From Gammaproteobacteria bacterium (GTDB taxonomy: Bacteria; Pseudomonadota; Gammaproteobacteria; Pseudomonadales; Halieaceae), in contig JAUIEP010000006.1 in assembly GCA_030428835.1 (NCBI GenBank), forward strand, positions 3,193-67,192: 64,000 nt of DNA, in the 5' to 3' direction. Each line of letters begins with the position of its first letter. Position 1 is the stretch's first letter. The notes under the pieces were generated by a model. That model saw only the letters and a program-made list of their open reading frames with translations, had not been told where the DNA came from and did no database searches. The translations under genes were made by a program, and so were the position numbers. Below are positions 1-64,000 of the stretch, in pieces.

Positions 1-1102
1 ACATGGTCTGTAATCCATACTTGCCGCCGGTGCGTTCGAGTTCGTGCAGCAGCGTCGTCATCAGCTTGGTGCCCGTGGCGCCCAGGGGGTGGCCCAGTGC
101 GATCGCGCCGCCGTTCACGTTGGTCTTCTCGATCGGGTAGCCGGTCTCGGCCAGCCATGCCATGGGCACGGAGGCGAAGGCTTCGTTGATTTCAACAAGG
201 TCGATGTCGTCGAGTTTCATGCCCGACTTTTTCATCGCGTGTGCCGTTGCCGGGATGGGTGCGGTGAGCATCCAGATCGGGTCCTCGGCGCGCACGCTCA
301 TGTGGACGATGCGGGCGCGCGGTGTCAGGTCGTAGCGCTTGAGCGCGTCCTCGGAGACGATGAGCATGGCGGAGGAGCCGTCGCAGGTCTGGCTGGAGAC
401 GGCCGCCGTGATGGTGCCGCCCTCGGCCAGCGGTTCCAGTTCCGCCATCTTTTCCATGGATGTGTTGCGCGGGGTCTCATCCATGGCCACGCCGTTCAGG
501 GGTTCGATCTCCTTGTCGAAGCGGCCTTCCTCGATGGCCTTGAGCGCGCGCGTGTGAGACTGCAGCGCGAACGCCTCCATCTGCTCGCGGGAGAAGCCCC
601 ACTTGTCGGCGATCATCTGCGCCGAGGCGAACTGCGACGGCGGCGTGGCGCCGTAGCGCGCCACCCAGCCCTGGCTGCCGGAGAAGGGATCGGGGAAGCC
701 CATGGGCTGCGCGGCCAGCATGGCCGAGGAAATGGGGATCTGGGTCATGGTCTGCACACCGCCCGCGACGACCACGTCGTTGACGCCGGCCATAACGGCC
801 TGCGCCGCGAAGTGCACGGCCTGCTGCGAGGAACCGCACTGCCGGTCGATGGTGGTGCCCGGCACGAGGTCGGACAGCCCAGCCGCGAGCCAGCAGGTGC
901 GCGCGATGTCACCGGCCAGCGGACCGATGGTGTCCACGCAACCGAACATGACGTCGTCGTACTCGCTGTCGGGAATGTTGTTGCGCTCGACCAGGGTCTT
1001 CAGCACGTGGGCGCCGAGGTCGGCGCCGTGGACGTCCGAGAGGCCGCCCTTGCGCCGCCCCGTGGGGGAACGTACTGCGTCTACTATGTATGCTGCTGGC
1101 AT
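1..1102 (-). CDS. fadA6: Acetyl-CoA acetyltransferase (thiolase), FadA6-like; 3' end runs off the window
   Basis: Not in the ORF track (no stop in window). Manual translation from ATG at 1102: [22 protein letters not shown]...[19 protein letters not shown]...[17 protein letters not shown], showing the thiolase catalytic Cys and GHP motifs. Last gene of the ipd cluster. Confidence 0.85.
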
Positions 1103-1126
1103 TTTCTTTACCCTCCGTTCCAAACT

Positions 1127-1170
1127 CGTCGCCCCCGCAGTGGCGGACCACCGCTTTCGCGGGGACGACG
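1127..1170. repeat. REP-like palindromic element, copy 1 (CGTCGCCCCCGC...GCGGGGACGACG) with an inner GCGG/CCGC hairpin
   Basis: Inverted repeat read directly; same arms and same single mismatch as the copy at 3424-3455; intercistronic. Confidence 0.6.
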
Positions 1171-1190
1171 GAGTGTTGCTTCAAAGTTCC

Positions 1191-2237
1191 CTAACCAAAC
1201 GTGGCACCCGCACCCAGCGCCGCGCCCTCGGCGAAGATCCGCCCGGCGACGCGCGTCTTGTGCAGGCCCGCGTCGCCCCAGGTGTTGGCGAGCGCCCAGG
1301 CTTTCTTCATGTAAATGTGCAGGTCGACCTCCCAGGTGTAACCCATCGCGCCGTGCACCTGTATCGAGTTCTTCGCCGCCAGGTTGGCGGCCTCGCAGGC
1401 GACCAGCTTGGCGTGGGACACGGCGTGCGACGCGATTTCCTGGTTGTGCGCCACGGCGTAGGCCGCGCGGTGCACCGGCGCCTTCGCGTACTCCAGGCGT
1501 ACCGCCACGTTGGCCATGTGGTGCTTCACCGCCTGGAAGCTGCCGATGGGCTTGCCGAACTGCTGGCGCTCGCTGGTGTACTGCACGCTGATATCGACCA
1601 TGCGCTGGGCCAGGCCGAGTGCCTGCGCGGCCGCGCCGAGCGCGCCGCGGTTCAGCGCGCCCGCGACAAGGCAGCGCGCCTCTTCTCCTGCGGCGACGGT
1701 GGTCGCACCTGCGCCGAGCTCCACGGCGTAAAGCCTGCGCGAGGGGTCGACCGACGCGTTGTGGCGCAGGGTGACCTGCTCCTGCGTGGCCGCAACCAGT
1801 TTGTCGCCGTCCTCCAGCAACAGCAGGTCCGCGACGTGCGCATCTTCGACGAGCATGTTCTGTGCGATACCCACAATGACCTTCGCCTCGCCCGCCGCGA
1901 TTTTCGGCAGCCACCGGGCAGCAAGGTCGCCTCCGACCTGTTGCAGCAGCGGTACCGCGACCAGCGCGGTGTGCACCAGCGGCTCGGGCAACGCGACATA
2001 GCCGCACTCCTGCGCGAGCAGCACGAAGTCGAGTTCGTTCATGCCAAGGCCGCCGTGTTCCTCGGCGACGGTCATGCCGGTGAGGCCCAGCTCCGCGAGC
2101 TGCGCCCACAGGACGTCGTCGCGGCCGCTGTCGGACTCCCAGCTCGCGCGCACGCGCTCCGGCGTGACCTCGTTCGCGAGGAAGTCGCGAACGGAGTCCT
2201 GGAACAGCAGTTGATCTTCAGTAAACGTAAAGTCCAT
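1191..2237 (-). CDS. fadE32: Acyl-CoA dehydrogenase, FadE32-like subunit of a heteromeric steroid ACAD
   Basis: ACAD fold (QFGKPIGSFQAVKH, IQVHGAMGYTWE); SVDPSRRLY as recalled for mycobacterial FadE32; adjacent to a FadE31-like gene. Confidence 0.75.
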   Translation of the reverse strand: MDFTFTEDQLLFQDSVRDFLANEVTPERVRASWESDSGRDDVLWAQLAELGLTGMTVAEEHGGLGMNELDFVLLAQECGYVALPEPLVHTALVAVPLLQQVGGDLAARWLPKIAAGEAKVIVGIAQNMLVEDAHVADLLLLEDGDKLVAATQEQVTLRHNASVDPSRRLYAVELGAGATTVAAGEEARCLVAGALNRGALGAAAQALGLAQRMVDISVQYTSERQQFGKPIGSFQAVKHHMANVAVRLEYAKAPVHRAAYAVAHNQEIASHAVSHAKLVACEAANLAAKNSIQVHGAMGYTWEVDLHIYMKKAWALANTWGDAGLHKTRVAGRIFAEGAALGAGATFG

Positions 2238-2246
2238 GACCCTTTC

Positions 2247-3410
2247 CTAGCGCGGCATGCCGAGCATGCGTTCGGCGATGATGTTTCTCTGCACCTCATT
2301 CGTGCCCGCGTAGATCGGGCCGGACTGGGCGAACAACCAGCCGTCCAGCCAGGTGCCGACGCCGACCGCGTCCGGCGCATGGGGCAGGAGCTCCGCGCGC
2401 GCTCCCAGGATGCTCATGGCCGTGCCGTGCATGTTCTGGTCGAGCTCGGACCAGAAGATCTTGTTGGTGGAGGACTCCGCGCCGATCTTGCCGCCCTTGT
2501 TGAGCCGGCAGGCAGTCTGGTAGGTCGTGAGGCAGTAGCTCTCCGCGTCGAGGTAGGAGCGGATCACCGCGTCCCTGACCGACGGGTCGCGGTCCGCAGA
2601 TTCGCGGTTCTCGACATAGAGTTGCACGAGTCGCTTCGCGGTCTCCTGGAAACGCGCCGGGGAGCGCAGCATCAGGCCGCGCTCGAAACCGGCGGTCGCC
2701 ATGGCCACGCTCCAGCCGGCGCCCTCGTCACCGAGGCGGTTCTGAACCGCGACTTCCACGTTGTCGAAGAAGATCTCGGCGAAGCCGGGCAGGCCGTCGA
2801 GCTGCGGGATGGGCCGCACCGTGATGCCGGGACTGTCCAGCGGCACGAGGATGAACGTCAGCCCGCGATGACGCTCCGAATCCGGGTCGGTGCGGAACAT
2901 GCCGAAGCACCAGTCCGCCCACACCGCGCGGGTCGACCAGGTCTTCTGGCCGTTGATGATGTACTTGTCGCCCTCCAGCCGCGCGGTGGAGCGTATAGCC
3001 GCCATGTCGGAACCCGCGTTGGGCTCGGACCAGCCCTGCGCCCACACCTCCTCGCCCGTGGCCATCTTCGGCAGGATGCGCGCCTTCTGCTCGTCGGTAC
3101 CGTACTCCATGAGCGTCGGGCCGAGCAGGAAGATGCCGTTCTGGTTTACGCGCAGCGGTGCGCGCGCCTTGTAGTACTCCTCCTCGAAGACCAGCCACTC
3201 GATAAGGTCACAGCCGCGCCCGCCGAGCTCCTCGGGCCAGGTGACCATACCCCAGCGGCCCTCGTTGAGCTTTGCCTCCCACGCGCGGTGCTGTTTGAAA
3301 CCTTCCTCGGTGTCGAAGGTCTGCAGGGGCTCGGCGGGGACGTTGGCCGCGAGCCACGCGCGGATCTCTTCGCGGAAGGCTTTTTGTTGGTCTGTGTATG
3401 CTAAATCCAT
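2247..3410 (-). CDS. fadE31: Acyl-CoA dehydrogenase, FadE31-like
   Basis: WAQGWSEPNAGSD, NGQKTWS, LRSPARF, KIFWSELD, GPIYAGTNEVQRNIIAERMLG match recalled FadE31-type sequences. Confidence 0.8.
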   Translation of the reverse strand: MDLAYTDQQKAFREEIRAWLAANVPAEPLQTFDTEEGFKQHRAWEAKLNEGRWGMVTWPEELGGRGCDLIEWLVFEEEYYKARAPLRVNQNGIFLLGPTLMEYGTDEQKARILPKMATGEEVWAQGWSEPNAGSDMAAIRSTARLEGDKYIINGQKTWSTRAVWADWCFGMFRTDPDSERHRGLTFILVPLDSPGITVRPIPQLDGLPGFAEIFFDNVEVAVQNRLGDEGAGWSVAMATAGFERGLMLRSPARFQETAKRLVQLYVENRESADRDPSVRDAVIRSYLDAESYCLTTYQTACRLNKGGKIGAESSTNKIFWSELDQNMHGTAMSILGARAELLPHAPDAVGVGTWLDGWLFAQSGPIYAGTNEVQRNIIAERMLGMPR

Positions 3411-3423
3411 AGTGTTCTCACTC

Positions 3424-3455
3424 TCCGTCGCCCCCGCGCACGCGGGGACGACGGA
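3424..3455. repeat. REP-like palindromic element, copy 2 (15-bp stem)
   Basis: TCCGTCGCCCCCGCG-CA-CGCGGGGACGACGGA; the one mismatch becomes a G-U pair on the minus (mRNA) strand. Confidence 0.6.
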
Positions 3456-3482
3456 TGGGTGTCGTTCACACCCAACAGCTCC

Positions 3483-4241
3483 TTACTCCTCAAACTTCGC
3501 ATCCCGCTTCTGCACAAACGCATCGCGGGACTCCTGGGAGTCACCCATCGTGTAGGCCTCCAGCGTGAAGCCCTGCTCCCAGCGGTACTTGTCTTCCAGG
3601 TTGCCGTCCTCGATGCCGGTGAGGGCTTCCTTCGCGAGCTTCACCATGGCCGGGGATTTCTCCGCGATTTTGGCCGCGATCTCGAGCGCGGTCGTCAACA
3701 GTTCATCGCGCGGCACAACGCGCTCCACGGCGCCGAGGCGGTAGGCCTCCTGGGCATCGATGAACTCGCCGGTGAAGTACATGTAACGCACCTTCTGCAC
3801 GGGGAACATGCGCTGCAGGTGCGCGCCGCCGCCCATGGCGCCGCGGTCGATCTCCGGCACGCCGAAGCGCGCGCAATCGGAGCAGATGATGATGTCCGCC
3901 GCGCCCGCCATGCCGATACCACCGCCCAGCACGAAACTGTGCAAAGCGACGATCACCGGCTTCGGGTTGCGGTGGATGGCGCGGAAGGTCTCGTAGTTGC
4001 CCTTGTTCACGTCCACGATCTTCGCCGAGTCCGCCGCCAGCTCCTTGATGTCCACGCCGGCGCAGAAACCCTTGCCCGCCGCGGCTATAACGATCACGCG
4101 CACGTCATCGTTCGCGCCCAGCGCGTCGATCTCCTGCGCTATCGCGAACCAACCGGCGCTGTTGAATGCATTGACCGGCGGGTGGTCGAGGAGCATCTGC
4201 GCGATGCCGTTGTCGATGCTCGTCTTGAATGGCTTGCCCAT
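3483..4241 (-). CDS. echA20: Enoyl-CoA hydratase, EchA20-like
   Basis: Crotonase motifs (GFCAGVDIKE, GGGIG, FGVPE); PPVNA...WF and YRWEQGFTLE resemble EchA20; next to ipdABC. Confidence 0.8.
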   Translation of the reverse strand: MGKPFKTSIDNGIAQMLLDHPPVNAFNSAGWFAIAQEIDALGANDDVRVIVIAAAGKGFCAGVDIKELAADSAKIVDVNKGNYETFRAIHRNPKPVIVALHSFVLGGGIGMAGAADIIICSDCARFGVPEIDRGAMGGGAHLQRMFPVQKVRYMYFTGEFIDAQEAYRLGAVERVVPRDELLTTALEIAAKIAEKSPAMVKLAKEALTGIEDGNLEDKYRWEQGFTLEAYTMGDSQESRDAFVQKRDAKFEE

Positions 4242-4266
4242 GTGTCTGTCCTGTCTTCGAAAGTGG

Positions 4267-5343
4267 TTACGCGCCGGCTTCCTGCACCCGCATGGCGAGC
4301 AGCGCGAGCCGCTGTTCCGCCTCGGTCACGATGGACCCGATCAGCTGCTCACAGCTCAGCAGTTCATCGATCACCCCGGCCACCTGCCCCGATGGCAACA
4401 CACCGTGCGCGGGGTCGCCGTCGACCATCGCCTTCTGGATGATCATCGGCGCGTTGGCCGACATGATCGCCTGCGCCGCCGTCATCTCGTCGTCGCGGCT
4501 CATGGCGAGCGCCGACCTGAGCAGGCCCGTAATGCTGGCGCCCGTGTGTTTGCGAAAGGCGAGGCCGTTGCGCATCGCAATCAGCAGCTTCTGCAGCGGA
4601 CCGGCTTTTTCCAGTTCGGCCAACAACTCGTTCATGATCATGCGTTGCGGCAGTCCGTCCATGGCCTTCGAGACGATGATCTCGGCCGGGTTCTTGCAGT
4701 CGATGTAGCGCTGCAGCGTCTCGCGCGGCACCGGACTCTCCTGCGTCATTAAAAAGCGCGTGCCCATGGCGATGCCGTCGGCGCCCCAGGACAGCGCCGC
4801 GAGCAGGCCGCGGCCGTCCTTGAAACCACCGGCCGCTACCACCGGTACCTTGTCGCCCACCGCGTCGACCACCTGTGGAATCAGCAGCGTGGTCGGCACG
4901 GCCCCGGTGTGGCCGCCGCCCTCGCCGCCCTGCACGGTCACCACGTCGGCGCCCAGTTCCACCGCCTTGGTGGCATGCTTCGGCAGGCCCACGGTGGGCA
5001 TGCACACCACACCGGCGTCCTTCAACTTCTTGATGAATTCGGGACCGGGAGAACGCGAATAGCTCACCGCGCGCACGCCGTGCTCGATAACGAGTTCGAC
5101 GATGTGCGCCGCGTTGGGCTGGTACATGTGGAAGTTCACGCCGAAGGGTTTGTCGGTGAGTTCCTTCACACGCAGGATGTCGCGCTCCATCTCGCTCGCG
5201 GGAATGGTCGCGCCGGCAAGGAAGCCGAAGCCGCCGGCGTTGCAGCTGCCCGCCACGAGCTTCGGGTCGGCGACCCAGCCCATCGCGGTCTGTACGATGG
5301 GGTACTTGCAGCCGAGCAGTTCTGTCAGGCGTGTTTCCAGCAT
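4267..5343 (-). CDS. ipdC: IpdC-like flavin-dependent enoyl-CoA reductase (nitronate monooxygenase family)
   Basis: IVQTAMGWVA, VQGGEGGGHTG, AAGGFKDGRG, IAMGTRFL, GVLPSGQVAG; directly downstream of ipdAB. Confidence 0.8.
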   Translation of the reverse strand: MLETRLTELLGCKYPIVQTAMGWVADPKLVAGSCNAGGFGFLAGATIPASEMERDILRVKELTDKPFGVNFHMYQPNAAHIVELVIEHGVRAVSYSRSPGPEFIKKLKDAGVVCMPTVGLPKHATKAVELGADVVTVQGGEGGGHTGAVPTTLLIPQVVDAVGDKVPVVAAGGFKDGRGLLAALSWGADGIAMGTRFLMTQESPVPRETLQRYIDCKNPAEIIVSKAMDGLPQRMIMNELLAELEKAGPLQKLLIAMRNGLAFRKHTGASITGLLRSALAMSRDDEMTAAQAIMSANAPMIIQKAMVDGDPAHGVLPSGQVAGVIDELLSCEQLIGSIVTEAEQRLALLAMRVQEAGA

Positions 5344-5352
5344 GATGCGCCC

Positions 5353-6153
5353 CTAGGAACGGTCTCCGGGTGGATTGTCCTTGATCTGCGCCGCGCGCTG
5401 GTTGTGCGGGTCCAGCGCCGCGATGATATCGAGCTGCTCCTGCGTCGGCGCCGCGGTGGTCGCCACGTCACCGTCCACGTGCACCGGATAGCCCGTGTTC
5501 TCCTGCACCTGCTCCACCGTGATCCCGGGGTGCAGCGAAACCAGGCGGATCTGGTGCTGCGGGCCGCCGAAGTCCATGACGCACAGGTCGGTGATCACGA
5601 GGCGGATGTCCACGTCGTCGAGGCTGTGTCCCTTCGGCAACCGCGCCGGGTTGTAGCCGATCGAGGACACAAAATCGCACTCGCCGTCCATGAACACGCG
5701 CGTGTTGTGCGACGGCACAAAGAAGCTGTTGGGGTGCGAGATCGAGTTGCCGGGAAAGCCGCGCGCGCCCAGCATCATCACCTTGGGCTGCTCGTAGGTG
5801 CCGCCGAGCGCCGAGGTGTTGGACTGCCCGTACCGGTCGATCTGCGTCGGGCCGAGCATGGCGTGGCGCTTGCCGGACCACACATTGTCGAAGATGCGCG
5901 AGAAGCCCATCCAGCTCTCTGTAGCGGGCACGAAGGCGTCCGCACGCTTGCCGAGCGGATTGGGCTCGCTCAGCATCCACGCCTCGGAGTCCGTCATCAT
6001 GAGGTCGGGGTTGGTGGTCTTCATGGCGAGGCTCGCGGCCAGCCGCGGGATCACGCCGATGCCTGTGGCGAGCACCTCGCCGTCGTTCTCGAAGGCCCTG
6101 CTCGCGGCGACGATGCAGAGTTCGGCCAGGCTGTAGTCATTCGCTTGTGTCAT
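5353..6153 (-). CDS. ipdB: IpdB, CoA-transferase-fold beta subunit (steroid C-ring hydrolase)
   Basis: QIDRYGQSN, GARGFPGNSISH, DFGGP...SLHPG match the recalled IpdB pattern. Confidence 0.85.
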   Translation of the reverse strand: MTQANDYSLAELCIVAASRAFENDGEVLATGIGVIPRLAASLAMKTTNPDLMMTDSEAWMLSEPNPLGKRADAFVPATESWMGFSRIFDNVWSGKRHAMLGPTQIDRYGQSNTSALGGTYEQPKVMMLGARGFPGNSISHPNSFFVPSHNTRVFMDGECDFVSSIGYNPARLPKGHSLDDVDIRLVITDLCVMDFGGPQHQIRLVSLHPGITVEQVQENTGYPVHVDGDVATTAAPTQEQLDIIAALDPHNQRAAQIKDNPPGDRS

Positions 6154-6174
6154 GGTCGTTACTCCTGGCGCGGG

Positions 6175-7050
6175 TCAGTAGGTGGGCAGTTCGATCGAGC
6201 GGATGGCGTCGAGCCCGCCCACGTTCTTCTGGTAGTCCTCTTCACTGGCCCCGAGGAACTGGTCGAGATAGCCCTGGATGCCGTTCTCCTCCTTCGCGGA
6301 GGCGGCGTAGGCCTTGAAGTGCGGCACGTCGAAGCCGTACAGCGGTGTGCAGGAACTCGGGTGGGCGCCACCGGGGATATGCACGACACCGGTGGTCGCG
6401 GAGCGCTCCCAGTGCACGAGGCGCGCCTCGGCGGGGTTGTGGAAGAACTCCGTCGGCACCAGTTCGTCGCAGGACACGAAGGTCTTCCCGGCCGCGCGGG
6501 CATACATGTCGTCCATGTAGTGATCGGGCCCCGCGATCTGGCACACGCCGCGCTTGTCGGCCCTGTCCACGTGGATCAGTGACACGTCGAGCCTGAGCGC
6601 CGGCATAGCCACCCACTCCTTGTCGTCGTAGGGGCTGTCGATCACCTTGATGGCCGGGTTCTTCGTGACGATATCCGTACCCAGGCCGACCTCGGTCGGG
6701 ATGTAGGGCAGGCCCCACGCCGCGGCCCGCAGGCCCAGCAACATCATACCTTCGTCGATCTCCATCACCTCGATGGCGCCGGTCTGGCGCGCGATGCGGA
6801 AATACGGCTCCAGCGGGATGAAGTCGAGGGAGACGAAAGCGAACACCACCTTCTTCACCTTGCCGGCGGCGCACAGCATGCCGACGTCGGCGCCGCCGTA
6901 GGACACGACGGTGAGTTCCTTGAGGTCCGAGCGCAGGATCTCGCGCACCAGCGCCATCGGCTTGCGCCGGGGGCCCCAGCCGCCGATGCCGATGGTCATG
7001 CCATCCTCGAGTTGGCTGACGACTTCCGCCGCCGTCATTTGCTTGTCCAT
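6175..7050 (-). CDS. ipdA: IpdA, CoA-transferase-fold alpha subunit
   Basis: GMTIGIGGWGPRRKPMALVR, GFVSLD-like FAFVSLD, DEGM, MPALRLD, PGGAH are characteristic of IpdA. Confidence 0.85.
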   Translation of the reverse strand: MDKQMTAAEVVSQLEDGMTIGIGGWGPRRKPMALVREILRSDLKELTVVSYGGADVGMLCAAGKVKKVVFAFVSLDFIPLEPYFRIARQTGAIEVMEIDEGMMLLGLRAAAWGLPYIPTEVGLGTDIVTKNPAIKVIDSPYDDKEWVAMPALRLDVSLIHVDRADKRGVCQIAGPDHYMDDMYARAAGKTFVSCDELVPTEFFHNPAEARLVHWERSATTGVVHIPGGAHPSSCTPLYGFDVPHFKAYAASAKEENGIQGYLDQFLGASEEDYQKNVGGLDAIRSIELPTY

Positions 7051-7074
7051 CTCTTGCTTCCTTCTGGTTGCCTG

Positions 7075-7539
7075 TTAGCTGACGATCCGCGCCATGCGGT
7101 AGTCGTGCTTGATGAAGTTCACGCCCAGGGTGCTCTGCGTGCCGCGCACCCCCTCGATCACGCTGATGCGCTTGTGTACGAAGCGCGCCAGGTGTTCGGC
7201 GTTGCGCACCATGGTGATGGCGAGGATGTCGGCACGGCCGAGCATCACGCCGACGAACCCGAGCTCGCTGATCCCCGCGAGTTGCTCCGCCACTTCCCGT
7301 GTCTGGTCGGAACGCTCGACCTCAATCCAGATATAGGCCAGGGCCGCGTCGCGAAAGCGCTCGATGTTGGTGACGGCGGTGAGGCGAATCTGCTTGTTCT
7401 CTTCCATCCGCTTCACCCGGGCGCGCACGGTGCCCTCGCTCACACCCAGCGCCTCCGCGATCTCGCGGTTCGACAGGCGCGCATCGCGCGACAGGTGTTC
7501 CACGATTGCCCTGTCGCAGTTGTCCAGTTCACGATGCAT
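7075..7539 (-). CDS. Lrp/AsnC family transcriptional regulator (second of a tandem pair)
   Basis: AsnC HTH: LDNCDRAIVEHLSRDARLSNREIAEALGVSEGTVRARVKRM; C-terminal RAM-like domain. Confidence 0.85.
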   Translation of the reverse strand: MHRELDNCDRAIVEHLSRDARLSNREIAEALGVSEGTVRARVKRMEENKQIRLTAVTNIERFRDAALAYIWIEVERSDQTREVAEQLAGISELGFVGVMLGRADILAITMVRNAEHLARFVHKRISVIEGVRGTQSTLGVNFIKHDYRMARIVS

Positions 7540-8017
7540 GAAACGGCACCCAGTCCGGCTGGTTCTTCAGGACATCCAGCGCCAGCGCGGGCGTCAGGCG
7601 GCGCACGCCCTCGATCCCGCCCAGCCTCGTACTGATGAGTTCGCCCAGGTGCGACTGGTCGCGCGCGACGACGAGGATCTCGATGTCCTGCGCCCCCACT
7701 ACCACGTTGACGGAAAACACCTCGGGGATCGCGGCCATGTCGCGCGCCACTTTCTCGGGCGCCCTGCCCTCCACCTGCACGCCGATGGCGAGCAGCATGC
7801 CGTAGCCGGCGGCCTCGATGTCGGTGACGGCCACGAGACGCATGGTGTCCGACTCCTCCATGCGCCGCACCCGCGCGCGCACCGTGTTCTCGGCGATGTC
7901 CAGCTCGCGCGCGATGGCGCGGTAGGGCATGCGGCCATCGAGGCGGAGCAGATCGATGATCGCCTGGTCGGTGTCGTCCAGGTCGATGTGGCGCGGCGTG
8001 TTGGCGAGGTCGTTCAC
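7529..8017 (-). CDS. Lrp/AsnC family transcriptional regulator (first of a tandem pair)
   Basis: AsnC HTH: LDDTDQAIIDLLRLDGRMPYRAIARELDIAENTVRARVRRM; GTG start 3 nt after the fadD3 stop; overlaps the next gene by 11 nt. Confidence 0.85.
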   Translation of the reverse strand: MNDLANTPRHIDLDDTDQAIIDLLRLDGRMPYRAIARELDIAENTVRARVRRMEESDTMRLVAVTDIEAAGYGMLLAIGVQVEGRAPEKVARDMAAIPEVFSVNVVVGAQDIEILVVARDQSHLGELISTRLGGIEGVRRLTPALALDVLKNQPDWVPFHAS

Positions 8018-8020
8018 GAC

Positions 8021-9589
8021 TCAGCCCCGCTCCTTCAGCAACGCCTTGTCGACCTTGCCGCCCGCGTTCATCGGCAGTTCGTCGAGGAACACGACGTGGC
8101 GCGGCACCTTGTAGTTGGCCATTTTCTCGCGGGACCAGGCGATCACCGCATCGGCCGCGATATCCGCGCCCGCGTCCTTCACGAGGTAGGCCTTCGCGAC
8201 CTCGCCCAGGCGCTCGTCGGGCACGCCCACCACGGCGGCGCGCTCGATGCCGGGCATGTCGCACAGCGCGTTCTCGATCTCCGCCGGGTAGCAGTTGAAG
8301 CCACCCACGATGAACATCTCCTTGAGGCGGCCGGTGATCTTCACGTAGCCGTCGTCGTCCATCGTCGCGATATCGCCCGTGCGCAGCCAGCCGTCGGGCG
8401 TGATTGTCCGGGCCGTCGCCTCCTCGTTTTCAAAGTAGCGCTGCATGACGTTGAAGCCGCGGCACCACAGTTCGCCGTCCTCTCCGCGCGGCACCTCGTG
8501 GCCGTCGGCGTCGACGCACTTGACCTCGACACCGTCCATCGCGCGACCGGAACTGTGGGAGATGCGCTCGGCGCTGTCCTCGGGCCGGCAAATGGACACC
8601 ACACCGCAGCTCTCGGTGAGTCCGTAGGCGGTGACGACGACCTCGAAACCGAGCTCCTCGCGCATCCGCCGCACCAGTTCCACGGGCACGGGCGCCGCGC
8701 CCGTGACCGCGAGGCGCAGGCTGGACAGATCGTGCTTGTCCCGCTCGGGATGGGCGAGCAGCGATTGGTAGATCGTCGGCGGGCCCGGGATCATCGAGAT
8801 GCGGTCGCGCGCGATCTGCGCCAGCACCTCGTCGAGGTCGAAGTTGCGCACCGGCAGGATGCAGGCGCCGCGGATGATCGCGGCCAGCCAGCCGGCCTTG
8901 TAGCCGAAGGAGTGGAAGAACGGGTTGATGATGAGGTAGTTGTCGTCGGCGCGCAGCCCGACGGTGTCGCTCCAGTTCTCGAAGGTGCGGATGTTCTGGC
9001 CGTGCGCGGTGACCACGCCTTTCGGGTTGCCCGTGGTGCCCGAGGTGAACAGGATGTCGAGCGAGTCGTCGGGCGTCAGGGCCGCTTCACGCGCCGCGAC
9101 CTCGGCGGCGTCCACCTGCGCACCCGCGGCGAGGAATTCCTCCCAGGACTCGCAACCGTCGGCACGGCCCTCCAGGCAGACGATGCGCTCCAGGCCCGGC
9201 AGTGACTGCCCTGCGAGCTGTTGCGGATAGTTCACGCCGAGGAAGTCGGCCACGGTAAAGAGCATGCGCGCACGGCTCGCGTTGAGCGCGTAGGCCGCCT
9301 CGCTGCCCTTGTAGCGGGTGTTCATCGGCACCAGCACGCCGCCGACGCTCTGGGCGCCGGTCGCGGCAACGATCCACTGGTACATGTTGGGCGCCCAGAT
9401 GCCGATACGATCGCCCGGGGCCAGGCCGGCGGCAATGAAGGCGCGGGCGGCCTCGACGCGGGCCGCATTGAGCTGGCTGTAGGTGAGGGTGACATCGCCA
9501 TCGCGGACAGCCACGCGCTCGCCGTGGGCGCTCGCCGCGGCGGCGACCACCTGCGGCAGTGTACGCGCGCGGTATGCCTGCTCTGTCAT
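8021..9589 (-). CDS. fadD3: Acyl-CoA synthetase, FadD3-like (HIP-CoA ligase)
   Basis: ILFTSGTTGNPKG, INPFFHSFGYKAG, PGPPTIYQSLL, TAYGLTE, GGFNCYPAEIE match recalled FadD3; cluster context. Confidence 0.8.
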   Translation of the reverse strand: MTEQAYRARTLPQVVAAAASAHGERVAVRDGDVTLTYSQLNAARVEAARAFIAAGLAPGDRIGIWAPNMYQWIVAATGAQSVGGVLVPMNTRYKGSEAAYALNASRARMLFTVADFLGVNYPQQLAGQSLPGLERIVCLEGRADGCESWEEFLAAGAQVDAAEVAAREAALTPDDSLDILFTSGTTGNPKGVVTAHGQNIRTFENWSDTVGLRADDNYLIINPFFHSFGYKAGWLAAIIRGACILPVRNFDLDEVLAQIARDRISMIPGPPTIYQSLLAHPERDKHDLSSLRLAVTGAAPVPVELVRRMREELGFEVVVTAYGLTESCGVVSICRPEDSAERISHSSGRAMDGVEVKCVDADGHEVPRGEDGELWCRGFNVMQRYFENEEATARTITPDGWLRTGDIATMDDDGYVKITGRLKEMFIVGGFNCYPAEIENALCDMPGIERAAVVGVPDERLGEVAKAYLVKDAGADIAADAVIAWSREKMANYKVPRHVVFLDELPMNAGGKVDKALLKERG

Positions 9590-9665
9590 GGATAAATCCC
9601 GCCTCGGTCGATTACTGCACCGGGAAGCGATGATAGGCGGGAATTATTCACAGTGGAAGCGTTTT

Positions 9666-9693
9666 TCGTAGATTTATATGCATTTTTCTACGA
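9666..9693. promoter_or_regulatory. Inverted repeat TCGTAGA-N14-TCTACGA with AT-rich core upstream of fadD3; possible operator
   Basis: Read directly; lies 77-104 nt upstream of the fadD3 start. Function is inferred only. Confidence 0.3.
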
Positions 9694-9722
9694 TTTAACG
9701 ACCTACTTAAGCCATATTCTGC

Positions 9723-12700
9723 TCAAACTACCCCTATAATACAGGCCTTTATCCGCTCTTCCGGACTTTGCAGCACAGGGAACCGGGCAAAGTGAACCTG
9801 CAGTTTTTTGATCATCCCGTCCTTGTCCGCCAACAATTCTTTCCGGATATCTTTCAATAACAGCGGCTTGCTGCGCGCAACCGACAGCTTCTCAAACCAG
9901 ACAGGCCGTATCAGGTCCAGCCACTGCGCCGCCACGGCATCCCAATTCGGCTGCCGGTCGGGAGGCGGATTGCGCAACATTGACCGCAGCTCTCGAAGGT
10001 GCTCCACTTCCGCCTGCCTTCGATGGTCCGCTGCATAGTGCAGCAACTTCTCCACTATCAGCTCGAGTTCCTCCAACGCGCGCTGCTTCTTGCGCGACAA
10101 CAGGCGCCGTTCAACGAGGGCAAGACGTGACAATAGCTGCTGCAGTACGCTGGCACTCGCGTTATCCAGCGGCAGGCTCTCCACCTCGCCACTAAGGCAA
10201 TCACGTAGAAGAGCGGCCACCGCTGCCAGCTCGGTGACAGGCTCACCGTTCATGCCGGGGATGTATATCCAGCGCGGTGCCCCGAAGCTGCCTGCACTCA
10301 GGCAAAAAAACGCCCACGGCCGAGCCGCGCGCACCAGACTCACCCGAGAGAGCACCCGCTGTTGTACGCGCCGGTAGTGCTCATACACTTCAACAGGAAC
10401 CAACGCCGACTGTCCGTGCACCAACTCGCGCGCCGGACCGAATGCGTCATCGATGCCATCCCAGGTATCCGCTCCTTCATACTCCGCTATCAGTGACTTT
10501 ACCGAGGGCCGGTCAGCTCTGGATTTTTGCAGATGTTCGGGCAGCGGCATGTTGGAGCCGAGCAATTGCTCTACCGTGTCATAGCGCTCCACGAAGCGCT
10601 CATCGGATGACAATGCGAACTCCGCAGCATCGTCCGGCCACCATAACTCAATCTGCTTGTGGGGGCTGTCGAGCCGGTCCACGCGACCGGCACGCTGTTC
10701 GGCAATTCTCACCACACTGGGCATATCCAGATGCACCAGCGCGGAGGCCTGCTGCAAATTGACACCCTCCGCCAGACTGTCGGAGCACATGCCAACAAGT
10801 CCTTCTGCCTCAGACCCATGGGCGAAATCCTGCATGATCTCTGCCTTGCCCTTCTTATCCGACCCCGTCGCTACCACGACCCGTCCGTGTCCCTTGCGTG
10901 GTTGCGCCTTCAAATAGTGCAAGCTGATGGGTCGACTGTCGAATGCCAGCAAGGAGCGGTGTTTGTCAAGCAGCCGACTGAGCAGTTCGACCTTGGCCCG
11001 TTCGCGGGCATCGCTCATTTGCTCGACGAGTTCCGCAATACGTGCGTAGCGCGCGAGATCGTACTCACAAGCCTTCCGGTGCTCGTCCTCCCGCGCGAGC
11101 CACGCCGGCAGCTCGATGGCGAGCTTGTTGCGAGGCAGCTTACCCGCAATAACGCGCAACTTCTGTAGCTGGTTGCCCGACTCGGTCTGCTTGCTGAACC
11201 CGCCAATACCAAACTCTGCGCAGGCGGCTTCCGTGCCACGGATGTGCTCGATCACTGCCGCCCGCGACGAGCGCAAGCAGGACATAATGAGGTACTGCGC
11301 CAATTTTTGGGCTCCCCGCAGACGCCCCTCCAGGAACTGCTTTTCCGTATAGCCGCGACGACGCAGAGTGTCCGGCATTTCGATAGGACGGACGAAGTGG
11401 GTAACCGCGTAGAGTTCGCCCGCGAGAGACCGAATTTCGCGTGCCAATTCCCGGTCCTGTTCGGGCTCGCCCAGCGAGTAAATCTTTGCCAGATGGCGCG
11501 GAAACCGGCACTGGCGGCCGTCCTTGTCGCGATAAGCGTCGGGCTCCCGATCCACGAGGGCATTCAGGTCGCGCTTGGTACGCCGCACCGTGAACTTGCG
11601 AATCTCGCTGCGCAACTCCTGCGCGTCTTCATCAGACAGGCTGTGCTTGAGTTCACGCCCTCCCAGCATTTTCTCGAAAGCTGACACAATCTCGGGTGCC
11701 AGGTTGTCTGCCCCCAGCAGATTGGCGATGCGCACGAGGTCCGCCACGCCCTTGTTGATGGGCGTCGCAGTAAGCAGTACCACATGGTCCGCGATATTGC
11801 GCAGCAGATGCTGCGTGCGCGACGACTTGGCATTGAGAAAATTGTGCCCCTCGTCCACACAGAGAATCTGTGCGCGCTTGAGCGTGTCGACTACATGATC
11901 GTGGCGCCGCGAGGTAGACATACTGAGCACACCCTGCGACAGGGTCTCCATCGATACGCCTGCCAGATTGGACTCGCGCATCCAGTCCTCTTCCACCGCC
12001 GGCGGGCAGATCATCGCAGCCTTACCCCTGCGCATACGGCCATCCCTCAACACCTGATCCGTCAGGGCGCCGACCAGATAAGTGCCCATCCGGGTCTTAC
12101 CCGCGCCGGTTGCATCGGCGATCAGCACGCTGCCCTGATTGGACAGCACATACAACGCCTGCGCGATGCCCTGCTTCTGCGAGGGCCACAAGCTGCTCGC
12201 CTGACTGAGATAATCCTCCCGCAGATAGCGCTCTGCCCACTCCCCTTCAAGGAGTTCAGCGCAGGCCCGTGCGAGCGCCTCCGTCCAGTCCACGACCTGC
12301 AGCAGCTTCTCCAGCAACGCAATCAATGCGCTGTTGTAGTCTCGACCGAGCCGCCAGTAATTCTCAGCCACGGCCACGGTTTCAGCGTAGCGCGCTCGCT
12401 CCCTGGCCCGACTGAAGCGGGCGTTGGCTTCAAACTGGTACTGCATGCCCGGGTCGGTGAAATTGGAGGAGCCGAGTGTCGCCGCGTCATCGCCGATGTA
12501 AATCTTGGCGTGCAGCCGTGTGCCACCCGGCATGTAGCGGGCCTGCACCTGCCCTGACTTCAGTAATTCGACGCTGCGCACAATGTGCGCTGAATGCAAC
12601 AGCGAAATGCCGCGCTCCAACCAGTACTCCTCCGCCTCCTGCACGAGGTCCAGGGAACGGGCCCGCACGCGCAAGGCGCGCGAGGGGAAGGGCTCGTGTC

Positions 12701-12977
12701 CGAACAGCAGTCGCACCTGGGCATCCTGACGCTGTGCGCTCGCCTCGCAGATAAACGCCACGATTCTGTCTAGCGAGGCATAGCCGGTGACGATGAAGGG
12801 GTGTTTACTGCCGTACAGATCGGTCAGCTGCACCGTGCGCTGCACGGTCTGGCGGTGCGGAATGTTGAGCGGAAAGCGCTCGGCCGGAGGATAGTCCTGC
12901 CGCTCGGCGTCGCGGTCAGCGGCGCTGTCCTGATCGAACAGGTCCGTAAAGCGGGGCGGGTCGTGACCGCGCGACAC
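9723..12977 (-). CDS. Phospholipase D-like nuclease domain fused to an SF2 (SNF2-like) helicase
   Basis: HKD motif RLHAKIYIGDDAATLGSSNF; helicase motifs ADATGAGKT, VDEGH, LTATP, LAEGVNLQ, EQRAGRVDR; GTG start 3 nt after the mod stop. Confidence 0.85.
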   Translation of the reverse strand: MSRGHDPPRFTDLFDQDSAADRDAERQDYPPAERFPLNIPHRQTVQRTVQLTDLYGSKHPFIVTGYASLDRIVAFICEASAQRQDAQVRLLFGHEPFPSRALRVRARSLDLVQEAEEYWLERGISLLHSAHIVRSVELLKSGQVQARYMPGGTRLHAKIYIGDDAATLGSSNFTDPGMQYQFEANARFSRARERARYAETVAVAENYWRLGRDYNSALIALLEKLLQVVDWTEALARACAELLEGEWAERYLREDYLSQASSLWPSQKQGIAQALYVLSNQGSVLIADATGAGKTRMGTYLVGALTDQVLRDGRMRRGKAAMICPPAVEEDWMRESNLAGVSMETLSQGVLSMSTSRRHDHVVDTLKRAQILCVDEGHNFLNAKSSRTQHLLRNIADHVVLLTATPINKGVADLVRIANLLGADNLAPEIVSAFEKMLGGRELKHSLSDEDAQELRSEIRKFTVRRTKRDLNALVDREPDAYRDKDGRQCRFPRHLAKIYSLGEPEQDRELAREIRSLAGELYAVTHFVRPIEMPDTLRRRGYTEKQFLEGRLRGAQKLAQYLIMSCLRSSRAAVIEHIRGTEAACAEFGIGGFSKQTESGNQLQKLRVIAGKLPRNKLAIELPAWLAREDEHRKACEYDLARYARIAELVEQMSDARERAKVELLSRLLDKHRSLLAFDSRPISLHYLKAQPRKGHGRVVVATGSDKKGKAEIMQDFAHGSEAEGLVGMCSDSLAEGVNLQQASALVHLDMPSVVRIAEQRAGRVDRLDSPHKQIELWWPDDAAEFALSSDERFVERYDTVEQLLGSNMPLPEHLQKSRADRPSVKSLIAEYEGADTWDGIDDAFGPARELVHGQSALVPVEVYEHYRRVQQRVLSRVSLVRAARPWAFFCLSAGSFGAPRWIYIPGMNGEPVTELAAVAALLRDCLSGEVESLPLDNASASVLQQLLSRLALVERRLLSRKKQRALEELELIVEKLLHYAADHRRQAEVEHLRELRSMLRNPPPDRQPNWDAVAAQWLDLIRPVWFEKLSVARSKPLLLKDIRKELLADKDGMIKKLQVHFARFPVLQSPEERIKACIIGVV

Positions 12978-12980
12978 GGG

Positions 12981-15011
12981 TCACACCTGCTCGGTCACGA
13001 TCAACTCTTCACCCAGCATATCGATGATCTTGACCGCCACCGTGCTGCCCTGCGGCGGTGCCGGCAGCGCGTAATGACCCTCCACCAGGTCGACCTTCTT
13101 CTCCGGCAGGTCGGTGTGCGCCACATTGAACACCTCGCCGTCATAGGACGTATCGATCAATACGCAGTCCACTACAGCGCGCCAGTCGTCAATCTGGGCG
13201 CGGAACAGCCCCTGTTCCATGTTCAGGCGTTTCACGATGCTGGGCGAGTAGACATCGTTGATGTCCACCTCGACAGTATCGCCTTTGCGCCGCACCGTCA
13301 CCGCGGCGGTCAGCGGCTCGTGTTTGAGGAAACCGCCGTATTTCGCATCCGTGCGCAACTCAATCAGATGGAACCTGTTCAGCGGTCTGTTGCGATTGTA
13401 AGTTTCCAGCCAGCTGCGCGCCGTGAGTTCCATGCCCAGGGCCACCAGTTCCACGTCGCGCTCCTCCTCCGGGCGGCGCCCCAGTTCCTCCTTCACGCTT
13501 TCCAGATCGAGCGGTGTGAGGGGATGATTGAAGGGGATGACCTTGACGAGCCGCTTGCCGCGTGTGCCTTCAAAGAAGCTGTCGGTGCGTGTGCGCGTGA
13601 CGCCGATGAACTCGCAGGCGAGCTCCACGGCCTCGTTGTGCTGGATCTGCAGGTCGTAGTCGTTGACGCGCCACGTTGTGAAGCCGAGCTGGCATGGCAG
13701 CGCGGACGCATCTTCGGATTCCACCAGTTCGCCTTGCTTCTGCTCCGAGAGCCCTGTCTCCTGCTCGCGCATTATTTTCTGCAGGCGTTTCGCCGTTGTT
13801 TGGATGGCGCCCTTGTTGATGTCGGCGCCGATCCAGCGGCGGCCAAGTTTCTGCGCAACGGCTACGGTCGTACCAGAACCAACAAAACAGTCCAAAACCA
13901 AATCATTTGGTTGCGTACATGCTCGCACAATCCGTTCAAGCAAACTTTCAGGCTTCTCCGTGGGATACCTTACACCCCCCTTCATACGGCCTGTATCGGT
14001 CCAGATTGTCTGCAAGAGCTGCCCATTTCTTTCATCCAAGTAACTAACCCTGCAGCGCGCGGCACCCTTATCTGGATCACGTAAAAAAAACTCTCCACGC
14101 CGCACAGCTTCGTCCATCTCCTCAGGTGACTTGTATGGCCATACCCTTTTGTTTGACGGGACAGCACCTCTCCAGCGGAAACGTCTCTTGGGGTCACTGC
14201 CCTTATATGTGCAATCGTCGAGCTTGAAGCGGCGATAATCAGATGCCAAATCCTGATTCCACCGGATTACTTCGCCTCCTGGGGATTTTGCCAAACTATA
14301 TTCACGCAGCGCTGCAGGAGAAAGCTCAGTAGCAACATCAAAAGAGTTGTAATTGGGCTTGCCGTGAGGAGCGTACCAATACAAGGTGTCGTGTATCCAA
14401 CCCAGTCGCTGGACTGCGTCATTGTGCGGGTCAGTACGCTGCCAAACGACTTCATTTTGCAAACTTTCTGCGCCGAAAACTTCATCCAAGATACATCGCA
14501 GTAAATGATTCTTATGCCAATCGCAATGCAGCCACAACGAGCCTCCCTCCGAGAGAAGCATGCGCAGCATCAATAGTCTTTCGTAAACAAACTGAAGATA
14601 ATTGTCGTTTGACCAAATGTCTGAGTATTGAATTTGCTCACCTAACTCATACTCCTCTCCCTCTAATTTGTGAACTCCCGCAACCCCTCTTAGCTCTACC
14701 TTCCGCACATAATCCGCCCCCGAATCAAACGGCGGATCGAGATAGATCAGCTTCACCTTGCCGCGAAACCCGTTGGCGAGCAGGTACGCCAGAACGTCCT
14801 TGTTGTCGCCGTGAAACAACAGGCCGCCACGCTCGAACCGGTCCGGCCAGTCGCTCCAGTCCACGGCGGTATCGTTCACCTCACCGGCGCTGAAGGACTC
14901 CACATGCTGCGCCGGATAGGCGCGCACCCGCGTGAGGGGCTGCTTGCCGACCCACGTTAGCATCGGGCGACCCTTGGCTTTGCCCACCTTGACCTGTTGC
15001 TCTTTCGCCAT
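12981..15011 (-). CDS. mod: Type III restriction-modification DNA methyltransferase (Mod)
   Basis: Motif IV YLDPPF precedes a variable region and motif I DCFVGSGTT (beta-class order); YPTEKPESLL; C-terminal VKIIDMLGEE. Confidence 0.85.
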   Translation of the reverse strand: MAKEQQVKVGKAKGRPMLTWVGKQPLTRVRAYPAQHVESFSAGEVNDTAVDWSDWPDRFERGGLLFHGDNKDVLAYLLANGFRGKVKLIYLDPPFDSGADYVRKVELRGVAGVHKLEGEEYELGEQIQYSDIWSNDNYLQFVYERLLMLRMLLSEGGSLWLHCDWHKNHLLRCILDEVFGAESLQNEVVWQRTDPHNDAVQRLGWIHDTLYWYAPHGKPNYNSFDVATELSPAALREYSLAKSPGGEVIRWNQDLASDYRRFKLDDCTYKGSDPKRRFRWRGAVPSNKRVWPYKSPEEMDEAVRRGEFFLRDPDKGAARCRVSYLDERNGQLLQTIWTDTGRMKGGVRYPTEKPESLLERIVRACTQPNDLVLDCFVGSGTTVAVAQKLGRRWIGADINKGAIQTTAKRLQKIMREQETGLSEQKQGELVESEDASALPCQLGFTTWRVNDYDLQIQHNEAVELACEFIGVTRTRTDSFFEGTRGKRLVKVIPFNHPLTPLDLESVKEELGRRPEEERDVELVALGMELTARSWLETYNRNRPLNRFHLIELRTDAKYGGFLKHEPLTAAVTVRRKGDTVEVDINDVYSPSIVKRLNMEQGLFRAQIDDWRAVVDCVLIDTSYDGEVFNVAHTDLPEKKVDLVEGHYALPAPPQGSTVAVKIIDMLGEELIVTEQV

Positions 15012-15039
15012 TGCTATCGTTTCTTCCGTGTGTTGTGAC

Positions 15040-17748
15040 TCATTCGCCCGCTACGAAACGGCGGGTCTCGTCCAGGGCGTCCTGTGGCACCGTGCTGTCC
15101 GCGAACACCACGGTGTAAGTGAGGGTTTCCGGATTGAGTTCCTGCCAGCGCATCAGCGCCACCGCCTTGCGCCCCTCGGGCGTGATGGGCAGCTCGCCGC
15201 GCTCGTGCCGCGCGCGATCCTCGTTGAGCGCCGCACTCAGGTGGTCGTTCTTGACCTCCACGATCAGATACTTGCCATCCTTGCGCGCGATCACGAAATC
15301 CGGCGAGTAGCGGTGCCAGCGGCCGTCCTCGCCCTGGTACTCCGCGAAGAGCTCGGTCTTGCCCGGGTCGGTGAGGCCGCCGGTGAACCAGATGCCTTCT
15401 ATGGCCTCTGGCCGCTCCTGGATCATACCCAACACGCGCTCAAGATAGTCCGCCTCGGGCATCGAGTCGAAGTTATAGCCCTCATAGTGGAAGCTGCGCT
15501 CGCGCGCCAGGTCCGTGTTGGCCAGCTGGTCCGCCGTGCGGTACAGGTGGTGCCTGTCTTTCGCGAAGCTGATGCGCGCTGTGTAGACCGGCACGCCGCC
15601 GCGCAACCGGCGCGCAAAACCCTCGGGCTTGACCAGCGCGAGCGCCACATCCACCTCTTCGTGCCACGCCTCATAGTCACTGGTCTGCGCCTCGATCTGC
15701 GTGCCCAGTGCTTCCAGCTGGTATTCCGGAACACCGCGCTCCGGGCCGTAGGCGGCCGACAACGCGCGATGTACGAGCGCCGTCGGCAAGTGATAATTGG
15801 CGGCCAATTCCGTCGCGGCGCCGTAGAGGGAAAATTCGGTGTCGGCCAGTTGCAGGGCATCCTCACCGCCATCCACGCGCTGCATGCTCACCCGACCCTC
15901 GCGGTTCTCCACCATGGTCCAGGTGCTGACCAACGCCCTGGGTGCCTGCACTTCTGCGGGCTCGGAGAGTTCGAGGTGCTCCAAACCCGCCGCCTGTGCG
16001 CGGCGCCGAAAGCGCAGCAACGTCTTGCGCAGCACCAGCGGCGGCAGGTCGGGCTTGCGCAGCACCACCTCCTCCTCGATGCGCTCTGTAACGTCGCGGT
16101 TGAGCGCCTCAATTGTGGTGCCGTAGGTCTCTTCAAGCTGCTTCTGCAGCAGCGCGCGGTTGCCCTTGCTGACATATATCCGCGCGGGCGTGGTGTTGCC
16201 GGGCACCTGACGCAGGCAGCGCGTGGCCGCCTGCAGCACGAAGTTGTTGGACGTTTTAAGCTTGCGCACGAGGCCGCAGGCAAACAGCGACGGGCAGTTC
16301 CAGCCCTCCGTACCCATGTTGACCAGCAGTATCACGCGATAGGGGGAATCCGGGTCATTGGCCACCCGGTAGAACTCGCGGCGGGTTTCCTCCGGAGACT
16401 TGGAGTGCACGGCCAGCACCGTGGCGGCGTCCTGCCCGGCTTGCGCCAGCGCGCTGTCCACCGCCGGGCGCAACGCATCCATCGCGTCGGTTTGTGGGAA
16501 ATACAGCGCGAGTCTTGCAGGCGAGCCGTCGCGCAGGCGCACCTGCCAGTAGTCGCGCACAAAATCCGTTACGATTCGGCTGGTCAGCAGCCCCGAGTCG
16601 TCGTCATCGAGGTCAAAAACCTGGATGTTGTTCGCCACATCCTTCAACACGCCGTCCTTGATACCCTGCCCCAGGCTGTACCAGGCCACCACGTCGCGCA
16701 ACGGCTGGCGCTCGAAATAGGGTGTACCGGTGGTGTTAACCACCACCTTGAGACTGGTCTCGCGGGCAAGAAAATCCACCGTGCGCCGGACTTTCTTGAT
16801 CCCCTGCTCGACAAACTCCTGCTCGCCGGTGTCACGGTTGCGCTGCCATTTGCCGAGCAGTTTCTGGCCGTAGGTATGGTGAGCTTCATCGGAAAAAACG
16901 GCCAGGTCGGGCAGCGATGCGATAGTCGTGAGGCGCAGGTTGGCCTCCTCCTCGGCCTGCTCGTCCTTGCTGTCCAGATGCAGCGCGAGCTGCGCCTGGT
17001 TCGCTTTCTTGCCCGTAGGTTTCTGAATGCGGATTTTCTCGGTGTTGGTCACCACGATATTCCACTCACTGCCGCGCACCACGGGCAGTTCCTTCTCGCC
17101 ATCGCGCGTAAAGGTCAGCTTCAGCGTGGCTGCAAAGGGCGCGTACATGCGCGGCGGCAGTATCTGGTCATAGGGCACGTCCGCCAGCTCGCGCAGCGAT
17201 TCGATAATGGTCTTGCCAGGCGCGAAGATCAGGGCATTGCGGACGAAGGGAGCACCTTCTGCCGGGTACTCCTGCGCCATGGCGAACTCTGTCGCAGCAA
17301 TTGCGCCCATCAGAATGGTCTTACCGGCGCCCATGGCGAGTGCAAAGATGTAGCTGGGATACTGCAGCGCAAAAGTTTCGCGCAGGCTTTCCAGCTTGTG
17401 CTTGCGCACAAACTCATCGTCGGTTTGAACCTGTTTGATCAACGTGTCCAGGTCGTAGTCCGCAGCCTCGAATAGCTCAGCGGAAACGCCCATCGCCGCC
17501 AGACGCTCTTTGCGCGACTCAAACAGCTTGTCGTAGAGCGCGGGTACCGTTGGCGTACCGAGCTCAAGTCGGATATACCAGTAGGTCTCGAGCGCCTGAA
17601 ACTGCGCGCGTCGCAAAAAACGCAGACCACTGTCCTCCAGGCGCCCGTAATCCAACACCTCGCCGATGGCGGGAAAGTCCTCGGAGGGGTAACCGGCTTC
17701 CCGCCACTGGGAGACACGCTGGTCCAATGCCTGGTAAAGATGTGTCAT
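15040..17748 (-). CDS. res: Type III restriction endonuclease subunit (Res): DEAH helicase plus PD-(D/E)XK nuclease
   Basis: LAMGAGKT, SDEAHH, TTGTP, MGTEGWNCP, LQAATRCLR; C-terminal YSPDF...IVEVK. Start moved to ATG 17748. Confidence 0.85.
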   Translation of the reverse strand: MTHLYQALDQRVSQWREAGYPSEDFPAIGEVLDYGRLEDSGLRFLRRAQFQALETYWYIRLELGTPTVPALYDKLFESRKERLAAMGVSAELFEAADYDLDTLIKQVQTDDEFVRKHKLESLRETFALQYPSYIFALAMGAGKTILMGAIAATEFAMAQEYPAEGAPFVRNALIFAPGKTIIESLRELADVPYDQILPPRMYAPFAATLKLTFTRDGEKELPVVRGSEWNIVVTNTEKIRIQKPTGKKANQAQLALHLDSKDEQAEEEANLRLTTIASLPDLAVFSDEAHHTYGQKLLGKWQRNRDTGEQEFVEQGIKKVRRTVDFLARETSLKVVVNTTGTPYFERQPLRDVVAWYSLGQGIKDGVLKDVANNIQVFDLDDDDSGLLTSRIVTDFVRDYWQVRLRDGSPARLALYFPQTDAMDALRPAVDSALAQAGQDAATVLAVHSKSPEETRREFYRVANDPDSPYRVILLVNMGTEGWNCPSLFACGLVRKLKTSNNFVLQAATRCLRQVPGNTTPARIYVSKGNRALLQKQLEETYGTTIEALNRDVTERIEEEVVLRKPDLPPLVLRKTLLRFRRRAQAAGLEHLELSEPAEVQAPRALVSTWTMVENREGRVSMQRVDGGEDALQLADTEFSLYGAATELAANYHLPTALVHRALSAAYGPERGVPEYQLEALGTQIEAQTSDYEAWHEEVDVALALVKPEGFARRLRGGVPVYTARISFAKDRHHLYRTADQLANTDLARERSFHYEGYNFDSMPEADYLERVLGMIQERPEAIEGIWFTGGLTDPGKTELFAEYQGEDGRWHRYSPDFVIARKDGKYLIVEVKNDHLSAALNEDRARHERGELPITPEGRKAVALMRWQELNPETLTYTVVFADSTVPQDALDETRRFVAGE

Positions 17749-17839
17749 GCCACGTCCCGCGAGAAGACAAAGGAATGGTCGTTGCCACCCGCCAGGCATT
17801 GGCGAGCCGCAAGCTCGAATAAAAACAGTTTTTGCTTAT

Positions 17840-19084
17840 TCACGCCACCGCCAGTTCCGCGATCGGCACGGCAAACAGATTGTCACCGAACGGCAGCACG
17901 CTGTCGCCGTCGTACAGTACGATCCCGGCAGCAAATTGCCCCTGGCTGGCATCCTTCAGTCTGCGCAGCCCCTTGAAATCGCGCCGCGTCACCGTGGCGG
18001 ACGCTTTTACTTCAACGCCTGCAACCTTGCGACCTTGCTCGATCACAATGTCCACCTCCAGCTTGTCTTTGTCGCGATAGTGGTAGAAGCGGAAATCCTG
18101 CCCGGACCAATCCGCCTGTTTGCGCAATTCCTGGTAGATAAACGTCTCCAGCAATTGACCGAGCAATGCCTTGTCCTCCCACAATGCCGCGCTACCGACG
18201 CCCAGGAGCGCGCTCGCGAGTCCGGTGTCAGCCAAATGCAGCTTCGGGGTCTTTACGAGGCGACTCAGCCGATTGCGGTGCCAGGGCTGCAGCTGTTCCA
18301 GCAGGAACACCTGCTCAAGCAGCGTCAGATATTCACGAATGGTCGGGCGGCTGATGGCAAAGGGCGCCGCAAGATCCGACGCGTTGAACAAGCGCGCCGT
18401 CTGCCCGGCTGCCAACTCCAACAGACGCGGCAGGCTGTCGAGATGTCGTATGTTGGCGATGTCCTGAATATCGCGCTGGATCAGCGCCGTGCCGTAGTCA
18501 CGGTACCAGGCGGCCCGGCGCCGCTCGGATGCGCGCTCCAATGCGGTGGGGTAGCCTCCCGCGACGATCAGGGCTGCCAGGTCTAGGCCAAGCGGCTGGT
18601 GCTGCCGGAGGGCCAGCGACGTGCCCAGATCGGCGCTATCCAGGAGATGTGCCAGGAGCCGGGAACGCTTCCCCGCCACTTCACATCGGGCAAGTGGCCG
18701 CAGTCGCAGGAGCGCCATGCGCCCTGCCAGAGAGTCCGCGAGCCGTGGCAGCAACAACGCGTTGGCTGAGCCGGTCAGGATAAACCGGCCCGCCTCGCGG
18801 CTGGCATCGATCGCAGCTTTCAGACTGGTGAGAAGCTCGGGTACGCGCTGGATCTCATCGAGGATGACCTTGTGGGGCAATGCCCGGACAAAACCAACAG
18901 GGTCAGCCTGCGCAGACTGGCGCTGATTGTCGTCGTCGAAGCTGAGATAAGTATGGCCGAGCCTGCCCCCCACGTGCCGTGCCAGCGTCGTTTTGCCGCA
19001 CTGCCGTGCGCCGTGGATAAACAGCGCGGGGGAGTCCTCCAGTGCCTCGAGCATCGCGGCTTCTGCATAGCGTGGGTAACGCAT
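17840..19084 (-). CDS. AAA_14-type ATPase with C-terminal DUF4143 (PD-(D/E)XK-like) domain
   Basis: GARQCGKTT, ILDEIQ, LTGS, KTPKLH..DTGL, YHYRDKDKLEVDIV...GVEVK. Start moved to ATG 19084. Confidence 0.8.
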   Translation of the reverse strand: MRYPRYAEAAMLEALEDSPALFIHGARQCGKTTLARHVGGRLGHTYLSFDDDNQRQSAQADPVGFVRALPHKVILDEIQRVPELLTSLKAAIDASREAGRFILTGSANALLLPRLADSLAGRMALLRLRPLARCEVAGKRSRLLAHLLDSADLGTSLALRQHQPLGLDLAALIVAGGYPTALERASERRRAAWYRDYGTALIQRDIQDIANIRHLDSLPRLLELAAGQTARLFNASDLAAPFAISRPTIREYLTLLEQVFLLEQLQPWHRNRLSRLVKTPKLHLADTGLASALLGVGSAALWEDKALLGQLLETFIYQELRKQADWSGQDFRFYHYRDKDKLEVDIVIEQGRKVAGVEVKASATVTRRDFKGLRRLKDASQGQFAAGIVLYDGDSVLPFGDNLFAVPIAELAVA

Positions 19085-19287
19085 TGTCGCTGCCAGGTTG
19101 CCTATGCTTCCGACCAATCGTAAACAGGGTTACGTCTATTTGCAAATATATACTCGTCCAATCGAAAATATAGCGGCCACAACGATGTACCGCACCGGCA
19201 TGGAATACCGCCGGGCCGGGCCCGCAGCGGACCAGAGCGCGGCGGCGGCCTACAGACCCGTCGGCTCGGATCGCCGCAATCGCGCTA

Positions 19288-20916
<1,629 letters not shown>

Positions 20917-20978
20917 GGGTATCTCCTTATTATGTGCTTGCGTCTTGATGCAAATTCGCTGTACGAACTCGGGCCCCT

Positions 20979-21073
20979 GTAGGGTCGAATTTATTCGACG
21001 CGGGACGGTTCTTCATGCCGCACATTGTTGCTATTGACGGCCCCCGTTCCAGGTCGAATAAATTCGACCCTAC
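20979..21073. repeat. REP doublet (REPIN-like), 95 bp, arms GTAGGGTCGAATTTATTCGAC
   Basis: GTAG tetranucleotide plus GTCGAA/TTCGAC palindrome at both ends in inverted orientation; spacer homologous to the copy at 23161-23255. Confidence 0.8.
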
Positions 21074-21900
21074 ACCAGCTCCCAACTCTCGTTTTCAGGA
21101 AACTCTCGTGCACGCGACTCATCGCGCAGCTTGATCAGGTGCGCCGTCAGCGAGAGCCTGGCCATCTTGTGCAGGCTTGTATCGACGTCGTCGTACACCG
21201 CCTTGACGAGTTCATCGAGGGACGCACGGCCCAGCTGCCCCATTTTTTCCACGACCTTGGCCTCGCGGCCGAGCCGGTGCGCCACGAGCCACTCCACCGC
21301 GGCCTGCGGGTCGTCGATGACCTCGCCGTGGCCCGGCGCAATGGTCTGCAGCGGGTAGTCGAGCAGTAACTGCAGCGACTCGATGTAGAGTTTCATGTCC
21401 CCGCTCGGCGGAATGATCACCACGGTGGAGCCGTTCATGATGTGATCGCCGGCGAACATCATGCCCTCCTCCTCGATGAAGAAGCAGAAGTGGTTGCCGA
21501 CATGCCCGGGCGTATGCACCGCGCGCAGCGTGAACTCGTCGGTTGCCAGCGCATCGTTGTGCGACAGCACACGCTGGGGCTGGAAGGTCTCGTCCTGAAA
21601 CATGTCGGTAATGACCGGGCCGCCCAGGGTCTCTGCGCCCGTCTCCCTCGCGATCGCCTGCCAGGCGGGCGAGTGATCAGGGTGCGTGTGGGTGCAGACT
21701 ATCCAGCGGATGCTGTCGCCGGCGGCGGCGAGGATGGCGTCGACATGGGCGTCGATCGGCGGGCCGGGGTCGAGCACCGCGACCTCGTTATTTCCGAGCA
21801 GGTAGGTATTGGTGCCGGGGCCGGTCATGACTCCGGGGTTGGGGGCGACGATGCGACGCACCCGGTCGTTCAAGCGGAAGGGAACACCGTGATCCAGCAT
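21070..21900 (-). CDS. MBL-fold hydrolase (LACTB2-like) with C-terminal winged helix
   Basis: PNPGVMTGPGTNTY, THTHPDH, HTPGHVGNH, FAGDH, PGHG. Confidence 0.85.
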   Translation of the reverse strand: MLDHGVPFRLNDRVRRIVAPNPGVMTGPGTNTYLLGNNEVAVLDPGPPIDAHVDAILAAAGDSIRWIVCTHTHPDHSPAWQAIARETGAETLGGPVITDMFQDETFQPQRVLSHNDALATDEFTLRAVHTPGHVGNHFCFFIEEEGMMFAGDHIMNGSTVVIIPPSGDMKLYIESLQLLLDYPLQTIAPGHGEVIDDPQAAVEWLVAHRLGREAKVVEKMGQLGRASLDELVKAVYDDVDTSLHKMARLSLTAHLIKLRDESRAREFPENESWELV

Positions 21901-21904
21901 GGGC

Positions 21905-23095
21905 TTACACCAGGTTGTCTATGGCGACCTCGGGGTTGACGTCGGCGTCGTAGTCCACGCCGTCCACCTCGAATCCGAAGAGTTGCAGGAACTCGCGCTT
22001 GTAGCCATCGAAGTCGGAGCGCTCGCGCAGGTTCTGGGTGCTGATGCCGTCCCAGAGTTTCGCGACCTCGCCCTGCACCGCCGGGTCCAGCTCCTTGCGG
22101 TCGGCGCGCAGGCGGCCCTCCTCGTCCAGGTAGGGTGAGTCGCTGTACAGCGAATCGCGGAACAAGCCGTCGATCTGTTCGATGCAACCCTCGTGGCTGC
22201 CCTGCGCCTTCATTACCTTGAACAGCAGCGCGAGGTAGATCGGCATCGCGGGAATAGCGGCGCTGGCCTGGGTGACCACGGCCTTGAGCACTGAGACGCG
22301 GGCGTCGCCGCCCTTCGCGGCGAGGCGCTCGCGAATGGCCACCACACGCTTGTCGAGGTCCTTCTTCGCCGCGCCGATGGTGCCGTGCCAGTAGATGTCC
22401 CAGGTGAGCTTCTCGCCGATGTAGGTGTAGGCCGTGGTCTTCGCACCGTCGGCGAGCACACCCGCCTCATCCAGCGCCTCGATCCACATCTGCCAGTCCT
22501 CGCCGCCCATCACCGCGACGGTGTTGTCGATTTCGTCCTGGGTGGCGGCCTCGATGTGAAAGTCCTGCACCTCTTCCTTGTCCGTATTCACTCCCTTCTG
22601 CACGGTGTCGCCGCCGATGGGCTTCAGGGTGGAAGTGTGCACCTCGCCCGTCACGGGGTGCTGGCGCCGCGGCGCCGCGAGGCTGTACACCACGAGGTCC
22701 ACCTGGCCGAGGTCCGCCTTGATAGTCTCGATGGTCTTGCGCTTGATCTCATCGGAAAACGCGTCGCCGTTGATACTCTTCGCGTACAGGCCGTCGGCCG
22801 CGGCGAACTTGTGGAAGGCGGCGGAGTTGTACCAGCCCGCCGTGCCGGGCTTTTTCTCCGTGCCCTCCTTCTCGAAGAAGATGCCGAGGGTGGAGGCCCC
22901 GGCGCCGAAGGCGGCCGTAATGCGCGAGGCGAGGCCATAACCCGTGGAGGCGCCGATCACCAGCACGCGCTGCGGCCCGTTCTCGATGGGACCTTTGGCC
23001 TTCACGTAGTCGATCTGGTGCCTGACGTTGGCCTCGCAGCCGGTGGGATGCGTGGTGATGCAGAGGAAACCGCGTACGCGGGGTTTGATGATCAT
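21905..23095 (-). CDS. fabV: Enoyl-ACP reductase FabV / trans-2-enoyl-CoA reductase
   Basis: [51 protein letters not shown]...VDY. Confidence 0.93.
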
Positions 23096-23160
23096 TTACT
23101 GGTCTATTCCTGGGCCGAGAATCGAGATCACATGGCATCCCACTCTGAAGGGTCGAATTC

Positions 23161-23255
23161 GTAGGGTCGAATTCATTCGACCTGGCACGGAGGTTCTCAA
23201 TGGCAACAATGTGCGGTATGCAGAACCGCCCCGCGTCGAATGAATTCGACCCTAC
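23161..23255. repeat. REP doublet (REPIN-like), 95 bp, inverted relative to 20979-21073; preceded by a partial arm (GGGTCGAATTC, 23150-23160)
   Basis: GTAGGGTCGAATTCATTCGAC...GTCGAATGAATTCGACCCTAC; its reverse complement aligns over the full length with the first copy. Confidence 0.8.
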
Positions 23256-23386
23256 AGTATGGCGCAACGCCTCGCAGAGCGAAAACGCTGAAAGTGTAGC
23301 ATAGGGCCATCGCGCAACGGCAGTGCCCGCTTGTGTTCGCCGCACACTTACCGTTCAATGAACGCCCGTCAAACGCTGCAGAGACC

Positions 23387-23965
23387 ATGAGCGATTCACC
23401 CCTGCGCTACCGCACGCCGGCGGCCTGGACGGAAACCGTCCTGGCCGACTTCGACAGTTTCCTGCAGGACCACGCCGCGGCGGAGAAGAAGGCCTCGGGT
23501 ATGGCTATTTCGATGCTGTCGCACTACCCCGACAAGGTGGAACTGGTTGCCGCGATGGCGGATCTCGCCGTCGAGGAGATGACACACTACCGCGAGGTGG
23601 TGAAGTGGATACACCGCCGCGGCCTGCTCACCGCGGCCGATGAGAAAGACCCCTACGTTATCGCGTTACGCGAGTCCATCCGCCGGGGGCGCGACGAGTA
23701 CCTCCTCGACCGCCTGCTCACCGCCAGCATCATCGAGGCCCGCGGGGCGGAACGGTTCGGTCTCGTGGCCGGGGCGCTCGACCCCGGCCCGCTGCAGTCC
23801 TTCTACCAGTCCATCGCGCGCTCCGAGGAGCGTCACTACACCCTCTTCCTGGAACTCGCACACGTGTACCTGGACGAGGCCATCATCGCGCCGCGCTGGA
23901 ACGCGTTGCTCGATATCGAGGCGTCGATAGCGGCGGCGCTGCCCCTGCGCGCCGCCCTGCACTGA
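23387..23965 (+). CDS. miaE: tRNA-(ms2io6A) hydroxylase, MiaE family
   Basis: DHAAAEKKAS, EEMTHY, DRLL...IEARGAERF, SEERHY (ferritin-like di-iron ligands). Start moved to ATG 23387. Confidence 0.85.
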   Translation: MSDSPLRYRTPAAWTETVLADFDSFLQDHAAAEKKASGMAISMLSHYPDKVELVAAMADLAVEEMTHYREVVKWIHRRGLLTAADEKDPYVIALRESIRRGRDEYLLDRLLTASIIEARGAERFGLVAGALDPGPLQSFYQSIARSEERHYTLFLELAHVYLDEAIIAPRWNALLDIEASIAAALPLRAALH

Positions 23966-23969
23966 GCGC

Positions 23970-25262
23970 GTGCGCGACGCGGTTGCCATTCAGCGCTATG
24001 TCGAGCGCTATAGCGAAACAGGTCTGCCGGCGTGTCCGGTGCGCGGCGCGCGTTGGGAGGCTGCGCTGGTCCTCCCGGCCTACCGCGAGGATGCCACCCT
24101 GCTCGGTGCGCTCGCGGCGCTCGCGCCCGCCGCCGGGCGGGTGCTGGTGTTGCTCGTACTGAACCGTCCGGACTCGTGCGCCGACGCCGCGGTCAACGAG
24201 CCCCTGCGCCGGGCTGTCCGCTCACTCCCGCCCGCCACGGCCGGGGCGCCGCTGTACTGCCTCGCCGACGGCGTTGAGCTCTACCTGCACGATATGGACA
24301 GCCTCGGCGGCCCGCTGCCCGCCGCGCAGGGCGTCGGACTCGCGCGCAAGACCGGCTGCGACATCGCCCTGGCGTGGTGGTGTGCCGGCGCGCTGGCCAG
24401 TGACTGGCTGCACCTGACCGACGCGGACGCCACTCTGCCGCGCGACTACCTGCAGCGCCTGCGCGACGCACCGCCAGGCATCGTGGCGGCGACGTTTCCC
24501 TTCCACCATGTTGCATCGGGAGACGACAGCCTCGACCTCGCCACGGCCCTGTACGAACTGCGGCTGCACCAGTATGTGCTGGGCCTCGAGTACGCCAATT
24601 CGCCCTATGCCTTCCACGCCCTCGGCAGCTCCCTGGCTGTACGCATGAGCGCCTACTGTCACGTGCGCGGTATCCCGCGCCGCAGCGGCGCGGAGGACTT
24701 TTACCTGCTCAACAAACTCGCGAAGATCGGCCGCGTCGTGCGCCTGTCGGGCAACTGCGTGCGCCTCGCGAGCCGCGCTTCCGACCGCGTGCCCTTCGGC
24801 ACCGGTCCCGCGGTCGCGGCCATACAGGCTGCGCCGCAACCACTCGCAACCACGCTCTTCTACGACCCGCGCTGCTTCGCCGTATTGCGGGCACTGCTGC
24901 GCTGCGTGCGCGACGCGGCGCGGGCGCAGGACTGGCGCGCGGAACAGGCGCTGGCGCAGGCGGGGGTCGACGCGGCCACGGCGCGACACGCCGACCGCGC
25001 GCTCGCGGCACTCGGTCTCGCCACCGCACTTGCTCACTGCCGCCGCCACGGCGCTACGCGAGCCGACTTCACGCGCCACTTCCACCTGTGGTTCGACGGC
25101 TTCCGCACCCTGAAATTCATCCACGCGTTGCGCGACGCCGCACTGCCGGACGTGTCGCTGCAGGCGCTCGCCGCGCTACAACCGGTGCTGTGGCCGACCC
25201 CGGCCGCGGACCCCGCGCAACTGCGCGCGGCTATTGCGCGCCACTGGGCGTGGCAGCGCTGA
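23970..25262 (+). CDS. GT-A fold (GT2-like) glycosyltransferase of unknown specificity
   Basis: VLPAYRE, GVGLARK, LTDAD (DxD), [23 protein letters not shown]. Confidence 0.65.
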
Positions 25263-27009
25263 CCGGCGCCCAGGGTGCCACGTTGCTGATCCACACCGTC
25301 TGGTAGGGCGCGAGTTCCAGCCTGCCGCCGGTGTCCTCGATGGGCGACCCGGATAACAGGTCGACCCAGTCAGCGGCGTCGATCAGGTTGATGTCGGCGA
25401 GATCGAGCGACTGCGGCTGCACACTGATATTGCTGATGCAGAAGATACTCTGGCGCCGGTCGGCGCTCTGGCGCCAGAAGCCGAACAGTTCGCTGCCGAG
25501 GTGGAGGGTGAACTGTGTGGCATTGGGATGAAACGCCTGTTGTGCGCCGCGCACGCGCAGCAACGCCTTCAACTCGGCGAAGGTGCGCGCGTGCTCCGAC
25601 ACCTCATCCTCCAGCTCGGCCTGCAACGCCTGCCAGTTCCACTGGTGCCGGTTGATCGCCCGGTAGTGCCCGGCATGTTCCAGCCGCTCATAATCATTGC
25701 GCGTGCCGAGCAGGCTGTGCAGGTAGATGCTGGGTATACCCTCGAGGCCCAGCATGATGGCGTGGGCGCACAGGAATCGCGCCATGCCGTGCCCGTCGGG
25801 ACCGGCGACCGTGCCCTGCAGCGCATCGTAAAGGGCGATGTTGATCTCGTAGGGTTTGCCCCGGCCGTCTTCCAGCGCGCGGTACGAGACATGCCCGCCG
25901 AAGCGCTCCATCGTGTCGATCAGGGACTGCAGTTCATCGTCGGACAGCAGGCCCTCCGCCGGGCGCAGGCCGATGCCGTCGTGCGACGCGATGAAATTGA
26001 AATAACAGGTGCCGTCCTGCGCCGGCGGCATGCTCATCAGCCAGCTCTTCAGGTGGGAACAATCGCCGGTGACCAGCGTGTTCACCAGCAGCGGCGGCAG
26101 CGAGAAGTTGTAGACACAGTGCGCCTCGTTGGCGTTGCCGAAGTAGGACAGGTTCTCGCGGTTCGGAATATTCGTCTCCGTGATCAGCAGCGCGTCGTGC
26201 CTGGCGTGCTCCACGAGCGTGCGCAGCAGGCGCACCACCTCATGGGTCTCGGGCAGGTTCAGGCAGTTCGTGCCCACCACTTTCCACAGGAACGCTATCG
26301 CGTCGAGGCGAAAAATACGCACACCGTTGTCGAGGTAGTGGCGAATGATGGTAACGAACTGGCACAACACCTCGGGGTTGCGGAAGTCGAGGTCCACCTG
26401 GTCGTGGCTGAACGTGCACCACACGTGGCGTTCGCCGCGCACGGTGTCCACGGCGCGCAGCAGCGGCGACGTGCGCGGGCGCACCACCTCGCTGAGGTCG
26501 GCGTCGGGCGACGCGGTGAAGAAGTAGTCGCGGCCAGGCGCCTCATCGCGCAGGAAGTTTTCAAACCAGAGACTGCGACTGGAGCAGTGATTGATCACCA
26601 GGTCCGCCATCAGGTGGTAGTCGGCGGCGATGGCGCGGATGTCCTGCCAGTCGCCAAGCGCCTCGTTCACGCTGGAGTAATCGAGTACCGCAAAGCCATC
26701 GTCGGAACTCCACGGGTAAAACGGCAGGATATGCACACCCGTCAACAGACCCTCGGTGTGCTCGTCGAGGAACGCCTTGAGTGTGCGCAGGGGCTTCTCA
26801 CCGTCACACAGCAGGCTGTCGCCATACGTGATGACCAGCGCGTCGTGCTGGCTCCAGTGATTGATCTGCTGCGGCACCGGCGCAATGTCCGGCGCCAGCC
26901 GCATGAGCGCCAGCAACTCCTGCGCCAGCTCCGAGTGATCCCCTTCCTCGCCGTAGATCACGGCGAGGTGGCGCTCCACCCGTTCCAGTAGCTGCGGCTG
27001 CGCCATCAT
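25231..27009 (-). CDS. GH13_18 sugar phosphorylase, probably glucosylglycerate phosphorylase
   Basis: [56 protein letters not shown]; downstream of gpgP-gpgS. Confidence 0.8.
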
Positions 27010-27025
27010 ACCCGCAGGCCCTCCC

Positions 27026-28249
27026 TCACCCGCCGAACTCGGCGTGATCGGCCTCTACCGCCGCGCTGAGCTGTTCCAGCACATCGGGTTTGGCGCTGAT
27101 CACGCGGTTCCAGCTGGGGATGAACGGCCGCTCCATCGGGCTGCTGAGGAAGGCCTCCCCCGCCTTCATGATGTTTTCGGCGAACAACTCGACGGCTTTT
27201 TCCTCGTTGTGGATGTCGAGGTGCAGGCCGTTCATCAGGGCATCGTTGTGGTAGGTCTCCACGAAGTCGAGGGCGATGCGGTAGTAGGTCGCCTTCAGGG
27301 AGCGGAACGTCTCGGTGTTGAACGTTACGCCGCGCGTGGCCAGCTTGCGGAACAGCGCCTTGGCGATGTCGATCGACATCTTCGAGAGGCCGCCGCGCTC
27401 GTCGTCCTCGGACAGGTCCTGGTGTTTGTGGTCGTAGACATCCGCGATATCGGCCTGGCAGAGGCGATTGTTGGCGTAGTTACGATACATCTCCGACAGC
27501 ACGCCGATTTCCAGCCCCCAGTCACTCGGAATGAGAATGTCGTTGAGCACGTCGCGGCGGAAGGAGAACTCCCCGGCCAGCGGATAGCGGAAGCTGTCCA
27601 TGTACTCGAGGTACTCCATGTCGCCCAGCGTCTTCTTGAGCGCGCGCAGCAGCGGGGTGACCAACAGGCGGCTGACGCGCCCGTTGATGCGGCCGTCCGC
27701 GACACGCGCGTAGTAACCCTTGCAGAACTCGTAGCTGAACTGGGGATGCGCGACGGGGTAGATGAGCCGCGCCAGCAGGGAGCGGTGGTAGGTCGTGATG
27801 TCGCAATCGTGCAGCGCCACCGACTCGGCATGACCCGAGGCCAGGGTGAAGCCCATGCAGTACCACACGTTGCGGCCCTTGCCGAGTTCGCGCGGCGCGA
27901 TGTCCAGTTCGGCCAGTTCCGCGTGCAGTGCCTGGAGTCGGGGTCCGTCATTCCACAACACGCGATGGCGCTGCGGCAGCCCGCCGAAGAACTGCAGCGC
28001 CGCGCGGTACTGGTCCTCATCCGCGCGATCCAGCCCGATGACGATTTCGTTCAGGTAGGGCACCTGCTTGAGCTGCTCGATGATGTAGGGCAGGGCCTCG
28101 CCCTCCAACTCGGAATACAGGGAAGGCAGGATGAGGCCCATGGGGCGTCGCCTGGAAAAACTGAGCAGTTCCGCTTCCACCTCCGACAGGGGTCGCTGTC
28201 CGAGGTTATGCAGGGTGGTAATGATGCCGTTCTGGTAGAAGTCCGCCAC
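27026..28249 (-). CDS. gpgS: Glucosyl-3-phosphoglycerate synthase (GT81-like)
   Basis: [58 protein letters not shown]. Confidence 0.8.
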
Positions 28250-28302
28250 GGTTAGCTCCGTCTGCTCTTTATGTTTTGCATTTGCATTTGCAATCCCTGC
28301 GC

Positions 28303-29139
28303 CTAGTCCTTCAGGCCCTGCGCGCGAAGCCAGCGCGAGATGCCCTCCGCCCAGCCCACCGGCCCGCTGCCATGGGTGTAGATAACACCGGCGGAGCGCG
28401 CAACGGCAGGGTAATCCCGCTCGGGCGATCGCACCAGTACGGCGGTGTCCGCCGCCTCCAGCATCGGGATATCGTTGTCGCTGTCACCGAGGGCGACCGT
28501 GGCTGCCACGCGGCCCCGCTGCGCGTACTGCGCGCACAACCAGTTCACCGCCTCGCCCTTGTCCAGCGTGCCGCTCACGGCCAGGAAGCGACCGCCGGCC
28601 TGCACCCGCGCCCCGCTCTCTTCGAGTCGCGCGATAAACAATGCGCGCTCCCCTTCGTCACCGAGCCAGCGCACCGGTTCGCTGAACTCGCGGCGGTTCG
28701 CGCGCTCCGCCTGTTCGGGGTCCAGGCCGGTGGCCGCCGCGATGCCGCGCGTGCCCATCTGGCTGAAGGTCGCGAAGGCGCCCGGGAACTCCGCGACCAG
28801 CGACTCGAGCAACGCTGTCCAGTGCCCGCGCGGCTCGGCCAGGGCGCGCACCCAGCAGCCGTCAATGGTGCGGGTGTTGTCGGGCTGCCGCGCGAAGTAC
28901 CCCTCGGGAATGCACACCGCCGCGCCGTTCTCGACGATAAACGGGCCTGCCTCGCCGAGCTGCAGCATGAGCGGCTCCAGTTCGGCCCGCGTCTTACTGG
29001 ACACCGGAATGACGGGAATCCCCTTGCGCTGCAGGTGATGCAACAGCGGCCGCGCGGGCTTGAAGCTGTATGAATAATGATCCAGCAGCGTGCCGTCGAG
29101 GTCGGTGAACACCAGGTAAATGTCGGGGGAATCCCCCAT
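28303..29139 (-). CDS. gpgP: HAD-IIB phosphatase, glucosyl/mannosyl-3-phosphoglycerate phosphatase
   Basis: FTDLDGTLL, SSKT, IVENGA, REFSEP, GGRF, ALGDSDND; AAGGAG RBS before ATG 29139. Confidence 0.8.
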   Translation of the reverse strand: MGDSPDIYLVFTDLDGTLLDHYSYSFKPARPLLHHLQRKGIPVIPVSSKTRAELEPLMLQLGEAGPFIVENGAAVCIPEGYFARQPDNTRTIDGCWVRALAEPRGHWTALLESLVAEFPGAFATFSQMGTRGIAAATGLDPEQAERANRREFSEPVRWLGDEGERALFIARLEESGARVQAGGRFLAVSGTLDKGEAVNWLCAQYAQRGRVAATVALGDSDNDIPMLEAADTAVLVRSPERDYPAVARSAGVIYTHGSGPVGWAEGISRWLRAQGLKD

Positions 29140-29366
29140 CCGCGCGCACTCCTTCATTGCCGACGCACCATTGCGGGTCTATCGCACCAACAGGGTGCGC
29201 ACGAGCGTCCACTATAGCGCACATTGGCCGCATATCGTCCGGGTGAAGCAGGTTTCATGCCAGTACGTGGCGGGATTCGCCCGCGCACCCATGAAGTGCA
29301 ATAATGGCGCCCGTTCGCGGCTTGCGCCGCGAGTCCAGCATTATCCGGAGCAGGAGCACCGATGCC

Positions 29367-30797
29367 GTGAATACCGCCTCCCCGAATGTGGACCCGCAAT
29401 GGCGCGAGGTCATGAACCGCGGCTTCAACGGTGCGCGCCGGGGTGACTTCGCGGAAGCGCTGCAGTCCTTCGACACGGCCGTGAAGCAATGGCCCCAGTA
29501 CATCGAGGGCTGGATCAACCTCGGCTCCAGCCTGCTACAGTGCCGCCAGTTCAACGCGGCCGCCAACGTGCTGCACGAGGCCGTACAGCGCGCGCCCGAC
29601 AATCCCTTAAGCCACGCCATGCTGGGCGACGCCGTGCGCATGCTCGGCAAGCGCTACCTCGCGCTGGAATACTACGAGAAATCGGCGGCGCTGCAGCGCA
29701 CGCCGGACATCCTCAACCGCATGGCCCTGTTGCGCGGCACCATGGGGGAGCTCGACACCGCGCTGGCCCTGTTCGATGAAGCGCTGGCCCTGGCACCCGA
29801 TTTCCGCCTGGCGCGGGTCAACCGCGCCACCCTCTACAGCGAGCGCCGCGAATTCGACCGGGCCACCGCGGAGTTCAACGCACTGGCCGCCGGGCAATTG
29901 CCGCCGGCGGAGCGCGCTGTCGTGGAGTCCGGCCTGGCCGCCATCTCCGAGTATCACCGCCTGGACGATGCTGTCCGCGCCCTGCGCGACAGGGGCGACT
30001 TCTCGCCACTGGAGGCGGCAGTCGCCGACCTGCCGGAGCACGCGCAACACATTGATAACGCGGCGCTGCAAACGGTGGTCACCTACGCGCGCCGCCTGTG
30101 CGAGTTCAAACTGCCCGATGTCCCGTTGCCCACGGAACTGCCCGATGACTGGCCGCTGATCGAGGCACTGCACATGGTGCCTCATGTCCACAGCGTCGAC
30201 GAATTCCTGCCCCTGCGCTCGCGCCAGTGGGGCGACGTAGAGCCGGGGTCGGAACGCCACCAGTCGCTGGTGATGGAGCCCTCAATCGAGGCGGCGCTCG
30301 ATTGTCGCGACGACATGGGAGACCCCGTGCGCGCGGAGGTGCACCTGCGCCACTGGCACGCGCTGTGCACGCGCGATATTCCGCACTTCATGCCGGGCCA
30401 CTTCAAATACTCGCAGAACGGTTCGGCGCGCAACCCGGAGTTGCCGCGCGTCGACCCGGCCTGCGCCAGCAGCACCGTGCAACACTTCATCCGCGAAATT
30501 TACCCCACCGCGCCGCCGGGGTTCGGCCGCGCCATGCTGGTCTTCCTCGCGGTGACGGACCTGCACCCGTTCGCCGACGGCAACGGCCGCGTGGCGTTCA
30601 CGTGGATGAACCGCGAACTCGCGTGGGCGGGCCAGATGCCCGCCCTGTTTTCCGAACCATTGGGTTTCAAGGGTGTGCTGGGTGATGCGCTGCGCGACGT
30701 GCGCAACAACGGCGGCGACCTCACCCCCATGATTGCCGCGATCCGCGCCGGGCAGGAGCATGCCCACGGATTCTGCGCGGAACTGGCACGTCGATGA
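29367..30797 (+). CDS. TPR-repeat plus Fic-domain protein, paralog 1
   Basis: N-terminal TPRs (GWINLG, HAMLG, ARVNRA); Fic flap PGHFKY; motif HPFADGNGRVAF. GTG start 29367 after AGGAG. Confidence 0.8.
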   Translation: MNTASPNVDPQWREVMNRGFNGARRGDFAEALQSFDTAVKQWPQYIEGWINLGSSLLQCRQFNAAANVLHEAVQRAPDNPLSHAMLGDAVRMLGKRYLALEYYEKSAALQRTPDILNRMALLRGTMGELDTALALFDEALALAPDFRLARVNRATLYSERREFDRATAEFNALAAGQLPPAERAVVESGLAAISEYHRLDDAVRALRDRGDFSPLEAAVADLPEHAQHIDNAALQTVVTYARRLCEFKLPDVPLPTELPDDWPLIEALHMVPHVHSVDEFLPLRSRQWGDVEPGSERHQSLVMEPSIEAALDCRDDMGDPVRAEVHLRHWHALCTRDIPHFMPGHFKYSQNGSARNPELPRVDPACASSTVQHFIREIYPTAPPGFGRAMLVFLAVTDLHPFADGNGRVAFTWMNRELAWAGQMPALFSEPLGFKGVLGDALRDVRNNGGDLTPMIAAIRAGQEHAHGFCAELARR

Positions 30798-41011: not shown

Positions 41012-42169
41012 TCAGGATGCCCGTGGAGGGCGCCGGCCGCGCGCCGCCGCGATAGCGCGCCGCTCGACCCCGTACCAGGACAGGCTGGCGAACACGAGGC
41101 TGGCAGCGAGCATGGCGAGCGTCAACCAGAAGAAGGGATAGCCCTCGTAGTCGCGAAACAGGGCCGAGTCCAGCAGCCACCGCCCCGCCGGGTAGTGCCA
41201 CAGGTAGACGCCGTAGCTGACGGTGCCCAGGTAGAACACCGCGCGGTTGGCAAGCAGCGCGTCCAGCACGCGCCAGCCGAGCGCGCAGCCCAGCAGCAAC
41301 ACGAGCACACCCAGGCCGAACAGCGGTGTCCACAGGTAGTGTATGGCCGCGCCCTGCCAGTAGACCATGAACTGCGCCGCCATCCAGCTGCCCAGGGCGA
41401 AGAACAGCGGGGGCGCCAGCCACACCAGCGCCCCCACCACGCGGCGATAGGCGGCACTGGCGCGCAGCTCGACAAAGTAAACATGCAGCACCGCGCCGGC
41501 CATGCCCAATCCGAACGTGTCGAGCGACCCGGGCAACTGGTAGGACAACATCGGCGTGGGCCCAGCGCCACCGACCGAGCTGACCACGAAGTAACGCCAG
41601 GAGGCGCTCGCGATGAAGCAGAACCCGAGCAGCAGCCACAGGCGCCGCGGCGCCGCAAGCGCGGACAACACGGGCAGCACCAGGTAGAACGACAACTCTA
41701 TCGGCAGCGTCCACCAGACCCCGTTGACAAGGTACGGCGAGCCGACCCCGACGGGCGGCGGCACGAAGAGCATCAGCAGGTACTTGAGCAGTTCGTCCCA
41801 GCCGAACAACATCTCGCCGCCCAGGTACAGCCCGAGGAGCACAAGCAACGTGAGCTGCAGGTAGTAGGCCGGGAACACGCGCGCGATGCGCTTGCGCAGG
41901 TAGGCACCCAGCACAGGGCGCGCGCCCAGGCCCAGGTTGTACCGCGCGTAGGGCAAGGTGAGCAGGAAGCCCGACAGCACGAACAACACGTGCACGCCGG
42001 CCCACCCGATGGAAAAAAACACGTGTACCCGCAGATCGTCGCCCGGCAGCGGCAGGAGAATCTCCCGCGGCACGCTGTAGACCCACGCGTGGTAGACCAG
42101 CACCCAGAGCGCCGCGAGACCGCGCAGCCCCGTCAGGGCGGGGAGGCTGTGCGCCTCAGGGCGAGCCAT
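41012..42169 (-). CDS. Acyltransferase family 3 (OafA-like) membrane protein
   Basis: LTGLRGLAAL, GVHVLFVLSGF, RIARVFP, WWTLPIELSFY, GTVSYGVYLWH. Confidence 0.88.
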   Translation of the reverse strand: MARPEAHSLPALTGLRGLAALWVLVYHAWVYSVPREILLPLPGDDLRVHVFFSIGWAGVHVLFVLSGFLLTLPYARYNLGLGARPVLGAYLRKRIARVFPAYYLQLTLLVLLGLYLGGEMLFGWDELLKYLLMLFVPPPVGVGSPYLVNGVWWTLPIELSFYLVLPVLSALAAPRRLWLLLGFCFIASASWRYFVVSSVGGAGPTPMLSYQLPGSLDTFGLGMAGAVLHVYFVELRASAAYRRVVGALVWLAPPLFFALGSWMAAQFMVYWQGAAIHYLWTPLFGLGVLVLLLGCALGWRVLDALLANRAVFYLGTVSYGVYLWHYPAGRWLLDSALFRDYEGYPFFWLTLAMLAASLVFASLSWYGVERRAIAAARGRRPPRAS

Positions 42170-42211
42170 GAAAACCGCGCGTACCGCACCCGCTGCGCCG
42201 GCCGGCGCCGT

Positions 42212-42445
42212 TCATACCTTCTCCAGCACGTGGATGAAGACGCCGTCCCGCTCCTCGCTGCGCAGCAGGCGATGCCCCGACTGCTGCGCAAACACGGCGA
42301 AATCGCGCACCGAGCCCTGGTCGGTAGCCAGCACCGTCACCGACTGGCCGACCTGCATGCCGTTCAGCGCGCGCTTGGCCATGAGCAGGGGCATGGGGCA
42401 GTCCCGGCCGCGGGCGTCCACCTCGATGGGTTGGCTGTCAGTCAT
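42212..42445 (-). CDS. TusA/SirA family sulfurtransferase
   Basis: VDARGRDCPMPLL, ATDQGSVRDF; start moved to ATG 42445. Confidence 0.85.
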   Translation of the reverse strand: MTDSQPIEVDARGRDCPMPLLMAKRALNGMQVGQSVTVLATDQGSVRDFAVFAQQSGHRLLRSEERDGVFIHVLEKV

Positions 42446-42591
42446 GCTTGGGACCTGTACTGGCGGAGCGCCTGAGTATACGGGATGCCCCGGTCCAGCT
42501 GAACTTTCACCGTTGCTGCCTGCCAAACCCAAAAGCCGCGCCGCTTACAGTACAATGCGGCCTGTAGTCACCACTCTCTTGGAAGCCGATA

Positions 42592-44070
42592 GTGCCAGGG
42601 ACAAAAAGGCTCGCCGCGCCGACCCGCGCAGTCCTTCTCCTCCTCCTGTCCAGCCTCACGCTCGTCGCGAGCGCGTCGCGAGCGAACATGGAGGCGCTGA
42701 AGCTGCCCAATCTCGGCGAGGCCAGCACCAGCATGTTTTCGGCCGAGTACGAACACCAGCTCGGCCGCGCCTGGCTGAGCGTCTTCCGCAGTCGCGCTCC
42801 CACGGTGGAAGACCCCCTGCTGTTCGACTACCTGGAAAACCTCATTTACCAGCTCGTGACGCACAGCCAGCTCGAGGACCGCCGCATCGAACTTGTGGTC
42901 GTGGAAAACCCGACCATGAACGCCTTCGCGGTGCCCGGCGGCGTCATCGGCGTGCACAACGGCCTGTTACTGTGGGCGCAGACCGAGGACGAGCTCGCCA
43001 CCGTACTCGCCCACGAAATCGCCCACCTGAGCCAGCGCCACTTCTCCCGTGGCGTGGAATTCCAGCAGCGGCAGCAACCCCTCACCCTGGCGGCCATGCT
43101 GGCGAGCTTCGTCCTGCTGGCGACGGCCGGTGGCGACGCCGGCATGGCGGCCCTCTCCGCGACCCAGGCGGCGGCGCAACAGTCGGCGCTGCGCTACAGC
43201 CGCAGCAACGAACAGGAGGCCGACCGCATCGGCATGCAGACGCTGGTGGCCGCGGGCATGGATCCCCACGCCGCGCCGGCCATGTTCGAACGCATGCTCA
43301 AGGCCACGCGTTATTCGGGGAGCGAGAACGTGCCGGAGTTCCTGCGTTCCCACCCGCTGTCCGAGAATCGCATCGCCGATACCCGCAACCGCGCGCGGCA
43401 GTACCCGAAGGAAGACCGGCCACAGAGCCTGGCCTACCAGCTGATGCGCGCCCGCGTGAGTGTGTCCCTTGCCGGCACCCCGGAGGAAGCCGTGCAGCAG
43501 TTCCACGGCGAGCTCGACGGCACACCCCGCTCCCGCGACGCCGCCATGTATGGACTGGTGCTGGCCCTAACCGCCGCTGGCCGCGGCGACGAGGCGCGCG
43601 AGGAATTGCAACCGCTACTGAAAAAGGACCCGGATCGGCTCGAGTACATCCTGGCAGATGCCGAGATCGACATCGCGACCAACCGGGCCGCGGCAGCGGT
43701 GAAAAAACTGTCGGCGCAGCTCGCGGTCAACCCCGGGAACCAGCCGCTCACCATGGCCTATGCACGGGCGCTGATGAACAACCGGCAAGCACACATCGCC
43801 GAAGAGGTGCTGGTCGCGCAGAGCAAGAACCGGCCGCACGACCCCGGGCTGTGGTACCTGCTCGCCGAGGTGCAGGGGCTGTCGGGTAACATCGCCGGCC
43901 TGCACCAGTCCCGCGCGGAGTACTTCATTCTCCACGGCAACCTGGACGAGGCGAAGAAACAGCTCAGCTACGCCCGCAACCTGACCCGCGGCGACTACGT
44001 TGCCACGGCAACGATCAGCGAACGCCTGCGGGAGGTGGAGGAGTTACACCAGCGGATGGAAGAGTTGTAG
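42592..44070 (+). CDS. bepA: Periplasmic M48 metalloprotease with TPRs (BepA/YfgC)
   Basis: Signal peptide, LPNLG, NAFAVPGG, HEIAH, YSRSNEQEADRIG, FLRSHP, C-terminal TPRs. Confidence 0.9.
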   Translation: MPGTKRLAAPTRAVLLLLLSSLTLVASASRANMEALKLPNLGEASTSMFSAEYEHQLGRAWLSVFRSRAPTVEDPLLFDYLENLIYQLVTHSQLEDRRIELVVVENPTMNAFAVPGGVIGVHNGLLLWAQTEDELATVLAHEIAHLSQRHFSRGVEFQQRQQPLTLAAMLASFVLLATAGGDAGMAALSATQAAAQQSALRYSRSNEQEADRIGMQTLVAAGMDPHAAPAMFERMLKATRYSGSENVPEFLRSHPLSENRIADTRNRARQYPKEDRPQSLAYQLMRARVSVSLAGTPEEAVQQFHGELDGTPRSRDAAMYGLVLALTAAGRGDEAREELQPLLKKDPDRLEYILADAEIDIATNRAAAAVKKLSAQLAVNPGNQPLTMAYARALMNNRQAHIAEEVLVAQSKNRPHDPGLWYLLAEVQGLSGNIAGLHQSRAEYFILHGNLDEAKKQLSYARNLTRGDYVATATISERLREVEELHQRMEEL

Positions 44071-44097
44071 CGCGCCCGCGCCGCGCAGGGACCCTGT

Positions 44098-45171
44098 TCA
44101 GGCGTTGCCTTTCACAGTCATGCCGATCTCGGCGGCGAAGTCGAGCATGCGCTTCAGCGGCACCATCGCCTGCCTGCCCAGTTCCGGGTCCACGAAGATC
44201 TCGTTGTCACCGCGATCGAAGGTGGCCGCCAACGCCTCCAGGTCGTTCATTGCCATCCACGGGCAATTGGCGCAACTGCGGCAGGTGGCGCCCTCACCCG
44301 CCGTCGGCGCGATGATGAATTCCTTGCCGGGGGCCTGCTGCTGCAGTTGGTAGAAGATGCCCTGGTCGGTGGCAACGATGAACTGTTTGTTGTCCATCGT
44401 CTTGGCCGCGTCGATGATCTGCGTGGTAGAGCCCACGCGGTCGGCCAGTTCCAGCACCGCCTGCGGCGATTCCGGGTGCACCAGCACCGCCGCCCCGGGG
44501 TACACGCGCTTGAGGTCGGCAATGCCGCGGGCCTTGAACTCCTCGTGCACGATGCACGCGCCGTCCCACATGATGATGTCGGCGCCCGTTTCCCGCTTGA
44601 CGTAGTTGCCCAGGTGCTGGTCCGGCGCCCAGATGATCTTCTCGCCCTGCTCCGCCAGGTGTTCCGCCACGTCCAGCGCGATGCTGGACGTCACCACCCA
44701 GTCCGCCCGCGCCTTCACGGCGGCCGACGTGTTCGCGTACACCACGACCTTGCGGTCGGGATGCTCATCGCAAAAAGCGGAGAACTCCTCGATCGGGCAG
44801 CCCACGTCCAGCGAGCACGTGGCCTCCAGCGTGGGCATCAGCACGCGCTTTTCCGGGGTGAGGATCTTGGCAGTCTCGCCCATGAACTTGACGCCCGCGA
44901 CGATCAGCGTCTGCGCCGGGTGGTCGTGGCCGAAGCGGGCCATCTGGAGTGAATCCGACACACAGCCGCCGGTCTCTTCCGCCAGCGCCTGGATAGCGGG
45001 CGCCGTGTAGTAGTGCGCCACGATGACGGCGTTCTCTTTTACGAGACGCGCCTTGATCTCATCCTTCAGCGCTTCTTCCTGGGCGGGACTGAGCTTCTTC
45101 TGCTCGGCGTGATCCAGGTGGTACTGCACCTGTTCGCGAATGATTTCCAGCTTGTCGGTTGCCAGGCTCAT
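44098..45171 (-). CDS. nadA: Quinolinate synthase A
   Basis: [47 protein letters not shown]. Start moved to ATG 45171. Confidence 0.95.
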
Positions 45172-45296
45172 AACAGCGGGTCGGGCAAAAAGGGACGGCA
45201 AATATAGCACACATTGGCAGGCCCGGAATTCTCGATTATCTTAGGCGACGGTGGGCTACGACCTCGAGGCGGGCCTGGAAAGAGCGGGGAAAAACC

Positions 45297-45788
45297 ATGG
45301 TGCAGTACGACTACGTAAAGACGCGGCGCGAGGATGTGCAGCCGATACCGGAGAAGTCCATCCCGTTCGCGCGGTTCATCATGCGCTGGGCGACCAAACT
45401 GAACGTTGCGGCGTTTCGCGCCACCAAAGGCCGCATGATGAACAGGTTCATCGGCGGTTATCCCGTGTGCATCGTCACCACGAAGGGCGCCAGGACCGGC
45501 AAGACCCGCCGCATCGCGCTCATTCACCTGCCGCACGGCGACAACAAGCTGCTGGTCGCCTCGCAGGGCGGCATGCCGAAGAACCCGGTGTGGTATTACA
45601 ACATCAAGGCGCACCCCGACGTGCAGATCATGGTGGATGGGCAGGAGAAGGCTTACCGGGCGCGGCAGGTGAGCGACGAAGAGAAGGCCGCGCTCTGGCC
45701 GCACCTGGTATCACTGTACCCGGACTTCGACGAGTACCAGGCGCGCACGGACCGCAATATACCCGTGTTCAGCTGCGAGCCGGTTTAG
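45297..45788 (+). CDS. Deazaflavin (F420)-dependent nitroreductase/quinone reductase, DDN family
   Basis: TTKGARTGK.R, VASQGGMPKNPVWYYNIKAHP, YQARTDRNIPV. Confidence 0.85.
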   Translation: MVQYDYVKTRREDVQPIPEKSIPFARFIMRWATKLNVAAFRATKGRMMNRFIGGYPVCIVTTKGARTGKTRRIALIHLPHGDNKLLVASQGGMPKNPVWYYNIKAHPDVQIMVDGQEKAYRARQVSDEEKAALWPHLVSLYPDFDEYQARTDRNIPVFSCEPV

Positions 45789-47794
45789 TCCGCACTACGC
45801 CCCGCGGTCCCCGGGCTGTACCAGATCGGCGAACTCCACGCCCTTTCCTGTATCACGGGGTCGAACAGCGTGTCCGCACAGTCCGCGGGGCGCTCCGCCC
45901 TCGGCATCTCGAGACACTGGCGCGCCGAGTACCGGCAGGTAGGGTTTTCCACCGCGCGCAGGTAGTACACGGCGGCAACCGACGCATCGAAGTCGGGGTC
46001 CGTCCACACACTGCACAACTGGTCGAAACCCGCACCGCGCGGCGCGCAGGTTGCCGGGTCAACACCTGCGCCGTTACCCGCCTGGCCGGCCACGTCGAAC
46101 ACGCGCTGGTGATGGTTGCCCTGTGCATCGGCCCAGCCCTTGATCACCTGCAGGCGCTGCAAAGGAGCGCCGGGAAAGTCCGCCGTGCCCGCGTCCGCCG
46201 TGGCCGCCACCAGGAACGCCGGCGCGGCGTCACCGGGCGCCGGCGGCAGGTCGGCGCCCATGGGCACACCGGCGGCGTAAGCAGCCTGCAGCATGTCCGC
46301 CCGCCCGCACAGGTCCGCGGCCAGCTCCCAGCCGCCGAAGAACCGCGGTTGGATACGCGGTCCGCTGGTGCCGAACACCTCGCGGCGCTGCAGGGCGTCG
46401 AAGATCGCGTCGCGCGAATTCTCCTGCGCCCACACGCCGATCAGGCCGCCGGGATTGTTCGAGGCATTGCCCGCGAACTCGGAAGTGAATTGCACGCGCT
46501 GCTCCGGCCGCTCGTCGCCAATGCCGAGGTGCCCGGGGAAGTTCGCCTCCTGCACGCCCCCACCCATGGCATTGTGTGTGTCGGTGCTGGCCATGAGACC
46601 GAACTTGAAGGGATTGGCGCCGAGTTTCCGCTCTTCCACCAGGCCCTGCACCAGGGCGTGGCGGATGTAGCTCTTGCGGTCCAGGCAGTCGGGACCGAGG
46701 TGCGGCACCCAGTCTGCGAACGGTCCGGCGTAGCAGGGGCCAGGGGCTTCGACCGCGTCGCCCGAACGGCGGAACGCCTGGTTCTCAAACTTTTCGAAAT
46801 CGCAGAGCTCGTCCACCGCGCCCAGCACGCCCGGAAGGCCGTTGCGGCATTCCGAGTCGCCCTTGTGCTGCATGATCTCGACGACAGGCTCCATCCGCGC
46901 CCGCAACCGCGCGCGCTCCGCCTTCGCTTCCCTGCTGCCCGCGCCCGGATAGTCGACCGCGAACATGCGCCCGTTGCTGATGTTCGAGTTATGCGGGATG
47001 GCCAGCACGTCGCAACCGGTGGCGGAATCGATGCACTGTTCCTGCAGCACGCGCCACAGGTCCCACTCGCGGTGAATATCGATATACGACGGCGGTCGCT
47101 GCACGACGGCGGTATTGCGAAAAATGACATTGCGGTGCAGGTTCGAGCCCATGCGGTAGGAGCTGTACTCGTACGCGATAAACGTGGTGCGCTCACACGC
47201 CGGCGTCGCGTCCTGCCAGCGCTGCGCGGCTTCGATGTTGCGCCGCCAGGTGGCCTGTGCGCGCCGCGCGCAATCCTCGCCGTTCGTGCCACAGACCTCC
47301 TCCGTGCGCGCGGAAACGGGCGACATGATCTGCAGCACCAGCGCGGGCGCCCTGCCCTCGCCGCTGCGCATGACCGCACAGAAACGTGAGTCGTAACCCG
47401 CCGCCTGCTCGTCAAAACACACGGACTGCTCGCCCAGGAATTCGGCGTGGTCGGTCACCGCAGCAAAATCGAGCGGCCGGTCGATGGTTGCGGTGCGCGC
47501 CTCGAAATCATCGCCCAGGGGCAGCTTGAGGGAACCGCCGAAGGCGTATCGATAGGCGTCGTCCGGCCCCATGCGCAGGCCGAAATTCCACGCGTCGTTG
47601 GACAACGCGGTGTGGATGTGAAGGTCGCCGAACAGCGCCTGCCGTTCCGGTACCGAGTGACTGCAGGGCGCGGGCCGGGGCCCGCCGAAATCGCGTGCGG
47701 CCCAGGCCGATTCGGGTGGCGGTTCCAGGCGGTCGCACGCGGCAAGGGCCATCGCCAGGGCGAGCGCCGCGCCGCCGAATCTCCGTCCACGCAT
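45785..47794 (-). CDS. DUF3604-family predicted lipoprotein (PHP-like metal-binding fold)
   Basis: LAAC lipobox, FGDLHIHT, AVTDHAE, NLHRNVIF, IPHNSN, VEIMQHKGDSE, STDTH, ERAWSSPIW. Start moved to ATG 47794. Confidence 0.8.
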   Translation of the reverse strand: MRGRRFGGAALALAMALAACDRLEPPPESAWAARDFGGPRPAPCSHSVPERQALFGDLHIHTALSNDAWNFGLRMGPDDAYRYAFGGSLKLPLGDDFEARTATIDRPLDFAAVTDHAEFLGEQSVCFDEQAAGYDSRFCAVMRSGEGRAPALVLQIMSPVSARTEEVCGTNGEDCARRAQATWRRNIEAAQRWQDATPACERTTFIAYEYSSYRMGSNLHRNVIFRNTAVVQRPPSYIDIHREWDLWRVLQEQCIDSATGCDVLAIPHNSNISNGRMFAVDYPGAGSREAKAERARLRARMEPVVEIMQHKGDSECRNGLPGVLGAVDELCDFEKFENQAFRRSGDAVEAPGPCYAGPFADWVPHLGPDCLDRKSYIRHALVQGLVEERKLGANPFKFGLMASTDTHNAMGGGVQEANFPGHLGIGDERPEQRVQFTSEFAGNASNNPGGLIGVWAQENSRDAIFDALQRREVFGTSGPRIQPRFFGGWELAADLCGRADMLQAAYAAGVPMGADLPPAPGDAAPAFLVAATADAGTADFPGAPLQRLQVIKGWADAQGNHHQRVFDVAGQAGNGAGVDPATCAPRGAGFDQLCSVWTDPDFDASVAAVYYLRAVENPTCRYSARQCLEMPRAERPADCADTLFDPVIQERAWSSPIWYSPGTAGRSAD

Positions 47795-47961
47795 GAAGAT
47801 CACCTCGTCTTCGGGCCCACGCCACATCAGCGGCCAGACTACCGATGCGGCCGGCCCGCACAATGATGCCGAGGGCCACTATCGGGTAACGTCTTTGCGC
47901 ACGCGCGCGCCGTGTAGACCCTATTCCCCGCCCCGGTTTGGTATTTTTCGATAAACATTTA

Positions 47962-47976
47962 CTAGAAATTTTCTAG
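47962..47976. promoter_or_regulatory. Palindrome CTAGAAA-T-TTTCTAG in the AT-rich divergent intergenic region; possible operator
   Basis: Read directly; function inferred. Confidence 0.25.
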
Positions 47977-48103
47977 GTTATCTCGTATAAATCCCTGTAA
48001 TCAAAAGAATAAGTGTGTAACGTTTTTCAGGCCCCCAGGCCGCCAAGCACACGATTGCGCCACAGGCGCCCGCAGGCAACGGTCGCAACATCAGGGACAT
48101 TTG

Positions 48104-49810
48104 GTGGAAAAACAAACAATTCTGATCATTTCCGAGGAGCAGACGGACCACCTGATCCTCGCCGCCAGTCTCGAACGCGCCCGCCCACAGCGTTTCCAGA
48201 TGGCGACCGCGGAGTCGATGGAACGCCCCCTCGACGCACTGCTCGATCCCGCAATCGACGTCGTGATCATGGCCCATGGCCCACAGACCGAGTACCTGTT
48301 GCGCCTCGCCGCCAAGAACGAGGCCGCTGCGCCCATCATCGTGCTGCTGGATGAGGCGAACGACCAGACAGGGAAGCAGTTGCGTGACCTCGGCGCACAG
48401 GACTACCTCGTGCGCGGCCAGTTCCAGGACGCCCTGCTGCACCGCATCCTCGACTACAACGCGCAGCTCAAGCGCGCCCGGGAAAAAATCCAGCAACTGT
48501 CCAACCGTGACCCACTGACCGGTGCGCTGAACCGCGTCGGCTTCCGCGCGCACCTGGAACGCGCGATGGGCCGCTCCGCGCGCTACGGGTTCAACACCGC
48601 GTTGCTGTATATCAACATCGACCAGTTCGCCAACGTCAACGATCACTACGGCGAAGCGGACGGCGACGTGATGATCAAGTCCATCTCGCGGCGGCTGATC
48701 AACAAGATGCGCAGTACCGACAGCATCGCCCGCCTCGGTGGCGACGAGTTCGCCGTCGTGCTGGAGGATGTCAATTCCGCCCAGGACGTGGAGCAGATCG
48801 CCGAGAAAATGCTCAAGTCGATCGCCGCCCCGATGATCCTCTCCGACCAGCAGGTCGCCGTGGAGGCCAGTATCGGCGCCGCGATCTACCCGGAGGACGG
48901 CAAGGAGTTCGCCGACCTCGTGGAGCACGCACGCTCGGCGATGCAACAGGCCAAGACGATCCAGGGCGGCCAGTTCATCCGCTACTCCGAAAAGCTGACC
49001 TTCGACATCGCCGGCGGTAATTCACTCGCCGCCGAACTGCGTACCGCGGTGCGCAAAAACCAGTTCGAACTGCACTACCAGCCGCGCATCGACCTCGGCA
49101 CCGGCCACCTTGTGGGCCTGGAAGCACTGCTGCGCTGGAACCATCCCGAGAGGGGCCTGGTGGCACCGGGCGAGTTCCTGGTGGCCTGCGAGGACATGGG
49201 GCTGATGAAGACCATCGGCTACCAGGTCATCCAGCACGCCTGTAACGCACAGGTGTGGCTGGAAGAACAGAAGCTGCAGGGCGTGGACGTCGCCGTGAAC
49301 ATCTCCTTCTCGCAGATCCAGGACGACCGCTTCGTGGAAATCGTGAAGGACATCGTCCAGCGCAGCGGCGCCGACGCCTCGCGCCTGGAGTTCGAGCTCA
49401 CCGAGTCGACGATCCTGAAAAGCCCCGCCGGCATCAAGGCCCGGATGGACGAGCTGCGCGAAACCGGCATCTCGTTTTCACTGGATGACTTCGGTACCGG
49501 TTTCTCGCAGCTCACGCACCTCACGGAACTGCCGATATCGGCGCTCAAGATCGATGCTGTGTTTGTGCGTGACCTGACCAGCAACGAACACCAGGAAACG
49601 GTCTGCTGCATGATGATCGAGATGGGTCGACGCCTCGGGATGACCGTGATCGCGGAGGGCGCCGAAACGCACGAGCAGATCCAGTTCCTGCGTGAGAACA
49701 ACTGCCACCAGGTGCAGGGCTACTACTACAGCCCCGCCATTCCCCTCCAGCAGCTGCCCCGTTTCGTGCAGGACCTGCGCCACAAGCGGCAGGGCAAGCT
49801 GCTCTCCTGA
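48104..49810 (+). CDS. Pseudo-receiver-GGDEF-EAL protein
   Basis: REC-like N-terminus without the phospho-Asp; RSTD...RLGGDEF; LEALLRW; SLDDFGTG; AEGAE. Confidence 0.88.
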   Translation: MEKQTILIISEEQTDHLILAASLERARPQRFQMATAESMERPLDALLDPAIDVVIMAHGPQTEYLLRLAAKNEAAAPIIVLLDEANDQTGKQLRDLGAQDYLVRGQFQDALLHRILDYNAQLKRAREKIQQLSNRDPLTGALNRVGFRAHLERAMGRSARYGFNTALLYINIDQFANVNDHYGEADGDVMIKSISRRLINKMRSTDSIARLGGDEFAVVLEDVNSAQDVEQIAEKMLKSIAAPMILSDQQVAVEASIGAAIYPEDGKEFADLVEHARSAMQQAKTIQGGQFIRYSEKLTFDIAGGNSLAAELRTAVRKNQFELHYQPRIDLGTGHLVGLEALLRWNHPERGLVAPGEFLVACEDMGLMKTIGYQVIQHACNAQVWLEEQKLQGVDVAVNISFSQIQDDRFVEIVKDIVQRSGADASRLEFELTESTILKSPAGIKARMDELRETGISFSLDDFGTGFSQLTHLTELPISALKIDAVFVRDLTSNEHQETVCCMMIEMGRRLGMTVIAEGAETHEQIQFLRENNCHQVQGYYYSPAIPLQQLPRFVQDLRHKRQGKLLS

Positions 49811-49822
49811 CACCGCGCCAAT

Positions 49823-51097
49823 TTACGCATGGGCCACGCGATTGCGGCCCGCCTTCTTTGCCCTGTAGAGCTGCTGGTCCGCCGCGGCGATGACCGCCTC
49901 GGCATCGGGCGCGCCGGGGCCGCGCCCTGCGAGTCCCGCACTCACGGTGACCGACACCTGGTCGGTTCGCAGCCGCGTGGCACCCCGGCGCTTGCTGCCC
50001 TCCCTCGCCCTGGCGGGACGCAGCGTCCTGTCGCGCAGCGACATGCGATAGTCGGCGATCTCCTTGCGCACAGCCTCCAGGGCCGGCACACAGTCGCCCA
50101 CCTCGCGCCGCGGGAACACAATACAGAATTCCTCCCCACCGTAGCGGTAGGCGGTACCACCGGCGCCGACACGGCGTATGCGCGAGGCGACCAACCGGAG
50201 CACCTCGTCACCCACGTCATGGCCGTAGGTGTCGTTGAATTTCTTGAAATGATCGACGTCCAGCATGGCGATCGCGTATTGCCGGCCCAGCATCTTCAGC
50301 CGTTCGTTGAGCGCTCGACGCCCGGGCAGGCCCGTGAGGTCGTCCTTGTAGGCCATGGCGTGGGAGCTGCGCAGCAGCCCCCAAAGCAGGCACAACCCCG
50401 CCGCGCTGCACATGACCACCGACATGTTGTCCAGGTGGAGAAATGCGAGCGTGAGATACAGCGCAAAGAACGGCCCCAGGATAGCCACCTCCACCTCGTC
50501 GTCGCGCAGGCACAACAGCACCAGGCCAACGACCGCAACCAGCGACACCAGCAGGGTGGCGCCGCGCGACATGACATAGCCCTCCACCGGCCGCGGCGTG
50601 TAGTAGTCGAACGCCACCTGGTTGACCTCGGGCAGCCACGGACCCAACTGCACGCAGATCAGCGCCAGCATGATAAACGCGAGGGAACAGACAAAGCCGT
50701 AGAAGTTCCAGATCCCGCGCTCGGGTAGCAACAGTAGGTAGAAACACAACACGGGCAACGCGAGGCTCACGGCGAGGTAGGCGTACCACGCGGCAGGATC
50801 GGACAGGCTCACCTGCAGGTGCGTGCGCACAACCCAGTAGAAAGCGCCCACGGCGAACGCGGCAAGCATCAGGCGGCAGCGATTGAACTGGTACGCCATG
50901 AGCACGGCGATGAAGCAGAAGAGGTAGGGCAGATTGTCGATGAGCACCGTGAACTCTGGCCCGAGGGTTGCCGCGCGAGCGCGACTGAAATACGCCGCCA
51001 CGATGAGCGCGAGCGGCACGGACAACTTCAGCAATGCGGTCGGATACCAGAGCATCGCGCGGTAGCATTCTCCCCTGAAAAATGCCGGAATATTCAC
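49823..51097 (-). CDS. Membrane-bound diguanylate cyclase (GGEEF)
   Basis: Multiple TM segments; DDLTGL, MLDVDHFKKFNDTYGH, RYGGEEF; no RxxD I-site. Start may be ATG 51055. Confidence 0.9.
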   Translation of the reverse strand: MNIPAFFRGECYRAMLWYPTALLKLSVPLALIVAAYFSRARAATLGPEFTVLIDNLPYLFCFIAVLMAYQFNRCRLMLAAFAVGAFYWVVRTHLQVSLSDPAAWYAYLAVSLALPVLCFYLLLLPERGIWNFYGFVCSLAFIMLALICVQLGPWLPEVNQVAFDYYTPRPVEGYVMSRGATLLVSLVAVVGLVLLCLRDDEVEVAILGPFFALYLTLAFLHLDNMSVVMCSAAGLCLLWGLLRSSHAMAYKDDLTGLPGRRALNERLKMLGRQYAIAMLDVDHFKKFNDTYGHDVGDEVLRLVASRIRRVGAGGTAYRYGGEEFCIVFPRREVGDCVPALEAVRKEIADYRMSLRDRTLRPARAREGSKRRGATRLRTDQVSVTVSAGLAGRGPGAPDAEAVIAAADQQLYRAKKAGRNRVAHA

Positions 51098-51158
51098 GCT
51101 CCGGGCTGCGCCTGTGCGGTTGAAAGGTCTTATTTTGACTAGGCGCGAGGTCGCAGTA

Positions 51159-53024
51159 ATGATAGCCTACAAAGACGATTATAAGCAGTATCCATCCCTA
51201 CAAATGTCGACGAACGACTCCATTCGCCATCGGGCAAAAATCCTCGTAGTGGACGACGACCAGAACGTCCGTTTGCTGACCCGCCAATGTCTCGAAGCCG
51301 AAAGCATGACGGTGGTGGAAGCGTCCAACGGGCTCGAGGCGCTGGATATTTTCACGCGCGAGCGGCCGGACCTCGTTTTCCTCGATGTTGAGATGCCCGG
51401 CATGTCCGGTCTGGAAGCCTGTAAGCGCATCCGGGAGATGCCACAGGGCGAGTCCATTCCGATCATGATCGTGACGGGCTCGGACGATCGCGACTCTATC
51501 GACGCCGGATTCCAGGCGGGCGCCACGCAGTACAAGACCAAGCCGGTAAACTGGTCGTTACTGGGCCGCGACGTGCAGTACATGCTGCGCGCAAGCAACG
51601 CGTTCAACTCCCTTAAGCGGCAGGAAGACCGGCTGCGCTACCTGGCGTACTACGATCCGCTTACCAGCCTGCCCAATCGCCGCAGCTTCAACGAGCAACT
51701 CAACCGGATACTGAAGCGCGCTGCGCGCCATCGCACCTCCGCGGCGCTCATGTTTATCGACCTCGATCACTTCAAGCGCATCAACGACTCGATCGGTCAC
51801 GCACGCGGCGACAGCCTGTTGGTGGAGATCGCCAAGCGCCTGACGAACGAGCTGCGTGAAGACGACGCCATCAATTACTTCACCGACAACAGCGCGGAAG
51901 AAGAGTTGCAGGGCGTTGGAACCGAAATTGCGCGCCTGGGTGGCGATGAGTTCACAGTGGTGCTGTCAGACGTAGAGAGCGCCGGTGACATCGAGAAGGT
52001 GGCGCGCCGCATTCTCAACAGCCTGTCGGAACCGATCGCGCTACAGTCACACAACCCGGTGGTCACACCGAGTATCGGCATAGCGATCTATCCGCAGGAC
52101 GGTCGCGACCCCGACACGCTGATCCGCAACGCCGACACGGCAATGTACGTGGCCAAGGCGGAGGGCCGCGCCTGTTTCCGCTTCTACAACGAGGAGATGA
52201 ACGCCCAGGCGGTGGAACAGCTCAAGATGGAGGAAGAGTTGCGCGACGCCATGCGCAACCACGAGCTGGAGCTGCGTTACCAACCGCAGATCGATTCGAA
52301 CAGTGGCACAGTGATCAGCATGGAGGCACTGGTTCGCTGGAAGCACCCCACCCGCGGCATGGTGTCTCCGCAGGAATTCATCCCGGTGGCCGAGAGCACC
52401 GGCCTGATCATAGAGCTCGGCGAGTGGGTGATGGACGAGGTGGCCAGGCACTGCCTGTACTGGGATTCGCTCGGCCTGAAGTCATTCCGCGTGTGCGTGA
52501 ATATCTCGCCGCTGCAGTTCAACCAGAGGCACCTGGCGGACTGGGTCTCCGACTTCCTCGAGCGCTCCGGCCTGCCGCCCGAACGCCTCGAGCTGGAGCT
52601 GACCGAGAGCGCCATTATGACGGACGCGGAAACCAACATTGCCAAGCTTCGCGACCTCAAGAATCTGGGTGTAGACCTCGCCGTCGACGACTTCGGCACC
52701 GGTTACTCGTCGCTCAGCTATCTCAAGCGCTTCCCCATTGACACGCTGAAGATCGACCAGAGTTTCGTTTCCGACCTGGAAACACCCGACGGCGCCGCGA
52801 TCGTGGACGCCATACTCGCGCTGGCCAAGACCCTTAACCTGCGCGTGATTGCGGAAGGCATCGAAAACGAGTACCACCTCGCCCACCTCGTGCGCAGGGG
52901 TTGCGACCTGCTGCAGGGCTTTTACTTCGCCCGCCCGCTGTACCCGGAGGACGTACCCTCCATGCTGCGCGAGAACTACTCAAGGCAGATTCAGCAGGTG
53001 CTGAGGTCCGCCACCGTTTCCTGA
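51159..53024 (+). CDS. Response regulator REC-GGDEF-EAL
   Basis: Canonical REC (VVDDD, DLVFLDVEMP, IVTG, TKP); FIDLDHFKRIND, RLGGDEF; MEALVRW, DDFGTGYSSL. Start moved to ATG 51159 after GAGG. Confidence 0.92.
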   Translation: MIAYKDDYKQYPSLQMSTNDSIRHRAKILVVDDDQNVRLLTRQCLEAESMTVVEASNGLEALDIFTRERPDLVFLDVEMPGMSGLEACKRIREMPQGESIPIMIVTGSDDRDSIDAGFQAGATQYKTKPVNWSLLGRDVQYMLRASNAFNSLKRQEDRLRYLAYYDPLTSLPNRRSFNEQLNRILKRAARHRTSAALMFIDLDHFKRINDSIGHARGDSLLVEIAKRLTNELREDDAINYFTDNSAEEELQGVGTEIARLGGDEFTVVLSDVESAGDIEKVARRILNSLSEPIALQSHNPVVTPSIGIAIYPQDGRDPDTLIRNADTAMYVAKAEGRACFRFYNEEMNAQAVEQLKMEEELRDAMRNHELELRYQPQIDSNSGTVISMEALVRWKHPTRGMVSPQEFIPVAESTGLIIELGEWVMDEVARHCLYWDSLGLKSFRVCVNISPLQFNQRHLADWVSDFLERSGLPPERLELELTESAIMTDAETNIAKLRDLKNLGVDLAVDDFGTGYSSLSYLKRFPIDTLKIDQSFVSDLETPDGAAIVDAILALAKTLNLRVIAEGIENEYHLAHLVRRGCDLLQGFYFARPLYPEDVPSMLRENYSRQIQQVLRSATVS

Positions 53025-53032
53025 TTGCCGCG

Positions 53033-55018
53033 ATGACCCGCCGCAGGCTGACTGCGCTCGCCGCCCTCCTTCTCCTGTCAGTTGACATCGCTGTAAGCGC
53101 CGGCGACGCGCGGCTGCAGGTGTTGCTGCAGGGCGAGTCCGCGAGCGACATTGCGGCGCTCGTGCGCGATACGGGCGGCGAGGTCACCCATGACCTGCAT
53201 ATCATCAACGCCGTCGGCGCACTGGTCACTGCAGCGCAGTTGGCGGAGCTGAAACGCTCCACATTGATCAGCCGCACCATAGACGACCTCGCACACCTCG
53301 ACGAGAGGGCGCCACGTGAGGACACGCAAACATGCCGCGTGCGCGGGCATATCGAACTCGACCTCACTGAGGACGGATTCCGCTGGCGGCTCTACAACAA
53401 GCGTGCCGAACCCGCGCACCTGGAGCGCATTGCACTCAACTGGCCCGCTCAGCTCGGCGCCCTCGAAGAGTTGCGCCTCGACCGGCAGGTACTGCACTTG
53501 GAACCAACGCAACGCGACAAGCATACCGGGATGACCGTGGAGGTGCCGACCGGACGGCTCCCCGTTATCAGGCAACGCGCCGAACTGGTTGCGCGCTTCT
53601 CCAAACCCACGGCGCAGGACGGATTCAATGCCCACCAACGCGACTTCGGCATTGAACTCGGCTTTGCCGCTGGATGCGGCGACAAACTCGTGCCCGCATA
53701 CGATGACAACGCCCACGACTATTACTACAACCGCGTCTCTGGCGTGGAGCGACTGCACCAACAGGGAATCACCGGCAAGGGAGTGACCGTGGCGGTGATC
53801 GACTCGGGCCTGTGGGAGCACGACGCCCTGGCGCTCGATACCACGGGCAAACCCCGCATCGTCGGGCGTTACGACGCTATCCACGACGTGGCGGGCAAGA
53901 CCGCCCGCGATGAGAGCGGCCACGGCACCCACATGACCAGCATTATCGCCAACAGCGCGAGCACGCTCGTTGCGGGCAAAGCCAACGGCAGCTACCGCGG
54001 CGTCGCACCCGATGCCAACCTCGTGGCGGTGAAGGTGCTTGACAAGGGCGGCCTGGCACACCTCCTTGAGATCGTGCGCGCGGTCCAATGGGTAGTGGAG
54101 CAACGCGAGGCACTGAACATACGCGTACTCAACCTGTCATTTGCGCGGACCCCTGGATGGTTGTACTGGGAAGATCCCGTAAACCAGTCTGTTATGCGCG
54201 CCTGGGATGCCGGCATTACAGTGCTCGCGGCGGCGGGCAACGAGGGCCCGGATGACGGCAGCGTGGGCTCTCCCGGCAATACCCCCTATGTCATCACGGT
54301 CGGCGCGGTAACCGATTCGTGGACACCGGAAACCCGCGCGGATGACTACGTGCCCGACTTCTCATCGCGAGGCCCTACCAACAGCGGCCACATCAAGCCG
54401 GACCTGGTAGCGCTCGGCGGGCACATGACAGGCTTGATCAATCCCGATTCGGCCATGGCGATCGAGCAGCCGGAGGACATATTGCGTGGTGGCGAGTTCG
54501 TTTCCACGGGTTCCTCACAGGCGACCGCCTTCGCCTCCGGCGTGGTGGCCCTGCTGCTGCAGTTGGAACCGGGGCTCACACCGGATGACATCAAGTGCAA
54601 ACTGATCTCTAGCGCCGAGCCGGCGATAAATCGCGATGGCCGCCTGGCCTACAGCCCCTTCCAGCAGGGCTACGGCTACCTCAACCCAGTCAGGGCGATT
54701 ACCCTCGGCCGAACAGGCTGTGGGAACGAGGAATGGGACATCACAACCGAATGGAACGGCGGCGGGCACTACAGCGGGCCCGCTATCATGGCGGAAGATG
54801 GCAGTGCCAGCCTGCCTGGCATGACTGACTTCGTGGACCCCCACCCCAGCGAGGAGGGCTACAGCGACAACCGCGTGTGGGGGGTTAAAGGCCATATCGA
54901 GCGACTGGATTCCAATAAAGAACTACCACAATCAACAAAAAACCCTTACGACTGGTACAGGCTGTATCTGATGGAGAAGGAGCGCATCGAAAACCTGGCC
55001 CGCCAGCCATCAAAATAG
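53033..55018 (+). CDS. Secreted S8 (subtilisin-like) serine peptidase
   Basis: Signal peptide from ATG 53033; triad VAVIDSG, GHGTH, TGSSQA; oxyanion AAAGN; KPDLVALG. Confidence 0.9.
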   Translation: MTRRRLTALAALLLLSVDIAVSAGDARLQVLLQGESASDIAALVRDTGGEVTHDLHIINAVGALVTAAQLAELKRSTLISRTIDDLAHLDERAPREDTQTCRVRGHIELDLTEDGFRWRLYNKRAEPAHLERIALNWPAQLGALEELRLDRQVLHLEPTQRDKHTGMTVEVPTGRLPVIRQRAELVARFSKPTAQDGFNAHQRDFGIELGFAAGCGDKLVPAYDDNAHDYYYNRVSGVERLHQQGITGKGVTVAVIDSGLWEHDALALDTTGKPRIVGRYDAIHDVAGKTARDESGHGTHMTSIIANSASTLVAGKANGSYRGVAPDANLVAVKVLDKGGLAHLLEIVRAVQWVVEQREALNIRVLNLSFARTPGWLYWEDPVNQSVMRAWDAGITVLAAAGNEGPDDGSVGSPGNTPYVITVGAVTDSWTPETRADDYVPDFSSRGPTNSGHIKPDLVALGGHMTGLINPDSAMAIEQPEDILRGGEFVSTGSSQATAFASGVVALLLQLEPGLTPDDIKCKLISSAEPAINRDGRLAYSPFQQGYGYLNPVRAITLGRTGCGNEEWDITTEWNGGGHYSGPAIMAEDGSASLPGMTDFVDPHPSEEGYSDNRVWGVKGHIERLDSNKELPQSTKNPYDWYRLYLMEKERIENLARQPSK

Positions 55019-55242
55019 GTCAAAAAATAGCCCGATCCTGACGTCGTAGAGCTCCACTCTAACCTTCCTGGGGCAGTGCAATGCTGGCGCCACACTGCTT
55101 CTGGAATTAAGCTTTAAAACAATGAGTTAGCCCGCTCATCACGCGCACCCCGCAGCGCCTTCACACCCCCTCCCGGGCCTGCCCAAAACAGGGCACATAT
55201 TTTTCTTCAATTTCGGTCACCAAAGTAGTGTAATGGTGTCAA

Positions 55243-55322
55243 GCATTCTCGGAGAAGAATGCGAACTCCGTCCCCCGCAGGGACACATTAGGAGACTTGT
55301 GTCACACCATGCGCGAGCATGG
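55243..55322 (+). promoter_or_regulatory. Structured 5' leader with several short hairpins upstream of the repeat-protein gene
   Basis: GCATTCT/AGAATGC, GTCCC/GGGAC, GACACA/TGTGTC, CCATGC-GCGA-GCATGG read directly. Confidence 0.35.
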
Positions 55323-55349
55323 CTTTGTAAAAAAGAAGGCAGGAAAATC

Positions 55350-55892
55350 ATGAAAACCATGAAAAAGGTTGGGTACGCTAGTATTGCAGGCCTTGCGCTT
55401 GCACTGCTCACCCCTTCCCTGAGCATGGCCGATAGTGCTTTTGATCGATCGGGAAGCTCGGAAGGGAGTACGGTTCATCGCATTAGCCATGACCTGGCCA
55501 TGAATGAAAGCTACACGCTGACATCTGCTTCAGGGAATCGTTGGGGTAAAGAGGCGGTGCCTACTCTTCGGGATTCCAGCTGGGCTACTGAAGCCCGTGC
55601 TCAAGGTGGAAACCGTTGGAGTCATACTCCGTCAGAGACGAGTCAAGCGAGTAGCTCAGACTTTGCCAAGAAGTCAGGCAACCGCTGGCGTCGCAGCGAC
55701 AATGCTGAGCAGGCCGGCAACCGCTGGCGTCGCAGCGACATCGCTGAGCAAGCCGGCAACCGCTGGCGTCGCAGCGACATCGCTGAGCAAGCCGGCAACC
55801 GCTGGCGTCGCAGTGACATCGCTGAGCAAGCCGGCAACCGCTGGCGTCGCAGTGATTTTGCGGAGCAAGCCGGCAATCGCTGGCGTAGATAG
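55350..55892 (+). CDS. Small secreted protein (180 aa) with eight GNRW motifs and six C-terminal 13-aa repeats ending in RR; candidate multi-copy peptide precursor
   Basis: AGGA RBS; Sec-type signal MKTMKKVGYASIAGLALALLTPSLSMA; repeats vary mostly at synonymous positions; followed by a terminator. Confidence 0.8.
   Translation: MKTMKKVGYASIAGLALALLTPSLSMADSAFDRSGSSEGSTVHRISHDLAMNESYTLTSASGNRWGKEAVPTLRDSSWATEARAQGGNRWSHTPSETSQASSSDFAKKSGNRWRRSDNAEQAGNRWRRSDIAEQAGNRWRRSDIAEQAGNRWRRSDIAEQAGNRWRRSDFAEQAGNRWRR
55656..55889 (+). repeat. Six contiguous 39-bp tandem repeats encoding SD(F/N/I)A(EQA/KKS)GNRWRR
   Basis: Units start at 55656, 55695, 55734, 55773, 55812, 55851; TAG follows immediately at 55890. 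Confidence 0.95.
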
Positions 55893-55968
55893 GTAGTCTG
55901 CAGCATTAGCCTCGGGCCTTAACGCAAATTCTGAGCTTATCTAGGCGAACGAATTTCGGCCATCGATG

Positions 55969-56008
55969 AAAAAGCCGCGCTGGGAAGCCTTCCCCGGCAC
56001 GGCTTTTT
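55969..56008. terminator. Intrinsic, probably bidirectional terminator
   Basis: AAAAAGCCG...GGGAA-GCC-TTCCC...CGGCTTTTT: GC stem with A- and T-tracts, 77 nt after the repeat-protein stop. Confidence 0.8.
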
Positions 56009-56108
56009 GTTGCCTGATTATTTACACTAAATTCAATAGATGCTTTCCATTGGATCAATTACACTCCAGCGTATCTTTCTTATGATTCAATGAGTTAGAC
56101 GAAATTCC

Positions 56109-59100
56109 GTGACGGTGCGCCTCATTATTCTCATCACGTTGTCGGTGATGGCCTCCGCTCCAATCCATGCAGTCGTCGCGGACAAGCCGCCTTTAAACTT
56201 AGAACTCTATCCAACGGCATTTTCCGACAAGCTGACCCAGCATTCTGTTTTGCAAGTCTTCCAAGACTCGCAAGGCGCTATGTGGTTCGTTACCCAGGAA
56301 GGCTTAAACAGGTACACGGGAAATGAGCTAGAAAACTTTCGTTACAGCTCGAACAATCCAAACTCCCTGCCCACAAATACAATTTCTGAGCTTACTGAAG
56401 ACCACTCAGGGCGAATCTGGCTCGCTACAAGAGAAGCAGGAATCGTCTTCTACGACCCGATCGACGAATCTTTTAAGGCATTTTTGTCCAATCCAAACGA
56501 TCGGAATACACCCTATAGCAATGACGTAAGAAGCATATTTACCGATTCTCGAGGCGTCCTGTGGTTAGGTTATAACGGTGCTTTCAGCAGTTTTTCATCA
56601 AAGGAAAGCAAATTTCATCATTATGTTCCTTCAAATATGGACTTGCCGCCAACTGGAGAAATCAGCGCATTTGCGGAGACAGAAGATGGGAACATTTGGA
56701 TCGCCACACAACAAAGTGGCCTGATTCGATTAAACCCCACCACCAATAATTGGGAGTTAGCCACACCTCCGAATGAGTTGGAATCTTTTTCGGACCTAGG
56801 CTGGATCACTGACCTAAAGGTGGACAAAAAGGGCCGTTTGTGGATTGGAACTCGAGAACGAGGCGTCTATTTCCTGGACATCAATACGTTCAATTTAGAA
56901 TCGTTCCGACACTCCGCTGAGGATAGAAACTCCCTTTCTTCCGACCGTGTTACCAACATTTACCAAGACAATGACCTGAACATTTGGATCGCAACTGAGA
57001 GCGGCTTAAGCCTATTTAGCGAAGCCGGCAAAAATTTCTATCGATACTCGACCTTTAACACCAATTTGCCCGAGGACCTCGTTATAAGCATCTATCAATC
57101 GCGCGAGGGGAAATATTGGGTTGGAACCATGTCAGAACTTGCATCTGGGATGAAAACAAACTTTGAGAAATATGATCAAACGCGGTCTTCGCTCTCGAAC
57201 AACTCTGTAAATGCATTTACTGAAACGCCAGATGGGTCACTATGGGTTGGAACAGATGACGGCCTAAACGTACAGGCATACAACGAAACTGACTTTACCT
57301 GGATAAACGAATCCACTTCTCCATATCTATCAGATAGCCGTGTAATGAGCCTCCTAGGAGAGCAGGATACGCTCTGGGTTGGCACATACTCAGGCGGCTT
57401 AAACAAATTGTCTCTCTCTACCAGCGAAACTAAAGTATTTAAGCATAGCAATCTGGATGGAAACTCTATAAGCGCGAATGGCATTACCGACATCTATCGA
57501 ACGTCAAGCGGAGAACTACTAATAGGAACCTATGGAGGCGGGGTTAGCGTGTATCACGAGGGAGAAGAGTACTTCACCAATTACCAAAGGGACACGATCA
57601 ACCAGAACTCAATTAGTAGTAATTTCGTGCTTGATATATTCGAAGATTCACTTGGGCTAGTTTGGATTGGAACGGAAAATGGTCTTAACCGTTTTGATCT
57701 ACAGAGCCGGACATTTACCCGTTACTTCGGGAGTCGTGAGAAGCACAATACTTTTTCCAGCAACATACCCTGGGCTTTCCTAGAAGACAGTGACGGGACT
57801 CTATGGATTGGAACGTCTGGTGGTGGAGTTAATCTATGGAAACTGGAAGATAGAAAGTCAAACAAAGTAAATATAGTGCAGCTTTCTGACTATATATCGC
57901 TGCCCAGCGCCAATATTTACGGCATTCAGGAAGACTCGACTAGGCGAGTATGGATATCTCACGGAAAAGGAATAACTAGCGTTCAACTTGATACATTCGA
58001 GGTGCACCATTATGGAATTCGCGACGGCTTGCAGGCAAACGAATTTACATTGGGTGCATCGTACAAGATGAGTGACGGAAAACTGCTTTTTGGAAGCGTG
58101 CGCGGTTATAACGGCTTCTATCCATCTCAAATAAAAGCAGATCGCGTTCCGCCGAAAGTTTCGATCTCGCAAATTCTAGTCATGGACGAACGTCGCGACT
58201 TTGGCGCTCCATATAATCAGCTAAAGTCTATAGATCTAGAGTACCAAGACCAGATGGTATCCATAGAGTTTTTTGCGGCAGACTATGCAAACCCAGACCT
58301 ACTCAATTACGCTTATAAATTAGAAGGTCTTAATCCTGACTGGCTGATTTCGCCGGACTCAAGAATTGCCCGTTTTACAACTCTTCCGCCAGGTTCCTAT
58401 ACACTGAGACTTGCAGCGGCCAGCCCTGACGGGACTTGGAATTGGGACGGCGCAAGCATTGATATTAACGTTGCGCCTCCGCCTTGGCAGAGTCCCGCGG
58501 CTTATGCTCTCTACATGGTCTTCGTCGCATTTTCTATCTATTACTATTGGAGCAGACAGCGCCGCAAGGAACTGGAGGCAATCGAAAGGCAACGCGAACT
58601 TGAAGAAAAAGTAGAGGAGCGCACCCGAGATCTTGAGATCGCAAGAAATATTGCCGAAGACGCAACTAAGGCAAAATCAGATTTCCTAGCAACAATGAGC
58701 CATGAAATCAGAACTCCAATGCACGGCATCATTGGCATGACCCAACTGTTGCTGCACACCAACCTGAGTAATCAGCAAAAGCAATTCGCTAACGCAGCTA
58801 AGAGTAGCGGCGAATCATTACTGAGTCTGATAAATGAAATACTCGACTTCTCAAAAATTGAAGCAGCAAAGGTCGATATCGAAAATGTCGAATTTGACTT
58901 GACTAATTTAATGGATGATATCTGCTATTTACAAAGTGAGCCTGCAAGCAAGAGCGGAATTGATCTGAACAATATTTGTCATCCAGCAACGCCAAAGAGC
59001 CTTATTGGAGACCCAACAAAAACTAGACAGGTCGTAATGAACCTAGTCACTAACGCCATCAAGTTTACCCCAGAAGGAAACGTGAATGTACGTGTCGAGC

Positions 59101-60590
59101 CAACCTTTCCACCAGCAGATAGGACAAAGTGTGTTGCAATAATCACTGTTGAGGACACTGGGATAGGGATGGACAGTGCTACTCAGTCACGAGTCTTTGA
59201 GCCTTTTACTCAGGCAGATGCAAGCACTACAAGGAAATACGGGGGCACAGGCTTAGGGCTTTCTATATCGAGAAAATACATTGAGCTAATGGGCGGAGAT
59301 ATTGCTGTGCGGTCGTCCCCAGGAAAGGGTACAAAAATCACGGTGACACTTCCATTTCAAATCGCTCCTTCTCCTAAAAGAAGTGTTTCAAAGCTCGTAT
59401 ACAAGACGGCAAGGGCGTATACGAACAACCTTTACACTTTCGAAATGATAGAGTCACACCTGCGTCGATTTGGAATTTCCTGCGCGCGAGGACTGCAGGA
59501 GGAGTTGCCTGTTTTTGCCCCCCCCGATGAGGAAATTATTTTCGTCGACTACGACGAAGAGCTAATTGACTTGATAAGCCGAAACCCCAGATCAGAGTCG
59601 CTTCGAGAACAGACAGTTCTGCTAGTAGGTTTGCACAATAAGCCTACAGTAGACGTTACTGCGAAGTGGGCGACAACCACTAAACCTATTACGAGCCTTT
59701 CTTTGTATGATTGTCTAAGCTCAACGAGTTGTAATAAAAATCGTTCAGTACGTGGTGCCAACACCAATCACAGTTTGTCAGGCAAAAACGAGAGAAAAGC
59801 GAGCATTCTCGTAGCGGAGGACGTCAGTACGAATCAGGCAATAATCAGAGAGATGCTTCAAATCCTTGGGCATAGTGTAGATATTGCAGAGAACGGAGAG
59901 TCTGCTCTTGGCAAGTACTTTTCTGGCAGCTACGACCTTATTTTTATGGACTGCCAAATGCCGATTGTGGACGGATATACGGCTACCCGCAGAATTCGTG
60001 AGCACGAGCACTGTAATGATTTGTCGATGACCCCAATTATAGCGCTCACGGCTGGTTCAGATGTTCAAGATCGAGAAAGGTGCAAGATCGCCGGAATGAA
60101 CGATTATATCGCAAAGCCCTTCAGCATTGATGAAATCGCTGCCAGTATCGAAACATACGCAAAAAGCATCGACCAAAGGGAAACCGAATCACCAGATAGA
60201 AACGAAATTCATTCCAAAACAGATATAAGCGAAGTAGCAATAGTGGACCGCAACATTCTCGATGGGCTACGCGATATCGAGCGCCAAACGGGAAAACTGC
60301 TCATCCCTGAATTGTTAGATGGTTATATAGAACAAATGATCGGCAAGCTAGAGGAGTTGCATTCCTCGATAAATCAAATGAACTACGAATTAATCTACCA
60401 GCACTCGCATGCCATTAAATCAATGAGTGCAAATCTTGGCGCAGAACATGTCAAAGAAATAAGTGCGCAAATCGAACTTGAAGGTAGAAAAAAGAGAGGC
60501 ACGGCCCTGGCTGAGTTATTCAACGAACTAGAAAGCGCATACAATCAATTCGTTGAATCATTCCGATCGGAGGTGATCGAGAACACCTAG
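56109..60590 (+). CDS. Hybrid sensor histidine kinase: periplasmic beta-propellers + Y_Y_Y, HisKA, HATPase, two REC, Hpt
   Basis: Many propeller repeats (DSQGAMWF, GRLWIGT, GSLWVGTDDGL); NYAYKLEG; TM; FLATMSHEIRTP, NLVTNAIKFT, DTGIG, GGTGLGL; DLIFMDCQMP; Hpt HAIKSMSANLGA. Confidence 0.92.
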   Translation: MTVRLIILITLSVMASAPIHAVVADKPPLNLELYPTAFSDKLTQHSVLQVFQDSQGAMWFVTQEGLNRYTGNELENFRYSSNNPNSLPTNTISELTEDHSGRIWLATREAGIVFYDPIDESFKAFLSNPNDRNTPYSNDVRSIFTDSRGVLWLGYNGAFSSFSSKESKFHHYVPSNMDLPPTGEISAFAETEDGNIWIATQQSGLIRLNPTTNNWELATPPNELESFSDLGWITDLKVDKKGRLWIGTRERGVYFLDINTFNLESFRHSAEDRNSLSSDRVTNIYQDNDLNIWIATESGLSLFSEAGKNFYRYSTFNTNLPEDLVISIYQSREGKYWVGTMSELASGMKTNFEKYDQTRSSLSNNSVNAFTETPDGSLWVGTDDGLNVQAYNETDFTWINESTSPYLSDSRVMSLLGEQDTLWVGTYSGGLNKLSLSTSETKVFKHSNLDGNSISANGITDIYRTSSGELLIGTYGGGVSVYHEGEEYFTNYQRDTINQNSISSNFVLDIFEDSLGLVWIGTENGLNRFDLQSRTFTRYFGSREKHNTFSSNIPWAFLEDSDGTLWIGTSGGGVNLWKLEDRKSNKVNIVQLSDYISLPSANIYGIQEDSTRRVWISHGKGITSVQLDTFEVHHYGIRDGLQANEFTLGASYKMSDGKLLFGSVRGYNGFYPSQIKADRVPPKVSISQILVMDERRDFGAPYNQLKSIDLEYQDQMVSIEFFAADYANPDLLNYAYKLEGLNPDWLISPDSRIARFTTLPPGSYTLRLAAASPDGTWNWDGASIDINVAPPPWQSPAAYALYMVFVAFSIYYYWSRQRRKELEAIERQRELEEKVEERTRDLEIARNIAEDATKAKSDFLATMSHEIRTPMHGIIGMTQLLLHTNLSNQQKQFANAAKSSGESLLSLINEILDFSKIEAAKVDIENVEFDLTNLMDDICYLQSEPASKSGIDLNNICHPATPKSLIGDPTKTRQVVMNLVTNAIKFTPEGNVNVRVEPTFPPADRTKCVAIITVEDTGIGMDSATQSRVFEPFTQADASTTRKYGGTGLGLSISRKYIELMGGDIAVRSSPGKGTKITVTLPFQIAPSPKRSVSKLVYKTARAYTNNLYTFEMIESHLRRFGISCARGLQEELPVFAPPDEEIIFVDYDEELIDLISRNPRSESLREQTVLLVGLHNKPTVDVTAKWATTTKPITSLSLYDCLSSTSCNKNRSVRGANTNHSLSGKNERKASILVAEDVSTNQAIIREMLQILGHSVDIAENGESALGKYFSGSYDLIFMDCQMPIVDGYTATRRIREHEHCNDLSMTPIIALTAGSDVQDRERCKIAGMNDYIAKPFSIDEIAASIETYAKSIDQRETESPDRNEIHSKTDISEVAIVDRNILDGLRDIERQTGKLLIPELLDGYIEQMIGKLEELHSSINQMNYELIYQHSHAIKSMSANLGAEHVKEISAQIELEGRKKRGTALAELFNELESAYNQFVESFRSEVIENT

Positions 60591-60765
60591 CCAATATTTT
60601 TTGGAAGTAACTACCCAACTTTTCGGACTAGTATTTGCATTACTTCGAGGATTTACTTCCAGTGTATTTCCACTAAATGAGCATCAAATTCGAGCACATT
60701 TTCCATAGGCTTGCTTCCGGCCGCTGATGCACTAAAGTCATACCTAGCATTACTGGGTATGCTGC

Positions 60766-64000: not shown

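Follow-up and report, generated by a model that had tools for sequence, protein, structure and literature searches.

A Halieaceae locus in which a tandem-repeat pro-protein and the neighbouring sensor kinase appear to be exchanged together beside a conserved subtilisin-type protease

Pherotype-specific peptide signalling is a hallmark of Gram-positive bacteria, and small molecules are the signals generally ascribed to Gram-negative ones. Peptide precursors that depend on S8 proteases are known from Bacillus, where the Phr pro-peptides are exported through Sec and their active C-terminal end is freed outside the cell by subtilisin, Epr and Vpr, and from yeast, where the alpha-factor precursor consists of a signal peptide, a pro-region and tandem 13-residue copies, the last of them at the stop codon, and is processed by a protease of the S8 clan. 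Periplasmic accessory proteins that control a sensor kinase and are themselves under proteolytic control are exemplified by ExoR-ExoS/ChvI and CpxP-DegP-CpxA, for which we know of no strain-specific cassette exchange. In Bacillus ComQXPA and staphylococcal agr, the gene of a secreted peptide signal adjoins that of the kinase which senses it, and the signal-receptor segment is hypervariable in near-identical genomes; the polymorphism of comQXP is striking, with comQ clusters at 65-70% nucleotide identity in isolates whose gyrA genes are about 100% identical (PMC4408185).

The locus described here lies in a window (the whole stretch of DNA that was analysed) of 64,000 nucleotides from a member of the Halieaceae, with all of its features on the forward strand. 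A REC-GGDEF-EAL protein of 636 aa (51114-53024; Pfam Response_reg, GGDEF and EAL) has its stop 8 nt ahead of the start of a gene for a secreted subtilisin-type S8 protease (53033-55018; Pfam Peptidase_S8) of 661 aa from the ATG at 53033, the mechanical ORF call beginning earlier, at TTG 52901. The repeat pro-protein ORF (55350-55892) comes next, followed by a hybrid histidine kinase of 1493 aa (56109-60590) in which Pfam places periplasmic Reg_prop propellers and Y_Y_Y ahead of HisKA, HATPase_c, REC and Hpt, with no HTH domain, and by a second Reg_prop/Y_Y_Y sensor protein with HATPase_c (60766-63930; 1054 aa, Pfam), which is also found in some relatives such as locus L030. This gene order is widely kept. 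The repeat ORF is directly 3' of the S8 gene in 71 of the 80 metagenome loci, and the contigs of the other nine end early, with less than 660 nt of downstream sequence; a REC-GGDEF-EAL homologue is directly upstream of the S8 gene wherever there is enough sequence (66/66), and a kinase homologue is directly downstream in 20 of the 23 loci whose downstream sequence reaches 3 kb. The linkage holds down to 43% S8 identity. Synteny with S8 and kinase genes had been proposed as a check in an earlier note made from the letters of this DNA, and these counts bear it out very strongly; homologues without any protease or sensor neighbour, which that note had named as counting against it, are clearly not what the family shows. 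The neighbouring genes code only for GGDEF/EAL proteins, the S8 protease, sensor kinases, NadA, an M48 peptidase and DUF3604, with no modifying enzyme in any of more than 100 loci.

With ComQXPA and agr the locus shares the adjacency of the kinase gene and the gene for the candidate signal, here the repeat gene, and a hypervariable segment, here a cassette of about 50% DNA identity between flanks of 96-100%. Sequence homology is absent, however, the host is Gram-negative and a modifying enzyme of the ComQ or AgrB type is missing. In place of a single peptide the precursor is a putatively Sec-exported tandem polyprotein, and in place of a polytopic membrane domain the sensor is a periplasmic twin propeller. 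The exchange extends to the entire kinase and not to the sensor part alone, and the likely output is c-di-GMP. The Phr systems combine Sec export, an active peptide at the C-terminus of the ORF and S8 proteases, as we propose likewise here, but they yield one (rarely a few) pentapeptide that is re-imported by Opp and acts on cytoplasmic Rap targets, and neither Rap nor Opp genes are found at the locus. The alpha-factor architecture recurs in the signal peptide and in the tandem copies, the last one ending at the stop codon, whereas Kex2, an S8B kexin, has a P-domain and cleaves at Lys-Arg, and the S8 protease here is subtilisin-like and P-domain-free. Cyanobactin PatE is a further multi-core precursor with a dedicated S8 protease in the same cluster; the PatA/PatG model TIGR03895, however, gave 30.8 bits, below its cutoff of 421, the heterocyclase and macrocyclase are absent here, and cyanobactin maturation is cytoplasmic, starting from a PatE without a Sec signal. 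The kinase itself carries a Reg_prop/Y_Y_Y periplasmic sensor homologous to that of Bacteroides BT4663 (PDB 4A2L/4A2M; match to 4A2L at E 1.8e-79), but BT4663 ends in an AraC-type DNA-binding domain and the kinase here in REC plus Hpt, and the latter adjoins a protease and a repeat protein rather than a polysaccharide utilisation locus. The BT4663 structure is listed, without ligand, in PMC8534201. ExoR (Sel1 repeats) and CpxP are folded and without tandem identical cassettes, in contrast to the repeat protein here, which is predicted to be disordered.

The repeat ORF codes for 180 aa plus stop, has homologues, and carries AAGGCAGGA at 55336-55344 before its start ATG. Its order is that of a signal peptide, a leader of about 75 aa and six 13-aa units. 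The N-terminus, MKTMKKVGYASIAGLALALLTPSLSMA followed by DS, was judged by eye to be organised like a Sec signal peptide, in n/h/c layout (55350-55430; aa 1-27, predicted cleavage between SLSMA and DS), and all homologues share this layout. The leader contains the motif VHRISHDLA (55473-55499; family consensus VHRVSHxLA), in which V42, H43, R44, H47, L49 and A50 are invariant in the homologue alignment A1, and two degenerate motifs within 55530-55625, namely SGNRWGK (55530-55550) and GGNRWSH (55605-55625), with G[YFN][KR]W motifs at matching positions in other family members. The units, 39 nt each, fill 55656-55889 and read, in order, SDFAKKSGNRWRR, SDNAEQAGNRWRR, three times SDIAEQAGNRWRR and SDFAEQAGNRWRR; all six close with RR, the stop codon is right behind the last RR, their net charge is about neutral, and Tandem Repeats Finder describes the array as period 39, 5.4 copies, 94% matches and score 350. 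The ORF with its Sec-type signal, the list of six units running into the stop and the two earlier GNRW motifs had all been read by the earlier note, and each was confirmed, the list of units exactly. So was its comparison of unit 6 with unit 4, which codon by codon comes to five synonymous changes (AGC/AGT, GAC/GAT, GCT/GCG, AAC/AAT, CGC/AGA) and a single amino-acid change (ATC/TTT). AlphaFold2 predicted the repeat protein to be disordered (pLDDT 45.5, pTM 0.10, from a shallow 19-sequence alignment), and with this alignment lent no support to a folded solenoid or repeat domain.

The repeat family is undescribed and unannotated. It comprises 21 close homologues and 149 representative clusters at 50% identity, and its named members are Halieaceae without exception. 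As the earlier note had supposed in recognising no characterised family, searches of Pfam, NCBIfam and Rfam gave no real match, Pfam and NCBIfam have no model for it, and literature searches on the motifs and on the gene combination found no match. Pfam 3HCDH and HTH_AraC were nominally above cutoff, a score summed over the repeats with no significant single stretch, and the UniRef label 'YXWGXW repeat' (PF12779) on member P0146 was not reproduced in the Pfam search, PF12779 matching neither the window protein nor 10 diverse members even at E<=1. Among the matches of a GTDB pattern scan, those in Ktedonobacteria proved to be an unrelated Q/P-rich FHA protein, and the Flavobacteriales locus L013 has no such repeat ORF and no match to the module proteins of the window. 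Assembly breaks at tandem repeats hide genes of this kind from protein databases.

Every homologue combines a signal peptide with C-terminal 13-aa units (period 13 in 142/165), of the form S-x-A-[DE]-Q-x-G-[YNF]-[KR]-W-G-[ILV]-R, in 2-19 copies, with Q and W invariant in all units; the stop falls 3 aa past the last Trp in 31 of 42 complete metagenome ORFs. The commonest unit endings are GIR, GLR and GVR, close relatives of the window protein end their units in RRR or GRR, and GIL or GLL closes some of the units. A K/R three residues after Trp, present in 79%, is common and not universal. A dibasic pair after Trp occurs in 14/155 unit types (9%) and is absent from 91%. The Arg-Arg boundary that the earlier note had taken as the organising principle is thus a peculiarity of few unit types, the usual ending being W-G-[ILV]-R, and homologues lacking it, which that note had named beforehand as counting against its reading, are indeed present in the family.

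Copies within one gene are held identical by selection on the protein. Within the window the argument, already made in the earlier note, that the peptide rather than the DNA repeat is conserved is thin, because the DNA of units 3 and 4 is the same and that of unit 5 is one base off; family-wide it holds, with pS>pN in 72/74 arrays and, between units within one gene, pS 0.381 versus pN 0.051, pN being 0.016 or less at unit positions 5 and 7-13. Identity over positions 7-13 is 99.6% inside an array and 48.5% when arrays are compared with one another, and the 74 arrays contain 47 distinct heptads.

The repeat gene is its own transcription unit, with a terminator-like hairpin on each side. Upstream, a hairpin plus T-run (55180-55204; hairpin 55180-55195) lies 3' of the S8 gene in a block conserved in 41 loci, and is followed by a conserved promoter-like block (55225-55248, with TGTAAT at 55229-55234) whose consensus over 41 distinct aligned upstream regions is CGTATAA....GTCAAGCATC; RNA contigs of relatives start at about 55260. 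Downstream, the terminator that the earlier note had assigned to the gene corresponds to a terminator-like GC hairpin plus T-run at 55979-56008 (hairpin 55979-55998). In three metatranscriptomes, contigs of window relatives span the repeat gene only (within window 54800-56200). In four others, contig depth is even throughout the Luminiphilus module, which therefore gives no sign of special expression of the repeat gene and could reflect DNA carry-over. These data show presence in RNA libraries and not expression level.

The S8 protease consists of a signal peptide, an I9-like propeptide, a beta-sandwich insert, the catalytic domain and a C-terminal extension, and was modelled by AlphaFold2 with a confident fold (pLDDT 89, pTM 0.90). 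Pfam recognised Peptidase_S8 only (E 2e-47), with no P-domain found. The catalytic triad is D257/H297/S495, and the counterparts of N403, E404 and G412 in subtilisin BPN' are N155, E156 and G166. In comparisons of sequence and of fold, pro-Tk-SP (3afg), pro-subtilisin E and subtilisins came out best, and kexin and furin structures were not among the best matches. The C-terminal extension bears a pseudo-unit, NRVWGVK (54869-54889), modelled at pLDDT about 89, whose family consensus R-[RK]-W-G-[VA]-[KA]-x-H resembles the repeat core [YN]-[KR]-W-G-[IV]-[RK] and in which R614, W616 and G617 are invariant in the 41 orthologues. No co-variation of the pseudo-unit with the repeat unit was seen, the S8 motif being constant.

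Between near-identical strains, unit and kinase are exchanged together, which looks like the 'dialects' of peptide signals. Loci with 99-100% identical S8 proteins bear different units, and their DNA, 96-100% identical up to there, drops to about 50% identity within the repeat ORF or where it begins and does not recover across the kinase gene; one near-isogenic pair, for example, has AASRWIIR in one locus and TGSRWVIR in the other; in four pairs with near-identical S8 proteins, the leader is identical as far as the first unit. For locus L077 versus L082/L095, identity resumes 7.2 kb further on, and thus both flanks are conserved. In the 18 locus pairs whose S8 proteins are at least 95% identical, the kinase sensors are 87-100% identical in the 8 pairs with the same unit and 41-48% identical in the 10 pairs with different units, with no exception. 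The kinase is exchanged from end to end, with 27-51% identity over the full protein and with the Hpt domain as part of the exchange, and the REC-GGDEF-EAL protein stays constant. We considered assembly chimeras behind the identity drop and rejected them, because three or four independent assemblies share each cassette allele and identity resumes beyond the cassette. Unit and kinase being adjacent, their co-inheritance could partly reflect linkage alone. Over all loci, the phylogeny-corrected partial correlation of peptide with sensor distance is r about 0.23, and phylogeny-controlled partial correlations of peptide with sensor or S8 distance are weak (0.16-0.39); far more could be learned from the comparison of near-isogenic loci.

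Taken together, we favour, tentatively and with slightly less than even confidence, a model in which a polyprotein is cut by the S8 protease into peptides that are sensed by the co-inherited kinase and feed into c-di-GMP control. The repeat protein would be exported via Sec as an intrinsically disordered polyprotein, and the S8 protease encoded upstream would most likely cut the array once per unit after export, either after the unit-end residue (usually Arg, three past Trp) or after the invariant Trp, where the cut could equally fall; in either register the precursor would yield one peptide, about 13 residues long, in n copies. The pseudo-unit in the C-terminal extension of the S8 protease was counted in favour of this model. 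We infer that the hybrid kinase recognises this peptide, or possibly the whole array, as the cognate ligand of its periplasmic twin-propeller/Y_Y_Y domain; the His-Asp-His relay of the kinase would feed the REC-GGDEF-EAL protein and thereby set c-di-GMP. Joint exchange of unit and kinase would then yield strain-specific 'dialects', as in Gram-positive pherotypes.

The repeat protein might instead be functional intact, as a disordered, multivalent periplasmic partner or inhibitor of the kinase propeller that the S8 protease removes or tunes, on the pattern of ExoR-ExoS and CpxP-DegP-CpxA. Synteny and the co-switching of unit and kinase fit this equally, the disorder predicted by AlphaFold2 and a copy number of 2-19 suit multivalency, and the outer membrane poses no problem; we nevertheless regard it as somewhat unlikely, since the end of the ORF at an exact unit boundary in most members and the 99.6% identity at positions 7-13 are more natural for separate products, and 2-19 tethered copies provide no fixed stoichiometry. 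That the protein acts mainly together with the protease, either as an S8 decoy or pseudo-substrate or as an adhesive or matrix protein trimmed by S8 under c-di-GMP, with the kinase sensing, for example, a glycan, is suggested by an S8 pairing that holds wherever testable in a family where some lineages lack the kinase, by the pseudo-unit of the S8 protease and by the homology of the kinase sensor to BT4663, which reportedly senses a glycosaminoglycan fragment. This we hold to be unlikely, as it leaves unexplained why the unit switches only with the kinase while S8 stays 99-100% identical, and an S8 protease reading the variable positions should co-vary with them, which it does not.

Two further readings concern the way in which the units would be released. 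The earlier note had drawn on yeast alpha-factor and proposed a kexin-like cut at dibasic Arg-Arg that frees 13-mers SDxAEQAGNRW(RR), in keeping with the RR at the end of all window units, with the stop behind the last RR and with the RRR or GRR endings of close relatives. Given the unit endings across the family and the S1 residues of the S8 protease, dibasic logic is ruled out as a family rule, and the Kex2 analogy fails to describe the enzymology of a protease that lacks a P-domain, has subtilisin-type S1 residues, and has its nearest matches among pro-subtilisins; such processing therefore seems distinctly improbable. A multicore RiPP whose cores are modified (e.g. at Trp or an N-terminal Gln) by enzymes encoded elsewhere, giving an antimicrobial or metal-binding product, would account for a leader with a conserved motif ahead of repeated cores and for the invariant Q and W, but with more than 100 loci devoid of a modifying enzyme, a Sec signal that implies export before cytoplasmic maturation would normally finish, and units that are about net neutral, we consider it very improbable.

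Several observations were counted against the model of S8-released peptides that we favour. BT4663, the relative of the sensor whose structure is solved, is reported to bind a glycan, and a Halioglobus subclade has lost the adjacent kinase, its units still being under purifying selection. The kinase is exchanged whole while its presumed partner, the REC-GGDEF-EAL protein, is constant, and to these we add the non-basic unit ends (GIL, GLL), the weak phylogeny-corrected correlation and the even Luminiphilus depth. Furthermore, a peptide of about 1.5 kDa should not freely cross the outer membrane, and an intercellular role therefore requires routes of export and re-entry; the signal may stay periplasmic. 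The more far-reaching proposal of a Gram-negative peptide pheromone with dialects, in which subtilase-cut 13-mers and a co-evolving kinase would serve kin or density recognition through c-di-GMP, is put forward as rather doubtful.

The module, in which a protease and a c-di-GMP enzyme accompany a multi-copy peptide precursor and a sensor kinase, is conserved across a whole family of abundant coastal bacteria, the OM60/NOR5 clade, and since cultured members exist, among them Luminiphilus syltensis NOR5-1B, Parahaliea aestuarii, Sediminihaliea albiluteola and Halioglobus sp. Uisw_031, the question is directly testable. If the peptides are real signals, they would open a further way into c-di-GMP control, new to science, give kin discrimination in the ocean a new basis, and provide bacteria with their first counterpart of the polyprotein pro-hormones of eukaryotes. 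Should the pheromone reading hold, Halieaceae would use the recognition of kin or density in the choice between attached and free life.

The repeat gene lies at 55350-55892 on the forward strand and encodes a protein of 180 aa, with a ribosome-binding site (AAGGCAGGA) at 55336-55344, a predicted Sec signal peptide whose layout was judged by eye (N-terminus MKTMKKVGYASIAGLALALLTPSLSMA, then DS), a leader containing two degenerate G-N-R-W motifs, and six 13-aa units at 55656-55889 with the stop codon directly after the last Arg-Arg, all as described in an earlier note made from the sequence alone. That note was also correct in counting five synonymous codons and one amino-acid change between units 6 and 4, and the terminator it reported corresponds to a terminator-like hairpin at 55979-55998, with another on the 5' side of the gene at 55180-55195. 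Tandem Repeats Finder returns the array as 5.4 copies of period 39 with 94% matches. Since units 3-5 are nearly identical in DNA, the window alone cannot tell whether the peptide is under selection or the units were simply duplicated recently.

The family at large is more informative on this point. Within each of 74 arrays we compared unit with unit and found a pS of 0.381 and a pN of 0.051 (ratio 0.13), pS exceeding pN in 72 arrays. Unit positions 5 and 7-13 hardly vary (pN <=0.016), and positions 1-4 and 6 are looser. The heptad formed by positions 7-13 shows 99.6% identity inside arrays but just 48.5% from one array to another, and 47 different heptads occur in the 74 arrays; thus, the copies in each gene are kept uniform in protein sequence, whereas different genes hold different versions. 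AlphaFold2 gives the repeat protein no fold (pLDDT 45.5, pTM 0.10), against a pLDDT of 89 for the adjoining S8 protease.

A word-indexed search yielded 21 relatives, and searching 1.84 billion representative proteins with a profile yielded 149 clusters at E<=1e-3, 109 of them at E<=1e-10. Every member has a signal peptide, followed by a leader that holds one or two aromatic-(K/R)-W motifs (in closer relatives also VHRVSHxLA) and by a C-terminal array of 2 to 19 units, with a period of 13 in 142 of 165 sequences and the consensus S-x-A-[DE]-Q-[AST]-G-[YNF]-[KR]-W-G-[ILV]-R. Across 155 unit types Q and W are invariant, K/R stands just before the Trp in 92% and three residues past it in 79%, and the stop falls exactly three residues past the last Trp in 31/42 complete metagenome ORFs. 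The window protein matches no model in Pfam or NCBIfam and ten diverse members likewise matched no Pfam family, in keeping with the earlier remark that no characterised family was recognised; literature text searches on the repeat motifs found no paper. The UniRef label 'YXWGXW repeat-containing protein' on one member (P0146, Sediminihaliea albiluteola WP_182175114.1) was not reproduced by a Pfam scan, and two Ktedonobacteria hits of a DNA pattern scan (L018, L019) encode an unrelated membrane FHA-domain protein with QQQPANPWGAP repeats. Organism names on members or neighbouring proteases are all Halieaceae (Halioglobus, Haliea, Parahaliea, Sediminihaliea and Luminiphilus, including strain NOR51-B). 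Some copies (L008/L020, L023, P0012) have C-termini frameshifted or extended past the array, and L008 also has split protease and DUF3604 genes; errors in long-read assembly look a likelier cause than decay. Among metagenome loci L036-L115, 17 arrays are cut off by the contig end and at 9 others the contig stops short of the array, and with contigs ending so often in or just before it, the family must be badly under-sampled in protein databases relative to its protease neighbour.

In the window the gene sits in a row of GGDEF-EAL (48101-49810), GGDEF (49823-51097, minus strand), REC-GGDEF-EAL (51114-53024), S8 protease (53033-55018), repeat gene, hybrid kinase (56109-60590) and a second sensor protein, the first three being c-di-GMP turnover genes. 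The same module surrounds very divergent members with units STADQSIYKWGIR, NDASQAASRWIIR and SASEQQGFRWGIR. When 80 metagenome loci were fetched with the protease, not the repeat, as probe, a repeat-family ORF directly followed the S8 gene in 71, and the remaining 9 all had <660 nt of downstream sequence; REC-GGDEF-EAL lay directly upstream in 66/66 loci and the kinase downstream in 20 of the 23 with at least 3 kb on that side, so that the linkage to S8 and kinase genes proposed for checking was borne out. A Halioglobus subclade (L001, L004, L008, L017, L043, L044, L064), to which the three loci without a kinase belong, lost that gene, and DUF3604 or sulfatase genes follow the repeat gene in its place. 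The periplasmic domain of the kinase is homologous to the twin-propeller/Y_Y_Y sensor of BT4663, a Bacteroides hybrid two-component sensor (PDB 4A2L; E 1.8e-79), and its cytoplasmic HisKA-HATPase-REC-Hpt part (Pfam) suits relay to REC-GGDEF-EAL, a pairing drawn from adjacency only. The second Reg_prop/Y_Y_Y sensor protein (60766-63930), with HATPase_c and no HisKA match in Pfam, occurs in certain relatives (L030) and is missing from others (L032).

The most informative result is that unit and kinase switch together. Different units often accompany S8 proteins that are 99-100% identical (GTRWMIR and ASRWIIR, ASRWVMR and RARWLIR, AASRWIIR and TGSRWVIR). In such pairs DNA identity is 96-100% from REC-GGDEF-EAL through the S8 gene and on across the intergenic region; where the repeat ORF begins, or within it, identity drops abruptly to ~50% and remains low throughout the kinase gene. 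Four pairs have the same or almost the same leader as far as the first unit, in one further pair the break comes earlier, within the leader, and in two the ORFs have no 12-residue stretch in common. When locus L077 was compared with L082/L095 over 8 kb per side, identity was 96% up to position 10267, the next 7.2 kb did not align except for part of the kinase core at 65%, and 94-100% identity was regained from position 17498. Both flanks being conserved, this is a replaced cassette and not an assembly chimera; moreover, three or four independent assemblies carry each allele. Among 18 near-isogenic locus pairs (S8 identity >=95%), the kinase sensors are 87-100% identical in the 8 with the same heptad and 41-48% identical in the 10 with different heptads, without exception, and even a one-residue heptad change (IIR vs VIR) goes with a divergent sensor. 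Histories of cassette and backbone disagree: L032 and L109 share the unit AASRWIIR and their kinase DNA (78%) is more alike than their backbone (72.7%), while L110, with a backbone 99-100% identical to that of L032, has kinase DNA only ~50% identical to it and without a blastn alignment to that of L109. The same pattern, signal and receptor switched together on a near-identical background, has been described for Bacillus comQXP pherotypes (PMC4408185). Between the kinase stop and the return of backbone identity lie ~2 kb without an ORF >=150 aa (L077 15448-17498, L082 15419-17546, L095 6800-8972; no Ns, GC 0.46), possibly the decayed remains of a second sensor gene carried in the cassette.

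The S8 protease, in which the triad (D257/H297/S495) is intact, also comprises a signal peptide, an I9-like propeptide, a C-terminal extension and an inserted beta-sandwich. It lacks a Pfam P-domain, has Glu and Gly aligned to S1-pocket residues 156 and 166 of subtilisin BPN', and finds its best sequence and fold matches in pro-Tk-SP (PDB 3afg) and pro-subtilisin E; judged by these features it is thus subtilisin-type and could accept a large hydrophobic or basic P1 residue. Its C-terminal extension carries an invariant pseudo-unit resembling the repeat core (R-[RK]-W-G-[VA]-[KA]-x-H, 54869-54889, S8 aa 613-619), confidently modelled by AlphaFold2 (pLDDT ~89), at which the protease may process itself or which may act as a pseudo-substrate in autoinhibition. 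The pseudo-unit did not co-vary with unit type, which fits a protease recognising the constant (K/R)-W-G and leaving the variable part to another reader.

The best-supported reading, plausible if somewhat short of probable, is a polyprotein precursor in which the S8 protease would make one cut for each unit, releasing copies of one peptide of ~13 residues whose variable positions are most plausibly read by the co-inherited kinase. Cutting at the end of each unit would leave the final copy in no need of a cut, which would explain the position of the stop codon; cutting after the invariant Trp would make the three trailing residues prime-side contacts, which would explain why exactly three remain, and both registers are compatible with the anatomy of the protein. 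Strict dibasic processing by a kexin-like enzyme, as the earlier comparison with Kex2 and alpha-factor implied, is quite unlikely, because the adjoining protease is not a kexin and the Arg-Arg closure seen in the window does not hold as a general rule: a dibasic pair occurs in only 9% of the 155 unit types, the GNRW-RR unit being a Halioglobus/Haliea sub-group type.

Several observations count against a released peptide read by the kinase. A 1.5-kDa peptide faces a barrier in the outer membrane, the units of the kinase-less Halioglobus subclade are still under purifying selection, the exchange takes in the entire kinase with its Hpt domain, adjacency alone could yield co-inheritance, and global covariation is weak. 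The main rival, which retains the kinase link, makes the intact array the kinase ligand and the protease its remover, and we regard it as possible, though doubtful. A role centred on the protease, with an unrelated kinase ligand, seems unlikely, and a modified RiPP is very improbable.

In three metatranscriptomes, contigs 90-96% identical to the window cover 55260-55826 but no other part of 54800-56200, and a fourth run gave one short contig inside the repeat gene, which fits a separate, relatively abundant mRNA. In Luminiphilus-type metatranscriptomes depth is even over the whole module and some contigs connect the S8 and repeat genes, which could reflect co-transcription or DNA carry-over. 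A block at 55225-55248 containing TGTAAT is kept across 41 loci (consensus CGTATAA....GTCAAGCATC, then TCACA at ~55300) and looks like the promoter of the repeat gene; a scan of the upstream blocks matched no simple sigma-70 consensus, and they could be a regulator binding site.

The repeat protein stands outside every known family tested and is built in the style of eukaryotic polyprotein precursors. The locus would work most like a Gram-positive pherotype locus, but in a Gram-negative host and with a probable c-di-GMP output, and cultured hosts exist for the family.
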